Assembly: GCA_041686735.1 (NCBI GenBank)
Contig: JAWLDF010000013.1
Coordinates: 5,354 to 69,353 of the forward strand
Direction of reading: 5' to 3'
Origin: Bacilli bacterium
Lineage (GTDB): Bacteria > Bacillota > Bacilli > JACDOE01
Length of the DNA: 64,000 nucleotides
Shown here: positions 1 through 64,000 of the stretch, piece after piece
How the letters are laid out: the number at the start of each line of letters is the position of its first letter
Numbering within the stretch: the first letter of the stretch is position 1
Translations under genes and position numbers: made by a program
The notes under the pieces: generated by a model
Seen by the model: only the letters and a program-made list of their open reading frames with translations
What the model was told of the DNA's origin: nothing
Database searches by the model: none

Positions 1-167
1 CTGCAGCTTCCGAAAATCTAACTGCTGCGGAATCAAGAATTCGTGATACCGATATGGCTCAGGAAATGATGAATTTTACCAAAGCGAATATCTTGAATCA
101 GGCAGCAACTGCAATGCTTGCTCAGGCAAATCAATTACCTCAATCTGTTTTACAATTACTAAGATAA
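1..167 (+). CDS. hag: Flagellin, C-terminal fragment (5' truncated by window)
   Basis: Frame from position 3 reads [54 protein letters not shown], the conserved flagellin C-terminus; not in ORF track. Confidence 0.96.
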
Positions 168-197
168 TAACCGGTTATATCAAAAATAATTTTGGAG

Positions 198-224
198 AAG
201 CCAGCCATCATTGGTTGGCTTTTT
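198..224 (+). terminator. Intrinsic terminator after flagellin
   Basis: AAGCCAGCCA-TCAT-TGGTTGGCTT hairpin running into a T tract. Confidence 0.75.
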
Positions 225-255
225 CAAAAAAACCCTTTATTGGGGAGGGGAAAAT

Positions 256-1773
256 ATGGATGTTACCAGAATTACAGGCTTAGCTTCAGGAATGGACACA
301 GAGTCTCTTGTTCAAAAGCTGATGAAAGCAGAAAGACAGCCTTTGGATCAGCTTTTTCGCCAGAGACAATTACTAATATGGAAACAGGAAGATTTAAGGT
401 CAATTAATAGTCAGTTACTTTCATTTAAAAACGCCGCTTTTAACTTAAGTTTGCAAAGTACATTTAATCAATTTAATGCAAACAGTACAGATAGTTCAGT
501 AGCGACTGCATCCGTTAGTGGAAGCGCAAACCCGACTACGGTTAATTTATCAATCACCAACCTGGCAACTGCCGCTTCATCACAGAGTACGGTAACCGTT
601 TCAGCAGATCCTGCAAACAAAATAAACCCGGATGATACTCTGGCGAATCAACAGATCAACTTTGCTACCAATTGGTCGAGTACAACTTTTACCATAACAT
701 CCTTTCATCAAGATGGGACATCTACGACAACTAATTTTACCTTTGATCCCAATACTGAATCATTAAATGATGTACTTAGTAAAATAAACAGTGACACGGC
801 TTTAAATGTTTCCGCTTTTTACGATGCTCAGTCTGATAGAGTAGTTATCAGTTCAAACGAGACAGGAAACACCAATTCAACAGGAGCAGATTTGCAATTT
901 ACTGGTGATTTTTTAACGGGAACTCTGGGGTTGACTGATGCAGACGGGGTAGATGCACAATTTACGATTAACGGACTTGCTACGACCAGAAACTCCAATT
1001 CGTTTGAAATTAATGGAATCACGTACACTTTGAAAAATACTGGAAATACTATTATCACCACATCAAGGGACACGGAAGCTATATTCAACTCAATCAAAGA
1101 CTTTGTTGAACAGTACAATTCATTAATTGATATAATTAATGGAGAATTATTTGAAGAACGATATCGTGATTACCCACCTTTAACTGATGAACAGAAGAAT
1201 GACATGTCTGATAGTGAAATTGAAATATGGGAACAAAAGGCACGAAGTGGTATGCTCAGGAACGACTCTATGCTATTAAGCGTTGTAACGAGTCTACAAA
1301 ATGATTGGGTGGATTTTGTTAGTGGAGTTCCTGCGGGAGAATACGATCAAATGTCAGACATTGGTATTAGTACAATTAGTTACAAAACGTATGGAAAGTT
1401 ACAAATTGATGAACAGAAATTAAGGAATGCTATTGAATCTAACTCTGATCAGGTAATGAACTTATTTACCCGGGAGGCACAAACGGGAGAAACTCCCGAA
1501 TACAATTACAATGGGATCGCTACACGGTTAAATAATTCAGCCAACCTGTTTATCGAGCAAATAACTGATAGAGCGGGTTCTTCCATAGATTTTAGCATGT
1601 TTGATAACAGTTCATTAGGTAAACAAATCCGAGAAAAAAATGAACAGATGTCCAAAATGGAACTAAGATTAATTGAAATTGAAGATCGATACTGGAGACA
1701 ATTTACTGAAATGGAAAGAGCGCTTTCCATGATGAATGTACAATCGCAGTGGTTAATGCAGCAATTCGGATAG
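256..1773 (+). CDS. fliD: Flagellar filament cap protein FliD
   Basis: N-term RITGLASGMDTESLVQKLM, C-term EDRYWRQFTEMERALS; ATG at 256 follows GGGGAGGGG RBS. Confidence 0.95.
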   Translation: MDVTRITGLASGMDTESLVQKLMKAERQPLDQLFRQRQLLIWKQEDLRSINSQLLSFKNAAFNLSLQSTFNQFNANSTDSSVATASVSGSANPTTVNLSITNLATAASSQSTVTVSADPANKINPDDTLANQQINFATNWSSTTFTITSFHQDGTSTTTNFTFDPNTESLNDVLSKINSDTALNVSAFYDAQSDRVVISSNETGNTNSTGADLQFTGDFLTGTLGLTDADGVDAQFTINGLATTRNSNSFEINGITYTLKNTGNTIITTSRDTEAIFNSIKDFVEQYNSLIDIINGELFEERYRDYPPLTDEQKNDMSDSEIEIWEQKARSGMLRNDSMLLSVVTSLQNDWVDFVSGVPAGEYDQMSDIGISTISYKTYGKLQIDEQKLRNAIESNSDQVMNLFTREAQTGETPEYNYNGIATRLNNSANLFIEQITDRAGSSIDFSMFDNSSLGKQIREKNEQMSKMELRLIEIEDRYWRQFTEMERALSMMNVQSQWLMQQFG

Positions 1774-1785
1774 GCAGGTGAAAAG

Positions 1786-2169
1786 ATGCATCCAATTACC
1801 AATCAGTATCAAAAGTATCAAGATGGTCAGATCATGACGGCTTCAGGTCCCGAACTAACTTTACTGCTTTATGAAGGAGCAGTAAAAAATTTAAAAAAAG
1901 CAAAGCAAGCTCTTTCAAATTCAGATTATGAGAAAGCGAACGAAAGCTTAATTAAGGTTCAGGATATTTATTATGAATTGATGGTAACTCTTGATGATAG
2001 TTATGAAATCTCACATTCCCTGAAACAATTGTATCAATTTTTAATTGAAAAGGTGCTTATGATTAACATTCGTAAAAATGCTAAGGAAATTGATGAAATC
2101 TTACCGATAGCACAGGAATTTGTTTCAACCTGGAAAGAAGCTATTAAATTGGCAAAACAACAAGGGTAG
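1786..2169 (+). CDS. fliS: Flagellin export chaperone FliS
   Basis: TASGPELTLLLYEGAVK, LKQLYQF, TWKEA motifs; follows fliD. Confidence 0.93.
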   Translation: MHPITNQYQKYQDGQIMTASGPELTLLLYEGAVKNLKKAKQALSNSDYEKANESLIKVQDIYYELMVTLDDSYEISHSLKQLYQFLIEKVLMINIRKNAKEIDEILPIAQEFVSTWKEAIKLAKQQG

Positions 2170-2174
2170 TTCAA

Positions 2175-2621
2175 ATGAAGATATCAATTGATTTATTAAA
2201 AGAGAATCGTGTAAAAAAGATAAGCTTACTTAAGAAGATGGAAAGTTGCTTATCTGAAGTTTTAAGACGGGATGATCCATTAGATAAATTAACTGATCAA
2301 ATAGTTCAAATAGACAAGTTAATCGAAACCATAAATGAGCTAGATTTAGAATATGGGTCCAAAATATTGCCAAGCAATGTAGATCGTTCAATAGTAGACA
2401 AAGAATTAGAGGATATAAATCAAAATTTAAATGACATATTAGTCAAAGTACAAAAGTTACACAAACAGTTGTATGATATTCTGGAAACCTCCTATGAAAT
2501 GAAGAAGCAACAACTAGATGAAATAAAAAAGAAAAGGGAAGAATTTAAAATTCAAAAAAAAGTGGTTGAGAAATATTATCCTCGCTATCATCAATCCGCT
2601 TTTTTTGATAACAAAGGTTGA
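2175..2621 (+). CDS. FliT/FlgN-like helical flagellar chaperone
   Basis: Helical 148 aa after fliS, ends in SAFFDNKG as FliT/FlgN-type chaperones often do. Confidence 0.55.
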   Translation: MKISIDLLKENRVKKISLLKKMESCLSEVLRRDDPLDKLTDQIVQIDKLIETINELDLEYGSKILPSNVDRSIVDKELEDINQNLNDILVKVQKLHKQLYDILETSYEMKKQQLDEIKKKREEFKIQKKVVEKYYPRYHQSAFFDNKG

Positions 2622-2635
2622 TTTGGAGGTGTTAA

Positions 2636-3007
2636 TTGATGAATGATGTTGAAGTATCAGATGTCTTAACCACCGGAATTGAATATATTGAAAGAGCAAA
2701 TCGGAATCGAGCCTTAATAAATGACGCTTTTTACAGTGGGGATCAACAAAAAGCATCACAACTCCTGCTGGAGTTTATTGAAGGATTTAATTGGTTGGAA
2801 CAAGTAACCATACTGACAGATTTGGAACGTTCCGAGGAGCAAAAAGAGATTTTAACTGAATTTATTAATAATCTTAATCTGTCACTAAAAAATAATGACT
2901 GGGTATCCGTTGCTGATGTGGTTGAATATGAAATCAGTGGGGTGCTGGATATTTACAAACAGATGTTTAAGAATAGTTTGGAGGCAAGAGAAGAGGGGAA
3001 ATCATGA
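2636..3007 (+). CDS. Hypothetical protein, overlaps maf start
   Basis: GGAGGTG RBS, 123 aa acidic helical protein, 4-bp overlap with next gene. Confidence 0.75.
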   Translation: MMNDVEVSDVLTTGIEYIERANRNRALINDAFYSGDQQKASQLLLEFIEGFNWLEQVTILTDLERSEEQKEILTEFINNLNLSLKNNDWVSVADVVEYEISGVLDIYKQMFKNSLEAREEGKS

Positions 3008-4875
3008 GTCTTATAGATAAAAATCTTGATGCTTTGATGTACCATTTAAATGAAAAAATAATTTATGAGATTTCTCATGCGTCTACGGACAAAGTATTTA
3101 TTAAACCTAGTAAACTAAGTGATCATATGACTCTTTCTTTTGAAACAGAGAATGGTGAAGAAATATACATTCATAGCAAATATGATCCTGAAAAAGAAGC
3201 GAAAAAAATAGTGGAAGCAGTTCCTGAACATTCTAATGCGGATGTGATTTTTTGTCTTGGGTTTGGATTGGGATATCATATAGAGTACCTTCGTAGAAAG
3301 ATAAAAGATAACGCGCGAGTTATAGTCATTGATACGAATTTATCGATATTAAGGAAGGTCTTAAGTGAAAAAGATTTCACTGAGTTATTTAATGATAGAC
3401 GATTTATCTTTTTGTTTTGTAATGACAATATGTTGAATAATCAAATTTCAAATTTAGTCAATTCATTAAATGGAATTATACTTCATAATGCCCCTGTGAT
3501 TTTTTTACAACCTATGGAAAGAATCACCCCAAATTTTTTTGTAAAAATAGTCAATGCTTATCAATTGGCCGGAAAGAATTTTTGGCAAAATATTGGTAAT
3601 GATCCCGATGATACTCTGATGGGCTTTGAACATACTTTTCACAATATGAACCATATTTTGAAAAGTTATTCCCTTAAAAAATTAAAGGACTATTATAAAG
3701 GAGTGCCCGCATTTTGTGTTGCAGCAGGTCCATCATTAGAAAAAAATATCCATCAGTTAAAAAGAATTAATCAAAATGCTATTATCATTTCCTGTGATGC
3801 AGCTCTGGAAAGATTAAAACGAGAAGGCATACAACCGCATTTTGTTACTTCTATGGAGCGTACGGAAATAGTCTATAATAAGTTCTACAAAGATAAAGAA
3901 TTAAATCCCAATACAATTTTGGTTGGGTTAAATGTTCTATTAAAGAAAGTATTTGAAGAATACCCTGGAAAAAAGATTATAGCAGGAAGATCTACCACTC
4001 CGTTTGAAGTTAAATTAGCTGAATTCCTTACCAATTTTTCACTGATAAACGGTGGTAGCAGTGTAGCTCATATGGCTTATTCACTGGCAAAAGAAATGGG
4101 TTGTGAACCAATTGTGTTAGTTGGACAAGATTTAGCATACGGGGAAGATGGAAGTACCCATGTTAAAGGTATTAAAGATCCTATAGCTGAGGAATACAGA
4201 AATAATGCTATGAGTAACGGCTCAGGTATTTATGTTGAAGGAATAGATGGAAAACCTGTATTAACGAATTTAACTTGGAGCAGGTTTCTTGAATGGTTTG
4301 AGATTGATATTCAAAAAACAGATAAATTAGTGATTGATGCAAGCGAAGGTGGAGCCAAAATTAATGGAACTGAAATAAAATCTCTTCAAGAGGTTCTTGA
4401 TCAGTATCTTTCGGAAAAGAAAATTACAGATCCCAATGCTTTATTGGATAAGGAAGATATAGGATCTGAATTGATAGAACAAAATCTTACAAAATTAATC
4501 AATTATTGTGAAGAAGAAGTGCAAAAAATAAATAATGTTTATGAATTAATTAAAGGGTTAAAAAAAGAGATAAAGATTATAGAAGAAGCGATCTTGAAAA
4601 AGGATATAGACCGAATTTCAAAACATTTATCCATATTTGAGGATATTTTCGATGCTATTCCTCCAATTAGTTATATGTTTACTTTTTCTGTTCAATATCT
4701 TATTTACAAACATTATGAGTATGCAAATAAAAATGAATTTGAATCTTTCGCACAACTTAGTAGTTTAATTTCATATATGAAAGAATTGGCTGAAAAATAT
4801 GAAGATGTCAATAGAAAATTGTATAGATTGTTTAATCACTTTATTAGTCAACAGAAAGAATTTCAAATAAAATAA
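3004..4875 (+). CDS. Motility-associated factor (Maf) flagellin glycosyltransferase
   Basis: IHSKYDP, GFGLGY, AAGPSLEKN, GGSSVAH, LVGQDLAY, DASEGGAKI motifs of Maf family. Confidence 0.88.
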   Translation: MSLIDKNLDALMYHLNEKIIYEISHASTDKVFIKPSKLSDHMTLSFETENGEEIYIHSKYDPEKEAKKIVEAVPEHSNADVIFCLGFGLGYHIEYLRRKIKDNARVIVIDTNLSILRKVLSEKDFTELFNDRRFIFLFCNDNMLNNQISNLVNSLNGIILHNAPVIFLQPMERITPNFFVKIVNAYQLAGKNFWQNIGNDPDDTLMGFEHTFHNMNHILKSYSLKKLKDYYKGVPAFCVAAGPSLEKNIHQLKRINQNAIIISCDAALERLKREGIQPHFVTSMERTEIVYNKFYKDKELNPNTILVGLNVLLKKVFEEYPGKKIIAGRSTTPFEVKLAEFLTNFSLINGGSSVAHMAYSLAKEMGCEPIVLVGQDLAYGEDGSTHVKGIKDPIAEEYRNNAMSNGSGIYVEGIDGKPVLTNLTWSRFLEWFEIDIQKTDKLVIDASEGGAKINGTEIKSLQEVLDQYLSEKKITDPNALLDKEDIGSELIEQNLTKLINYCEEEVQKINNVYELIKGLKKEIKIIEEAILKKDIDRISKHLSIFEDIFDAIPPISYMFTFSVQYLIYKHYEYANKNEFESFAQLSSLISYMKELAEKYEDVNRKLYRLFNHFISQQKEFQIK

Positions 4876-4888
4876 TAACCATATGTGA

Positions 4889-5860
<972 letters not shown>

Positions 5861-5889
5861 GATAAGCAGGTCAAAGTGGAGGAATTCCG

Positions 5890-6432
5890 ATGACTTATTT
5901 TTTAAAAGGGAAAAAAGTAGGATTAAGAAACTTGACACAGGATGATATTTCAATAACATATCTTTGTTGGATAAACGACCAAGAAGTTACCGCTTTTCTT
6001 GAAACTGGTTTTTTTCCAGGCCATTTAGATGAATTGCGGAATTATCTAGAGAAAGAAAACCGAAGTCAAGATATTTTTTTGGGCATTTTTGATATAAAAA
6101 AAGATACACATATTGGTAATATTAAGCTTTCTTCAATTAATTGGATTCATCGAACGGCCGAATTGGGTATATTAATTGGGGAAAAAGCATATTGGGGTCA
6201 GGGATTCGGCGGAGAATCAGTTTCACTTTTGGTAAACCATGCTTTTCAAACATTAAACCTGAGAAAAATATACCTAGGAGTTTATGAAAATCACCAGGCA
6301 GCAATAAACTCCTATAAAAATCAAGGATTTGAAATAGAGGGAATTTTAAAAGATCATTATTTTTATAAAGGAAAGTATGTGGGTAAAGTATATATGGCGA
6401 TTTATAACAAAAATGGTGAACAAAATGGATAA
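5890..6432 (+). CDS. GNAT (RimJ/RimL-like) N-acyltransferase
   Basis: HIGNIKL, AELGILIGEKAYWGQGFG, N..AI..Y...GFEIEG motifs. Confidence 0.85.
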   Translation: MTYFLKGKKVGLRNLTQDDISITYLCWINDQEVTAFLETGFFPGHLDELRNYLEKENRSQDIFLGIFDIKKDTHIGNIKLSSINWIHRTAELGILIGEKAYWGQGFGGESVSLLVNHAFQTLNLRKIYLGVYENHQAAINSYKNQGFEIEGILKDHYFYKGKYVGKVYMAIYNKNGEQNG

Positions 6433-7324
6433 TAATCATTTTAATAAACTTGGACTTGGAACAGTTCAATTTGGTATGCACTATGGAAGATTTAACAGTG
6501 ATGGACAGCCACCAATTGAAGAAGTTACACAAATTCTACAAGAAGCCAATCAAATAGGTATACAATTGCTAGATACTTCACCTTCATATGGAGAAAGTGA
6601 AATAGTATTAGGAAAAACTTTACCTGAAAAACATTCATTTTATATTGTTACAAAAACCCCTATTTTTAAAAAAACAAATTTAAATGCAAATGATATATCA
6701 ATGATACCAAGGAGTTTTTTGAACTCATTAGATAATTTAAAACAAAATTCTATCTACGGACTACTTGTACACCATGCCGATGATTTATTAACAAACGGAA
6801 GTGAAAATCTTTTCAAAGAAATACAGAATCTTAAAGATCAAAAACTCGTTCAAAAAGTAGGGGTATCAGTTTATACAAAAGAACAAATTGTAGAAGTCAT
6901 TAATAGGTATCCAATTGATATCGTTCAAATTCCAATTAATATATTTGATCAAAGATTAATTCAAGATGGTACATTACGATGGTTGAAAGATCGAAAGATA
7001 GAAATACATGCTCGCTCTATATTTCTACAGGGATTATTGATTAACAAACCCGACAATATAGATTCTTATTTTGATTATTATAAATCACACATTCGAAATT
7101 ATCATAGAAAATTGGATAAATTGGGGATATCTCCAGTTCAAGCTGCTTTAGGATTTATCAAGGAAATCGAAGAAATTGATTTTATGGTTGTTGGTGTAGA
7201 TACATATCGTCAATTTGAAAATATTGTTTATGAATATAAAAAACCATGGAAACCTGTTTCATTTGAAGATGATTGTATTGAAGTTGAAAATATAGTAAAT
7301 CCATCATTATGGAAAGTAGATTGA
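6425..7324 (+). CDS. Aldo/keto reductase
   Basis: LGLGTVQFG, LDTSPSYGESE, GVSVY, QIPINIFDQR, HARSIFLQG; start MDNN overlaps upstream stop. Confidence 0.85.
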   Translation: MDNNHFNKLGLGTVQFGMHYGRFNSDGQPPIEEVTQILQEANQIGIQLLDTSPSYGESEIVLGKTLPEKHSFYIVTKTPIFKKTNLNANDISMIPRSFLNSLDNLKQNSIYGLLVHHADDLLTNGSENLFKEIQNLKDQKLVQKVGVSVYTKEQIVEVINRYPIDIVQIPINIFDQRLIQDGTLRWLKDRKIEIHARSIFLQGLLINKPDNIDSYFDYYKSHIRNYHRKLDKLGISPVQAALGFIKEIEEIDFMVVGVDTYRQFENIVYEYKKPWKPVSFEDDCIEVENIVNPSLWKVD

Positions 7325-7338
7325 TAAGGGAGAGGACT

Positions 7339-8118
7339 ATGAATCTGGCGATTATTCAGGCAAGAATGTCATCGACCCGTTTACCGGGAAAAGTAATAAA
7401 ATCTATTCTTGGTCAACCGTTATTAATCAGGCTGGTGGAAAGAGTTAAACGATCCAATCAATTGGATAATATTGTAGTAGCTACAAGTAGAGAAGTTACA
7501 GATGATGTTATCGCTGAGTTATGCGAGCAACATTCTATACAATGTTATAGAGGTTCATTAGAGGATGTATTGGATCGTTTCTATCAAGCTGCATCCTTAT
7601 TTTGTCCCTCAAACATCATTAGAATTACTGGAGATTGTCCACTAGTAGATCCTGAACTTATCGATAAAATTATTCAATTTCATGAAGATGGTGGATTTGA
7701 TTACACAAGTAATACGATTGAACCGACGTTCCCCGATGGATTGGATGTTGAGGTTTTTAAATATTATTGCTTAAAACAAGCATGGCAAGAATCAAAATTA
7801 CCTTCTGAAAGGGAACATGTTACTCCTTTTTTTTATAATAATCCTCAGAGATTTAAATTAGGCAATTTTAAAGGTCAAAGGGACTTATCACATTTACGTT
7901 GGACTGTAGATAATCATGAGGATTTTATACTTGTTTCAAGGATCTACCAGGAATTGTATCCATCAAATTCTAATTTTACCACAAAGGATATTTTATCTTT
8001 CATAACAAAATATCCTGAAGTGAATAACATAAATTCCAATTTTCAACGAAATGAAGGATACTTAGTATCATTGAAAAATGATTTAGAAAACCAGGCATCC
8101 AAAATAAAGGAGATGTAA
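7339..8118 (+). CDS. SpsF-like cytidylyltransferase (likely CMP-nonulosonate synthetase replacing PseF)
   Basis: IIQARMSSTRLPGKV, GSLEDVLDRF, RITGDCPL, PDGLDVE, REHVTP, RWTVD. Confidence 0.82.
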   Translation: MNLAIIQARMSSTRLPGKVIKSILGQPLLIRLVERVKRSNQLDNIVVATSREVTDDVIAELCEQHSIQCYRGSLEDVLDRFYQAASLFCPSNIIRITGDCPLVDPELIDKIIQFHEDGGFDYTSNTIEPTFPDGLDVEVFKYYCLKQAWQESKLPSEREHVTPFFYNNPQRFKLGNFKGQRDLSHLRWTVDNHEDFILVSRIYQELYPSNSNFTTKDILSFITKYPEVNNINSNFQRNEGYLVSLKNDLENQASKIKEM

Positions 8119-8123
8119 CGGAG

Positions 8124-9416
8124 ATGACATTGGGGAAGTTTTCAGAATCAGAAAAAATGTTAGAAAGAGCGTTAAAAACTATACCTCTTGGAAGCCAAAC
8201 ATTTAGTAAAAGTAAGGTTCAATTTCCTTACGGTGTTTCCCCATATTTTATTGTTAAAGGACATGGAAGCCACGTTTGGGATGTAGATGGGAATGAATAT
8301 GTTGACTTTATAAACAGTTTGTTATCAATTACCCTAGGATATAATGATCCCGAAGTGAATCAAGCCGTTAATGAACAATTACAAGATGGTACAATTTTTT
8401 CTCTTCCTCATCCGTTGGAAATTGAGGTGGCAGAAAAAATTACCGAGCTAGTTCCTTCTGTTGAAAAAGTCAGGTTTGGTAAAAATGGATCTGATGCTAC
8501 TTCTGCCGCTATTAGACTCTCACGAGCTTTTACTAAACGAGATCATGTGGCAATATGCGGATATCATGGATGGCAAGATTGGTACATAGGAGCTACAGTA
8601 AGAAATTTAGGAGTACCTGAGTCTACACAAAAATTAACTCACCAGTTTGTATATAATGATATTTCTTCATTACATCAAATTTTTAAAAGTTATCCTGAAC
8701 AGGTTGCCGCTGTAATTATGGAACCTATGAATGCGGTTGAACCGGAACAAGGTTTTTTGGAGGAAGTAAAAGAAATAACTCACAAGAATGGTGCTGTTCT
8801 AATTTTCGATGAAACGATCACTGGTTTTCGTTTTTCAAAAGGAGGAGCTCAGGAATTATTTGGCGTTCAACCAGATTTAACGACATTTGGCAAAGGATTG
8901 GCAAACGGATTTCCCCTGTCTGCTATTGGTGGAAGAGCTGACATCATGCAATTAATGGAAGAAATATTTTTCTCATTTACTTTTGGCGGTGAAACTCTTT
9001 CATTAGCTGCTTCTAAGGCAACGCTTCAAAAAATTGAACGGGAACCCATATTGGAGAAAATAAGGGAACAGGGAGAAAAGGTTAAACAGGAAACCATAAG
9101 ATTAATTAATAAATATTCTTTAAATGATATTATGAGTATTTCGGGTCATCCATCGTGGACTTTTTTGCATTTCAAAGATTCCAATGGATACAGTTTATGG
9201 GAGATAAAAACTTTATTTATGCAAGAAGTTATTAAAAGGGGAATATTATCCTACGGAACTCATAACATGAGTTATGCTCATAGTAATGAGGATATTTCTA
9301 AATTAATCGCTGTATATGAACAAGTATTTCCTATAATTAGAGATGCTGTAGAAAACCAGAAATTTAATGAATTTCTAAATTGCAAACCCCTTGAACCTTT
9401 ATTTAAAATTCGTTAA
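8124..9416 (+). CDS. Class III PLP aminotransferase (GSA-aminomutase-like fold)
   Basis: DVDGNEYVD, RFGKNGSDAT, YHGWQDW, LIFDETITGFR, PDLTTFGKGLANG. Confidence 0.85.
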   Translation: MTLGKFSESEKMLERALKTIPLGSQTFSKSKVQFPYGVSPYFIVKGHGSHVWDVDGNEYVDFINSLLSITLGYNDPEVNQAVNEQLQDGTIFSLPHPLEIEVAEKITELVPSVEKVRFGKNGSDATSAAIRLSRAFTKRDHVAICGYHGWQDWYIGATVRNLGVPESTQKLTHQFVYNDISSLHQIFKSYPEQVAAVIMEPMNAVEPEQGFLEEVKEITHKNGAVLIFDETITGFRFSKGGAQELFGVQPDLTTFGKGLANGFPLSAIGGRADIMQLMEEIFFSFTFGGETLSLAASKATLQKIEREPILEKIREQGEKVKQETIRLINKYSLNDIMSISGHPSWTFLHFKDSNGYSLWEIKTLFMQEVIKRGILSYGTHNMSYAHSNEDISKLIAVYEQVFPIIRDAVENQKFNEFLNCKPLEPLFKIR

Positions 9417-9435
9417 CTATAATGAGGATATTACT

Positions 9436-10536
9436 ATGAAGAACATGGTATTCCGGGTAGATGCATCTTACGAAATTGGTACGGGTCATGTCATGAGATG
9501 TTTAACGCTTGCTCAAGAATTAAAAGAAAGTGGGGTAAAAGTTCACTTTATTTGTAGGGAACTTGATGGAAATTTAAATGATCTTATAGAAGATAGAGGG
9601 TTTATTGTTTACAGACTTAAACATACTCGACATCAACAAATACCCCAGAAAACTATGCATTCAAATTGGCTGGGAGTTCCATGGGAAGTAGACATGGAAG
9701 AAACAAAAAGTGTATTACAAAACATAGACAAAAAAATAAATTGGCTTATTGTTGATCATTATGCAATAGATGCCGACTGGGAGAATAAACTACAGCCATA
9801 CGTGGAAAATATCATGGTTATAGATGATCTGGCAGATCGAAAACATGACTGTGATTTATTGTTAGATCAGAATTATTATAAAAACGAAAAAAAACGTTAT
9901 AATAGTTTAATTCCTAAATCATGCAAGCAATACCTGGGTCCTAATTATTTGTTGTTGAGAAAGGAATTTATAAAAGTTCAACAAAAAATGAAACAGAATC
10001 GTGAAAATATAAATCGCATATTTGTATTCTTTGGTGGATCGGATCCAACTAATCAAACAGGTAAAGTTCTAAAAGCAATTAAAGGACTAAACAATAATTT
10101 ATTTGTTGTAGATGTCGTTGTAGGAAAAAACAATCCTATCAAAAAAACGATTGAAGAAATATGTGAATCAATGCCTAGTGTTAATTATTATAATCAAATA
10201 GATAACATGGCAGAATTAATGCTGAAGGCTGATTTAGCTATTGGAGCGGGAGGAACAACTTTGTGGGAAAGATGCTATCTAGGATTACCCTCAATAGTAA
10301 TAATAGTAGCTCAAAATCAGATTGAAATGGTTAGGGATTTAGAGGAAAAAGGTATTATTTTTAATTTAGGCTGGCATAAAAAAGTTAACAGTAAAATGAT
10401 AAAAGAAAAAATAAATCAACTAATAAAAAATCCAGAGGAAATTAAAGTGGTAGAAAAAAAATTAATGGAATTCATGCAAAAGTTGCATAAAGTTGAAGTC
10501 CATCCAGTAGTTAAAAGTCTCTTAGGAGATGAATAA
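9436..10536 (+). CDS. pseG: UDP-2,4-diacetamido-2,4,6-trideoxy-beta-L-altropyranose hydrolase
   Basis: FRVDASYEIGTGHVMRCLTLA, IVDHY, IDDLADR, FFGGSD, GAGGTTLWER. Confidence 0.88.
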   Translation: MKNMVFRVDASYEIGTGHVMRCLTLAQELKESGVKVHFICRELDGNLNDLIEDRGFIVYRLKHTRHQQIPQKTMHSNWLGVPWEVDMEETKSVLQNIDKKINWLIVDHYAIDADWENKLQPYVENIMVIDDLADRKHDCDLLLDQNYYKNEKKRYNSLIPKSCKQYLGPNYLLLRKEFIKVQQKMKQNRENINRIFVFFGGSDPTNQTGKVLKAIKGLNNNLFVVDVVVGKNNPIKKTIEEICESMPSVNYYNQIDNMAELMLKADLAIGAGGTTLWERCYLGLPSIVIIVAQNQIEMVRDLEEKGIIFNLGWHKKVNSKMIKEKINQLIKNPEEIKVVEKKLMEFMQKLHKVEVHPVVKSLLGDE

Positions 10537-11107
10537 TATGAAGATTAATGATTTTTCTATTAGAAAAATAGAAGAAAAAGATTTGGGGGTAATTCTTAAA
10601 TGGAGGAATTCGGACCGTATCAGAAAAAATATGTATAATGATAAGACTATCACGTTAGATGAACATCTAAATTGGTATAGAAATTGGTCCAAAGATAACA
10701 AGGATATTTATTTTCTTTTTTTATTTGAGAAAGAACCGATTGGAGTTATATCTTTTAATAAAATAGATGAAGAAAAACATAAATGTTATTGGGGTTTTTA
10801 TATAGGGAATAAAAATAGACCATTAAATTCCGGTATGATTATGGGGTATCTCGGCTTAGAATATATTTTTTACAAACGTGATATTCTACAAGTTTTTGGT
10901 GAAAGTTTTGTTTTTAATGAAGCTAGTATTAATTTTCACAAAAGATTAGGATTCAAAGATGAAACTATTATGAAAAATTACATACTTAAAGATGGAAAAT
11001 ATCAAGATGTTGTAAGATTTTGGTTAAGGAAAAGAGATTGGGAAGTAAACAGGCAAAGGGTAAAGAATTTAATAGAAAATTCCTTAATGAGGTGTCGAGA
11101 TGAATGA
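10529..11107 (+). CDS. pseH: UDP-4-amino-sugar N-acetyltransferase
   Basis: WRNSDRIRKNM, EHLNW, WGFYIG, NEASINFHKRLGF; lies between pseG and pseI. Confidence 0.8.
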   Translation: MNNMKINDFSIRKIEEKDLGVILKWRNSDRIRKNMYNDKTITLDEHLNWYRNWSKDNKDIYFLFLFEKEPIGVISFNKIDEEKHKCYWGFYIGNKNRPLNSGMIMGYLGLEYIFYKRDILQVFGESFVFNEASINFHKRLGFKDETIMKNYILKDGKYQDVVRFWLRKRDWEVNRQRVKNLIENSLMRCRDE

Positions 11108-12146
11108 AATCATAATTTCTGATAAGAAAATTGGACCTAATCATGCCCCTTTTATTATCGCTGAAATGTCTGCCAATCATAATCAATCATTAGAACGAGC
11201 TCTTCAAATTGTTGAAAGAGCAGCTAAATCAGGGGTTCATGCTTTAAAACTGCAGACATATACACCTGATACAATAACACTTGATGTAGAAAACAAAGAT
11301 TTTTATATCAGTAATCTAGATTTATGGGAAGGACAATCCTTGTATAAACTTTATCAAAAAGCATATACTCCTTGGGAATGGCACAAACCAATATTTGATA
11401 AATGCAGAGAATTAGGGATAATTCCATTTAGTTCCCCATTTGATGAATTAGCAGTTGATTTTTTGGAAGAATTAGAGGTTCCTGTCTACAAAATTGCTTC
11501 ATTTGAGAATAATCATTTACCCCTTATCAGAAAAGTAGCTTCTACTGGAAAACCCATGATTATTTCTACAGGTATGGCAACAGTCTCCGAGATAGATAAA
11601 GCAGTTACTACGGCTAGAGAATCTGGTTGCAAAGACTTAATTTTATTAAAATGTACAAGTACTTATCCAGCATCACCTCAGAACTCAAATATTAATACCA
11701 TTCCTCATATGAGAACATTATTTGATTGTCAAGTAGGTCTCTCAGATCATACTTTAGGAATTGGTGTAGCTGTTGCTAGTATAGCATTAGGAGCGACTGT
11801 CATTGAAAAACATTTTACTCTTTCCCGTGAAGACGGAGGGGTAGATGCTGAATTCTCTTTAGAGCCTCAAGAAATGGAAATGTTAGTAAAAGAAACAGAA
11901 AGAGCATGGAAGTCCCTGGGCAAGATACAATATGGACCTACAGACCAAGAAAAGGAGTCTTCAAAGTATCGCAGATCATTATATATTTCAAAAGATATGA
12001 AAAAAGGCGAAAAATTAACAACTAATAATTTAAAAATTGTTAGACCCGGATATGGTTTGTCACCAGAGTATTATGAAATTATTTTGGGAAGAGAAATAAA
12101 ACAAGATGTAAAGAAAGGAACTGCTTTAACTTGGGATCTCATATAA
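11100..12146 (+). CDS. pseI: Pseudaminic acid synthase
   Basis: IIAEMSANHNQ, KLQTYTPDT, TPWEWH, KIASFE, GLSDHT, IEKHFT, C-terminal RRSLY..RPG SAF domain. Confidence 0.92.
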   Translation: MNEIIISDKKIGPNHAPFIIAEMSANHNQSLERALQIVERAAKSGVHALKLQTYTPDTITLDVENKDFYISNLDLWEGQSLYKLYQKAYTPWEWHKPIFDKCRELGIIPFSSPFDELAVDFLEELEVPVYKIASFENNHLPLIRKVASTGKPMIISTGMATVSEIDKAVTTARESGCKDLILLKCTSTYPASPQNSNINTIPHMRTLFDCQVGLSDHTLGIGVAVASIALGATVIEKHFTLSREDGGVDAEFSLEPQEMEMLVKETERAWKSLGKIQYGPTDQEKESSKYRRSLYISKDMKKGEKLTTNNLKIVRPGYGLSPEYYEIILGREIKQDVKKGTALTWDLI

Positions 12147-12164
12147 ATAAAGGGAGGATAAATA

Positions 12165-13361
12165 TTGGATAATGAAAAATTAAACACTCCTGTTAGAAAC
12201 AATTTCCTTCCCTATGGTCAACAGTGGATAGGAACAGAGGAGATTGAAGAAGTAATAAAGGTATTAAAAGCAGATTATATCACTCAGGGACCTAAAATCG
12301 TGGAATTTGAAAATAAAATAGCTAACTATGTAGGGGTTGAATATGCTGTTTCTTTTTCAAGTGGCACAGCTGCTTTACACGCCGCATGTTTTGCTGCAGG
12401 TATTCAGAATGGTGATGAAGTGATTACCACTCCCCTGACTTTTGCGGCTACTTCAAATAGTATCCTTTATCAGCAGGGGAAACCTGTATTTGTGGATGTA
12501 AATAAAAAAACATTTTTGTTGGATATAGAACAAGTTAAAGAAAAAATAACATCGCGAACAAAAGCCATTATTCCAGTAGATTTTACCGGTCAACCTGTAA
12601 ATATGGAGCTGTTCAAGGAATTTGCAAAAGATAATGGGTTAGTTTTTATACAGGATGCTGCCCATTCTCTAGGCGCATCATTTAATAACCAAAAAGTAGG
12701 AAAAATTGCAGACATGACTATATTTAGTTTCCATCCTGTAAAACCAATTACCACGGCTGAAGGAGGGGTGGTTGTCACAAATAATAAAGGATACTTTGAG
12801 AAGCTACTTCTTTTTAGGAGCCATGGAATTACAAGAGATTATAATTTATTAACTAACAAAGAAGAAGGTCCATGGTACTACGAAATGTTAGCGCTGGGTT
12901 ATAATTATCGAATGACAGACATACAAGCTGCTTTAGGACTTGCTCAACTTTCAAAACTGGATCAGTTTATCGAGAGAAGAAGACAGCTTGCACAAAAGTA
13001 CCACGAACTTCTATCAGACTTAGAGAGAAACGAATTAATAACCAGACCTTATGTTCAAAAAGGAGCATTATCTGGTTGGCATTTATATATTATTCAATTA
13101 CAACTGGATGCTTTAAGAGTTAATCGTAAAAAAATATTTGAAGCTTTGCATGCTATGAACATTGGAGTGAATGTACATTATATTCCAGTTTACTGGCATC
13201 CTTATTATAAAAAGTTAGGTTATTCAAAAGGGTTGTGTCCGGTTGCAGAGAAATTGTACAATTCATTTATTACCCTACCGCTTTTTCCCAAGATGACAGA
13301 TCAAGATGTAGAAGATGTGGTTGAAACACTTCACTCCGTATTATATTACTTTAAAAAGTAA
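12165..13361 (+). CDS. pseC: UDP-4-amino-4,6-dideoxy-N-acetyl-beta-L-altrosamine transaminase
   Basis: LPYGQQWI, SSGTAALH, DAAHSLG, FSFHPVKPITTAEGG, LGYNYRMTD; TTG start after GGGAGG. Confidence 0.9.
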   Translation: MDNEKLNTPVRNNFLPYGQQWIGTEEIEEVIKVLKADYITQGPKIVEFENKIANYVGVEYAVSFSSGTAALHAACFAAGIQNGDEVITTPLTFAATSNSILYQQGKPVFVDVNKKTFLLDIEQVKEKITSRTKAIIPVDFTGQPVNMELFKEFAKDNGLVFIQDAAHSLGASFNNQKVGKIADMTIFSFHPVKPITTAEGGVVVTNNKGYFEKLLLFRSHGITRDYNLLTNKEEGPWYYEMLALGYNYRMTDIQAALGLAQLSKLDQFIERRRQLAQKYHELLSDLERNELITRPYVQKGALSGWHLYIIQLQLDALRVNRKKIFEALHAMNIGVNVHYIPVYWHPYYKKLGYSKGLCPVAEKLYNSFITLPLFPKMTDQDVEDVVETLHSVLYYFKK

Positions 13362-13379
13362 TTGAATAATGAAAAAACT

Positions 13380-13406
13380 TAACAAAATTCATTAATTTGC
13401 CGATAT
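13380..13406 (+). promoter_or_regulatory. SigD (sigma-28) promoter of flaG
   Basis: TAAC-N15-GCCGATAT matches TAAA-N15/16-GCCGATAT consensus. Confidence 0.8.
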
Positions 13407-13443
13407 ATTTTATAAAATAATTATTTCGGGGAAGTGATGGATA

Positions 13444-13788
13444 ATGGAAATTCGTCGCACTGATATTAATAATTTTAATACTACAAATGAATTCATACAA
13501 AGAAATAATTCTAGTAATAAAGAAATAAATGTTGAAGAAGGTTCTGTTTTAAAGGTTCCAAATACTGAGAACGAGATCAAAAAAGTTGTTGAAACATTTA
13601 ATCATATGTTTGAAATTACACAAACACATTTAAAATTCTCCTATCATGACAAACTCGGGAAATATTATGTTAAGGTTGTAGATGACAAAACTAATAAGGT
13701 GATTAGAGAAATTCCTCCTGAGAAACTACTTGACTTGATTGCGAAAATGCAAGATTTTATGGGAATACTGTTCGATAAAAAAGTATAA
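13444..13788 (+). CDS. flaG: FlaG family protein
   Basis: LKFSYHDKLGKYYVKVVD..T.KVIREIPPEKLLD...GILFDKKV. Confidence 0.92.
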   Translation: MEIRRTDINNFNTTNEFIQRNNSSNKEINVEEGSVLKVPNTENEIKKVVETFNHMFEITQTHLKFSYHDKLGKYYVKVVDDKTNKVIREIPPEKLLDLIAKMQDFMGILFDKKV

Positions 13789-13793
13789 ATTTT

Positions 13794-13926
13794 TGTGAAT
13801 ATGTGGATAAACGAAAATAATGCGTAAATATACTGGCTTCAACGAGAGTCCAGTATATTTTTTTGTGGAAACTGTGTATAACCCTGTGGATAACATGTAG
13901 ATAAACCGTGGATGAATTGTTGAAAA
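13794..13926. promoter_or_regulatory. Cluster of co-oriented DnaA boxes
   Basis: TGTGGATAA 13802 and 13885, TGTGTATAA 13873 (perfect), TGTGAATAT 13794 and TGTAGATAA 13896 (1 mismatch), three 2-mismatch boxes at 13864, 13907, 13918. Confidence 0.8.
13826..13864 (+). terminator. Intrinsic terminator after flaG
   Basis: AAATATACTGG...CCAGTATATTT followed by TTTT. Confidence 0.75.
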
Positions 13927-13948
13927 AATTCGAGCATTGTCGAATCGG

Positions 13949-13977
13949 TTGAAATGGCAGCCACTTCTATGTATAAT
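13949..13977 (+). promoter_or_regulatory. SigA promoter of amino-acid ABC genes
   Basis: TTGAAA-N17-TATAAT. Confidence 0.7.
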
Positions 13978-14064
13978 TATCGTGTATTGCGTATAAAACA
14001 TAAATTTACACACAATTGCATCAAATCTTTCAATTTTTTATCTTAAAAAGGGGGCAAAAAATTC

Positions 14065-14859
14065 ATGAAAATGAACAAGAAATGGATGTTGGGTCTGCTT
14101 GTTCTCATTATGGCCGTATTTACGGCAGCATGTGGAACATCTGAGAATGCCGGCGGTCAGAATGCAGCTGGAGATGCACTGAAAATTGTTGTTGGAACCG
14201 ACGCAGCTTATGCACCGTTTGAATACGTTGATTCCAGTAATAACATCGTTGGTTTTGATATCGATGTATTCAACGCCGTTGCCGAAGCAGCTAACCTTGA
14301 AGTCGAGTACAAAAATACGGCATGGGACGGAATTTTCCTCACACTTGAAAACGGAGAGCGTGATGCGTTGATTTCTGCAATCACCATTACTGACGAGCGT
14401 AAAAAGACCATGGACTTTTCCGAACCGTATTTTGAAGCCACTCAATTAATTGCTGTTCCGCAGGATGCAGATATCACCAAGTTTACTGATCTGAAAGATA
14501 AGGAATACAAAGTGGGTGTCCAAAACGGAACCACAGGGGATATCGCCGTATCCGAATTACTCGGAACGACCAGCAAGAATGTCGCTCGTTTCGATACCAC
14601 TCCGCTGGCATTGAAAGAGATGCAGAACGGCGGGGTTGACGCGGTAGTTGCCGATAATGCGGTTGTGCTTGAATACATCAAAAATAATCCTGATGCTAAC
14701 TTCAAATCCGTTTCCGATGAAAACTTCCCGAAAGAATTTTACGGCATTGCTGTAAAGAAAGGAAACAGCGAATTGCTTGAACGAATCAATGCCGGTTTGA
14801 AAGAGATCCGGGAAAACGGAACCTACGATGAAATCTTCAACAAATATTTTGGTGAATAA
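14065..14859 (+). CDS. Basic amino-acid ABC transporter substrate-binding lipoprotein (ArtP-like)
   Basis: Lipobox TAACG, VGTDAAYAPFE, GFDID, SAITITDER, VGVQNGTTG. Confidence 0.88.
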   Translation: MKMNKKWMLGLLVLIMAVFTAACGTSENAGGQNAAGDALKIVVGTDAAYAPFEYVDSSNNIVGFDIDVFNAVAEAANLEVEYKNTAWDGIFLTLENGERDALISAITITDERKKTMDFSEPYFEATQLIAVPQDADITKFTDLKDKEYKVGVQNGTTGDIAVSELLGTTSKNVARFDTTPLALKEMQNGGVDAVVADNAVVLEYIKNNPDANFKSVSDENFPKEFYGIAVKKGNSELLERINAGLKEIRENGTYDEIFNKYFGE

Positions 14860-14924
14860 TCCATTCACTTAAAACTCGATCAAATACAAATAGGTCAGAC
14901 TTAAATGCGCCTTAAGCGCACCCG

Positions 14925-14979
14925 AGGGGCTTCCCCGGAAGAGTCCTTAAAAGCTCTCTGGCGGACAGCCCCTTTCTTT
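14925..14979 (+). terminator. Long hairpin/terminator between SBP and permease genes
   Basis: AGGGGCT...AGCCCCT stem with inner pairing, followed by TTCTTT. Confidence 0.55.
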
Positions 14980-15040
14980 GATATGATTATGGGGGTATTT
15001 TACTCTGTCATGATAAAGCTCAGATAAAGTAGGTGGGATT

Positions 15041-15688
15041 TTGGACTTTTCAATTATTTATGATTATCGCTGGTTCTATCTTGAAGGGGCTTTATACACG
15101 ATTATTGTTACATTCATATCCATTATACTCGGAACGATTGTCGGTCTGATTTTCGGATTGTTTCGTTTATCAAAGTCTTCTGTTTTACGTTATCCCTCTC
15201 TGTGGTATATCGATGTGATTCGGGGGACACCCTTGCTCGTTCAGATTATGATCATCCACTACGCATTGATTCCGCAAATATTCGGCCATTCCCTCGGGCC
15301 GTGGGTATCTGCCATTTTTGCCTTAACCATCAACAGCGGAGCCTACATTGCCGAGATTTTTCGGGCGGGGATCCAGTCGATCGATAAAGGCCAGATGGAA
15401 GCGGCCCGTTCCCTTGGCATGAAGCATGGACAGGCCATGTGGTACATCATTCTACCCCAGGCTTTTAAACGAATGCTTCCACCGCTGGGAAATGAATTCA
15501 TTGTTTTGCTGAAAGACTCGTCATTATTAATGGTCATTTCCTTCTACGAATTAATGTATGCCGGAAAAACCATTCTGGGTGCGACCAGCCGTGCATGGGA
15601 AGCCTATATTCCTGTGGCGGTCATCTACCTCATCATCACCCTCGGACTCAGCCGCATGGTGCGCTGGATGGAAACCAAGTTTAAATAA
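15041..15688 (+). CDS. Amino-acid ABC transporter permease (ArtQ-like)
   Basis: IRGTPLLVQ, AYIAEIFRAGIQSIDKGQMEAARSLG (EAA loop), LKDSS. Confidence 0.9.
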   Translation: MDFSIIYDYRWFYLEGALYTIIVTFISIILGTIVGLIFGLFRLSKSSVLRYPSLWYIDVIRGTPLLVQIMIIHYALIPQIFGHSLGPWVSAIFALTINSGAYIAEIFRAGIQSIDKGQMEAARSLGMKHGQAMWYIILPQAFKRMLPPLGNEFIVLLKDSSLLMVISFYELMYAGKTILGATSRAWEAYIPVAVIYLIITLGLSRMVRWMETKFK

Positions 15689-15768
15689 ATCGTGTATTTC
15701 GACCTCGTGTCGAAAATGGGCGATACAAGTAAGAATACCACTAAGTTTGCAGAATGCCCATTATTTAT

Positions 15769-15797
15769 TTGACTTGCCCCTTTTGATCGTATATATT
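15769..15797 (+). promoter_or_regulatory. SigA promoter of csp
   Basis: TTGACT-N17-TATATT. Confidence 0.65.
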
Positions 15798-15847
15798 CAA
15801 AATATGAGATGCAATCTCAAAGTTTATTTTAGAAAGGAATGTATTAC

Positions 15848-16045
15848 ATGCAAGGGAAAGTAAAATGGTTTAATGCAGAGAAGGGATACGGCTTTATCGA
15901 AAGAGAAGACGGAGATGACGTATTCGTACACTACTCTGCAATTCAGTCCGAGGGCTTCAAAACGTTGGAAGAAGGACAATCCGTAGAATTCGAAATCGTT
16001 GAAGGAGCTCGTGGACCTCAGGCTGCGAATGTTATCAAGTTATAA
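15848..16045 (+). CDS. Cold-shock protein
   Basis: [17 protein letters not shown]...DVFVHYSAI...GPQAANV. Confidence 0.96.
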
Positions 16046-16096
16046 GCAGTAGCCGTACCATTCCAAAGGTAAGTGCACCATTATAATTTTGATAAC

Positions 16097-16131
16097 AACC
16101 CCCCGGATCGAAAAGACCCCGGGGGTTTTTT
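16097..16131 (+). terminator. Intrinsic terminator after csp
   Basis: AACCCCCCGG...CCGGGGGTT followed by T tract. Confidence 0.8.
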
Positions 16132-16187
16132 ATAGGAAATATATATTCTCCAATTTTCACAAAAAATTAAGACCTTCCGCAATTAGG

Positions 16188-16216
16188 GGAGGATTTTCAC
16201 CCATGAAATCGAATAT
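16188..16216 (+). promoter_or_regulatory. Putative SigH promoter of hpf
   Basis: GGAGGATTT...ATCGAAT; B. subtilis hpf (yvyD) is SigH-controlled. Confidence 0.6.
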
Positions 16217-16249
16217 AATGTATATATAAAGAGAAAGGAGGTCTCTTCG

Positions 16250-16810
16250 GTGAACTATCAAATTAGAGGACAAAATTTAGAAGTGACTCCGGCACTGAGG
16301 GACTATGTCGAGAAAAAAATCGGGAGACTCGAAAAGTATTTTGACACAATGCTGGGTACCGATTGTTATGTCACGATGAGAGTGATTCGTGACGAGCAGA
16401 CTGTTGAAGTGACCATTCCTTTAACCGGCCTGATTTTAAGGGCGGAAGAAACGAACACGGACATGTACGCAGCCATCGATCTTGTCGTCGAAAAACTGGA
16501 ACGTCAGATTCGCAAGTTCAAGACCAAGGTTAATCGTAAATCCCGTCAAAACGGAAGCATTAAAAATCTGAACGAGGAAATCAATTATGATCCCGATCTC
16601 GAAGGGGAGCTCGAAGGAACGGAAGACGAAGGGATCGAAATCGTACGAACCAAGCGGTTTAATCTTAAGCCGATGGATCCGGAAGAAGCCATATTGCAAA
16701 TGGATATGTTGGGACATAACTTTTTCGTTTTTTCCAATGCGGATACCGATCAGGTAAGCGTGGTATACCGGCGCAAGGATGGACGTTACGGTTTAATCGA
16801 ACCGGAATAA
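16250..16810 (+). CDS. hpf: Ribosome hibernation promoting factor (long HPF)
   Basis: IRGQNLEVTPALRDYVEKK, DMYAAIDLVVEKLERQIRK, KPMDPEEAILQM, YRRKDGRYGLIE. Confidence 0.95.
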   Translation: MNYQIRGQNLEVTPALRDYVEKKIGRLEKYFDTMLGTDCYVTMRVIRDEQTVEVTIPLTGLILRAEETNTDMYAAIDLVVEKLERQIRKFKTKVNRKSRQNGSIKNLNEEINYDPDLEGELEGTEDEGIEIVRTKRFNLKPMDPEEAILQMDMLGHNFFVFSNADTDQVSVVYRRKDGRYGLIEPE

Positions 16811-16876
16811 TCGTCCGCGCCTGACGCCCGGATCAGCGGATGACCTGAGGATATACAACTTTTTCATTGTGAACCG

Positions 16877-16902
16877 GGGGACTTGACATCAAGTCCCCTT
16901 TT
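16877..16902 (+). terminator. Terminator after hpf; overlaps putative secA -35
   Basis: GGGGACTTGA-CA-TCAAGTCCCC-TTTT. Confidence 0.75.
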
Positions 16903-16973
16903 ATTTATAAAGAAACATTGATACAATGTTACATTGGGAGCCATGTGGGTGAGTATCAGGAAGGAGAGGACCC

Positions 16974-19493
16974 ATGATGTTGAACTTTGTGAAAAAAGTG
17001 TTTGGCGATACGAATGAACGAGAAGTCAGGCGGCTGATGAAACGTGTGGAAGAGATCAACGCCCTAGAAGCGGAGATCAGCCGATTAAGCGATGAACAAC
17101 TGCAAAACAAGACCACCGAATTTAAGGAACGTCTGGGTAAAGGCGAAACCCTTGATGATCTGATGAATGAAGCCTATGCCGTCGTGCGTGAAACCTCGAA
17201 ACGTGTGCTGGGCATGCGCCATTTTGACGTGCAGATTTTGGGGGGGATTGTACTCCATCAGGGACGCATCGCCGAGATGAAGACGGGGGAAGGGAAAACA
17301 CTGGTTGCCACACTCCCGGTGTATTTAAACGCGCTGGAGGGAAAAGGGGTTCATGTGGTTACGGTCAATGAATACCTGGCCCAGCGCGACAGTGAAACCA
17401 TGGGTCAAATTTACCGCTTTCTCGGACTGACAGTCGGACTGAATGCCCACGGCTTATCCTCCGCAGAAAAACGGGAAGCCTATCAGGCGGACGTCACTTA
17501 CGGAACCAATAATGAGTTCGGTTTTGATTATCTGCGGGATAACATGGTTTTATATAAAGAACAAATGGTGCAGCGCCCGCTTCATTTTGCGATCATCGAC
17601 GAGGTGGACAGCATCCTCATTGATGAAGCGCGCACACCACTCATCATTTCCGGACAGGCGAAAAAGTCGACGGAATTTTATTATGTGGCCGATCGCTTTG
17701 TCACCCAGTTAAAAGCGGGTGAGGATTATACCGTAGATGAAAAAGCCCGCTCCGTTGCATTGACGGATGACGGTGTTTCCAAAGCGGAAAAAGCGTTCAA
17801 TATCGATAATCTCTATGACCATAAACATGTGGCCTTAACCCATCATATCAACCAGGCCCTCAAAGCCCGCGTCATTATGAAGCGGGATGTGGATTATGTG
17901 GTGGAGGAAGGGGAAGTTATTATTGTCGATGAATTTACCGGACGTCTGATGCAGGGACGCCGGTACAGCGACGGGTTGCATCAGGCGATCGAGGCCAAGG
18001 AAGGCCTTAAGGTCCAGAACGAGAGCATGACCCTGGCCACAATCACGTTGCAAAACTACTTCCGAATGTATAGAAAACTTGCCGGGATGACCGGTACCGC
18101 CAAAACCGAGGAAGAGGAATTTAAGAAGATTTACGGGCTGGATGTGGTGGTCATCCCCACCAACAAACCGATGATCAGACAGGACATGCCCGATATCATT
18201 TATAAAACGGAGAATGCCAAGTTTCGCCATGTCGTTGAGGAAATTGCCCGCCGTCATGAAAAGGGACAGCCTGTTCTTGTCGGTACGATTTCCATTGAAA
18301 ATTCGGAACTGCTTTCCGATATGTTGAAAAAGCTTGGCATCCCCCATAAGGTACTGAATGCCAAACATCATGCCGAGGAGGCGGAGATCGTGGCACGTGC
18401 CGGGGAACACGGTGCCGTCACCATCGCCACCAATATGGCCGGTCGCGGTACCGACATTGTTCTCGGCGACGGTGTTCCGCAAACAGGTGGACTGCACATT
18501 ATCGGAACGGAGCGCCATGAAAGCCGCCGCATCGATAACCAGTTGCGCGGACGTGCGGGACGTCAGGGAGACCCGGGCTCATCTCAATTTTTCCTATCAT
18601 TAGAGGATGAACTGATGCGTCGTTTCGGTTCGGAAAATATCATGGGCATGATGGACCGGCTCGGTCTGGAAGAGGATCAGCCGATCGAGAGCAAGATGGT
18701 ATCGCGTGCCGTTGAGTCTGCGCAGAAGCGGGTGGAAGGCAATAACTTTGATATGCGTCGCATCGTGTTACAGTATGACGATGTCATGAATCAGCAGCGT
18801 GAAATCATTTACAGGCAGCGGCGCGAGGTATTGGAATCCGACAACTTGAAAGAAATCGTGATCAATATGATCATGTCCTTCGCCGAGCGGCTGATCGAGA
18901 TTCACTGTCCCAAAAGTGAGGTTCCGGAGGAATGGGATTTAAAAGCGTTACTTGATCATGCCAACGGGACTTTCCTGCACGAGGGAGACATCACGGAAAA
19001 ACAGATCTGGGGCAAAGAGCCTGAAGAAATCATTGAGGTTTTCCGTGAAGTGATTCACAGAAAGTACGAGCAAAGAGAACAGCAGATCGGCGAGATGATG
19101 CGCGAATTTGAAAAAGTGGTCGTCCTGCGCGCGGTGGACAGCAAGTGGATGGACCACATCGATGCGATGGATCAATTGCGGCAGGGCATTCATCTGCGTG
19201 CTTATGCCCAGACCGACCCGCTCAGGGAATATCAGCTCGAAGGTTTTCAAATGTTTGAAGAAATGGTGGCACGGATTGAAGAAGAAGTGTCTACCTATAT
19301 AATGAAGGCGGAAGTTTCACAGAATATCCAGCGGGAAGAAGTGGCGCAGGGAGAAGCGGTCGACCCGCAGGCAACCGCCGGTGGTGGCGGCAAAAAAGAA
19401 CGTAGACCGATTCGCCGCGAACAAAAAGTGGGACGCAATGAACTGTGCCCGTGCGGCAGCGGCAAAAAGTACAAACATTGCTGCGGCAGTTGA
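16974..19493 (+). CDS. secA: Preprotein translocase ATPase SecA
   Basis: [27 protein letters not shown]-terminal [18 protein letters not shown]. Confidence 0.99.
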
Positions 19494-19558
19494 TGTTGGT
19501 GCCTGTCACCGACAAAGATCGACACTCGTAACATGAAATACAGAGGAGGAAACGTAAC

Positions 19559-20669
19559 ATGGCACATCATGATGTCAGCGAATTGAAAAGTCAATTAAGC
19601 GAAATCAGCGACAAATTAAGCGAAATAAGGGGGTCTCTTTGACCTCGAAGGGAAGGAAAAACGGATTGCTGAACTGGACGAAGTGATGACCGCTCCTGAT
19701 TTTTGGAATGATCAGGCGGCTGCACAAAAAGTAATCAATGAAGCCAATAATCTGAAGGATCTGGTCAAAACGATCCGGGATCTGCAATCGTCATATGACG
19801 ATGTGCAGGTCTTGATGGAACTGGCTGCGGAGGAGAGTGAGGAATCCCTCTATCCTGAAATCGATGAAGGGATCCGTTCTCTGAACAAAAAACTGGCCGA
19901 TTTTGAACTGCAACTGATGCTCAATCAGCCCTATGACAGAAACAATGCGATTCTCGAACTGCACCCCGGTGCCGGCGGGACGGAGTCGCAGGACTGGGCA
20001 TCGATGTTGCTCAGGATGTATACCCGCTGGGCGGAGGATCACGGGTACAAGGTGGAAACGCTCGACTATCTGCCCGGAGATGAAGCCGGTGTCAAAAGTG
20101 TCACCCTGTTGATCAAAGGATTTAACGCCTATGGATACCTGAAAACGGAAAAAGGGGTGCATCGCCTCGTTCGCATTTCCCCATTTGATTCGTCCGGTCG
20201 TCGTCACACTTCTTTTGTTTCATGCAATGTGATGCCGGAAATGGACGATGATGTGGAAATCGATATTAAGCCGGATGAACTTAAGGTGGACACTTATCGT
20301 TCCAGCGGTGCCGGCGGACAGCACGTCAACACCACCGACTCGGCGGTGCGGATCACCCACATTCCCACCGGGGTCGTCGTTACCTGCCAGTCGGAACGTT
20401 CGCAGATCAAAAACAGGGAAAAAGCGATGAAAATCCTGAAGGCCCGTTTATATGAAAAGAAACGGGAGGAGCAGGAGAAAGAGCTTTCCGAAATTCGCGG
20501 AGAACAAAAAGAGATCGGCTGGGGAAGTCAGATCCGGTCTTATGTATTTCATCCCTACAGTATGGTAAAGGACCATCGAACCGGAGTGGAAATCGGCAAT
20601 ATCCAGGCGGTGATGGATGGGGACATCGATCCTTTCATCAATGCTTATCTGCGTCAGATGATGAAGTGA
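19559..20669 (+). CDS. prfB: Peptide chain release factor 2, programmed +1 frameshift (join 19559..19639,19641..20669)
   Basis: GGAGG RBS and ATG 19559; AGGGGG-TCT-CTT-TGA-C at 19628-19643; +1 frame has SPF and GGQ motifs. Confidence 0.97.
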
Positions 20670-20675
20670 TGAACG

Positions 20676-21515
20676 ATGAAGATACAGATGCATAAAATCC
20701 GCGAATTCATTTTACTCATTACCGGTGCTTTTCTCATCGCTGCGACCTTTAATATGTTTCTCAATGATTTTGACATAGCCTCCGGGGGTGTGAGCGGGAT
20801 CAGTGTTATCGTTGAAGACGTTTTTGCTATCCGTCCCGCTTATACCCAGTGGACACTCAATATTCTGTTTGTCATATCCGGCTTTTTTTTATTGGGTAAA
20901 CAATTTGGTATGAGAACCATTGCCGGCACGCTAATTTTACCCTTATTTGTTTTGCTTACCGAGGACCTGCAGTCGATCACCGATGAACCGTTACTTGCCG
21001 CACTGTTCGGAGGTGTCGGCCTCGGCCTCGGTCTCGGACTCGTTTTCAAAGGAAATGCTTCTACCGGCGGGACTGACCTTGTGGCCCAGATCATTCATAA
21101 ATTTACGGGATTAAGTCTCGGTGTAGCCATTTTATTCATCGACGGTCTCGTCGTAACGACTGCGGGGTTAACTTACGGACCCGAACAGGCCTTATACGCC
21201 ATTATTGCTTTGTTTGCCATGGGAAGAACGATCGACATGGTTCAGGTCGGTCTCGGATATGCCAAGCTGTGTTTTATCATTTCCGATCGGGAGCAGGACA
21301 TCCGCCACGCCATTTTATATCATCTGGACAGGGGGGTGACCCGCCTCACCGGATACGGCGGCTATACCAACCAGAGCAAATCCGTTTTATTGTGTGTGGT
21401 CAATCAGAGCGAAATTACCCGGCTTAAAGAACTGGTGCACCGTAATGATCCCGATGCTTTTGTGATCGTTTCCGACACGGCGGAGGTCATGGGGGAAGGA
21501 TTTCGCCGCTATTAA
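20676..21515 (+). CDS. YitT/YvjA family membrane protein
   Basis: IASGGVSG, ASTGGTD, LDRGVT, DPDAF...EVMGEGF; syntenic with B. subtilis yvjA. Confidence 0.9.
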   Translation: MKIQMHKIREFILLITGAFLIAATFNMFLNDFDIASGGVSGISVIVEDVFAIRPAYTQWTLNILFVISGFFLLGKQFGMRTIAGTLILPLFVLLTEDLQSITDEPLLAALFGGVGLGLGLGLVFKGNASTGGTDLVAQIIHKFTGLSLGVAILFIDGLVVTTAGLTYGPEQALYAIIALFAMGRTIDMVQVGLGYAKLCFIISDREQDIRHAILYHLDRGVTRLTGYGGYTNQSKSVLLCVVNQSEITRLKELVHRNDPDAFVIVSDTAEVMGEGFRRY

Positions 21516-21577
21516 GGCTGTTGCAGATGCTGAGCTCATTTTAATAGATCGACGTCATGTCAAAATAAGGAGGAAAA

Positions 21578-23599
21578 ATGATGAGTCAAGATTCCAGATT
21601 AGAACAAACCTGTATCAATACCATCCGTACGTTATCGATTGATGCCATTGAAAAAGCCAATTCCGGACATCCCGGATTGCCGATGGGAGCAGCGCCGATG
21701 GCGTTCGCGTTATGGAGCCGATTTTTAAAACACAATCCGGCCAACCCGAAGTGGTTCGACCGTGACCGCTTTGTTCTGTCGGCTGGTCACGGATCCATGT
21801 TGCTGTACAGCATGCTTCACCTAAGTGGATACGATTTGCCTCTCGAGGAATTGAAGCAGTTTCGCCAGTGGGAAAGCCGCACGCCAGGGCATCCGGAATT
21901 CGGACATACACCGGGTGTAGAGGCGACCACCGGACCGCTGGGACAGGGTGTGTCGATGGCGGTCGGGATGGCGATGGCTGAGCGCTTCCTGGCAGCTACA
22001 TATAACCGCGAAGGTTATGACATGATCGACCATTACACCTATGCCCTTTGTGGCGACGGGGACCTGATGGAAGGGATTTCTGCAGAAGCGGCATCCTTCG
22101 CCGGTCATCTTAAACTGGGCAAATTAATCTTATTGTATGATTCCAACGATATCTCCCTTGACGGAGAAACGAAACATGCCTTTACAGAGGATGTATTAAA
22201 ACGCTATGAAGCTTACGGCTGGCAGGTTCTTCGTGTAGAAGACGGCAACGATGTCGATGCGGTTAGTCGTGCCATCGAACAGGCAAAAGCGGATGATCAG
22301 CGACCGACCTTGATTGAAGTACGCACCGTCATCGGTTATGGAAGTCCCAATATGGCGGGAACATCAAAAGTACACGGTGCTCCTCTGGGGGCGGAGGAAG
22401 CAGGGCTGACCAAACAGTCTTACGACTGGACCCATGAACCCTTCCATGTTCCGCAGGAGGTTAAGCAGTATTTTGCGGAGTTGAAGGAGCAGGGTGAGAA
22501 AGCGGAAGCTGCATGGAAGGAAAAATGGGAACAGTATCAAAAAGCCCATCCGGATCTGGCAACTCAGCTTAAACAGGCAATGGAAGGAACTTTGCCGGAA
22601 GGATGGGATCAAAATCTGCCGGTATACAACAGCGGAGACAAGGCAGTAGCGACCCGCTCCACTTCCGGAGAAGCGTTGAACGCGATTGCATCCCGTGTTC
22701 CGTGGTTTATCGGCGGTTCTGCCGATCTCGCATCTTCCAACAAAACCGAATTGAAAAACGGCGGCGTTTTTCAAGCTGATGATTACAGCGGACGCAACAT
22801 TTGGTTTGGTGTAAGAGAGCATGCAATGGGCGCTGCCCTTAACGGAATGATGTTGCACGGAGGGGTTCGCGCATTCGGAGCGACATTCTTTGTGTTTTCA
22901 GATTATCTGCGTCCGGCCATCCGTTTGTCAGCATTAATGAAGCAGCCGGTTATCTATGTATTTACCCATGACAGTATCGCTGTCGGAGAAGACGGTCCTA
23001 CCCACGAGCCGATCGAGCAACTTCCCTCCCTGCGCGCGATGCCGGGACTGACGGTGCTTCGTCCGGCCGACGCCAATGAAACTGTACAGGCCTATCGTTA
23101 TGCGATGGAGCAAAACGAGGAGCCGGTCGCACTGGTGTTAACCCGTCAAAATCTGCCGATCCTGGAAGGGACGGAGAATATGGCCCGGGATGGTGTGGCC
23201 CGCGGAGCCTATGTCCTGAGTGACCCGGCAGATGGTTCTCAACCCGAGGTGATTTTGATTGCCACCGGATCGGAAGTGAGTCTGGCTGTAGAAGCTCAAG
23301 AGACTCTGGCGGAACAGGGTGTACCGGTACGCGTGGTCAGCATGCCCAGTTGGGAATTGTTTGAGCGCCAGTCCCGGGAATATAAAGATTCTGTGCTTCC
23401 CTCTGATATTAAAAATCGTGTGGCGATTGAGATGGCCCATCCGCAGGGCTGGGAAAAATATGTGGGTGATCGCGGTGTCATTATGGGAATCGATACCTTC
23501 GGTGCGTCCGCTCCCGGATCGGTGCTCATGGAAAAATTCGGTTTTACAAAGGACCGGGTTGTAGCGGTTGTCACAGAAATGTTAAACTCCAATTCATAA
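21578..23599 (+). CDS. tkt: Transketolase
   Basis: [43 protein letters not shown]. Confidence 0.98.
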
Positions 23600-23696
23600 A
23601 AATGTCATAACTCATGAGGATAATATTGGGTTGATTTTGGTATACTTTCCTTATAGGAGATATAGTACTTAGTTAGTTCTACAAGGAGGGTTTACA

Positions 23697-24095
23697 ATGA
23701 AATGGAGTGGCTGGAAATTGTTCGCGGTAGCCGCTGCAGCCGTTCTCGTGATTTCCGGTTGTGGAGCTGCCAATGATCAGACGGAAGACCCCGCAAATGA
23801 TCAGAATCAGGAGACTCCTGCAGAAAATGGCGCAGCTGACGGAAATGGCGATACTGCTGCCGGGGATTTTGATCAAGCAGCAGCTGAACAGGTTTATCAG
23901 GCCAGTTGCCTTGCCTGCCACGGCGCTAATCTTGAAGGAAGTGTCGGTCCGCAATTGACTGATGTCGGAGCCCGTTTGAGTGTGGACGAGATTGCCGATA
24001 TCATTAAGAATGGACGTAACACCATGCCCGCACAGGCTCAGTTGTCTGATGAAGAGGTTCAGAATTTATCAGCATGGCTGGCAGCCAAGAAATAA
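23697..24095 (+). CDS. cccB: Lipoprotein cytochrome c (c551-like)
   Basis: Lipobox ISGCG, heme motif CLACH, distal MP; syntenic with cccB. Confidence 0.8.
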   Translation: MKWSGWKLFAVAAAAVLVISGCGAANDQTEDPANDQNQETPAENGAADGNGDTAAGDFDQAAAEQVYQASCLACHGANLEGSVGPQLTDVGARLSVDEIADIIKNGRNTMPAQAQLSDEEVQNLSAWLAAKK

Positions 24096-24099
24096 ATCG

Positions 24100-24184
24100 A
24101 AAAAAATAACAATCTGGATTTGATTTGCCTTTCCCTCACTTCGTTCGGACGGTCTGCATCAAATTCCAGATTGTTATTTTTTTT
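24100..24184 (+). repeat. Structured repeat copy A (left-type); also terminator of cccB
   Basis: Core GATTTGATTTGCCTTTCCCTCACTTCGTTCGGACGGTCTGCATCAAAT inside stem AAAAAAATAACAATCTGGA/TCCAGATTGTTATTTTTTT. Confidence 0.9.
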
Positions 24185-24310
24185 GGCCTCTTTTTTAAGA
24201 TATTGTTACTTTACGATGCCTTGATGATTCTCGAAGCAGAGTCGGTTCTTCCCTTGCTCGATGTGGGATCTTCTCTCCATCTCACACCTAGATGTAGAAG
24301 ACTTCCTTCG

Positions 24311-24400
24311 AAACATCCAAAAAATAAATAAACCGGATTTGATGCTGACCCGCCGAACGCATTGAGGGAAAGGCAAATCAATTCCGGTATTTTTATTTTT
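24311..24400 (-). repeat. Structured repeat copy B (right-type, inverted to A)
   Basis: Reverse complement core ATTGATTTGCCTTTCCCTCAATGCGTTCGGCGGGTCAGCATCAAAT; preceded by AAACATCCAAAAAATAAA. Confidence 0.9.
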
Positions 24401-24415
24401 CCCACATAAAAAACG

Positions 24416-24452
24416 GTTGAATTAATATACTCAAAAACGTATAATAATACAC
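24416..24452 (+). promoter_or_regulatory. SigA promoter of argC overlapped by tandem ARG (AhrC/ArgR) boxes
   Basis: TTGAAT-N17-TATAAT (24417-24445); TGAATTAATATACT and CGTATAATAATACA resemble TGNAT-W4-ATNCA. Confidence 0.75.
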
Positions 24453-24484
24453 AACTAAAAAGACAGATCAATCGGAGGAGAAAC

Positions 24485-25522
24485 ATGAAAGTCTCAATCA
24501 TCGGAACAACGGGCTACGGGGGAGCGGAACTGATACGATTTTTACAACATCATCCTCACCTCCAGATAGCAACCCTTTACGCCCATTCAAAAGAAGGAAT
24601 GAATATCGCGGAAGTTTTTCCCCATCTGAACGGCGTTCGCCGGGAATCACTGCAGGCCATTGATGTCGATCGCATTGCGGAAGAAGCGGATCTTGTTTTC
24701 TTTGCCACGCCTTCCGGAATCAGCAGTCAGCTTGCCCCGCAAATTCTCGACCGTGGCGTCAAAGTGATCGATCTTTCCGGAGATTTTCGTTTGCATACAC
24801 AGGAGATGTATCAAAAATGGTATGGGAAAGAGGGAACCGATTCTCCCTGGTTGCAGAAAGCGGTATACGGTCTGAGCGAGTGGGCGCGGGATCAGGTCCG
24901 TGAGGCGACCCTGATCGCCAATCCCGGCTGTTATCCCACCGCAACGTTGCTCGGGTTGATTCCCCTGCTTAAAAAGGGGATCATCGATCCGAACACGGTA
25001 ATTGTCGATGCCAAGTCCGGTGTATCCGGTGCGGGCAAGGGTCTCTCGCAGGCCACACATTTTTCCGAAGTCAATGACAGTATCTCTGCATACAAAGTGG
25101 GCCGCCATCAGCACATTCCGGAAATGGAACAGGTGGCAAGTGAGTATGCAGGGGAGAAGATGACACTTTCCTTCACTCCCCACCTCGTCCCAATGACACG
25201 CGGAATTTTATCCGTAATCTATGCGTCATTGACCGAGGGAATCGAGGCGAAACAATTGCAAAAGTGGTACGAGGAGGTCTATGCCGATTCTCCTTTTGTC
25301 CGAATTCGTGAGGCGGGCAGCCATCCGAAAACAAAAGAAGTGTACGGATCCAACTATTGCGATATCGCCGTTCATGTTGAGGAAAGAACGGGCAGGGTCA
25401 TCATCCTGTCTGTGATCGATAATCTGGTCAAAGGAGCGGCGGGACAGGCGATTCAAAACGCCAACCTCATGCTGGGCATCCCCGAAGAGACCGGATTGCC
25501 GATGGTACCGATTTTTCCATAA
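24485..25522 (+). CDS. argC: N-acetyl-gamma-glutamyl-phosphate reductase
   Basis: GTTGYGG, DLSGDFRL, ANPGCYPTA, SGVSGAG, IDNLVKGAAGQA. Confidence 0.97.
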   Translation: MKVSIIGTTGYGGAELIRFLQHHPHLQIATLYAHSKEGMNIAEVFPHLNGVRRESLQAIDVDRIAEEADLVFFATPSGISSQLAPQILDRGVKVIDLSGDFRLHTQEMYQKWYGKEGTDSPWLQKAVYGLSEWARDQVREATLIANPGCYPTATLLGLIPLLKKGIIDPNTVIVDAKSGVSGAGKGLSQATHFSEVNDSISAYKVGRHQHIPEMEQVASEYAGEKMTLSFTPHLVPMTRGILSVIYASLTEGIEAKQLQKWYEEVYADSPFVRIREAGSHPKTKEVYGSNYCDIAVHVEERTGRVIILSVIDNLVKGAAGQAIQNANLMLGIPEETGLPMVPIFP

Positions 25523-25617
25523 ATGAACTCAATCGGATGGTGCCGGAGAAGACGGGAAAAGCCCGGCGTCCGATCAATCAGATAAATGAAGAAGTGACGG
25601 GGCGGAGGGAAACCAGA

Positions 25618-26421
25618 ATGGATAAAGAGATTGTGGTGATCAAATGTGGCGGAAGCACACTCGATGCTCTGCCGGATTCTTTTTATGAAGAAATCGCCGC
25701 GTTAAGGGAGCGGGGCGTGGTACCGGTGATGGTGCATGGCGGAGGACCGGCCATATCCGGCATGCTGGAGCAAATGAACATCACCCCGCAGTTTGTTGAC
25801 GGGATGCGTGTGACCGATGAAGTGACGCTGCAGGTGGTGCAGATGGTGCTGATCGGGCGGATCAATAAACAGATCGTCGTCCGTATGCAGCAGGCCGCAG
25901 CCCGGGCGACAGGCGTCAGCGGGATTGACGGGGGAATACTACAGGCCGTGCCACTCAATGAATCACTCGGCTATGTTGGACGAATCACGCAGGTTAACCC
26001 GGGCCTGATCCATGACCTGATCGATAAAAATTACACTGTGGTCGTGTCTCCGCTGGCCTGTGATGGCGGGGGACAGGTGTACAACATCAACGCGGATACC
26101 GCAGCCGGTGCAATTGCAGCTGTCCTGGGGGCGCGCCAACTGGTGATGGTGACCGATGTGCCCGGGGTGATGAAACCGGACGCGGAGGGGAACAAACAGG
26201 TGTTGTCGCTCTTGTCCGAACAGGAAGTGGAATCGTTGATCGCAGACGGAGTGATTTACGGCGGTATGATTCCCAAGGTGAAGGCAGCGCTGGACGGTCT
26301 CAACCAGGGCGTTGCTGAAGTGGTCATCGTCGACGGTAAAGAGGACGGGATTTTAACGCAGGTGGTAGAACGGAAGCCTGTGGGAACACGGATTGTAAAG
26401 GACGGGGTGACGATATCATGA
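25618..26421 (+). CDS. argB: Acetylglutamate kinase
   Basis: VIKCGGS, VHGGGP, GMRVTD, YNINADTAA, GGMIPKV; start after GGAGG. Confidence 0.96.
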   Translation: MDKEIVVIKCGGSTLDALPDSFYEEIAALRERGVVPVMVHGGGPAISGMLEQMNITPQFVDGMRVTDEVTLQVVQMVLIGRINKQIVVRMQQAAARATGVSGIDGGILQAVPLNESLGYVGRITQVNPGLIHDLIDKNYTVVVSPLACDGGGQVYNINADTAAGAIAAVLGARQLVMVTDVPGVMKPDAEGNKQVLSLLSEQEVESLIADGVIYGGMIPKVKAALDGLNQGVAEVVIVDGKEDGILTQVVERKPVGTRIVKDGVTIS

Positions 26422-27686
26422 CGACAAACGAAAACCAGAATCAGAACCAGCAGAACAAACAGAGCCATTTGTTTTCCAACTATGCCAGATGGCCGCTGGC
26501 CATTGTGCGCGGCGAAGGACATTACGTCTGGGATGAGCAAGGCAAAAAATATCTCGATTTTGTGAGCGGGATTGCCGTAACTTCCCTCGGTCATGTGCCT
26601 CCTGCTGTAAAAGCAAGAGTCCAGGCGCAACTGGATACGCTGTGGCACAGTTCCAATCTGTTTCAACACCCGCTGCAGGAACAACTGGCAGTGGAACTGT
26701 GTGCCCTGAGCGGCGGACTGGACCGTGTGCTGTTCGTCAACAGCGGAGCCGAGGCCAATGAAGCGGCGATCAAACTGGTACGAAGATATATGCACAGCAT
26801 TCGCGGACAAAAAGAGCGATATGAAATCATCACTTTTGAGCAATCTTTTCACGGACGGACGCTGGCCACACTGACCGCCACCGGTCAGGCCAAAGTAAAG
26901 GACGGTTTTGCCCCGTTGCCTGAAGGATTCGTGACCGTTCCCTATCAGGATATGGAGGCGCTCAAACAGGCGATCACCCCCGGGACCGCAGCAATTATGC
27001 TGGAACTGGTTCAGGGAGAGGGCGGCGTCAATCCTGCCGATGCAGACTGGATCAAGCAGGTCAAGGAACTATGCGGGCAGCATGATCTTCTCTTAGTGAT
27101 CGATGAGGTGCAAACCGGCATCGGCCGTACGGGAACATGGTTTGCATACCAGCAGTACGACATTCTACCGGATATCGTCACCATCGCTAAAGGATTGGGA
27201 AGCGGTTTTCCGGTGGGAGCGATCATGGCGCGGGAGTACCTGGCGGAAGCATTTTCGGCCGGGACCCACGGCACCACATTCGGCGGCAACCCGCTGGCGA
27301 TGGCTGCCGGGCTGGGAACCCTGGAAACCATACGTGATCAGGAAATCCTCGATCAGGTACAGCGTACCGGGACCTATTTTATGCAAAAATTATCCGAGCT
27401 GAAACAGCACTCCCCGCTGGTAAAAGATATACGGGGGAAAGGACTTCTTATTGGAGTGGCCATGGCAATGCCGGTGGCCCGGGTGATTGAACTTGCGAGG
27501 GAAAAGGGTGTTCTATTGCTGTCGGCAGGCACGAACGTGTTAAGGATTCTGCCTCCTTTAACGGTTACCACACAGGAAATCGATCATGCCGTAGGCGTGC
27601 TGGCATCGGTTCTGGAGGAGGTACAAAAAGAAGCGGAATCCAACATCGCCGGCGGTTCGGAGGAAGTGAAGTCACCGGTCCGGTAA
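26418..27686 (+). CDS. argD: Acetylornithine aminotransferase
   Basis: YLDFVSGIAV, NSGAEANEAA, SFHGRT, DEVQTGIGRTG, HGTTFGGNP. Confidence 0.95.
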   Translation: MTTNENQNQNQQNKQSHLFSNYARWPLAIVRGEGHYVWDEQGKKYLDFVSGIAVTSLGHVPPAVKARVQAQLDTLWHSSNLFQHPLQEQLAVELCALSGGLDRVLFVNSGAEANEAAIKLVRRYMHSIRGQKERYEIITFEQSFHGRTLATLTATGQAKVKDGFAPLPEGFVTVPYQDMEALKQAITPGTAAIMLELVQGEGGVNPADADWIKQVKELCGQHDLLLVIDEVQTGIGRTGTWFAYQQYDILPDIVTIAKGLGSGFPVGAIMAREYLAEAFSAGTHGTTFGGNPLAMAAGLGTLETIRDQEILDQVQRTGTYFMQKLSELKQHSPLVKDIRGKGLLIGVAMAMPVARVIELAREKGVLLLSAGTNVLRILPPLTVTTQEIDHAVGVLASVLEEVQKEAESNIAGGSEEVKSPVR

Positions 27687-27713
27687 GATGGGTCGATCAA
27701 GGGGTGGAGAGAG

Positions 27714-28865
27714 ATGAAGAAAGAAAAGGCAAACGGATATTTACTGTTAAGCACGGGAGATGTTTTTGAGGGAAAATGGTTCGGAGCTCCGCCGACAGGT
27801 GAGGCGGTTGAAGGGGAAATGGTGTTTAACACGGGGATGACCGGATATCAGGAAGTGATGACCGATCCGTCCTATGCCGGGCAGATCGTCACTTTTACCT
27901 ATCCGCTCATCGGCAACTACGGTATCAGCGACCTTGATTTTGAAAGTGTCCGCCCTGCCCTGCATGGGATTATCATCAGTGAACTCTGCGAAGAACCGAG
28001 CCATTTTCAAGCGCAGACATCCCTGTCTGAACTGGCTGAACAGTTCGGGATTTCCGGACTTTATGATATCGATACACGCGCCCTGACCCGCCTTATCCGA
28101 CAACACGGGGAATTGTACGGCAAAATCACGATTGACCCGCAGGAAGCGGAACGCTGCAAAGTAGACGGAGGGTTTGAGGCAAAGTGGCGCACGGATTGCG
28201 TGGCGTCCGTGTCCGGTCGCGTGATCCAAACGTTTGAACCTGCTTCCGTCGGTTCGGCGGATGCCGGTGCGGTCGCAGTTGACGTGCCCCATGTGGTATT
28301 AATTGATTTCGGCCACAAAAAATCGATTTGTGATGCGCTTTTGCAGGAGGGTTGTCGCGTTACGATCGTTCCTTATGATACCACGGCGGAACAAATCGAG
28401 GACCTTGCGCCGGACGGGATTGTATTATCCAACGGACCGGGGGACCCCAAAGATGTTTCGTTTGTTTTGCCGACCATTCAGGCTCTTGCTGATCACTATC
28501 CCATGTTCGGAATCTGCCTTGGTCATCAGTTGATCGCTCTTGCCCATGGATGTGATACGGTGCGGCTTCCCTTCGGACACCGCGGCAGTAATCACCCGGT
28601 CAAAGAAGTGGCAAGCGGCAAAGTTTATATCACATCGCAAAACCACGGTTACACCGTGCATGAAGATTCCGTGCCACCGCAGGAATGGGTGGTTTCCCAC
28701 CGCAATGTGAATGACGGCTCGGTGGAAGGGATCGAACATCGTATTAAACCTGTGTCGGGTGTGCAGTTTCATCCGGAAGCCCATCCCGGACCGCAGGATA
28801 CCCATCATTTGTTTAAACGCTTTATCACGCAATGTATGTCCACGGGGGAGAAGAGTTATGCCTAA
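27714..28865 (+). CDS. carA: Carbamoyl-phosphate synthase small subunit (arginine-specific)
   Basis: FNTGMTGYQE, LSNGPGDP, GICLGHQ, QFHPEA. Confidence 0.96.
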   Translation: MKKEKANGYLLLSTGDVFEGKWFGAPPTGEAVEGEMVFNTGMTGYQEVMTDPSYAGQIVTFTYPLIGNYGISDLDFESVRPALHGIIISELCEEPSHFQAQTSLSELAEQFGISGLYDIDTRALTRLIRQHGELYGKITIDPQEAERCKVDGGFEAKWRTDCVASVSGRVIQTFEPASVGSADAGAVAVDVPHVVLIDFGHKKSICDALLQEGCRVTIVPYDTTAEQIEDLAPDGIVLSNGPGDPKDVSFVLPTIQALADHYPMFGICLGHQLIALAHGCDTVRLPFGHRGSNHPVKEVASGKVYITSQNHGYTVHEDSVPPQEWVVSHRNVNDGSVEGIEHRIKPVSGVQFHPEAHPGPQDTHHLFKRFITQCMSTGEKSYA

Positions 28866-31800
28866 ATTTGAACATATTAAAAAAGTGCTCGTGATCGGCT
28901 CCGGGCCGATTGTGATCGGGCAGGCGGCGGAGTTTGATTATGCAGGTACACAGGCCTGCCTCGCTCTCAAGGAAGAGGGCGTGGAGGTGGTACTGGTCAA
29001 CAATAATCCCGCCACGATCATGACCGATCACGAGATCGCCGATCGTATTTATATGGAACCGTTAACCGTCGCTTCCCTCTCCCGTATTATTGAGAAAGAA
29101 CGACCAGACGGGATCCTGCCTACCCTGGGCGGGCAAACGGGGTTGAATCTGGCGGTTTCTCTCTCCGACGCGGGGGTGCTGGATAAGTATGACGTGATCC
29201 TGCTGGGGACTCCGCTGGAAACGATTCGAAATGCCGAAGATCGGGAAGCGTTTAAATCGATGATGCAAAAAATCGGTGAGCCGGTACCGGAAAGCCAGAC
29301 GGTGAACACGGTGAAGGATGCACTGGAGTTTGCGGACTCAATCGGATATCCCGTGATTGTGCGCCCCGCTTATACCCTGGGTGGAGCCGGCGGCGGAATT
29401 GCTGCTGATGCGGGGGAACTGCTGGCGGTAGCCAAACGGGGAATTGATGCCAGCCCGATCGGACAGATTTTGGTGGAACGAAGTGTAAAAGGGTGGAAAG
29501 AGATCGAATATGAAGTGATGCGCGATGCCGGGGATACCTGCATCATCGTCTGCAATATGGAAAATATGGATCCGGTGGGCATTCATACCGGCGACAGCAT
29601 CGTAGTCGCCCCCTCACAGACGCTGAATGACCGTCAGTACCAGATGCTGCGGTCGGCAGCTTGTAAAGTGATCCGATCCCTCGGGGTGGTGGGGGGCTGC
29701 AATATCCAGTATGCGCTCGACCCGGAGAGTGATCAGTATTATCTGATCGAGGTCAACCCGCGGGTGAGTCGTTCCAGTGCCCTCGCCTCCAAGGCGACCG
29801 GTTATCCGATTGCACGGATCGCGGCCAAACTGGCCCTCGGTTATCATCTCGATGAAGTGACCAATCCGGTGACGGGCCACACCTACGCCAGTTTTGAACC
29901 GGCGATCGACTATGTGGTGGCGAAAATTCCGCGCTGGCCCTTTGACAAGTTTCCGCTGGCTGACCGCCGCTTAACCACACAGATGAAGGCGACGGGAGAA
30001 GTGATGGCCCTGGCCCGCAATCTGGAAGCGGCTCTGTTAAAAGCGGTACGTTCATTGGAAATCGGCGCTGATCATCTGTGGCTGCCCCATCTTTCCTCGC
30101 TTTCCCATGAGCATTTAAAAAAGGGACTGGTGGATGCGACGGACGAACGACTTTTTCTGCTGGCGGAAGTCTTTCGCAGGGGCTGGAGAGTTGCCGACAT
30201 CCACGGCCTGACCGAGATCGATCCCTTTTTCCTGCAAAAAATTGCCCGCATTGTTGAGCTGGAGCAGGCGCTGGCCACTTACACCTGGGAGGATGTGCCC
30301 CGGGAATTGCTGACGGAAGCGAAACAGAGGGGATTTTCCGATGCCTGGCTGGCGCGCAGTTTTTCCGTATCGGAGCATGAGGTTCGCTCGAGATGGCGTG
30401 AGTGGAACCGTGCTCCCGCCTACAAGTTGGTGGATACCTGTGCCGCGGAGTTTGATGCGGAGACGCCTTACTACTATTCGACCTGGCAGGGACTGGATGA
30501 AGTCGAGGTCTCCCAGGCGGGAAAAAAGGTGCTGGTGATCGGCTCCGGTCCGATCCGGATCGGGCAGGGGGTTGAGTTCGATTATTGTTCGGTTCACGCC
30601 GCGCAGTCCCTGAAGCGAAACGGGGTGGAGGCGGTTGTGGTCAACAATAATCCGGAAACGGTCAGCACCGATTTTGAAACGGCGGATCAATTGTATTTTG
30701 AACCGTTGACGGCGGAAGATGTGATCCACATCGCCGATAAAGAGAAGGTAGACGGTGTGATGGTTCAGTTCGGCGGCCAGACAGCGATCAATCTGGCGGC
30801 TGCCCTGGCCGATGCGGGACTCCATCTCTACGGAACACCGCTGGTCAGTATTGACCGCGTGGAAGACCGCGATTTGTTTTATCAGATGTTGCGGGAACTG
30901 GGTATTCCCCATATTGCGGGAACAGGGGTGCATACGGAGGCGGAGGCCCTTGCAGCAGCAGAGGAGATCGGTTATCCGGTGTTGATTCGTCCTTCATATG
31001 TGATCGGCGGTCGCGGCATGGTGGTTTTGTACGATGAGCAGCAGCTGCGACAATATCTGAGTGAGTTGCAACAGTGGGCAAGTGTGGAGCAATTGTTTCC
31101 GCTGTTGATTGATAAATATGTGGCAGGAAAAGAAGTGGAACTGGATGCCGTTTGTGACGGAGAGGATGTATTGATTCCGGGGATTTTTGAGCATGTGGAA
31201 CGGGCCGGGGTTCACTCGGGTGACAGTACGGCGGTATTCCCGTCTCCTTCCTTGTCGGATTCGCACAAGCAGATGATTGCGGATTACACACGAAAAATTG
31301 TGCGTGAGCTCGGTGCGGTCGGACTGATTAATATCCAGTGGGTGTGGGATCAGCAGGCCGATGTTATTTATGTGCTTGAGGTGAATCCGCGTGCTTCGCG
31401 AACGGTTCCGATCGTAAGCAAAATCACCGGTATTCCCATGGTTGATCTGGCGGTACAGTGCCAGCTGGGACGGTCGTTACGGAATTTGATGATGGAGTTT
31501 GAAGGTGGTCCGGAAGCTGAGGGGGCCGTTGGAACAGTCGGGTACGAAGATACTCTCGGATTGATGCCGGATATTCCTTACTATGCGGTGAAAGCACCCG
31601 TTTTTTCGACGGTGAAGTTGAATGGCGTAGATCCGGCGCTGGGACCGGAGATGAAATCAACCGGCGAGAGTCTCGGGCTGGGATTGACGGTTGAGGAAGC
31701 GATGAGCAAGGCACTGCACTGGAAAGAGGATGTCAACCCGCCGTTGCAAAAGGGAGATGCCATATTTTTATCCCTGTCGGATGGAGATAAGGCGGATGGC

Positions 31801-32223
31801 GAGGAGATCGTTTCTCACATTAAGGTGTTGGAACTGGAAGTGAGTGCGACGAAGGGAACGGCAGCGTGGCTCGAGCAACAGGGAGTGGAGGTGCAGCGAA
31901 TCATTCATGATGTGGAGGAGTTACGGCAGTGGATTTCGGAGTATCCGGAAAAACCTCCGCTGCAAATGATGTGTATTACGCCTACCCGCGGCAATGATGC
32001 GAAAAGGGCAGGTTTTGCGTTGCGACAGTTATCGCTGCAGTATCAGATTACCTGTTTTACGGCGCTGGATACGGTGAAGGCATTTCTTGGGCTTTCTGCC
32101 GCTGCGGCTGGTATTGCTGAAGTCGGTGGTACCACTGGTGCCAGGGAACCTCAACCGCGAGAATTGATGGAATATGGTCGTTTGGCTGAAAAAAATCGGG
32201 AGAAGGAAGGTGCTCACATATGA
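28858..32223 (+). CDS. carB: Carbamoyl-phosphate synthase large subunit (arginine-specific)
   Basis: MPK..VIGSGPIVIGQAAEFDYAG, duplicated GSGPIRIGQGVEFDY, EVNPR twice. Confidence 0.97.
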   Translation: MPKFEHIKKVLVIGSGPIVIGQAAEFDYAGTQACLALKEEGVEVVLVNNNPATIMTDHEIADRIYMEPLTVASLSRIIEKERPDGILPTLGGQTGLNLAVSLSDAGVLDKYDVILLGTPLETIRNAEDREAFKSMMQKIGEPVPESQTVNTVKDALEFADSIGYPVIVRPAYTLGGAGGGIAADAGELLAVAKRGIDASPIGQILVERSVKGWKEIEYEVMRDAGDTCIIVCNMENMDPVGIHTGDSIVVAPSQTLNDRQYQMLRSAACKVIRSLGVVGGCNIQYALDPESDQYYLIEVNPRVSRSSALASKATGYPIARIAAKLALGYHLDEVTNPVTGHTYASFEPAIDYVVAKIPRWPFDKFPLADRRLTTQMKATGEVMALARNLEAALLKAVRSLEIGADHLWLPHLSSLSHEHLKKGLVDATDERLFLLAEVFRRGWRVADIHGLTEIDPFFLQKIARIVELEQALATYTWEDVPRELLTEAKQRGFSDAWLARSFSVSEHEVRSRWREWNRAPAYKLVDTCAAEFDAETPYYYSTWQGLDEVEVSQAGKKVLVIGSGPIRIGQGVEFDYCSVHAAQSLKRNGVEAVVVNNNPETVSTDFETADQLYFEPLTAEDVIHIADKEKVDGVMVQFGGQTAINLAAALADAGLHLYGTPLVSIDRVEDRDLFYQMLRELGIPHIAGTGVHTEAEALAAAEEIGYPVLIRPSYVIGGRGMVVLYDEQQLRQYLSELQQWASVEQLFPLLIDKYVAGKEVELDAVCDGEDVLIPGIFEHVERAGVHSGDSTAVFPSPSLSDSHKQMIADYTRKIVRELGAVGLINIQWVWDQQADVIYVLEVNPRASRTVPIVSKITGIPMVDLAVQCQLGRSLRNLMMEFEGGPEAEGAVGTVGYEDTLGLMPDIPYYAVKAPVFSTVKLNGVDPALGPEMKSTGESLGLGLTVEEAMSKALHWKEDVNPPLQKGDAIFLSLSDGDKADGEEIVSHIKVLELEVSATKGTAAWLEQQGVEVQRIIHDVEELRQWISEYPEKPPLQMMCITPTRGNDAKRAGFALRQLSLQYQITCFTALDTVKAFLGLSAAAAGIAEVGGTTGAREPQPRELMEYGRLAEKNREKEGAHI

Positions 32224-33209
32224 GTGTGGAAGTGGTGAAGATGGTAACGGCGGATCTGGATAAAGAACAGCGGATCAAGGAACAGTTGAAGGGTCGTGAT
32301 TTTTTGACGCTGGCCGATTTTGACCGGGAGGAACTGGCCTACCTGCTCGATCTGGCTGCGCGCCTGAAGGAGATCCAAAAATCGGGTGCAACCTATCATC
32401 CGTTGAAGGGGAAAACGCTGGGCATGATTTTTGAAAAATCCTCCACTCGTACTCGGGTGTCGTTTGAGGTGGGGATTTATCAGCTGGGCGGACAGGGGAT
32501 GTTCCTCAGTAGTCGCGACCTGCAGATCGGACGTGGCGAGCCCGTTTCCGACACCGCGAAGGTGTTGTCCCGTTATCTGGACGGCATCATGATCCGGACT
32601 TTCTCCCATGAGGGTGTGGAAGAGCTGGCGGCCAACGCGACGATTCCGGTGATTAACGGATTGACGGACATGTTCCATCCCTGTCAGGTGATGGCCGATC
32701 TGCAGACGATCCAGGAGCAAAAAGGGGAGCTGCAGGGGCTGAAACTGGCATTTGTGGGTGACGGAAACAACATGGCTCACTCGTTGTTACTTGGGGCAGC
32801 GATTTTTGGGATGGATATTGCGATTGCATCGCCTAAGCAGGATCAGCCTGATCCGGTTGTCGTTGCGCGGGCGAAAGAATTTGCCGCTGAATCCGGCAGT
32901 CAGGTTGTGATTACGGACGATCCGGTGGAAGCGGTGCAAGGTGCTGATATCGTCTATACCGATGTATGGGCCAGCATGGGGCAGGAGGCTGAGCAGGCTG
33001 AGCGGGCGAAGCGTTTTGCTCCGTATCAGGTGAATGCGGAACTGGTGCAGCATGCGAAGAACGATTATATTTTTATGCATTGTCTCCCGGCCCATCGCGG
33101 TGAGGAAGTGAGTGCAGACGTGATCGACGGGGCTCACTCCGTTGTGTTTGACCAGTCGGAAAACCGTCTCCATGTGCAAAAAGCGATCATGGCGGCGTTG
33201 ATGGGGTAG
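32220..33209 (+). CDS. argF: Ornithine carbamoyltransferase
   Basis: FEKSSTRTR, HPCQ, YTDVWASMG, HCLP. Confidence 0.97.
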   Translation: MSVEVVKMVTADLDKEQRIKEQLKGRDFLTLADFDREELAYLLDLAARLKEIQKSGATYHPLKGKTLGMIFEKSSTRTRVSFEVGIYQLGGQGMFLSSRDLQIGRGEPVSDTAKVLSRYLDGIMIRTFSHEGVEELAANATIPVINGLTDMFHPCQVMADLQTIQEQKGELQGLKLAFVGDGNNMAHSLLLGAAIFGMDIAIASPKQDQPDPVVVARAKEFAAESGSQVVITDDPVEAVQGADIVYTDVWASMGQEAEQAERAKRFAPYQVNAELVQHAKNDYIFMHCLPAHRGEEVSADVIDGAHSVVFDQSENRLHVQKAIMAALMG

Positions 33210-33482
33210 TTTGGACGTGGGATTTGTACTGAGATTTGATTTTTGAGGGGATGTTTTAAGGGTATGATGGGGGAGTCGGCATCTCTGGTCGGTCAGGTGA
33301 CCTCAGGTTGGATCGTATGTTTGCCGGGATACCGGCTCCGCAGGATCTCCCATAGTTGAGTGGTAATGGTGAATGACTCAATTTACCGTAAGATTTCCCT
33401 TGCGTGATTGTTGGGGTATGGTGTATTCTATGTAGTGTTCACCGTTGTTCAGGTGTCTTTGATTGAGTGTTAGATTGTTTGT

Positions 33483-33571
33483 GCCCGGGTGGCGGAATTG
33501 GCAGACGCACAGGACTTAAAATCCTGGGTCTCGTGAGAGACGTGGGGGTTCAAGTCCCCCCCTGGGCACCA
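33483..33571 (+). tRNA. tRNA-Leu(TAA)
   Basis: GCCCGGG/CCTGGGC acceptor, CAGGA-CT-TAA-AA-TCCTG anticodon arm, long variable arm, TTCAAGT T-loop, CCA. Confidence 0.96.
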
Positions 33572-33849
33572 TCTTTATCTGCGAGACAATTGTAATTTTA
33601 TAACATGAAACTTTCTTTCGCTGGGTGGAACTGTTATGAAAAGAGAAAGTGACCGGTAATAAATTAAGACGAAAAAAAACACCCTATTTAACGAAAATTG
33701 CTCAAATCGCTAAATTTAAGACGAAAAATTCGTCTTAATTCATTCCTGATGTTCTCGTAAACCTCGACCCAAATTCTGGTCCCATCAAATTCACCCTGTC
33801 ACTTATCAATGAACCCAAAAATCAGTAAAAATGTTCATCATCCCAAGTC

Positions 33850-33878
33850 TTGTAAAGCCGTTTCAAACGTGGTATCAT
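33850..33878 (+). promoter_or_regulatory. SigA promoter of tRNA-Asn/Ser
   Basis: TTGTAA-N17-TATCAT with TG extended -10. Confidence 0.65.
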
Positions 33879-33921
33879 ACCTTTTGTAACGGTTGGAAGC
33901 ATACTATATTGCATCATTCAT

Positions 33922-33996
33922 TCCGCAGTAGCTCAATGGTGGAGCAACCGGCTGTTAACCGGTAGGTTGCAGGTTCGAGTCCTGCCTGCGGAGCCA
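33922..33996 (+). tRNA. tRNA-Asn(GTT)
   Basis: TCCGCAG/CTGCGGA acceptor, ACCGG-CT-GTT-AA-CCGGT anticodon arm, GGTTCGAGTCC, CCA. Confidence 0.97.
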
Positions 33997-33999
33997 TTC

Positions 34000-34092
34000 G
34001 GAGGAGTACCCAAGTCTGGCTGAAGGGAGCGGTCTTGAAAACCGCCAGGGCGTTCACGCGTCGCGGGGGTTCGAATCCCTCCTCCTCCGCCA
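34000..34092 (+). tRNA. tRNA-Ser(TGA)
   Basis: GGAGGAG/CTCCTCC acceptor, GCGGT-CT-TGA-AA-ACCGC, long variable arm, GGTTCGAATCC, CCA. Confidence 0.97.
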
Positions 34093-34141
34093 TAATAGAA
34101 CTCAATGAAACGCAAAGTAAATAAACCGGCAAGAGTAAAGC

Positions 34142-34283
34142 AGGGATTTGAACCCGCTCTCCGAGGAGAGAAGGGGTTCATTGGAAACACGACGAGGACA
34201 GGGCCGAAGGGCCGTGCCGAGTCGATGTTGGATTCCGGAGACGAGCCGATGGAATCGGCGAAGGGAAGGTATCCCTCCTCCTC
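34142..34283 (+). repeat. tRNA-linked branched hairpin element ending in a 13-bp copy of the tRNA-Ser 3' end
   Basis: ATCCCTCCTCCTC at 34075-34087 and 34271-34283; GGGATTTGAACCC 34143-34155 is antisense to the T-arm; four stems. Confidence 0.75.
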
Positions 34284-34312
34284 ATATTATGGAGAAAGGT
34301 TGAATTCCCACG

Positions 34313-35305
34313 ATGACTAAATTACCACGAAGGATAAAGTTGGCTCATCAACCGACACCGATAGAAAAACTTGACCGGTTGTCGGATTTGCTTGATGGAC
34401 CGGAAATATATATTAAACGGGATGATTTGACCGGGAGTGAAATATCCGGCAATAAGATTCGCAAACTCGAATTTTCCCTTGCCGAAGCATTGGATCAGGG
34501 CGCCGATGTACTGGTTACTTGTGGAGGAATACAATCAAATCATGCACGGGCTACAGCCGTTGCGGCTGCAAAGCTGGGTATCTCATCTTGCTTGATTTTA
34601 TCGGGAACAGGACGTGAACAACTGACCGGAAATTATTTTATTGACGTTCTGGTCGGCGCCAAAATCAAACTGGTCACCCCCGAGCGGTACCGCAATGAAA
34701 TAGACGCTGTTTTTGCTGAAACAAGAGCTGAACTGGAAGAACAAGGGTATAAACCTTATCTCATTCCCCTGGGTGCCTCCAACGGAATTGGAACCTTTGG
34801 ATATGTTAATGCCATGAAAGAGATAAGCCAGCAGGAAAAAGACCTGGGAGTGAGTTTCAATAAGATTGTCATTGCTGTGGGTTCGGGAGGTACTTATGCA
34901 GGACTGCTTTTAGGCAGCAAACTGATGGGCCTGGAAAAAGAGATATATGGTATGAACGTTGCGCATAATGCTGACTACTTTACAAACAGGATTGAGGAAA
35001 TCCTGATCGAAGCAGTGGATTACATGGAAGACAATGTAAACATCAGCAGGGATGAAATTCACATTTTGGACGGATATGTAGGTCCCGGATATGGGCTTAA
35101 TAATCAGGAACAAATCGAAACTGTAAAAAAGGTGGCCCGGTTGGAAGGAGTCGTTCTAGATCCTGTGTATACAGGCAAGGCCATGCATGGACTGATTGAA
35201 GAAATATACAAAGGTCGGGTGTTCAGCAAAGAGGACAAGGTGCTTTTCATTCATACCGGTGGACAATATGGGTTGTTCCCCTTTGCAGACAGGTTTGAAG
35301 AGTGA
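34313..35305 (+). CDS. D-cysteine desulfhydrase / ACC deaminase family PLP enzyme
   Basis: PTP, IKRDDLTG..SGNKIRKLEF, GGIQSNHAR, GSGGTYAG, LDPVYTGKA, FIHTGG. Confidence 0.9.
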   Translation: MTKLPRRIKLAHQPTPIEKLDRLSDLLDGPEIYIKRDDLTGSEISGNKIRKLEFSLAEALDQGADVLVTCGGIQSNHARATAVAAAKLGISSCLILSGTGREQLTGNYFIDVLVGAKIKLVTPERYRNEIDAVFAETRAELEEQGYKPYLIPLGASNGIGTFGYVNAMKEISQQEKDLGVSFNKIVIAVGSGGTYAGLLLGSKLMGLEKEIYGMNVAHNADYFTNRIEEILIEAVDYMEDNVNISRDEIHILDGYVGPGYGLNNQEQIETVKKVARLEGVVLDPVYTGKAMHGLIEEIYKGRVFSKEDKVLFIHTGGQYGLFPFADRFEE

Positions 35306-35329
35306 TATTAATAATCGTTGCATAAAGCT

Positions 35330-35359
35330 TCCCTCCGTTAAGTCGTGAGGGATTTTTTT
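35330..35359 (+). terminator. Terminator after desulfhydrase gene
   Basis: TCCCTC...GAGGGA followed by T7. Confidence 0.65.
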
Positions 35360-35377
35360 ACATATTGTATTCGGAAA

Positions 35378-35394
35378 TTTGAATAAATATGCGT
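35378..35394. promoter_or_regulatory. Single ARG box upstream of argG
   Basis: TTTGAATAAATATGCGT. Confidence 0.5.
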
Positions 35395-35540
35395 CACAAC
35401 TGCAATAAACAACCACTTGTCTGTTTTTCAGATCAAATCCGTAGTGGAACATATTGTCGTTCTATTTCCACCGATTTACTCAATGTCGTAACGACTCATT
35501 ACCCCGGCCCACATTCGACAAAATTATTTCACTTACAGGT

Positions 35541-35578
35541 ATTGAATTTTTATTAATAATATTGCATAATTATTTCAT
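35541..35578. promoter_or_regulatory. Tandem ARG boxes upstream of argG
   Basis: ATTGAATTTTTATTAAT-N3-ATTGCATAATTATTTCAT. Confidence 0.7.
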
Positions 35579-35705
35579 GCTCATTTTCATGCTTATGCTC
35601 TTTTTCACCTTGCACATGTTTCGCATCAATACCAAACTATTGTTCCAATCATTATAATCGTGATATGAAGATAAAAGGATTTAATCAAAGGAGAGGAGTA
35701 GTACC

Positions 35706-36959
35706 ATGGCTAAAGAAAAAGTGGTTCTGGCGTACTCGGGAGGTCTGGATACCTCCGTTGCCATCAAGTGGTTGCAGGATACTTATCATTACGACGTGAT
35801 TGCGGTCGCAGTAGACGTCGGGGAGGGAAAAGACCTCGACTTTATCAAAGAAAAGGCGCTCAAGGTGGGAGCAGTCAAATCCATCGTGGTGGATGCACGT
35901 GAACTGTTCAGCAAGGAGTACCTTCTGCCGGCTTTAAAAGCCAACGCCATGTATGAAGGAAAATACCCGCTGGTGTCTGCACTGTCGAGACCGCTCATTT
36001 CAAAAATCCTGGTGGACATTGCCGAGAAGGAAGGCGCCGTGGCTGTCGCACACGGATGTACGGGGAAAGGGAATGACCAGGTCCGTTTTGACGTGTCGAT
36101 TACCGCACTCAACCCCAACCTCAAAATCGTCGCTCCCGTACGGGAATGGGCAATGTCGCGTGAAGAAGAAATCGAATATGCGAAAAAGAACGGGATTCCC
36201 ATTCCGATCGATTTAGATAACCCGTACAGTATTGACCAGAACCTGTGGGGACGCAGCTGCGAGTGCGGCGTGCTGGAAGATCCGTGGGTCGAGCCGCCGA
36301 AAGGAGCCTACGATCTCACCAACCATCTCGAGGATACACCGGATCAGCCGGACGAAATTGAAATCACTTTTGAAAAAGGGGTACCGGTGGCTCTGAACGG
36401 TGAACAGAAGCCGCTGTACGAAATCGTTGCCGACCTGAACAAGGTTGCTGGGAAGCACGGCGTGGGACGGATCGACCATGTAGAGAACCGTCTAGTCGGG
36501 ATCAAATCACGTGAAGTGTACGAAGCGCCGGCAGCGATGACACTGATCCTGGCCCATCGCGAACTGGAATCGATTACCCAGCCGCGGGAAGTGGCTCAGT
36601 TTAAACCGATTATCGAACATAAAATCTCTCAAGTGATATATGAAGGTCTGTGGTTTTCGCCGATCATGGATGCCCTGCAGGCTTTCGTCGAGGAAACCCA
36701 GAAGCACGTGAGTGGAACAGTGCGTGTCAAGTTGTTTAAAGGTCACGCCATCGTGGTGGGGCGTAAATCGGATCATTCGCTTTATAGCTTTGAGCTGGCT
36801 ACCTATAATCCGGACGATCAATTTGACCATAAAGCAGCCCTCGGGTTTATCAAGCTGTGGGGACTGCCAACCGAAGTTTATTCCAAGGTCAATCCCGACC
36901 AGCGCAACAAGGGTGGCAAAGCAGTGATTGTCGACGAAAAGGAAGATGTGAAAGCATGA
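35706..36959 (+). CDS. argG: Argininosuccinate synthase
   Basis: [37 protein letters not shown]. Confidence 0.98.
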
Positions 36960-38377
36960 AGTTGTGGGGCGGACGTTTCACCAGAGCAACCAACGAACTC
37001 GTAGACGAATATACGGCCTCCATCTATTTTGATCAGCAACTGGCCGAACAGGATATCACCGGCTCACTTGCCCACGTGAAGATGCTGGGTAAGTGCGGCA
37101 TCCTGAGCGGGGAAGAAGTGGAACAGATTTCACAGGGCCTCAAAACGGTAGCGCAAAAGATCGCTGCCGGTGAGGCTTCTTTTACGGTAGCCAACGAAGA
37201 TATTCATATGAATATCGAAAAAATGCTGATCGATGAGATCGGTCCTGTCGGGGGGAAATTACACACCGGCCGCAGCCGCAACGATCAGGTGGCGCTGGAT
37301 ATGCATCTTTACCTGCGCGAACAGGTGCTGGAGCTGATCGGACTATTGATCAATCTGCAAAAGGCGTTAATCAAACAGGCCAAAGAGAATCTCGACACGA
37401 TTCTGCCGGGCTACACCCATCTGCAACGGGCCCAGCCGGTTTTGTTCGCCCACCATTTGATGGCCTATTGTGCCATGTTTCAGCGGGATATCGAACGCCT
37501 GCAGGATAGCTGGAAAAGAATCAATGTCATGCCCCTCGGAGCCGGGGCCCTTGCCGGAACCACTTTTCCGATCGACCGAGAGTATGTGGCCGAATTGCTC
37601 CGTTTTGATGAGGTTTATGAAAACAGCATGGACGCGGTCAGTGACCGTGATTTCATCGTGGAGTTCTTATCCCATGCTTCCCTGATCATCGCCCACCTCT
37701 CCCGTTTGTCGGAGGAGCTGGTACTGTGGTCGAGCCAGGAGTTTTCTTTTATTGAACTGGACGATTCCTTCTGTACGGGAAGCAGTATTATGCCGCAAAA
37801 AAAGAATCCCGACGTTGCCGAACTTGTGCGGGGAAAAACGGGACGGGTGTACGGCAACCTCATCGGCATGTTGACGGTCCTGAAAGGGTTACCCCTCTCA
37901 TACAACAAAGATATGCAGGAAGATAAAGAGGGGATGTTTGACACCGTAAAAACGCTGCACGGGGCGCTCTCCCTGTTTGCGCCCATGATCGAAACGATGC
38001 AGGTAAGAAAAGAGAAAATGGCGCAGGCGGTCAAACAGGATTTTTCCAATGCGACCGATCTTGCCGATTACCTGGTGAACAAAGGGATGCCATTCCGTGA
38101 AGCCCACGAAGTAGTGGGCAAGACGGTGTTATACTGCATCCAAAACGGGAAGTATCTGGCGGATATGAGCTTTGAGGAATACCGCCGCTTTTCCGGTTTG
38201 TTCGATGAGGATATCTATCAGGCGATCGATATCACCACCGTCGTCAACGCGCGCAATGTGCAGGGCGGGACGGCACGTCCACAGGTGGAAAAACAGATCC
38301 GACTTGCAGAAGAGAAGCTGATCGGACATAATCAATGGTGGCAACAACATGTCGATAAGATTAAAATCGACCTGTAA
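36956..38377 (+). CDS. argH: Argininosuccinate lyase
   Basis: [28 protein letters not shown]. Confidence 0.98.
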
Positions 38378-38410
38378 CTGAAATCAAATAATGAAGGGAA
38401 TGTAGCCATC

Positions 38411-38842
38411 ATGAAAAAAGGAAAGATTGTACTCGAGCGCGGCGGGGAAGTGGAGATTCAATTTTTTGATGAGGATGCTCCCAACACCGTTGCAAACTTC
38501 GAAAAGCTGGCCAATGACGGTTTTTACGACGGCTTGACTTTTCATCGGGTGATTCCCGGATTTGTCGCCCAGGGAGGATGTCCTGTCGGAAACGGAACCG
38601 GGGATGCCGGATATACGATTCCCTGTGAGATCAACCCGAACAAGCATGAGCGCGGTGTGATCGCCATGGCCCATGCCGGACGAGATACGGGCAGTTGCCA
38701 GTTTTATATCACCTATGAGCCCCAGCCTCATCTAGACGGACACCATACCGTCTTTGGCAAGGTGATCAGTGGCATGGAGCATGTGGATCAGATTCTTCAG
38801 GGTGATCGAATGAAAGAAGTCAGGGTGTGGAACGAAGATTAA
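38411..38842 (+). CDS. ppiB: Cyclophilin-type peptidyl-prolyl isomerase
   Basis: [38 protein letters not shown]. Confidence 0.94.
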
Positions 38843-38847
38843 TCTTT

Positions 38848-38926
38848 CAAAAAAACCATCTGGATTTGATTTGCCTTTCCCTCATTTCGTTCGGCCGGTC
38901 AACATCAAATCCAGATGGTTTTTTTG
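38848..38926 (+). repeat. Structured repeat copy C (left-type); also terminator of ppiB
   Basis: Core GATTTGATTTGCCTTTCCCTCATTTCGTTCGGCCGGTCAACATCAAATC inside stem CAAAAAAACCATCTG/CAGATGGTTTTTTTG. Confidence 0.9.
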
Positions 38927-39203
38927 TGGATTATTATTCATTTTTCGCGGTACACATTTGACGTGATCCCACCAATTTAAATGAATCGCATAGACGATTA
39001 CGTGACTAACCCGTAACACGACGCGCTCCTGTAAGAACTTTATTTCTTTTAAACGATTCAATTTCCGATTTAACTTTGTTGTTTTGGGATCTTCCAACTT
39101 GTGAATGAGAGATAAAGTGGATGCAATGATTGATACTCAATAATGCCATCCCCAGCCATACAATAGATTAATCCGCTCTTCTTTTGACATAGAATTTCCT
39201 ACC

Positions 39204-39293
39204 AAACATCCAAAAAATAAAAAAGCTTGATTTGATGCAGACCGGCCGAACGCAGTGAGGGAAAGGCAAATCAAATCAAGCTTTTTTATTTTT
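39204..39293 (-). repeat. Structured repeat copy D (right-type, inverted to C)
   Basis: Reverse complement core GATTTGATTTGCCTTTCCCTCACTGCGTTCGGCCGGTCTGCATCAAATC; preceded by AAACATCCAAAAAATAAA as in copy B. Confidence 0.9.
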
Positions 39294-39664
39294 GCATATT
39301 TATACGAAAAATTTTTAGTGAATTATTGAATTTTTCTGAAAACGGTGTATAATAGGAAAAAAGAACTCGACAAAATAAGCGCATCTCTTCATCAACTGAC
39401 ATCTTCTAGCATTTTTCAATGATCATTCGGAACGATTGACCTCCTTCAACGGGCGCAAAATTTGTTCTTATTCACTCCTTTATAGTCCTAAAGCCCTATA
39501 AAAAAATGTTGAAAATAGGAATCCTGCCCCATGACAGCACGACAAAAACTGAGATATAATGACACATAATTTTAAATGCATTAATAGATGAAGGATATTG
39601 GCCAGTGGATTGCTGTCGAATTTTCGTTTTTTCCGTTGCTAAAACGGAAGAAAGGAGGGTGTGT

Positions 39665-39841
39665 ATGATTCAGACAAGTTCTTCACTGGAACGGATTTTA
39701 GAAGAGATTAATGATCTTAAACTGTATATGTATGAAATCAGTCATCAGGTCGACAATCTTGCTCATCCGTTACTAGTTGAGGTCAGTCAGTTGTTGGATC
39801 AGAAGTTAAATCAACATCAGCAAATGATCAGTCAGCGGTAG
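39665..39841 (+). CDS. Spo0E-family aspartyl-phosphate phosphatase
   Basis: 58 aa helical, VEVSQLLDQKLN (SQxLD motif), AAAGGAGG RBS. Confidence 0.82.
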   Translation: MIQTSSSLERILEEINDLKLYMYEISHQVDNLAHPLLVEVSQLLDQKLNQHQQMISQR

Positions 39842-39936
39842 AGATATCAAATATGCAAGACGCACATGTTTTCGGTTTTGATTACATTAAAAATCTTAAG
39901 AATTAGCTCTTATGCCAATATACGTTAATTAAGAAG

Positions 39937-39973
39937 AAAATCGCTTTTCTATAAACAGAAAGGCGATTTTTTT
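39937..39973 (+). terminator. Terminator after Spo0E-like gene
   Basis: AAAATCGCTTTTCT...AGAAAGGCGATTTT followed by T tract. Confidence 0.75.
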
Positions 39974-40042
39974 GTTACAATATAGAAGACTTATTTAATT
40001 ATTGCAGGTTAGCCGGATGAGTCGGTGAGGAGAGGATATCTG

Positions 40043-41494
40043 TTGAAATGGGAAGAACAGGATCGGCATTTAACCCTGTTGACTGATTTTTATCAATTAA
40101 CGATGATTTCGTCGGATGATATCAATCCCGATCAGGAGGTTGTATTTGATCTCTATTTTCGCACTGCACCGTGTGATGGACAATATGCCATAGCAGCCGG
40201 GCTTGAACAGGCCTTATCCTATATTAAAAATCTGTCCTTCACTGAAGAAGATATTCATTTTTTGCGTTCGACAGGAATGTTTGACGAATCTTTTCTGGAA
40301 AGATTACGCCATTTCAAATTTTCATGTGATGTTTATGCAGTTCCTGAAGGAACTGTGGTTTTCCCCAACGAACCGATGATGCGTGTTCAGGGGTCCTGGT
40401 TCGAAGCGCAGTTTGTGGAAACGGCACTGTTACTTATTCTGAACCACCAAACCCTGATTGCCACCAAAGCCCATCGTGTCATGCAGGCAGCTGCCGGCGA
40501 TGTTGTTCTGGAATTCGGGACGCGCAGGGCGCAGGGAGTCGATGCTGCTCTCTATGGATCGCGGGCCTGTTACATAGGGGGTTGTCACGGAACGGCCAAC
40601 GTTCTTGCAGGTCAATTATTCGGCATCCCGGTGAGAGGAACCCACTCTCATTCCTGGGTCCAGCGTCAAAAATCGGAATTGGAATCATTCAGGCTCTATG
40701 CGCGTAGGCACCCGGACAATTGCATTTTGCTTGTTGATACTTACGATGCCATTCACAGCGGCATCCCCAATGCCATTCAGGTCGGAAAAGAATTGATGGA
40801 GCAGGGCTATCAGTTAAAAGGGATACGTATTGATTCAGGCGATCTCGCATACTTATCGAAAAAGGCACGGAAGATGCTGGATGAGGCAGGACTGAATCAA
40901 ACGAAAATCGTCGCTTCCGGCGACCTCGATGAATTTTTGATTCGGGACTTAAAGGCGCAGGGTGCGGCGATCGACATGTGGGGAGTCGGTACCAATCTGA
41001 TTACCTCCAATGATTGTCCGTCCCTGGGTGGCGTATACAAATTGGGGGCGATTTGGGAAAACGGGGAGTGGAAACCGAAAATCAAAGTATCGGAAAACCC
41101 TCGTAAAATCACGAATCCAGGCGTAAAAAAAGTGGTTCGTCTTCATGATAAAGAATCAAATCGGGCCCTGGTCGATTTGATCATGCTTGAGCACGAAACG
41201 ATTGATCCGGATCAACCGCTTGAAGTATTCGATCCGGTGGATACCTGGAAACGGAAAATCGTCAAAAATTTCACAGTGCGCGAATTACTGGTTCCTGTTG
41301 TGGAAAAAGGGAAGATCGTCTATACATCCCCCTCCCTTGATGAAATCAAAAAACATGCAGATCAGGAACTGTCCGCTTTTTCCGAAGAACAGAAGAGACT
41401 GGTGAATCCTCACAACTACCACGTCGATCTGTCGGAAGAGTTATGGAATCTCAAACAAAACATGATTCGAGCATACCGTCATCCGAGAGGATAA
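40043..41494 (+). CDS. pncB: Nicotinate phosphoribosyltransferase
   Basis: LTDFYQLTM, EFGTRRAQG, GTHSHS, LVDTYD, IRIDSGDL, GGVYKL; start uncertain (TTG 40043 or GTG 40025). Confidence 0.93.
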   Translation: MKWEEQDRHLTLLTDFYQLTMISSDDINPDQEVVFDLYFRTAPCDGQYAIAAGLEQALSYIKNLSFTEEDIHFLRSTGMFDESFLERLRHFKFSCDVYAVPEGTVVFPNEPMMRVQGSWFEAQFVETALLLILNHQTLIATKAHRVMQAAAGDVVLEFGTRRAQGVDAALYGSRACYIGGCHGTANVLAGQLFGIPVRGTHSHSWVQRQKSELESFRLYARRHPDNCILLVDTYDAIHSGIPNAIQVGKELMEQGYQLKGIRIDSGDLAYLSKKARKMLDEAGLNQTKIVASGDLDEFLIRDLKAQGAAIDMWGVGTNLITSNDCPSLGGVYKLGAIWENGEWKPKIKVSENPRKITNPGVKKVVRLHDKESNRALVDLIMLEHETIDPDQPLEVFDPVDTWKRKIVKNFTVRELLVPVVEKGKIVYTSPSLDEIKKHADQELSAFSEEQKRLVNPHNYHVDLSEELWNLKQNMIRAYRHPRG

Positions 41495-41533
41495 CTTCAC
41501 AAAAAGTTCGAACCGGATAAAAGTATTGCATAC

Positions 41534-41579
41534 GGGTTGTCCCGGCTCCGTTCACAAAGGGGACAACCCCTTGTTTTTT
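41534..41579 (+). terminator. Terminator after pncB
   Basis: GGGTTGTCCC...GGGACAACCC followed by T-rich tract. Confidence 0.75.
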
Positions 41580-41633
41580 GTCATTTATATGTTGTTTTTT
41601 CGATAAAAAAGTCATTTCCGGGGAAATAATGCA

Positions 41634-41660
41634 GCAGGAATTTATCCGTCTGTGTCGAAG
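41634..41660 (+). promoter_or_regulatory. SigH-like promoter overlapping a Spo0A box upstream of ftsE
   Basis: GCAGGAATT...GTCGAAG with same spacing as the hpf site; TGTCGAA at 41653. Confidence 0.4.
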
Positions 41661-41797
41661 AGAAGATGATATAGCAGAGAACTGTTATCATTTACAAAGA
41701 TTTTCACTGATATTGTCATATTCTATCACCGGACGTGAGTTACACGGCTATATTTGGACAAGTCAATGGCGAACAAATACGAACAGGGTGATTACAA

Positions 41798-42484
41798 TTG
41801 ATTGAAATGCAGGATGTTTGGAAGACGTATCGAAACGGATCGAACGCGCTGCAAGGGGTCAATGTCAAAATCGATAAAGGCGAATTTGTCTATGTCGTTG
41901 GTCCCAGCGGTGCGGGCAAATCGACATTTATAAAGTTGATGTACCGGGAAGAAAAACCGACAAAAGGAAAGATTTTTTTAAACGGTTTTGTACTGGACAA
42001 GTTGAAAGAACGACAAATCCCCAAAATTCGTAGAGGAATCGGGGTCATATTTCAGGATTTTCGTCTCCTTCCGAGAATGACTGTCTATGAGAATGTCGCT
42101 TTTGCCATGGAAGTGATCGAGGCTCCCAAAAAATCCATTAAACCTCGTGTCATGGAAATGCTGGAACTGGTGAAGTTGAAGCACAAGGTTCGCAGTTTTC
42201 CCGATGAACTGTCGGGGGGCGAACAACAGAGGGTCGCTCTCGCAAGGGCACTGGTGAACAATCCCAATCTTGTCATAGCCGACGAACCCACAGGAAACCT
42301 GGATCCCGATACTTCATGGGAGATCATGGAGCTTTTTGAGCAGATCAATTTAAAGGGAACCACCGTGGTAATGGCCACACATAACCGTGAAATCGTGGAT
42401 GCGATGAGAAAGCGAGTCATAGCCATTGAGAACGGCAGGATCGTCCGCGATGAGGAAAGAGGGGAATACGGTTATGAAGATTAG
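41798..42484 (+). CDS. ftsE: Cell division ATP-binding protein FtsE
   Basis: GPSGAGKST, FQDFRLL, LSGGEQQR, ADEPTGNLDP. Confidence 0.96.
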   Translation: MIEMQDVWKTYRNGSNALQGVNVKIDKGEFVYVVGPSGAGKSTFIKLMYREEKPTKGKIFLNGFVLDKLKERQIPKIRRGIGVIFQDFRLLPRMTVYENVAFAMEVIEAPKKSIKPRVMEMLELVKLKHKVRSFPDELSGGEQQRVALARALVNNPNLVIADEPTGNLDPDTSWEIMELFEQINLKGTTVVMATHNREIVDAMRKRVIAIENGRIVRDEERGEYGYED

Positions 42485-43361
42485 AACACTGGGGCGGCAT
42501 GTCAATCAGGGCTTCAAGAATCTTGCGCGAAACGGTTGGATGACTTTTGCCTCGGTCAGTGCGGTCACGATCACGTTGTTTATCCTCGGTGTGTTTCTGT
42601 TGCTGGCAATGAACGTCAATCATATCGCCAACATCGTGGAGGATCAGGTTGAGATCAATGTGTTTCTGGACCTGACCGCCGGTGATGAAGAGATTGAAAG
42701 AGTTCAAAATGAATTGCAAAAAATCCCCGAAATTGATTCGATTATCTACGTTCCGAAAGAGCAGGGATTGATGGAGTTTAAAGAAGGGTTCGGCGAGAAA
42801 TCCGATCTGCTTGATGGACTGGAAGAAGAGAACCCGCTGCCGGACAAGTTTATCGTTAAGACCAGTGTTCCTCAGCAAACAGGGATGGTGGCCGATCGAA
42901 TCGAAAAAATGCCGCATGTTTCTGAAGTCAATTACGGAAAGGATACGGTCGACAAATTATTCAAAGTGACCAATACTGTCCGTAATTTTGGTCTGGTATT
43001 CATTGTAGGACTGGCCTTTACTGCAATGTTCCTCATTTCCAACACCATCCGCTTGACCATTGTAGCGCGGCGAAATGAGATCGAAATCATGAAACTGGTC
43101 GGGGCGACGAAATGGTTTATTCGCTGGCCGTTTTTTGTGGAAGGTCTGTTGATGGGAGTCATCGGAGCCATCATTCCGGCCGTGTTGCTACTCGTGGGAT
43201 ATTATGCACTTCTGCAAGTAATGGAAGGGGATTTCCTGTTCATTTCGTTACTTCCATTTAACCCTTTATCCTATCAGATTGCCGGAATCTTACTCGGCAT
43301 CGGGGCTTTTATCGGTATGTGGGGAAGTATGATGTCGGTCCGGCGTTTCTTAAAAATTTAA
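42474..43361 (+). CDS. ftsX: Cell division permease FtsX
   Basis: RNGWMTFAS, ENPLP, ISNTIRLTIVARRNEIEIMKLVGAT.WFIRWPF. Confidence 0.96.
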   Translation: MKIRTLGRHVNQGFKNLARNGWMTFASVSAVTITLFILGVFLLLAMNVNHIANIVEDQVEINVFLDLTAGDEEIERVQNELQKIPEIDSIIYVPKEQGLMEFKEGFGEKSDLLDGLEEENPLPDKFIVKTSVPQQTGMVADRIEKMPHVSEVNYGKDTVDKLFKVTNTVRNFGLVFIVGLAFTAMFLISNTIRLTIVARRNEIEIMKLVGATKWFIRWPFFVEGLLMGVIGAIIPAVLLLVGYYALLQVMEGDFLFISLLPFNPLSYQIAGILLGIGAFIGMWGSMMSVRRFLKI

Positions 43362-43411
43362 TTTCAGCGAAATATCAGTGTTGTGGGAAAGGATGAGAGA
43401 GGGGGAAACGA

Positions 43412-44617
43412 TTGATGCGCAGATTTATTGTTCGCTTCCCGCGGAAAGTCGTTGCGGTACTTATTACAACGATGTTATTGTCGATGGCGGTGGTTCCGGG
43501 ATGGGTAGAGGGGAACAGTCGTCTAGATGAGTTAAACAGGGAAATTGAACGTATTCGCCAACAGGAAGCACAACAACAACAGCAGATCAAAAATATGGAA
43601 TACCAGTTGTCTCAGATTCGCCAGGAAAAAGCAGAGGTTGAACAGGATCTGATGGCGATCGATTTAAAGATGAACGAGACGCAGAACCGCATTGATGCGC
43701 TGCAGAATGATATCGACAAAACCACAGCTGAGGCTGAAGAAGCAGCGCGCGAACTGGAAGCTGCCGAACAACGTGTTGCCGAAAGGGATCAGCTTTTAAA
43801 AACACGTGTGCGTGTAATGTATCAGGTCGGAGAAGTTTCATATCTCGAAGTATTGCTCGGTTCCAAAGGCTTCGGTGATTTTATCCAGAGACTGAAGGCA
43901 ATTAAATTAATTGTCGATCAGGATACGAAAATCCTCGAAGATAACAAATTTGACCGGGATATGATCGCTCAAAAGAAACAGGAAATTGAAGACCATCTTT
44001 CCACATTGCAGGGACTGTTTGCGGAAGCGGAACAGTTGAAAGCCGAATTGAAACAGCAACAGAAGCAGCGTCTGGTGGTCATCGCCGAATTGGCAGAGAA
44101 GGAAGGAGAAATTGAATCCGTTCTTCATGAAATGGATGATTACCTGAATGAGCTTGCGAATAAACAGAAAAAATTACTGGCCGAAAAGAATCAACTTTTG
44201 CTTTCGCAAGAATATAAGGGCGGGATCTTTGCCTGGCCCGTTCCGGACAGTTACCGCATCACTTCTGAGTTCGGATATCGCAAGGATCCTTTCACCGGAA
44301 AAACTTCGGGGCATAACGGAATGGATATCGGCGCACCCCAGGGTACGACTATTGTCGCTGCTGCAGACGGTGTCGTCAGTGTCGCCGGTTATGTGAGAGG
44401 ATATGGAAATACTGTCATGATTGAACACGGAGGAAATGTTCGCACGCTCTATGGCCATATCCGAAATGGTGGTATAATGGTGAAGGTAGGCGACAAAGTG
44501 AAGAAGGGGCAAAAAATAGCTGAAGTCGGTTCTACCGGACGTTCTACCGGACCCCATTTGCATTTTGGTGTATACAAGAACGATCAAGCAGTCAATCCAC
44601 GAGATTATTTAAAATAA
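43412..44617 (+). CDS. Coiled-coil M23 peptidase (EnvC/CwlO-position murein hydrolase)
   Basis: Signal peptide, long coiled coil, HNGMD, YGH, GRSTGPHLHF. Confidence 0.9.
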   Translation: MMRRFIVRFPRKVVAVLITTMLLSMAVVPGWVEGNSRLDELNREIERIRQQEAQQQQQIKNMEYQLSQIRQEKAEVEQDLMAIDLKMNETQNRIDALQNDIDKTTAEAEEAARELEAAEQRVAERDQLLKTRVRVMYQVGEVSYLEVLLGSKGFGDFIQRLKAIKLIVDQDTKILEDNKFDRDMIAQKKQEIEDHLSTLQGLFAEAEQLKAELKQQQKQRLVVIAELAEKEGEIESVLHEMDDYLNELANKQKKLLAEKNQLLLSQEYKGGIFAWPVPDSYRITSEFGYRKDPFTGKTSGHNGMDIGAPQGTTIVAAADGVVSVAGYVRGYGNTVMIEHGGNVRTLYGHIRNGGIMVKVGDKVKKGQKIAEVGSTGRSTGPHLHFGVYKNDQAVNPRDYLK

Positions 44618-44704
44618 TGATATCATTTGCCGCCCCGACATATACTAGACATATACCAATGGACAAGAACCCTGAAATGGAGCAAAGGTGGTGACTGTGC
44701 GGTA

Positions 44705-46195
44705 ATGAAAAAGCGTACGGCTGTATATCTGGTGATTCTGTCGATGATCCTCAGCAGTATGTTGACCCTTACCGTTGTTTCAAACGACGGCCTGTTCAGT
44801 CAAGTAGCGGGTCAAATGACAAATCCTCCGCTGACGGATAACAGCGATCAGAGCACCGAGGACAATACAGCAGAGGATACGGATCAAACGATCAGTTCGA
44901 CAGATTTTGCGAAAATTAAAGAGGCTTACGACATCATCCAGAAGTCTTATATGAAAGATGTAGAAAAAGAGGTACTGATTGAAGGAGCCATCAAAGGAAT
45001 GCTGGATGCGCTGGGTGACCCGTATTCCGTGTACATGGATCCGGAACTGGCCAAACAATTCGAGGAGAGCATGGGCTCTTCTTTTGAAGGGATCGGAGCC
45101 GAAGTCAGCATGCAAAACGGCCGTGTGACAATCGTTTCGCCGTTCAAGGATTCACCGGCGGACAGAGCGGGATTACGGCCCCATGATCAGATCATCAGTG
45201 TCAATGGCGAAAATATCGAAGGAATGGATCTGTACGAAGCGGTGCAAAAAATTCGTGGTCCCAAGGGAACCAGAGCAACACTGAAGGTGATTCGCCCCGG
45301 GGTTACTGATCCTTTAAAAATTGTGGTCATCCGGGACATGATCCCGATTGAAACGATTCACTCCGATGTCATTGAACAGAACGGCAAAAAAATCGGAAAG
45401 ATTGAAATCACCAATTTTATTGAACACACGGCAGAGGACTTCCGTAAAGCCCTCGAGGAATTGACCGATCAAAACGTACAGGGAATCATCATTGATGTGC
45501 GTGGCAATCCGGGAGGTTATCTGAAGAGTGTGCAGCAGATTGCCGACATGCTGGTTCCGAAAGATTCCACCATTTTGCAGGTGGAATATAACGACGGAAA
45601 CAGGGAACTGCTTCAATCCACCAGCGAGGGAGTCGATGTTCCGATCGTTGTTTTGATTGATAAAGGAAGCGCCAGTGCCTCCGAAATTCTGGCTGCGGTT
45701 CTTCAACACAACGGACACAAACTGGTCGGAAAAACTTCATTCGGAAAAGGCACGGTTCAAAGTGTGGAAAAAATGGCGGACAATACCGAAATCAAAATCA
45801 GTATTGCCAAATGGCTGACTCCTTCGGGTGATTGGATTCATGAAAAAGGAATCCAGCCTGATGTTGAAATTGACCAGCCGGAATACTTTTATGCAATGCC
45901 TCTTCCAAGTGATCAGGTGTTGAAATATGAAATGGTCGGTAACGATATCAAGAATCTGCAGTTGTATCTTGAAGCGCTCGGGTTTGATCCGGGTAGAAAA
46001 GACGGTTATTACAGTATGCAGACGGTTCAGGCAGTCAAACAATTTCAACAGCAACATGATCTCGAAGTAACCGGTGAGGTCAATGAGGAAACGGCACAAA
46101 AAATCAATGAAATCATGTTCTATCAGGTGAGAGACCCTGAATATGACTTCCAGTTTAAGAAAGCCGTCGAAGTTTTATTAAAAGAGATAAAATAA
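44705..46195 (+). CDS. ctpB: S41 carboxy-terminal protease with PDZ and PG-binding domains
   Basis: DPYS, DVRGNPGG, SASASEI, FGKGTVQ, AVKQFQ; syntenic with ctpB. Confidence 0.88.
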   Translation: MKKRTAVYLVILSMILSSMLTLTVVSNDGLFSQVAGQMTNPPLTDNSDQSTEDNTAEDTDQTISSTDFAKIKEAYDIIQKSYMKDVEKEVLIEGAIKGMLDALGDPYSVYMDPELAKQFEESMGSSFEGIGAEVSMQNGRVTIVSPFKDSPADRAGLRPHDQIISVNGENIEGMDLYEAVQKIRGPKGTRATLKVIRPGVTDPLKIVVIRDMIPIETIHSDVIEQNGKKIGKIEITNFIEHTAEDFRKALEELTDQNVQGIIIDVRGNPGGYLKSVQQIADMLVPKDSTILQVEYNDGNRELLQSTSEGVDVPIVVLIDKGSASASEILAAVLQHNGHKLVGKTSFGKGTVQSVEKMADNTEIKISIAKWLTPSGDWIHEKGIQPDVEIDQPEYFYAMPLPSDQVLKYEMVGNDIKNLQLYLEALGFDPGRKDGYYSMQTVQAVKQFQQQHDLEVTGEVNEETAQKINEIMFYQVRDPEYDFQFKKAVEVLLKEIK

Positions 46196-46236
46196 AAATT
46201 GGAAGCAGGAACATGTCCCTGAAATGTAGAAATTGT

Positions 46237-46286
46237 AACCACGGCAAGTTGAGTGGGATCATCCCTTTCACTTGTCGTGGTTTTTC
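46237..46286 (+). terminator. Terminator-like hairpin between ctpB and minJ
   Basis: AACCACGGCAAG...CTTGTCGTGGTT-TTT. Confidence 0.65.
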
Positions 46287-46319
46287 ATTAGTGATTAGTA
46301 AAACGAAGAAAATCGGAGG

Positions 46320-47654
46320 ATGTCAGGAATGGAAGAGTGGATAAACGGTATGGGATCGATGGGGATATGGATGGTGTATCTGTTGTTCAATCCGTTCCTT
46401 TACATATTTTTAATCATGATTTATCTGCATTATAAAAAAACGATGGAAGTCGAACGGCAATTGTTTCACATCAAATTGCATTCTCCCGGTTTGCAGACAT
46501 TGATATCCCTCGGGTATGGACTGCTCGGAGGATTTTTGTCCTCAATCATCATACTGGGACTTGGCATTGTTCTGAATCCGTCTGATTTCTGGATCTTGCT
46601 TACCGTTGCCCTCCTGTTGTCGCTGTTCCATGTTAAATACCTCTGTTTTGCCTATGCCGCAGGGCTGGTCAGTGTGATATCCCTCTTTTTACAGCAGATT
46701 GCCCAACCGGTCTGGGCACAATCGGGGGTAATCGCCCTCATCTGGCAACAGCTCATTCAACTGAACATCCCTTCTTTGCTCGCTTTTGTGGCGGTACTTC
46801 ATTTGATCGAGGCGATCCTTACCCGTATGCAGGGGGAAAAGAACGCCAGTCCGATTTTCTTGCAAAATAAACGGGGACGTATTATGGGGGCCTATCGAAT
46901 CCAGCCTTTCTGGGTGGTTCCGGTGATGTTTCTCATTTCTCCCGGTGCGGGGGGCGGTTGGATGCTGTCCCAACCGGACTGGGCGAGGTGGTGGCCGCTG
47001 TTTCAACATCCCTGGGATCCGTCAGCCGGTGCAGGATTTATTATGCTCGCAGTACCGGTGGCACTCGGATATGCCGATATGGCTATCGCAGGAACACCGC
47101 GGGAAAAAGTGCGGTTTTCTTCGCTGCTTCTTTTTATCTACAGCGGCATTTTACTGGGTCTGTCTGTTGCGGCAATGCTGCTGGATCATCCCCTGTGGAT
47201 GTTGCCGGCTGCCCTGTTTGCATTCATCGGCCATGAGTGGATGATCTGGCTCGGACACCGGCGTGACTGGAATCAGCCTCCTCTGTTTGTACAGAGCGGG
47301 GAAGGACTGCATGTTCTCGGGATCGTACCGGGAAGCCCTGCGGAAAAAATGGAAATTGAACCCGGAGATACAATCATCAAAGTGAATGATATGACGGTGA
47401 ACAGGAAAGAGGACCTTTACCCGGCCATTCAGCGAAATCCGGCTTTTTGCAAGTTACAGGTTAAAAATGTGTATGGTCATATCAAACTTGTTCAGCGTTC
47501 TCTTTATGCGGGAGAACACCATCAACTCGGGGTGATTTTGTCTCCCGATCAGGATGCCCCCTATGTTGCGGAGATGAAGAAAAGCGGGCTGCTGGGCATC
47601 CTTCGTTTATCAAAAAAGAAACGGCGGGACAGTGACATCGACAAAACGGCCTGA
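46320..47654 (+). CDS. minJ: Membrane PDZ protein MinJ (SwrAB)
   Basis: Multiple TM segments, ERQLFH, C-terminal PDZ (PGSPAEKM..GD.I.KVN); between ctpB and uvrB. Confidence 0.85.
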   Translation: MSGMEEWINGMGSMGIWMVYLLFNPFLYIFLIMIYLHYKKTMEVERQLFHIKLHSPGLQTLISLGYGLLGGFLSSIIILGLGIVLNPSDFWILLTVALLLSLFHVKYLCFAYAAGLVSVISLFLQQIAQPVWAQSGVIALIWQQLIQLNIPSLLAFVAVLHLIEAILTRMQGEKNASPIFLQNKRGRIMGAYRIQPFWVVPVMFLISPGAGGGWMLSQPDWARWWPLFQHPWDPSAGAGFIMLAVPVALGYADMAIAGTPREKVRFSSLLLFIYSGILLGLSVAAMLLDHPLWMLPAALFAFIGHEWMIWLGHRRDWNQPPLFVQSGEGLHVLGIVPGSPAEKMEIEPGDTIIKVNDMTVNRKEDLYPAIQRNPAFCKLQVKNVYGHIKLVQRSLYAGEHHQLGVILSPDQDAPYVAEMKKSGLLGILRLSKKKRRDSDIDKTA

Positions 47655-47666
47655 CCGCGTACCTTG

Positions 47667-47728
47667 AAACGTCTTCATGGCATCTTTTTCCTAAAAAGCA
47701 GGAAGGGGTGTTTGACGGAGACGTTTTT
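47667..47728 (+). terminator. Terminator after minJ
   Basis: AAACGTCTT...GAGACGTTT-TT long imperfect hairpin. Confidence 0.55.
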
Positions 47729-47742
47729 ATGTTATAATAAAA

Positions 47743-47756
47743 AGAACATATGTTCG
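47743..47756. promoter_or_regulatory. LexA (DinR/Cheo) SOS box of uvrBA
   Basis: AGAACATATGTTCG just downstream of TG-N-TATAAT (47730-47738). Confidence 0.9.
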
Positions 47757-47820
47757 TAACTTATAAAATTTGTCTGTCCTGTGATATAATGTAATGATGA
47801 ACATGAGAAGGTGATAAACA

Positions 47821-49800
47821 GTGGATCGATTTAATTTGAAATCGGAATATGAACCCCGCGGCGATCAGCCACAGGCGATCGAAAAACTGGTGCGGGGGAT
47901 TCAACAAAATAAAAAACACCAGACATTACTCGGCGTAACCGGATCGGGAAAAACATTCACGATGGCGCAGACGATTGCCCGCGTCAACAAGCCGACCCTG
48001 GTCATCGCCCACAATAAGACACTCGCTGCCCAGTTGTGCAGTGAGTTTCGTGAATTTTTCCCGGAAAACGCGGTCGAGTATTTCGTCAGTTACTATGATT
48101 ACTATCAACCTGAGGCTTACATTCCACAGTCCGATACCTACATCGAAAAAGATGCCAGCATCAATGATGAAATCGATAAACTGAGGCATTCCGCCACCAG
48201 TGCCCTTTTTGAGCGGCGGGACGTGATCATTGTGGCCAGTGTGTCCTGTATCTACGGCCTGGGTTCTCCCATGGAGTACCGTGACCTCGTACTTTCCCTT
48301 CGGGTGGGAATGGAAAAAAACCGGGATGAAGTGTTGCACAAACTGGTCGACATTCAGTATAACCGCAACGACATCAATTTTGTACGGGGTACCTTTCGCG
48401 TGCGCGGGGATGTGCTGGAAATCTTTCCCGCCTCCCACAGTGAACAGGCGGTACGGGTTGAATTTTTCGGCGATGAGATCGAGCGCATTACCGAGATCGA
48501 TGTCCTCACCGGAGAGATCCTGGGACAGCGCGATCACATCGCCATTTTTCCCGCGTCTCACTTCGTAACCAAAGAGGAAACGATGCTGCGCGCCATCCGT
48601 TCCATCGAGAAGGAACTGGAAGAACGACTGGCTGAACTGCGTGCACAGGGAAAATTGCTGGAGGCGCAGAGACTTGAGCAACGGACGCGCTATGACCTGG
48701 AAATGATGCAGGAGATGGGCTACTGTTCCGGGATTGAAAACTACTCCCGTCATCTGACGGGCAGGCCACCGGGATCGACCCCGTATACGCTGCTTGATTA
48801 CTTTCCCGATGATTTCCTGATGATCATCGATGAGTCCCATATGACCCTGCCGCAGATCAGGGGAATGTACAACGGAGACCGTGCCCGCAAATTGACCCTG
48901 ATCGATCACGGGTTCCGGCTTCCATCGGCCGCGGATAACCGTCCGTTGAAATTCGATGAATTTGAAAAACATATCAATCAAATCGTCTATGTTTCGGCGA
49001 CTCCGGGTCCCTACGAACTAGAGCATGCGCCGGACGTGGTGGAACAGGTGATACGCCCGACGGGACTGGTGGATCCCAAAATCCATGTGCGCCCCATTAA
49101 GGGACAGATTGATGATCTGATCGGAGAAGTCAATCAGCGGGTGGAACGGAATGAACGTGTGCTGGTGACGACTCTCACCAAAAAAATGGCCGAGGATCTG
49201 ACCGATTACCTGAAGGAAGTGGGTATTCGCGTTCGCTATCTTCACTCCGATATCAAGACGATCGAACGAATGCAGATATTAAGGGATTTGCGCCTGGGAG
49301 AATTTGATGTGTTGATCGGTATCAACCTGTTGCGGGAAGGACTGGATCTGCCGGAAGTCTCCCTGGTGGCGATTCTCGATGCGGACAAAGAGGGATTCTT
49401 GCGGGACGGACGCTCCCTCATTCAGACAGTGGGCCGTGCCGCCCGTAATGCCAACGGTGAAGTCATCATGTATGGCGACCGAATCACCGAATCGATGCGT
49501 TACGCCATCGATGAAACGGAACGTCGCCGCAAGATCCAGACGGAATTCAACCGGGAACACGGAATTGTTCCGCAGACGATTCGCAAACAGGTGCGTGATG
49601 TGATCGAGGCCGTTAAGGTGGCGGAAGATCAAGAATCGTATCTGCCGCAAAAAGAGTACCAGAAGATGAGCAAAAAGGAACGCAGGGCTTTGATTGAGCA
49701 ACTGGAAAAGGACATGAAAGCGGCTGCGCGTTCGCTTGATTTTGAGCGGGCGGCGGAACTTCGTGACCTGTTGATCGAATTGAAGGCCGATGTATCTTAG
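47821..49800 (+). CDS. uvrB: Excinuclease ABC subunit B
   Basis: [34 protein letters not shown]. Confidence 0.99.
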
Positions 49801-49839
49801 TAAACACTTGAATTGATATGAAATGAGAGGATGAGGCAA

Positions 49840-52716
49840 ATGCCGCAGGACCATATTGTGATCAAGGGTGCACGAGCCCATAATCTGAAAAATATCGATG
49901 TCACCATCCCGCGCGATCAATTTGTCGTGTTGACGGGGCTGTCCGGATCGGGAAAGTCATCGCTCGCTTTTGACACGATCTATGCCGAAGGACAGCGGCG
50001 CTATGTGGAATCATTGTCCGCATATGCCCGTCAGTTTTTGGGGCAGATGGAGAAACCGGATGTAGACTCGATCGAAGGGCTTTCTCCGGCGATCTCCATC
50101 GATCAGAAGACAACGAGCCGCAACCCCCGCTCGACGGTAGGTACGGTAACGGAAATTTATGATTACCTGCGTCTTCTTTTTGCCCGGGTGGGACGGCCAC
50201 ATTGTCCCAAACACGGGATTGAAATTACATCGCAGACTGTTGAACAGATGGTCGATCGAATTTTACAATTTCCCGAACGGACCCGTCTGCAGATTCTGGC
50301 TCCGGTGGTTCAGGGGAGAAAAGGGGAATACAGCAAGTTGTTCGAGGAGATCGGCAAACAGGGGTTTGTCCGCGTTCGTATTGACGGCGAAGTCAGGGAA
50401 CTATCCGAATCGATCAAACTGGAGAAAAACAAAAAGCATTCGATCGAAGTGGTGGTAGACCGCATTGTTGTGAAAGAAGGGATTCAATCCAGGCTGGCCG
50501 ATTCGATCGAAACGGCGCTTTCCATGGGTGAGGGCAGGGTGCTGATTGATGTGGTTGATCAAGAGGAGTTATTGTTCAGTCAAAACCTCGCCTGTCCGGA
50601 ATGCGGCTTCAGCATTGATGAGCTTTCTCCGCGCATGTTTTCCTTTAACAGCCCCTATGGTGCCTGTTCCAAATGTGACGGGCTGGGACATAAACTGGAA
50701 GTGGACCCTGACCTCGTTATTCCCGATCCCGGGAAAACCATCGAGGAAGGGGCAATCGAGCCATGGGCAGGAATCTCTTCTACCTATTATCCGCAGCTGC
50801 TGGCATCGGCCTGCCGTCATTTCGGGATCGACATGCGTACTCCCGTAAAAGATCTGCCTGAAGAACAGATCCATCTTCTTTTATATGGAACCAAAGGGGA
50901 AAAGATCAATTTCCGCTATGAAAATGAATTTGGTCAGGTACGTGAAACGCAGGTGGTGTTTGAAGGGGTCGTTCACAATATTGAACGGCGCTATCTGGAG
51001 ACGACTTCCGAGTATATTCGTGAACAGATGATCGGCTACATGAGTGAAAAACCCTGTCCGGCCTGTAAGGGGGCGAGATTGAGTCCTTCTTCTCTCGCGG
51101 TAACGGTGGGCGGTAAAAATATCGCATATATCACCGGACTGTCGATCAGCGAGGCCCTTACATTTTTTAAAGAGTTGCAGCTTTCCGAGAAAGAAATGAA
51201 GATCGCCCAACTGATTTTGAAAGAAATTCAATCCCGTCTCGGTTTTCTCAATAACGTGGGACTGGACTATCTCACGCTCAGCCGTTCGGCGGGGACCCTG
51301 TCCGGAGGGGAGGCCCAGCGTATCCGGCTGGCTACACAGATCGGATCCAGTCTGATGGGTGTGCTATATATTCTCGATGAGCCCAGTATCGGGCTGCATC
51401 AACGGGATAATGAACGTCTCATTCATACCCTGCAAAAGATGAGAGACCTGGGAAATACCCTGATCGTGGTGGAACACGACGAAGATACCATGCTGGCCGC
51501 CGATTATATCATTGACATCGGACCCGGTGCCGGTGTACACGGAGGAGAGGTTGTAGCTGCCGGAACTCCGGAAGAAGTGATGAACAACAAGAATTCGTTG
51601 ACGGGACAATATCTTAAAGGGGACAAATTTATCGCCATTCCCCTGGAGCGTCGCACTCCCAACGGAAAATGGCTGGAAGTGATCGGAGCCCGTGAAAATA
51701 ATCTCAAAGATGTACGGGTGAAAATTCCGCTCGGTGTATTTACCTGTGTAACCGGTGTTTCGGGGTCCGGAAAAAGTACGCTCATCAATGAGATCTTGTA
51801 TAAAGCGCTGAAACGTGAACTGTACAAGAGTCGATTAAAACCGGGTGAACACAAAGAGATCAGGGGGATTGAGCATCTCGACAAGGTGATCGATATCGAT
51901 CAGTCTCCGATCGGACGGACGCCGCGCTCCAATCCTGCCACCTATACCGGAGTTTTTGACGACATCCGCGATGTGTTCGCACAGACCAATGAAGCCAAAA
52001 TACGCGGATACAAAAAAGGACGTTTCAGTTTTAATGTCAAGGGCGGGCGCTGCGAAGCCTGCAGAGGAGACGGAATTATCAAGATCGAGATGCATTTCTT
52101 GCCCGATGTCTATGTTCCCTGTGAAGTATGCAAAGGGAAAAGGTATAATCGTGAAACGCTGGAAGTGAAATATAAAGGGAAGACGATTGCCGATGTACTG
52201 GAAATGACAGTGGAAGATGCCCTCGAATTTTTCAAAAACATTCCCAAAATTAAGCGCAAGTTACAGACGCTTTTTGATGTGGGACTGGGATATATCAAGC
52301 TGGGGCAGCCAGCGACCACGCTCTCCGGAGGGGAGGCGCAGCGGGTGAAGCTGGCATCGGAGCTCTACCGGCGCAGTAACGGAAGATCCTTATATATTCT
52401 GGATGAACCGACCACGGGTCTTCACATCGACGATATCGACCGTTTGCTTAAAGTATTGCACAGACTCGTGGAACAGGGGGATTCCGTGCTGGTGATTGAA
52501 CATAACCTCGATGTCATCAAAACGGCCGATCATATCATTGATCTCGGACCGGAAGGAGGAGACAGGGGAGGAACGATTGTGGCCGAAGGAACCCCGGAGA
52601 AAGTAGTCAAGGTCAAAGCTTCTTATACCGGACAATTTTTAAAACATATCTTGCAGCGGGACCGGGAGCGTACTGAGAAGAAACTTAAATCTCTGACCAG
52701 GGCAGCCTCCCAGTAG
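49840..52716 (+). CDS. uvrA: Excinuclease ABC subunit A
   Basis: [26 protein letters not shown] twice, zinc fingers. Confidence 0.99.
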
Positions 52717-52790
52717 GACAAATTCCCGGCAAACATGTTACAATGAACGGGTACGGGAAAAAACAGTCTCAAAAGGGGAGAAAGAACAGA

Positions 52791-53717
52791 GTGAGAACGC
52801 TTGTCAAAGACGTGGTTGAACAATTTCAACTGAAAGTCGTAAGCGGACACGCGGGGTTAACACGGGAAATCACGGTGAGTGACATCAATCGCCCGGGCCT
52901 TGAGATCGCCGGCTACTTCACCTATTATCCGGCCGATCGCATTCAATTGCTGGGTAAAAGTGAATTAAGTTTTTTTGAGACACTCTCCCCTGACATTCGC
53001 AGGGATCGGATGGGAAAATTGTGTGATCCCGACACGCCCTGCATTCTGGTTGCCCGGGATCTGGAAGTCCCGCAGGAATTGATCAGCGCATCCGACGAGT
53101 CGGGCGTACCGGTTATTCATTCTACCCTTACAACCACAAAATTGCTCAGCCGTCTCATCAACTATCTCGAAGAACGATTGGCTCCGATGACGACGATGCA
53201 CGGGGTGCTCGTGGATGTGTATGGTGTGGGGGTATTGATCATCGGTAACAGCGGGATCGGAAAAAGTGAAACGGCACTGGAATTGTTAAAAAGGGGACAC
53301 CGCCTGATAGCGGATGATGCTGTGGAGATACGACAGGTTCATGATAATCAACTGATCGGCAGTGCTCCGGAATTGATTCAACACCTCCTTGAAATCAGAG
53401 GGCTGGGGATCATCAACGTGATGACCCTTTTCGGAGCAGGAGCTGTTCGTAACTTTAAGAAGATTACGCTTGTCATCGAACTGGAATTGTGGAATCCGCA
53501 AAAACAATATGATCGTCTCGGTCTGGATGAGGATAAATTTAAAATCATGGATACGGAATTGACCAAGATCACCGTTCCGGTAAGACCGGGTAGAAACCTG
53601 GCCGTGATTGTGGAAGTGGCCGCAATGAACTACCGTTTAAAGCGGCTCGGACACAATGCTGCCGTCCATTTCAGCAAAAGGTTAACGGATTCAATAGAAG
53701 AAGCAGATGACATGTAA
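52791..53717 (+). CDS. hprK: HPr kinase/phosphorylase
   Basis: [35 protein letters not shown]. Confidence 0.97.
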
Positions 53718-53744
53718 TGATCACAAGCCATCGCGGGAAGGAGT

Positions 53745-54566
53745 ATGAATAGAATGATCGATGCAATCGCTCCCCTTGATCCGGTTGCCCTTCAATTGGG
53801 CCCGCTCAAGGTACACTGGTATGGAATCATTCTCGGAACCGCTGCTCTGGTGGGGCTTTTACTGGCGATACGAGAAGGAAAGCGGGTCGGGATTCATCCG
53901 GATACGTGGATGGATCTGTTGTTATATGCCGTGCCGGCCTCTATCATCGGTGCCCGTACCTATTACGTTATTTTTCAATGGGATTATTATGCGGCCAACC
54001 CCGGCAAAATCATCGCAGTCTGGGAAGGTGGACTGGCCATCCATGGTGCCTTGATCGGTGCGATTTTAACCGCGTTGATCTTCACCAGAAAACGTAACCT
54101 CTCTTTTTGGCGGATGGCGGATGTGGCCGCCCCCAGCCTGATTATCGGTCAGGCGATCGGACGCTGGGGAAACTTTATGAACCAGGAGGCCCACGGCGGA
54201 GAAGTGACGCGATCCTTCCTGGAGAGCTTGCATCTCCCCGAGTTTATTATCAATCAGATGTATATTGAAGGGACTTATTATCATCCGACATTTTTATACG
54301 AATCAATCTGGAATCTTATTGGATTTTTCCTGTTGATCGTTCTTCGCAGACTCCCCTGGTTAAGGCGCGGAGAGTTGTTCCTCAGTTATTTTATCTGGTA
54401 TTCGATCGGACGATTTTTCATCGAAGGAATGAGAACGGACAGTCTGATGTTGACGGAAACTCTGCGGATTGCCCAGGTGGTCAGCATCGGTTTGATTGTG
54501 TTTGCCGTCGTGGTGATGATCTACCGCCGCATAACGGGACAGGCGCATGCCCGTTATGGTGAATAA
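53745..54566 (+). CDS. lgt: Prolipoprotein diacylglyceryl transferase
   Basis: [32 protein letters not shown]. Confidence 0.97.
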
Positions 54567-54657
54567 ATCTTCTGAACGTAAAAGAGAATGGGCAGGGAGG
54601 TCCTGCCGATGCGGGTAAGATAGAGACAGAGTGATTGACTGAAGGGATGGGAGAGCA

Positions 54658-55614
54658 TTGATTACCCGTAACACATGGAAAACCGGATTTAAAAACGGGC
54701 TGGAAACCAGCTGGACGCTGGGGAAAATTATTTTTCCGATTACGGTGATCGTTTCGATTATACAGTTTACACCGCTGATCGACTGGGTGATTCTTCTGTT
54801 CACCCCGCTGATGAAGATATTCGGATTGCCGGGTGAAGCGGCGATTGCACTGGTTCTTGGGAATATACTGAACTTATATGCGGCCATCGGAGCTATTTTA
54901 TCCATGGATTTGCAGGTAAAAGAAGTGTTTACACTGGCTGTCATGCTCAGTTTTTCTCACAACCTGCTGGTCGAGACTGTGGTTGCCCGTAAAATCGGGA
55001 TCAAAGCATGGGTTGTGGTGGCCGTTCGGCTTGGACTTGCCGGGATATCTGCAATATTCATCAATCTGATCTGGCAGGGCGGAACTGAAAAAGCGGTCTA
55101 CGGAATGATTCCGGAAAAACAGGCTGTACCCGACGGTATCTGGGAGATATTGTTTCAGTCCGTGGAAACGGCGGTCGTCGGAATCCTTCAATTGACGGTG
55201 ATCGTCATCCCGTTGATGATGGGGATTCAATTGTTGAAGGATATAGATGCCATCCGCTATTTGTCGAAAGGGATGGCGCCTTTTACCCGCATGCTCGGGG
55301 TATCTGCCAATACTTCCATCACCATCATGGCCGGATTGTTGTTCGGAATCGCTTTTGGTGCGGGTGTGATTATTCAAACCGCAAAAGAGCAAAATTTATC
55401 AAAAAGGGATCTCTATTTACTGTCCATTTTTTTAGTGGCGTGCCATGCCGTGGTGGAGGATACCCTGCTCTTTGTTCCGCTGGGCATCAATGTGCTGCCG
55501 TTGCTGCTGATACGTCTTGTGGTCGCCTTTTTGATTACCATGCTGACATCCAAAATATGGGATCGCTATGAATGGCGGTTGAAAACGGAAAAGGAAGGAC
55601 AAACAGTATCATGA
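54658..55614 (+). CDS. Nucleoside-recognition (gate) domain membrane protein, YvoD-like
   Basis: PLMKIFGLPGEAA, HNLLVE, CHAVVEDT; between lgt and ppaX as in B. subtilis. Confidence 0.85.
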   Translation: MITRNTWKTGFKNGLETSWTLGKIIFPITVIVSIIQFTPLIDWVILLFTPLMKIFGLPGEAAIALVLGNILNLYAAIGAILSMDLQVKEVFTLAVMLSFSHNLLVETVVARKIGIKAWVVVAVRLGLAGISAIFINLIWQGGTEKAVYGMIPEKQAVPDGIWEILFQSVETAVVGILQLTVIVIPLMMGIQLLKDIDAIRYLSKGMAPFTRMLGVSANTSITIMAGLLFGIAFGAGVIIQTAKEQNLSKRDLYLLSIFLVACHAVVEDTLLFVPLGINVLPLLLIRLVVAFLITMLTSKIWDRYEWRLKTEKEGQTVS

Positions 55615-56267
55615 GATATCAAACCGTATTATTTGATTTGGACGGGACCATCCTCGATACAAACGAATTGATTTTACAATCTTTTATGTATACACTGGAG
55701 CGGTTTTTTCCCGGGCAATATTCACGGGAAGATGTGATTCCTCACATGGGCGACACCCTTTATAATCAGATGGCACGTTTTTCCCAGGAAATGGCGGAAG
55801 AACTGGTGGATGTCTACCGCGAACATAATGAAAAAATTCATGATGAGTATGTACAACTCGTTCCCCATGTGATGGAAACCGTGCAGGAACTTGAAAATAT
55901 GGCTGTAAAAATGGGTGTGGTCACGACCAAACAACGGACAACGGCGGTCATGGGACTGAGACACTATGGACTGGAGCAGTATATGGGTACCATCATTACT
56001 TTTCAGGATGTAAAATATCACAAACCGCACCCGGAACCGGTGTTGAAAGCAATGGAAGATCTAGATGCAGATCCTGCGAAGACGGTGATGGTCGGAGACA
56101 GTTCGTATGATATCCGGGCGGCAAAGGAGGCCGGCATCGATGTAGCTGCCGTCAAGTGGAGTTTAAAAGGTGTGGATTATTTGAAAAAATATCAACCGAA
56201 CTATTTGATCGATGATATGAGGGACCTGCTGGATATTGTGAAGTATGGACAACACCATCAGGATTAA
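55611..56267 (+). CDS. ppaX: HAD pyrophosphatase PpaX
   Basis: LFDLDGT, KPHPEP, MVGDS; hprK operon synteny. Confidence 0.9.
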   Translation: MRYQTVLFDLDGTILDTNELILQSFMYTLERFFPGQYSREDVIPHMGDTLYNQMARFSQEMAEELVDVYREHNEKIHDEYVQLVPHVMETVQELENMAVKMGVVTTKQRTTAVMGLRHYGLEQYMGTIITFQDVKYHKPHPEPVLKAMEDLDADPAKTVMVGDSSYDIRAAKEAGIDVAAVKWSLKGVDYLKKYQPNYLIDDMRDLLDIVKYGQHHQD

Positions 56268-56308
56268 AAAGGATTGTTTTTTTAGGAAACGGGAAAGGTG
56301 AATGTCAA

Positions 56309-56830
56309 ATGCGAAAAACCACGCGTTACCCGGTCAAAGGGACAAATTCGTTATGGCAACTGTATAAGACGGTCAGCATGGCAAAAGTGATGAAAAATTT
56401 TATCGTGATCCAGCTGTCCCGTTATACGCCGTTCATCCCGCTCAAGAACTGGATGTATCGCACGTTTCTCCGCATGCATGTTGGAGAAAAAACGGCAGTA
56501 GCACTGATGGTCATGTTCGACATCATGTTCCCGGAGAAAATCCATATCGGTCGCAATTGTATTATCGGTTACAACACCACGATTCTGGCCCATGAATATT
56601 TAATCGATGAATATCGGCTGGGAGACGTACATATCGGTGACGAGGTAATGATCGGCGCCAACAGCACCATCCTTCCCGGTATCACCATCGGAGATCGCGC
56701 CGTGGTGGCAGCTGGTTCGGTTGTCAACCGGGATGTGCCGGCGGGTGCCTTTGTGGGCGGCAATCCGATTCGGATTATCCGCACGGCGGAGGAACAGGAA
56801 GAAATACAAAAAGAAGAGGGGGTCAACTAA
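56309..56830 (+). CDS. Hexapeptide-repeat acyltransferase, YvoF-like
   Basis: IGYNTTILAHE, IGANSTILPG, VPAGAFVGGNP. Confidence 0.9.
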   Translation: MRKTTRYPVKGTNSLWQLYKTVSMAKVMKNFIVIQLSRYTPFIPLKNWMYRTFLRMHVGEKTAVALMVMFDIMFPEKIHIGRNCIIGYNTTILAHEYLIDEYRLGDVHIGDEVMIGANSTILPGITIGDRAVVAAGSVVNRDVPAGAFVGGNPIRIIRTAEEQEEIQKEEGVN

Positions 56831-57153
56831 AGAGCCCCCTCTTTTTTGGCGAGATAGTCAAGAACATCATCGATTAAAAAATCATTTTCGATGGTCGCTT
56901 CCTCGATTTCGACGACTTTTCGATCTCTATAATAATTTACCTTCGAGAACGGGTCGTTTTCCACATATTCCACGGCTTTCTCTTTTGTCGGAGCGTCGAT
57001 GATCATCAGAGCGGTTCCGTCTGTACAGGGCCCGCAAAAGGGCAAGACGCCTTTCTTTTTGAGCGACTTTAAATATGCCGCGTGCGCAGTAATCAATTCT
57101 CTCGTCATAAGCTCTCTTTGTTTGCTTGAAAGATGGACAACGAATTTTTTCAT
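56827..57153 (-). CDS. YciI family protein
   Basis: AHAAYL, CGP, ENDPF motifs; GGAG RBS. Confidence 0.82.
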   Translation of the reverse strand: MKKFVVHLSSKQRELMTRELITAHAAYLKSLKKKGVLPFCGPCTDGTALMIIDAPTKEKAVEYVENDPFSKVNYYRDRKVVEIEEATIENDFLIDDVLDYLAKKEGAL

Positions 57154-57176
57154 AGAACTCCTCGCCTCCCCCCGGA

Positions 57177-57599
57177 TTATAAATGTTGATTCAATGATTG
57201 AATTGCTTTCATAATGTTGCTTAATTCACCATCAAGTGCATCGTTCAGATCGCTGTCAGCTTTTTGCAGACCCGACAATGCATCGGATAAAATTTGCTTA
57301 CCCTGATCGGTAAGATGAACTTCGATTGACCTCCTTTCTTTTCCCGGCATACGGTTGATAAAGCCGTCTCTTTCCATTCTTAAAAGCAAATTGCTCACGG
57401 TAGCCCGCTCCAGCTCCAGACTTTCCGCAATTTTTGTCAAACTGCAGGGACCGTTGTCTTTAATCACCTCCATCACATAAACGTAAGAAGTATTCAGTCC
57501 CATGGAATTTAAATATTGCTCATACCACCTTTGAACTTTTTTGCGAGCCAACCCTAACTGAAAAGCCAGACAATTGATGGTAACAGATTGATCTCTCAT
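57177..57599 (-). CDS. MarR family regulator
   Basis: IAESLELERATVSNLLLRMERDGFINR...RRSIEVHLTDQGK; start at ATG 57599 preferred over 57662. Confidence 0.88.
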   Translation of the reverse strand: MRDQSVTINCLAFQLGLARKKVQRWYEQYLNSMGLNTSYVYVMEVIKDNGPCSLTKIAESLELERATVSNLLLRMERDGFINRMPGKERRSIEVHLTDQGKQILSDALSGLQKADSDLNDALDGELSNIMKAIQSLNQHL

Positions 57600-57600
57600 A

Positions 57601-57635
57601 GTTAGTATACTAACATTTAGCATACTAACTGTAAA
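57601..57635 (-). promoter_or_regulatory. marR promoter overlapped by two palindromic operators
   Basis: Minus strand TTTACA-N17-TAGTAT; GTTAGTATACTAAC (57601-57614) and TTAGCATACTAA (57617-57628). Confidence 0.75.
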
Positions 57636-57712
57636 GCTATTTTTAATCTGAGTTGCTCTCATACGCTTTTTTATGATAAAAAGTTAGAAAAGCGTGAACA
57701 TTCACAGGCTAG

Positions 57713-57741
57713 TTGACGGATAAGTATGGGCATGATAGACT
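57713..57741 (+). promoter_or_regulatory. SigA promoter of his operon
   Basis: TTGACG-N17-TAGACT with TG extension. Confidence 0.7.
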
Positions 57742-57756
57742 ACACTCAATACACAT

Positions 57757-57784
57757 CACTTTAGTTTGGTAGCAGACTAAAGTG
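57757..57784. promoter_or_regulatory. Palindromic operator of his operon (HisR/YerC-type)
   Basis: CACTTTAGT-N10-ACTAAAGTG between promoter and hisZ. Confidence 0.65.
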
Positions 57785-57817
57785 CCCTGTTATCATGAAC
57801 GTTTAAATGAGGTGGAC

Positions 57818-59032
57818 ATGATGCCGAAGCCGCTGGGTTTTGAAAAACCGCTTGGCATGAGGGATATTTTACCTGACCTGCTTAAAAAACAAAGATATAT
57901 TGAATCAGAATTACGCAAATGTATTGAGCAGTGGGGTTATGAGGAAATCATGACGCCCACGCTTGAATATTACGATACTGTCGGCGGAGCCAGTGTTACT
58001 CTGGACGAAAAACTGTTCAAGCTCCTCGACCGACAGGGTAAAACGGTAATTTTGCGCCCCGATGTGACGGCGCCGATTGCACGTGTGGTGTCATCCCTGT
58101 TAAAAGGTGAGCCGCTGCCGCTGCGTCTATATTACCACGCCAATGTATTCCGCACCCAGGAAAAGGAGGCCGGACGCGATGCTGAATTTTTCCAGACCGG
58201 AGTTGAATATATCGGCGAACATGATGTCAGTGCCGATGCGGAAATGATTGCCCTTGCCGTTGCATCGTTGCAAGCGGCGGGACTGTCCAAATTTCAAATC
58301 GCCGTCGGACACATGGACTTTTTACATGGTTTACTGGAAGAAACTGTGACCGGCGAGGAGGAGCGGGAAGAGTTGATCCGCTACCTGGAAGAGTTTAATT
58401 TTGTCGGTTTTCGCCAGCTCGTCTCGGAATTGCCGATTACGGACAAAGACCGAAAACGGCTGCACGCCATTTCCCATCTGCGTGGCGGAGAGGAAAAATT
58501 AGATGACGCTTTTGCATTGACCACCAACGGCAGAGCGAGAAAAGCCGTGGAAAACCTGAAGGAATTGCTTGAAGCACTCAAAGCGTATCGGGTCATGGAT
58601 CATGTTATTTTTGATTTCAACCTGGTCAGCAACCTCGATTACTATACAGGAATTCTTTTTGAAGGTTATGCAGAGGACCTGGGTTTTCCCGTTTGTAGCG
58701 GGGGGCGGTATGATTCTCTGCTGGCCAAGTTCGGCCGTCCCGCGCCGGCCACCGGTTTTGCGCTCAAGCTGGACCGGCTGGTACAGGCCTCCTCGTTGCA
58801 GCCGCAACAGACGCAGGAACGAATTCTTGTTTGTTTTGATGCCGACCATAGAGAAGAAGGATTGCACCAGGCACATAGTCTGCGGCAACAACACAGAGAT
58901 GCGGTGGTGGTGACCCGCCTGATTCCGTCCGCACAAATGGAGCAACTGACGGAGATCGAACGGCAATATGACCGGGTTGTCCGCCTGTTTGCAAAAAACG
59001 AAACGGGAGCGGATGGAGGTGAGCGGGCATGA
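57818..59032 (+). CDS. hisZ: ATP phosphoribosyltransferase regulatory subunit
   Basis: [29 protein letters not shown]. Confidence 0.95.
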
Positions 59033-59679
59033 TCAAAGGGGAAAGTCTATATCTGACCATGGCCATGCCGAAGGGACGGATATTTGAAGAGGCGGCGGAT
59101 TTGCTGAGAAAAGCGGAACTTCCCCTGCCGCCGGAGTTTGAGGAATCGCGCAAACTGATTATCGACGTGCCGGAGGCAAACCTCCGTTTTATCCTGGCAA
59201 AGCCGGCCGATGTGCCCACCTATGTTGAGTACGGTGTGGCCGATCTGGGTGTGGTCGGAAAAGATGTGCTTGTAGAAGAAGAACGGGACGTTTATGAATT
59301 GCTCGATCTCAACATCAGCCGTTGTCACATGGCTGTTGCCGGACTTCCGGACTGGAAGCCGACGCATACGCCGCGGGTGGCAACCAAATATCCGCGTCTT
59401 GCTTCCCGTTATTTCCGGGAGCAGGGACATCAGGTGGAAGTCATCAAACTGAACGGTTCGATTGAACTGGCTCCGCTCATCGGACTGGCGGACCGTATCG
59501 TAGATATTGTATCCACAGGGAGAACGCTGAAGGAAAACGGTCTGGTGGAACTGGAGTACATCATGCCCATCACCTCCCGCCTGATCGCCAATCGTGCAAG
59601 TTATCGCATGAAAAGTGCGGCGATCGATCATATTTATCAGCGTTTCACTTCAGTGATCGATAAGGAGGGAGAGGCATGA
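59029..59679 (+). CDS. hisG: ATP phosphoribosyltransferase (short form)
   Basis: [28 protein letters not shown]. Confidence 0.96.
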
Positions 59680-60989
59680 TCAAACGTGTGAGTGCACAGG
59701 AATTGAATACGAAAAGAAACGTGGATCAGGGCACGGAAGAACAACGTCGCGCCGTACTTGAGATCCTCAATCGTGTCCGTCTCGAGGGGGATCGCGCCTT
59801 AATCGAATTCACGCAAAAATTTGACGGAGTCACGCCGGAACGGTTGATGGTTACGGATGAAGAAAGGGAGCAGGCAACAGGGAAGTTGGATCCTCAAGTG
59901 CTGGAAGCTCTCCGGGTAGCGGCTGAAAACATCCGCAAGTACCATGAAAAACAAAAGCGGACGTCATGGATCAGTACCGAAGATTCGGGTACGATTCTCG
60001 GACAGTTGATTCGTCCACTTCAGCGGGTGGGAATCTATGTACCCGGCGGAACGGCAGCGCTGGCTTCTTCTGTGTTGATGACAGCCATTCCGGCCCGCGT
60101 TGCCGGGGTGGAAGAAATCGTGATGGTCACCCCTCCGGGAAAAAACGGACAGGTGGCGGAAGGGGTTCTGGCTGCGGCGCAAATTGCCGGTGTGAATGAA
60201 GTTTATCAGGTGGGAGGAGCCCAGGCGATCGCCGCCCTCACCTATGGAACGGAAACGATTCGTCCGGTCGATAAAATCGTCGGTCCGGGAAACATCTACG
60301 TCGCTCTCGCCAAAAGAGAAGTGTTCGGCCTGGTGGATATCGACATGATCGCAGGCCCCAGTGAAATTGTGGTTCTGGCCGACCATACCGCTGCGCCCGC
60401 CTATGTTGCGGCGGATATGCTGTCTCAGGCAGAACATGATCCGATGGCATCAGCTGTACTGGTCACTCCGGATTCACGACTGGCCGAAGAGGTTCAGGCG
60501 GAACTGGTCAAGCAGCTTCACGTTCTACCGCGACGGGATATTGCCCGTGCTTCCCTTGAACAGTACGGTGCCATCTGTGTCGTCAAAGACATGGAGGAAG
60601 GATTTGATGTGGTGAACCGGCTCGCCCCGGAGCACCTTGAACTGATGATCGAACAACCGATGGAGCAGGCGGGTAAGGTGAAGAATGCCGGAGCCATTTT
60701 TATCGGCCCCTACAGTTCGGAGCCTGTCGGTGATTATTTTGCGGGACCCAACCACGTCCTTCCCACAAATGGAACGGCCCGTTTTTCATCCCCGCTCAAT
60801 GTGGATGATTTCGTGAAAAAATCGAGTTTAATTTATTATCATCGCGACGATCTCCATCAAAACGCCGCCAAAATAGCAGCCCTCGCCCGTCTCGAAGGGC
60901 TGGAGGCCCACGCCCGTGCGGTCGAGGCTCGCCTCGCGGCAGATAAGGATGTGCAAGTCGGTGAAGAGGGAGGAAAAATCGATGGATAA
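59676..60989 (+). CDS. hisD: Histidinol dehydrogenase
   Basis: [31 protein letters not shown]. Confidence 0.97.
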
Positions 60990-61578
60990 TCAACAGCGTT
61001 CCGCAACGATAAAGAGAAAAACCAATGAAACGGACATTCAGTTAACATTTTCGATCGACGGGGAAGGAAACAGCCGTCTCGATACCGGAGTCCCCTTTTT
61101 ATCCCACATGCTGGACCTGTTTACCCGTCACGGACATTTCGATTTGGAAGTAAAAGCAATCGGTGATACGGAAATCGATGATCATCATACGGCGGAGGAT
61201 ATCGCCATCTGCCTCGGACAGGCACTGCGTGAAGCGCTCGGTGACAAAAAAGGAATCAGCCGTTACGGCGATGCACTGATCCCGATGGATGAGGCACTGG
61301 CCCAGGTCGTGATTGATCTCAGTAATCGTCCGCACCTGCAGTACCATGCCGATTTTCCGTCGCAGCGTGTAGGGACATTCGATGTGGAACTGGTGCATGA
61401 ATTTTTGTGGAAGCTGGCACTGGAGGCCCGTATGACCCTGCATGTGCGTGTGCTCGACGGTCAAAATACGCACCACATGATTGAAGCGGTGTTCAAAGCA
61501 CTGGGGCGCGCACTGGATAAAGCAACGATGATCGATCCCCGTGTCAAAGGGATTCCATCTACGAAGGGAATGCTATAG
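60982..61578 (+). CDS. hisB: Imidazoleglycerol-phosphate dehydratase
   Basis: RKTNET, IDDHHTAED, NTHHMIEAVFKA, PSTKG. Confidence 0.97.
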   Translation: MDNQQRSATIKRKTNETDIQLTFSIDGEGNSRLDTGVPFLSHMLDLFTRHGHFDLEVKAIGDTEIDDHHTAEDIAICLGQALREALGDKKGISRYGDALIPMDEALAQVVIDLSNRPHLQYHADFPSQRVGTFDVELVHEFLWKLALEARMTLHVRVLDGQNTHHMIEAVFKALGRALDKATMIDPRVKGIPSTKGML

Positions 61579-61581
61579 GAT

Positions 61582-62196
61582 ATGATCGGCATTATTGATT
61601 ATGGAATGGGAAATTTGCATAGTGTAAGTAAGGCGCTGGAGCGGCTCGGTCACTCCTACCGCATTATCGATCATCCCGGGGACCTTGCCGGTATGGACGG
61701 CGTGATTCTCCCCGGCGTCGGTGCCTTCGGCGATGCGATGAAAAATTTAACGGAGATGAACATGGTCGCTGCCATTCGGGATTATGCAGGGAGCGGAAGG
61801 CCGTTTCTCGGGATCTGTCTCGGAATGCAACTTTTATTTAATGAAAGTGAAGAACATGGGATTCATGAGGGACTGGGGATTCTGCCCGGACGCGTCGTTC
61901 GCTTTCGCGGCGATTACAAAATTCCCCACATGGGCTGGAACCGGCTTGAGTTTTTGCGGGACGTGCCGTTGTTTGAAGGTGTGAATGAAGGGCATGTCTA
62001 TTTTGTTCATTCTTATTTTGTTCAACCTTCCGATCGCGAAGTATTGTGGGCGGTGACCGATTATTATCAGGAAGTGGCTGCCGTGGTCGGACTGGACAAC
62101 GTTTGCGGTATGCAATTTCACCCGGAAAAAAGCGGTGAGGTCGGGATGAAACTGCTGGCTAATTTTGCAGCACAGTGCAGGAGGGAGACATCATGA
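61582..62196 (+). CDS. hisH: Imidazole glycerol phosphate synthase glutaminase subunit
   Basis: IDYGMGN, LPGVG, GICLGMQ, QFHPEKSG. Confidence 0.97.
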   Translation: MIGIIDYGMGNLHSVSKALERLGHSYRIIDHPGDLAGMDGVILPGVGAFGDAMKNLTEMNMVAAIRDYAGSGRPFLGICLGMQLLFNESEEHGIHEGLGILPGRVVRFRGDYKIPHMGWNRLEFLRDVPLFEGVNEGHVYFVHSYFVQPSDREVLWAVTDYYQEVAAVVGLDNVCGMQFHPEKSGEVGMKLLANFAAQCRRETS

Positions 62197-62912
62197 GTTT
62201 TACCGTATATCCGGCAATCGATATCCGCGGCGGAAAATGTGTCCGACTTTTACAGGGAGATTATAAGCAGGAGACAGTGTACGGCGATCCCCTGGAAATG
62301 GCGAAAAAATGGGAAAGTGAAGGGGCCCGGTGGCTCCATGTTGTTGACCTCGACGGTGCCAAGGAAGGAACGCAGGTCAATCGTGAATTGATTATAAAAA
62401 TGGCGCAGGCCGTCGGTATTCCGGTTCAGGTAGGCGGCGGACTGCGGACAATGGAAGCGGTCAGCGATTTATTGCAGGGAGGCGTTTCCCGTGTGATCAT
62501 CGGTACTGCTGCAATCAAGGATCGTGATTTTACGGAACGTGTACTGGCTCAGTATGGTGATCAAGTGGCGATTGGAATCGATGCCCGCAACGGCTATGTG
62601 GCCACCCACGGCTGGTTGGAAACGTCCGAGGTGAAGGCGGAAGAACTGGCCCGCGAACTGGCGGCAAAAGGTGCGGGTACATTTATCTATACGGATATTT
62701 CCCGTGACGGAACGTTGCAGGGCCCCAATGTGGAAGGTAATGTGAATCTGGCGCGGGAGGCCGGTGTGAATGTAATCGCTTCTGGTGGTGTCAGCAATCT
62801 GGACGATATTAAAAAACTGGCTTCTTTTTCAGGCGAAGGGATTTCCGGTGTGATCGTGGGAAAAGCGTTGTATACGGGGAATGTTTCGTTAAAAGATGCG
62901 CTGTCTTTGTGA
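62193..62912 (+). CDS. hisA: ProFAR isomerase
   Basis: YPAIDIRGGKCVRL, HVVDLDGA, YTDISRDGTL. Confidence 0.97.
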   Translation: MSFTVYPAIDIRGGKCVRLLQGDYKQETVYGDPLEMAKKWESEGARWLHVVDLDGAKEGTQVNRELIIKMAQAVGIPVQVGGGLRTMEAVSDLLQGGVSRVIIGTAAIKDRDFTERVLAQYGDQVAIGIDARNGYVATHGWLETSEVKAEELARELAAKGAGTFIYTDISRDGTLQGPNVEGNVNLAREAGVNVIASGGVSNLDDIKKLASFSGEGISGVIVGKALYTGNVSLKDALSL

Positions 62913-63027
62913 TCACAGGTAGTAAAGAGCTGATTTCGGCAGCAGGATGAAATTGGTTAAGCTCAATAAGAGGGTATCGATTAAACAATGGCAGACGGCA
63001 GACTGAGATATATAAGGAGGCGGCAAC

Positions 63028-63786
63028 GTGATAACGAAAAGGATTATCCCCTGTCTGGACGTAAAGGACGGACGTGTGGTTAAAGGGGTGCAGTTTGTTA
63101 ATCTGCGCGATGCCGGGGACCCGGTGGAACTGGCGGAGTTATATAGCCAGCAGGGAGCGGATGAACTGGTATTTCTCGATATTTCGGCGTCCCATGAAGG
63201 GCGTGCAACCATGGTTGAAGTCGTGGCGGAGACTGCGGCCCGGGTAACCATTCCCTTTACGGTGGGGGGCGGCGTTAATAGTGTGGAGGATATGCGCAGG
63301 CTATTGCTGGCCGGGGCTGACAAAATCTCCATGAATACAGCGGCGGTAAAAGATCCGGGGTTGATTTCCGCGGGTGCGAAAATTTTCGGGAGTCAATGTA
63401 TCGTAGTGGCCATTGATGTGAAGTACAACGCTGATAAGGGCGGATGGGAAGTTTTTACACATGGGGGAAGAAACGGGACGGGACTGGATGTGCTTGAATG
63501 GAGCAGGAGAGTGGAAGAACTGGGTGCCGGAGAGATCCTGTTGACCAGTATGGATACGGACGGAAAAAAAGATGGTTTTGATCTTCCGCTGACCCGGGCA
63601 GTTTCGGAAGGGGTCCGGATTCCGGTAATTGCCTCCGGTGGTGCTGGAAATAAGGAGCATTTTTATGATGCTTTTGTGGACGGAAAAGCGGATGCATCCC
63701 TGGCTGCCTCAATTTTTCACTATAAAGAGACATCGGTAGAGGAAGTAAAATCGTATTTAAAAGAAAGAGGACTCAACATTCGCTGA
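63028..63786 (+). CDS. hisF: Imidazole glycerol phosphate synthase cyclase subunit
   Basis: [33 protein letters not shown]. Confidence 0.97.
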
Positions 63787-63859
63787 TCGATTGGTGTGGA
63801 CAAAGATTTGGATCATGCCCTTTTTCAGGTAAAACGGGCAATAAAAGAGGTGTATGGGG

Positions 63860-64000
63860 ATGGACAAAATTCAGTTGGATCAAATTGCATTTAACAAATA
63901 TGAGGACGGACTTGTGCCGGCGATCGTTCAGGATGCCCAGAGTAAAGAGGTTTTGATGCTGGCCTATATGAACCAGGAATCTCTTGAGAAAACGCTAAAA
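63860..64000 (+). CDS. hisI: Phosphoribosyl-AMP cyclohydrolase (HisI/HisIE), 3' truncated
   Basis: [47 protein letters not shown]; GAGGTG RBS; not in ORF track. Confidence 0.92.

Follow-up and report, generated by a model that had tools for sequence, protein, structure and literature searches.

The window, that is, the whole 64-kb stretch of Bacilli DNA that was analysed, contains two tRNA genes side by side on the + strand, and the second of them is followed by a branched element whose ends are built from that tRNA. The features of the locus are as follows:

33850..33878, + strand: putative promoter-like site, TTGTAA-17-TATCAT with TG, from a consensus scan alone
33922..33996, + strand: tRNA-Asn(GUU), from ARAGORN and the Rfam tRNA model (72.8 bits)
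34000..34092, + strand: tRNA-Ser(UGA), the anchor, from ARAGORN and the Rfam tRNA model (52 bits)
34093..34141, + strand: spacer from tRNA-Ser to the element, sequences compared by eye
34142..34155, + strand: antisense T-arm strand, from the sequence match and the P1/P2 pairs
34156..34173, + strand: small variable hairpin on P2, CTCTC-CGAG-GAGAG, from RNAalifold
34174..34180, + strand: 3' strand of P2, GGGTTCA, a sense copy of the T-arm 5' half (tRNA nt 49-57)
34186..34229, + strand: long arm P3, from covariation in 17 distinct copies
34235..34269, + strand: arm P4, from RNAalifold and the covariation alignment
34271..34283, + strand: tail ATCCCTCCTCCTC, a direct copy of tRNA-Ser nt 59-71
34313..35305, + strand: downstream gene for a PLP-dependent enzyme (PALP family), from the ORF assignment

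The promoter-like site lies about 45 nt 5' of tRNA-Asn and, as far as a consensus scan of the window can suggest, is a possible start for one transcript of tRNA-Asn, tRNA-Ser and the element. No terminator-like site was found between tRNA-Ser and the element in the window. The source of the element ends is the T arm and 3' end of tRNA-Ser(UGA), at 34067-34092. In the antisense strand, AGGGAT (34142-34147) forms the 5' strand of P1, the following TT belongs to the junction, and GAACCC (34150-34155) forms the 5' strand of P2, while the first 6 nt of the tail provide the P1 3' strand. P3 comprises AACA/TGTT and CGAC/GTCG, a tandem G.A, GG/CC and a distal hairpin (34201-34213), and P4 has its hairpin GCCGAT-GGA-ATCGGC (34245-34259) flanked by GA...GA, with CC/GG outermost; copies of the short type have just three base pairs in P4, CAC/GTG or CGC/GCG. 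A 20-nt block of the spacer (34103-34122) was recognised by eye in the spacers of both other Ser-linked copies of the same genome, and the Arg-UCU copy of that genome carries an unrelated stem, TCCGC/GCGGA, in place of the hairpin that caps P2 in the window.

The initial annotation had pointed to an attL/attR-like copy of the tRNA end, to an antisense T arm between the two copies and to a four-way fold. In the 64-kb window, the 13-mer ATCCCTCCTCCTC occurs exactly twice, at 34075-34087 and 34271-34283, on the + strand in both cases; the shuffle control gave a mean of 0.06 matches, and two matches were reached in 0 of 100 shuffles. The copied tail is real, although in the window the identity ends at 13 of the 18 nt and leaves out GCCA. 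The 13-mer of the T arm has one perfect match on the + strand (34067-34079) and one on the - strand with a single mismatch (34143-34155), which is precisely where the reverse complement with one change had been placed. Taken alone, this is a weaker signal, with a chance mean of 0.20 and two matches in 2 of 100 shuffles. When the segment 34093-34312 was folded and compared with shuffled sequences, z was -3.2 for the + strand and -4.35 for the - strand, and 0 of 200 shuffles folded as well on either strand.

Copies with the core were found 23 times, in 7 genomes from three Bacilli families. All 23 lie just 3' of a tRNA gene, or of the previous unit, on the same strand, with 19-60 nt between the tRNA gene and the element, and five tRNA species serve as anchors (Ser-UGA, Ser-GGA, Arg-UCU, Glu-UUC and Arg-ACG). 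The common architecture starts with a strand antisense to the T arm, continues with the T arm itself, which a core of 60-100 nt divides into two halves, and closes with the acceptor strand and CCA. Compared with nt 59-76 of the upstream tRNA, which are its last 18 nt through CCA, 14 of the 23 tails matched at 18/18 positions, four at 17/18, two at 16/18 and the window copy at 13/18, and two copies had no tail; the tails of three Glu copies in genome G155 were judged from the raw sequence. Exact tails occur with five tRNA species having three different T stems, and the P1 5' strand and the P2 3' strand also track the T stem of the anchor (AGAGAT and GAGTTCG behind Arg-ACG). Among the 66 tRNA genes of genome G000, three are followed within 600 nt by a solo copy of their own nt 59-71, and all three copies belong to the element. 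These copies, their tails and the matching of P1 and P2 substantiate the description of a tRNA-anchored branched element with ends made from the T arm, and both the presence of similar elements at other tRNAs, in the same genome and in related ones, and the covariation of the ends with the adjacent tRNA, which the initial annotation had proposed to look for, were observed.

Units can also be repeated in tandem, with 197-207 bp per unit and 1-3 units per locus. Genome G001 carries three units of 207 bp behind Arg-UCU and two of 197 bp behind Ser-UGA, and an array of 1.5 units is present in G000 (C56). Several copies have tRNA genes on either side and a 5S rRNA gene farther upstream, and a 5S rRNA gene opens two of the four scanned loci (L141 and L143). 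At several loci a terminator comes only past the last unit; at the Arg-UCU loci a terminator-like hairpin separates the tRNA from the element, so that read-through would be lower there. Four tRNA loci with the element are common to both genera of the window's family, which indicates that these copies are old and not recent insertions. The overall spread is patchy: within family f4, 4 of 15 genomes have the element, and none of the 150 others sampled from the phylum does, the model searches having covered samples of 150 genomes.

RNAalifold on 8 distinct copies recovered AGGGAT/ATCCCT, GAACCC/GGGTTC with its hairpin cap, the long arm and GCCGAT-GGA-ATCGGC, that is, the helices of the four-way junction that had been proposed from the window alone. 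In the 17 distinct copies aligned over P3, 97% of the cells are paired and both sides have changed in 6 of 10 pairs. With all 15 pairs counted, the covariation score was 0.461 compared with 0.153 in shuffles, a value that 0 of 500 shuffles reached, and slid controls gave at most 0.055; the structural covariation anticipated in the initial annotation is thus present. All 18 copies compared for P1 form 4-6 of its first 6 pairs, and pair 4 shows an exchange of G-C for A-T or the reverse; the last base pair of P2 has changed compensatorily in the window copy, where alone pair 10-46 is U-A. Many loops are GNA triloops closed by C-G. Wobble pairs gave 5 G.U versus 0 A.C cells in P3/P4, and 12 A.C versus 2 G.U among 126 cells in P1; since the two counts disagree, the wobble test leaves the strand unsettled. 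ORFs of 71 and 51 aa overlap the element, but a coding function was discarded, as the copies differ by loop indels of 1, 2 and 4 nt.

These data bear on whether the element might be an inert scar. On that view it would be a tRNA duplicated in part and carrying a junk insert, and only chance, or gene conversion with the adjacent tRNA, would have preserved it. The window tail of 13/18, the two tailless copies, the decayed copy at C5:401-486 of G000, in which the core is lost, and the patchy spread would all fit such an origin. Because the window tail lacks GCCA and two copies have no tail at all, either the tail is dispensable or those copies are decaying. However, the core has been kept across three families and the spacers have not, compensatory changes are present in P3, P4 and P2, and the unpaired junction nucleotides are invariant across copies, which makes an inert scar very unlikely.

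The PLP-enzyme gene offers a different explanation, namely that the element is its riboswitch-like cis-regulatory leader. The end of the element and the start codon are 30 nt apart with no terminator-like site in between, and the tail of the element, being rich in C, could form base pairs with GGAGAAAGG, which precedes the ATG. Nevertheless, this gene follows just 1 of the 23 copies; the 3' neighbours of the others are tRNA-Thr, Ser, Val, Pro or Phe genes, further units or terminators. The gene is outside the element and is not a conserved neighbour, and the leader explanation, contradicted by the neighbours of the other copies, deserves hardly any credence.

Searches for relatives of the element were extended to several collections. 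In Rfam, at gathering score or E <= 10, the tRNA model was the only one to cover the window element; rows for sX4, Tombus_3_IV and snoRNAs were rejected as lying far under the cut-offs, the sX4 match falling mostly on the upstream tRNA-Ser. A 17-mer scan of genome contigs returned, among the matches listed, chance-like or coding sequences from unrelated phyla. A gapped pattern run against metagenome and viral contigs gave, among the matches listed, coding or chance sequences with no flanking motifs. As side observations, the matches listed for the 17-mer included two that are 207 bp apart at locus L062, a conserved phage gene was among the gapped-pattern matches, and model R2 had a weak match in genome G074 (E 0.006). 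The matches of model R1 in G026 and G046 were dismissed as GC-rich coding sequence. In the literature, no account of such elements in Firmicutes was found.

The architecture has a described counterpart in the tRNA-linked repeats (TLR) of E. coli. According to the accessible part of PMC8144298, these repeats have been known since 1978; they lie in stable-RNA operons, their last 18-19 bp equal the 3' end of the gene immediately upstream, and their loci hold one to five units. The same text states that three TLRs are transcribed and processed, and it suggests the tail as a 3'-processing signal. It further describes RrA, RrB and RrF, the TLRs behind the 5S rRNA of E. coli rrnA, rrnB and rrnD, as products of read-through in a stable-RNA operon and later processing, whose 3' ends copy the last 18 nt of the upstream RNA and which bind Hfq and CsrA in vitro (PMC8144298). 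In K-12, the repeats at tyrT/tyrV start with a strand antisense to the T arm; a hairpin and the 5' half of the T arm come next, then about 68 nt of core and, last, 19 nt of the tRNA-Tyr tail. Annotation places the rttR (RtT) sRNA on the tRNA strand, with one end directly after tyrV and the other at the first tail's CCA. The Rfam model for RtT, RF00391, has 16 matches in K-12; of the 8 inspected, anchored at Tyr, Pro, Lys, Ser or Arg tRNAs, 8/8 end in 18-19 nt of their own tRNA.

By analogy with these repeats, we consider it probable that the element belongs to a previously uncatalogued TLR family of the Bacilli that is co-transcribed with tRNAs; given its position and the likeness to RtT and RrB, co-transcription followed by processing is the most likely course. 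A unit is a strongly folded non-coding segment of about 105-150 nt inside a tRNA operon, often an rRNA-tRNA operon, behind one tRNA gene. It keeps the sense T-arm nt 49-57 and nt 59-76, with A58 replaced by the conserved two-arm core (P3 and P4). The upstream antisense strand pairs with both halves of the T arm (P1 and P2) and closes a four-way junction, leaving the acceptor 3' strand and NCCA over as a tail. Transcribed together with the tRNAs, the unit may give rise to a separate RNA of some 150-200 nt, the 3' end of which would be made by the tRNA 3'-end machinery because it carries the same 18 nt, and unequal crossing-over between tail copies may let arrays grow and shrink. The public sequencing runs were uninformative on expression: each of the 24 listed runs held at most 0.10 of the sampled words, and four runs cover 33917-34103 alone, which corresponds to the two tRNA genes.

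The initial annotation had favoured a folded single-stranded DNA site on the + strand, attC-like or, as one could add, similar to IS200/IS605 ends, or a miniature tRNA-targeting element that may capture genes at tRNA 3' ends. A miniature element of this kind would enter tRNA genes at the T loop and leave tail repeats that resemble attL/attR. Some observations fit this proposal. The direct repeats have a fixed start at nt 59 and right ends that vary from 13 to 112 nt in single and last units, which resembles att-type identity blocks, and the long-type core lies behind three tRNA species within one family with a tail matching each, which implies that it moved between tRNA genes at some point. 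There are related genomes without the element at the same tRNA-Glu/tRNA-Val junction. The GNA triloops closed by C-G, frequent in the copies, are very stable in DNA, and the sense strand of a tRNA gene is the lagging-strand template where the gene is co-oriented with replication. Exonuclease-resistant DNA coverage at tyrT-rttR of E. coli is raised under stress, according to the accessible part of 10.1101/2024.07.17.603846, and was counted in favour of DNA as well.

Other observations speak against a DNA site. Among the 54 ORFs in the 64-kb window, the assigned ones are housekeeping genes, the rest have no assignment, and no integrase, recombinase or transposase was identified; the lack of an integrase had been noted from the start. 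The array genomes of the window's family, G000 and G001, gave no match to the Y1 HUH transposase (Y1_Tnp). Neither the long nor the short type of the element had a match in phage (50,697) or plasmid (72,556) records. Arrays do exist, as had been envisaged, but they separate spacers of 20-60 nt and no variable genes, and, as stated, four loci are common to two genera. At the Glu/Val junction, genomes G154 and G066 join tRNA-Glu to tRNA-Val by 1-8 nt, whereas G028 has a unit and about 70 further nt, so that the filled and the empty site differ by about 70 nt beyond the unit and no clean insertion footprint is seen. GNA triloops and G.A mismatches, taken initially as a sign of single-stranded DNA, are no argument for DNA, since the E. 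coli RtT repeats, which belong to an annotated sRNA, have both. With no genes in the arrays, no recombinase found in the window, no Y1 transposase found in G000 or G001, and old loci, gene capture at an attC-like site is unsupported, and a DNA site or miniature element of any of these kinds is unlikely.

The element differs likewise from the DNA systems it recalls. Like the attL/attR sites of tyrosine integrases, it has a direct repeat of the tRNA 3' end that starts in the T loop, and integration into tRNA genes reportedly falls into T-loop and 3'-end classes (Williams 2002). However, its end repeats enclose 180-200 nt of non-coding DNA with neither integrase nor cargo, the insert of 140 nt is conserved and covaries as a fold, and the loci are orthologous across genera. 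With integron attC sites, IS200/IS605 ends and REP/RAYT it shares a structured, strand-specific nature on the lagging-strand-template strand, but it is a four-way junction of tRNA parts and not an imperfect hairpin, it has no cassettes, and no partner enzyme was found, neither a Y1 protein in G000/G001 nor a recombinase in the window.

The exact length of the tails raises the question of whether the element is a relic of tRNA-primed reverse transcription, with a tail rebuilt from whichever tRNA had primed. The succession of tRNA gene, spacer, element and tail resembles the DNA copy of a cDNA-extended tRNA, and the tails match each new anchor, being exactly nt 59-76 for five tRNA species and three T stems. 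The primer-binding site of retroviruses and LTR elements is an 18-nt unit that corresponds to the same nt 59-76, but the Bacilli element carries a sense copy of the tRNA end on the tRNA strand, and no reverse transcriptase was found in the array genomes. RVT_1 had no match in G000 and G001 and was present in G023, G028 and G155. Similarly, GCD14/TrmI, the m1A58 methyltransferase, had no match in G000, G001 and G155 and weak ones in G023 and G028; there is thus no evident sign of the m1A58 block, by which retroviruses fix the 18 nt, and for want of a TrmI-family match in the window's family we dropped the idea. Moreover, the fixed edge can be explained by the fold too, in which P1 pairs nt 59-64 and P2 nt 49-57, and the loci are stable across genera. 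E. coli tails have 18-19 nt as well, and in the accessible part of PMC8144298 this holds behind rRNA genes too, which suggests a ruler from the mature 3' end. On balance, a reverse-transcription relic appears highly improbable.

A more far-reaching proposal, which we regard as speculative and rather improbable, is that a single ancient TLR class extends across phyla, rebuilds both ends from each new host RNA and then acts as a two-state RNA. The ends would be rebuilt by measuring from the mature 3' end, for example with a mature tRNA as primer or template. In one state, the antisense strand would clamp the split T arm of its own unit, giving the four-way junction and freeing a normal tRNA; in the other, it would clamp the T arm of the upstream tRNA, and the tRNA body would pair with the element tail. 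In the RNAfold minimum-energy fold of tRNA plus element, the tRNA 5' acceptor strand pairs with the element tail at 4 of 4 loci.

If the element is a TLR of the Bacilli, it represents a second family with this build, in a distant phylum, with a different core and with clear covariation. The same build around a different core suggests that the architecture, and not one sequence family, is selected or generated. The family would also provide independent material on the role of tail and clamp, be it in 3'-end processing, as a decoy for enzymes acting on the tRNA 3' end, or as a switch, and it sharpens the question of how the tail comes to match each new tRNA. For annotation, it accounts for "att-like" repeats of tRNA tails without a nearby integrase.

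A match to a described island scar or Rfam family had been named initially as the finding that would speak against a new element. Rfam offers no matching model, yet the build of the element is the one described for tRNA-linked repeats. RF00391, whose gathering score is 45 bits, failed to match the window both at that score and at E <= 10. At E <= 1 it matched none of five element-bearing genomes, with a positive control in E. coli, and none of four short-type loci; conversely, the Bacilli core model had no match in K-12 at E <= 10. With the filters off, the covariance models gave just matches of 7-12 bits, some of them in register on TLR copies. By these models, core homology between the Bacilli element and the E. 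coli TLR is not significant and thus not demonstrated.

The two families differ in that the core has two arms (P3 and P4) in Bacilli and three or four short hairpins in E. coli, the tail starts at nt 59 (18 nt) in Bacilli and at nt 58 (19 nt) in most E. coli copies, tandem units measure 197-207 bp versus 178 bp at E. coli tyrT, and the hosts belong to different phyla; in addition, RrA, RrB and RrF are anchored at 5S rRNA and the Bacilli element at tRNA. In other respects they are built alike. Both lie behind a tRNA gene in an operon, on the same strand, and both end in 18-19 nt of the tRNA 3' end including CCA, for several tRNA species. Both keep the T-arm 5' half and have the core inserted at T-loop position 57-59. 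The short motifs GATGAGAAC, at the 5' end, and CGA-hairpin-GAGT, before the tail, were recognised by eye in both. GNA triloops and tandem G.A are common to RtT and the Bacilli element, and for RtT RNA the accessible part of bioRxiv 10.1101/2020.02.04.933952 reports a tandem GA motif on the strength of covariation. Finally, in RtT as in the Bacilli element, the 5' strand antisense to the T arm pairs with the tail, which is the P1 of the Rfam model.

Behind tRNA-Ser(UGA), the window carries a folded non-coding unit, the element, in the following setting:

33850-33878, +: promoter-like site TTGTAA-17-TATCAT with TG, ~45 nt upstream of tRNA-Asn
33922-33996, +: tRNA-Asn (ARAGORN), directly preceding tRNA-Ser(UGA)
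34000-34092, +: tRNA-Ser(UGA) (ARAGORN)
34142-34283, +: the element

Across the whole 64-kb window, the 13-mer ATCCCTCCTCCTC, which starts at tRNA position 59, has exactly two matches (34075-34087 and 34271-34283), against 0.06 expected from shuffles, and two or more matches were obtained in none of 100 shuffles. The T arm is found inverted, with one change, at 34143-34155, no terminator-like site was seen between tRNA and element in the window, and the stretch 34093-34312 folds better than shuffles on both strands (z = -3.2 for + and -4.35 for -). The coordinates and helices listed in the initial annotation were correct; the identity of the tail, the element's copy of the tRNA 3' end, stops after 13 nt in this copy and does not include GCCA. 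From 5' to 3', the element consists of five parts:

Part 1 (5'): strand antisense to the T arm, giving the 5' strands of helices P1 and P2
Part 2: sequence-variable loop or small hairpin
Part 3: T-arm 5' half (nt 49-57), sense, the 3' strand of P2
Part 4: conserved core of 60-100 nt, with the long arm P3 and the second arm P4
Part 5 (3'): tRNA nt 59-76, sense; the first 6-7 nt are the 3' strand of P1, and the acceptor 3' strand and NCCA are unpaired

The element is a copy of the 3' part of a tRNA in which the core stands in place of A58 and an antisense strand clamps a four-way junction.

Recurrence with ends covarying with the adjacent tRNA had been predicted, and it was borne out by copies at other tRNAs and in other genomes, whose ends track the anchor tRNA. 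In the window's own genome (G000), BLAST detected further copies behind tRNA-Ser(GGA) (90% identity) and tRNA-Arg(UCU) (88% identity), and a shortened copy behind a second tRNA-Ser(UGA) in which nothing beyond spacer, antisense strand and first hairpin is left. This core-less remnant (G000:C5:401-486, locus L002, minus strand) runs on into the leader of tRNA-Ser(GCU); at the corresponding position, G001 has a complete unit. G001, the one genome that shares family and order with G000, has 7 copies at the same four tRNA loci, with tandem units behind Arg-UCU (3 x 207 bp) and Ser-UGA (2 x 197 bp). The G000 copies are more alike among themselves than to the G001 copies at corresponding positions, a pattern suggesting that gene conversion has acted among copies. 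Four of the five G000 tRNA genes with the T arm GGGTTCGAATCCCTC bear the element or a remnant, compared with none of the 61 other tRNA genes; a solo downstream copy of nt 59-71 lies behind 3 of 66 tRNA genes, and all three are this element.

A covariance model built from 8 distinct copies (R1) was run on a class sample of 151 genomes and revealed diverged copies in G023, G028 and G066; weak matches in G026 and G046 were rejected as GC-rich coding sequence. Follow-up searches added G004 and G155 as carriers, giving a total of 23 copies with core in 7 genomes of three Bacilli families (2/2 genomes of f1, the window's family, 4/15 of f4 and 1/1 of f23). The core model R2 gave no matches in a phylum sample of 150 other genomes and, one weak G074 match aside, added no family in two samples of the class, each of 150 genomes. 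Since these searches covered samples, the element is to be regarded as not found in the genomes searched rather than as absent.

Every copy lies on the strand of its tRNA, 19-60 nt behind the tRNA or the preceding unit, and the anchors comprise five tRNA species (Ser-UGA, Ser-GGA, Arg-UCU, Glu-UUC and Arg-ACG). The tail is identical to the last 18 nt of the upstream tRNA in 14 of the 23 copies, matches at 17/18 in four, at 16/18 in two and at 13/18 in the window copy, and is missing from two copies, both at operon ends; for the three Glu copies of G155, where the anchor tRNA is truncated at a contig end or by withheld bases, tails were scored from raw sequence. The tRNA-derived strands follow the anchor, as with GAGTTCG and ATCTCT in the Arg-ACG copies. 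Within one family, homologous cores follow three tRNA species, each time with the right tail, and the loci carrying the element are old. The T loop reads TTCGAAT in every anchor tRNA, and TTCGAGT was seen in element-free tRNAs, namely tRNA-Glu of G154 (L319) and tRNA-Arg(ACG) of G000 (C10, C69); this association may be a coincidence. Between tail and tRNA-Val, G028 and G155 carry ~70 nt with repeated CAGA/GTCAG-like words, and a similar stretch lies behind tRNA-Glu in G048, a genome without the element (loci L142, L158, L160 and L318 for all of these).

The fold was evaluated in a core alignment (A5) of 17 sequences, in which 15 pairs were counted. In P3, 97% of cells are paired and 6 of 10 pairs show changes on both sides. 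Over all 15 pairs, both-side changes amount to 46 cells versus 15.5 in shuffles, and the covariation score is 0.461 versus 0.153 in shuffles (reached by 0 of 500), with slid partners giving at most 0.055. Within P3 a tandem G.A step is conserved, and its adjoining stems vary among forms (CGAC/GTCG, CTGT/ACAG, CGAA/TTCG, CGGT/ACCG, CGCA/TGCG). In the short type, P4 amounts to just 3 bp of stem (CAC/GTG or CGC/GCG); in the window's family it is enlarged by a hairpin. At pair 4 of P1, 13 copies have G-C, 4 have A-T and 1 has A.C. The P2 base shows a compensatory change particular to the window copy, and the Arg-UCU copy has a stem of unrelated sequence in its inner P2 hairpin. Overlapping ORFs of 71 and 51 aa were ruled out as coding because loop indels are of 1, 2 and 4 nt.

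The initial annotation had suggested a folded single-stranded DNA site, conceptually like attC, or a miniature tRNA-targeting element that may capture genes at tRNA 3' ends. The attC-like site and gene capture are not supported: no partner enzyme turned up among the window ORFs or, as Y1 transposase, in G000 and G001, cassettes are missing, and the loci are stable. All 54 window ORFs of at least 110 aa were scanned against Pfam, and none matched an integrase, recombinase, transposase or reverse transcriptase; they comprise flagellar and nonulosonic-acid glycosylation genes, secA, prfB, transketolase, arginine and histidine biosynthesis, uvrAB and a few without assignment. RVT_1, Y1_Tnp and GCD14/TrmI were all without match in G000 and G001, RT and Y1 genes are present in G023, G028 and G155, and phage and plasmid records gave no match to either element type. 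The GNA triloops and G.A mismatches taken as a sign of single-stranded DNA also occur in RtT (rttR, RF00391), the tyrT/tyrV distal repeats, which the E. coli record annotates as an sRNA and which have been described as an RNA (PMC8144298; 10.1101/2020.02.04.933952).

By Pfam only, window 24485-38374 holds argC-like, argB-like, argD-like, carA, carB and OTCase genes in order, interrupted by tRNA-Leu, tRNA-Asn, tRNA-Ser, the element and a PALP-family enzyme gene (34313-35305), after which come argininosuccinate synthase and lyase genes. In window 211-13785, a sugar cluster of the nonulosonic-acid type (MptE-like, Polysacc_synt_2, CMP-transferase, NeuB, DegT, GNATs; Pfam) is bordered by fliD, fliS and flaG and looks like a flagellin glycosylation island.

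We infer that the element is probably a + strand RNA, as suggested by its operon position, GNRA loops, tandem G.A steps and the E. coli parallel. Copies are embedded in tRNA and rRNA-tRNA operons, two loci open with a 5S gene, terminators, where visible, come after the last unit, and several GNRA loops appear in the + sense. Wobble counts disagree between P3/P4 (5 G.U, 0 A.C) and P1 (12 A.C and 2 G.U among 126 cells), each set going back to only a few events. Counting against a + strand RNA, tRNA-Arg(UCU) is separated from the element by a terminator-like hairpin that ends in a T-rich tail (L003 ~1440-1480, L013 ~1458-1490) and is present in every array unit; its stem differs between the two genomes, with pairing kept. 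In public runs only the tRNA genes were represented.

With the fold, the anchor-tracking tail and clamp strands, and the arrays established, we propose that the unit is transcribed together with the tRNAs and that an RNA would be released, extending from just behind the tRNA to the CCA of the tail, like the rttR annotation in E. coli. Its 3' end would be produced by the tRNA 3'-maturation machinery, because the same 18 nt are carried. Arrays may have arisen by unequal crossing-over between tails, and the shortened last units and the core-less copy by deletion. In RNAfold minimum-energy folds of tRNA plus element, the tRNA 5' acceptor strand pairs with the element tail in 4/4 transcripts tried, and in the 3 transcripts whose acceptor complement was locatable twice, forced acceptor pairing equals the minimum-energy fold or is within 0.2 kcal/mol of it. 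RNAfold takes no account of tRNA tertiary structure or co-transcriptional order, and a two-state RNA is only a possibility suggested by this modelling.

The closest parallel is found in the tRNA-linked repeats (TLRs) of E. coli, of which 22 at ten loci are reported, with an 18-19-bp 3' identity to the upstream tRNA or rRNA as hallmark (PMC8144298). According to the same source, the tail is probably a 3'-processing signal, and three TLRs behind 5S rRNA are transcribed, processed and bound by Hfq and CsrA in vitro. The 178-bp K-12 unit behind tyrT and tyrV comprises, 5' to 3', an antisense tRNA-Tyr T-arm strand, a small hairpin, the sense T-arm 5' half, a ~68-nt core bearing GNA-triloop hairpins, and 19 nt of the tRNA-Tyr 3' end. 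It shares with the Bacilli element the antisense strand, T-arm half, core and own-tRNA tail. In the Rfam RtT structure the closing helix likewise pairs antisense strand and tail, and a tandem GA motif was reported for RtT from covariation analysis (10.1101/2020.02.04.933952). RF00391 has 16 copies in K-12; in all 8 inspected, the final 18-19 nt come from the tRNA directly upstream (Tyr, Pro, Lys x3, Ser, Arg x2), and 4 have a clear antisense T-arm start. All of the tested features that define TLRs are present in the element.

The Bacilli core, however, looks unrelated to that of the E. coli TLRs. RF00391 had no match in the window, in five element-bearing genomes or at short-type loci, and R2 had none in K-12; the element does not belong to Rfam's RtT family. 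With filters off, R1 and R2 gave only 6-12-bit matches in K-12, several of the best lying on TLR copies in the right register, which is suggestive of, but not evidence for, distant kinship. R2 aligned in register to three serX-linked copies (L341) at only ~7 bits (E ~1.4), sharing the T-arm half, an AAC...GTT stem followed by GGA, and the ...GAGT-tail end. The element is a new, uncatalogued Bacilli variant of the tRNA-linked repeats, a kind already known. Finding the TLR architecture in a second phylum, around an unrelated-looking core, makes the role of these repeats easier to address.
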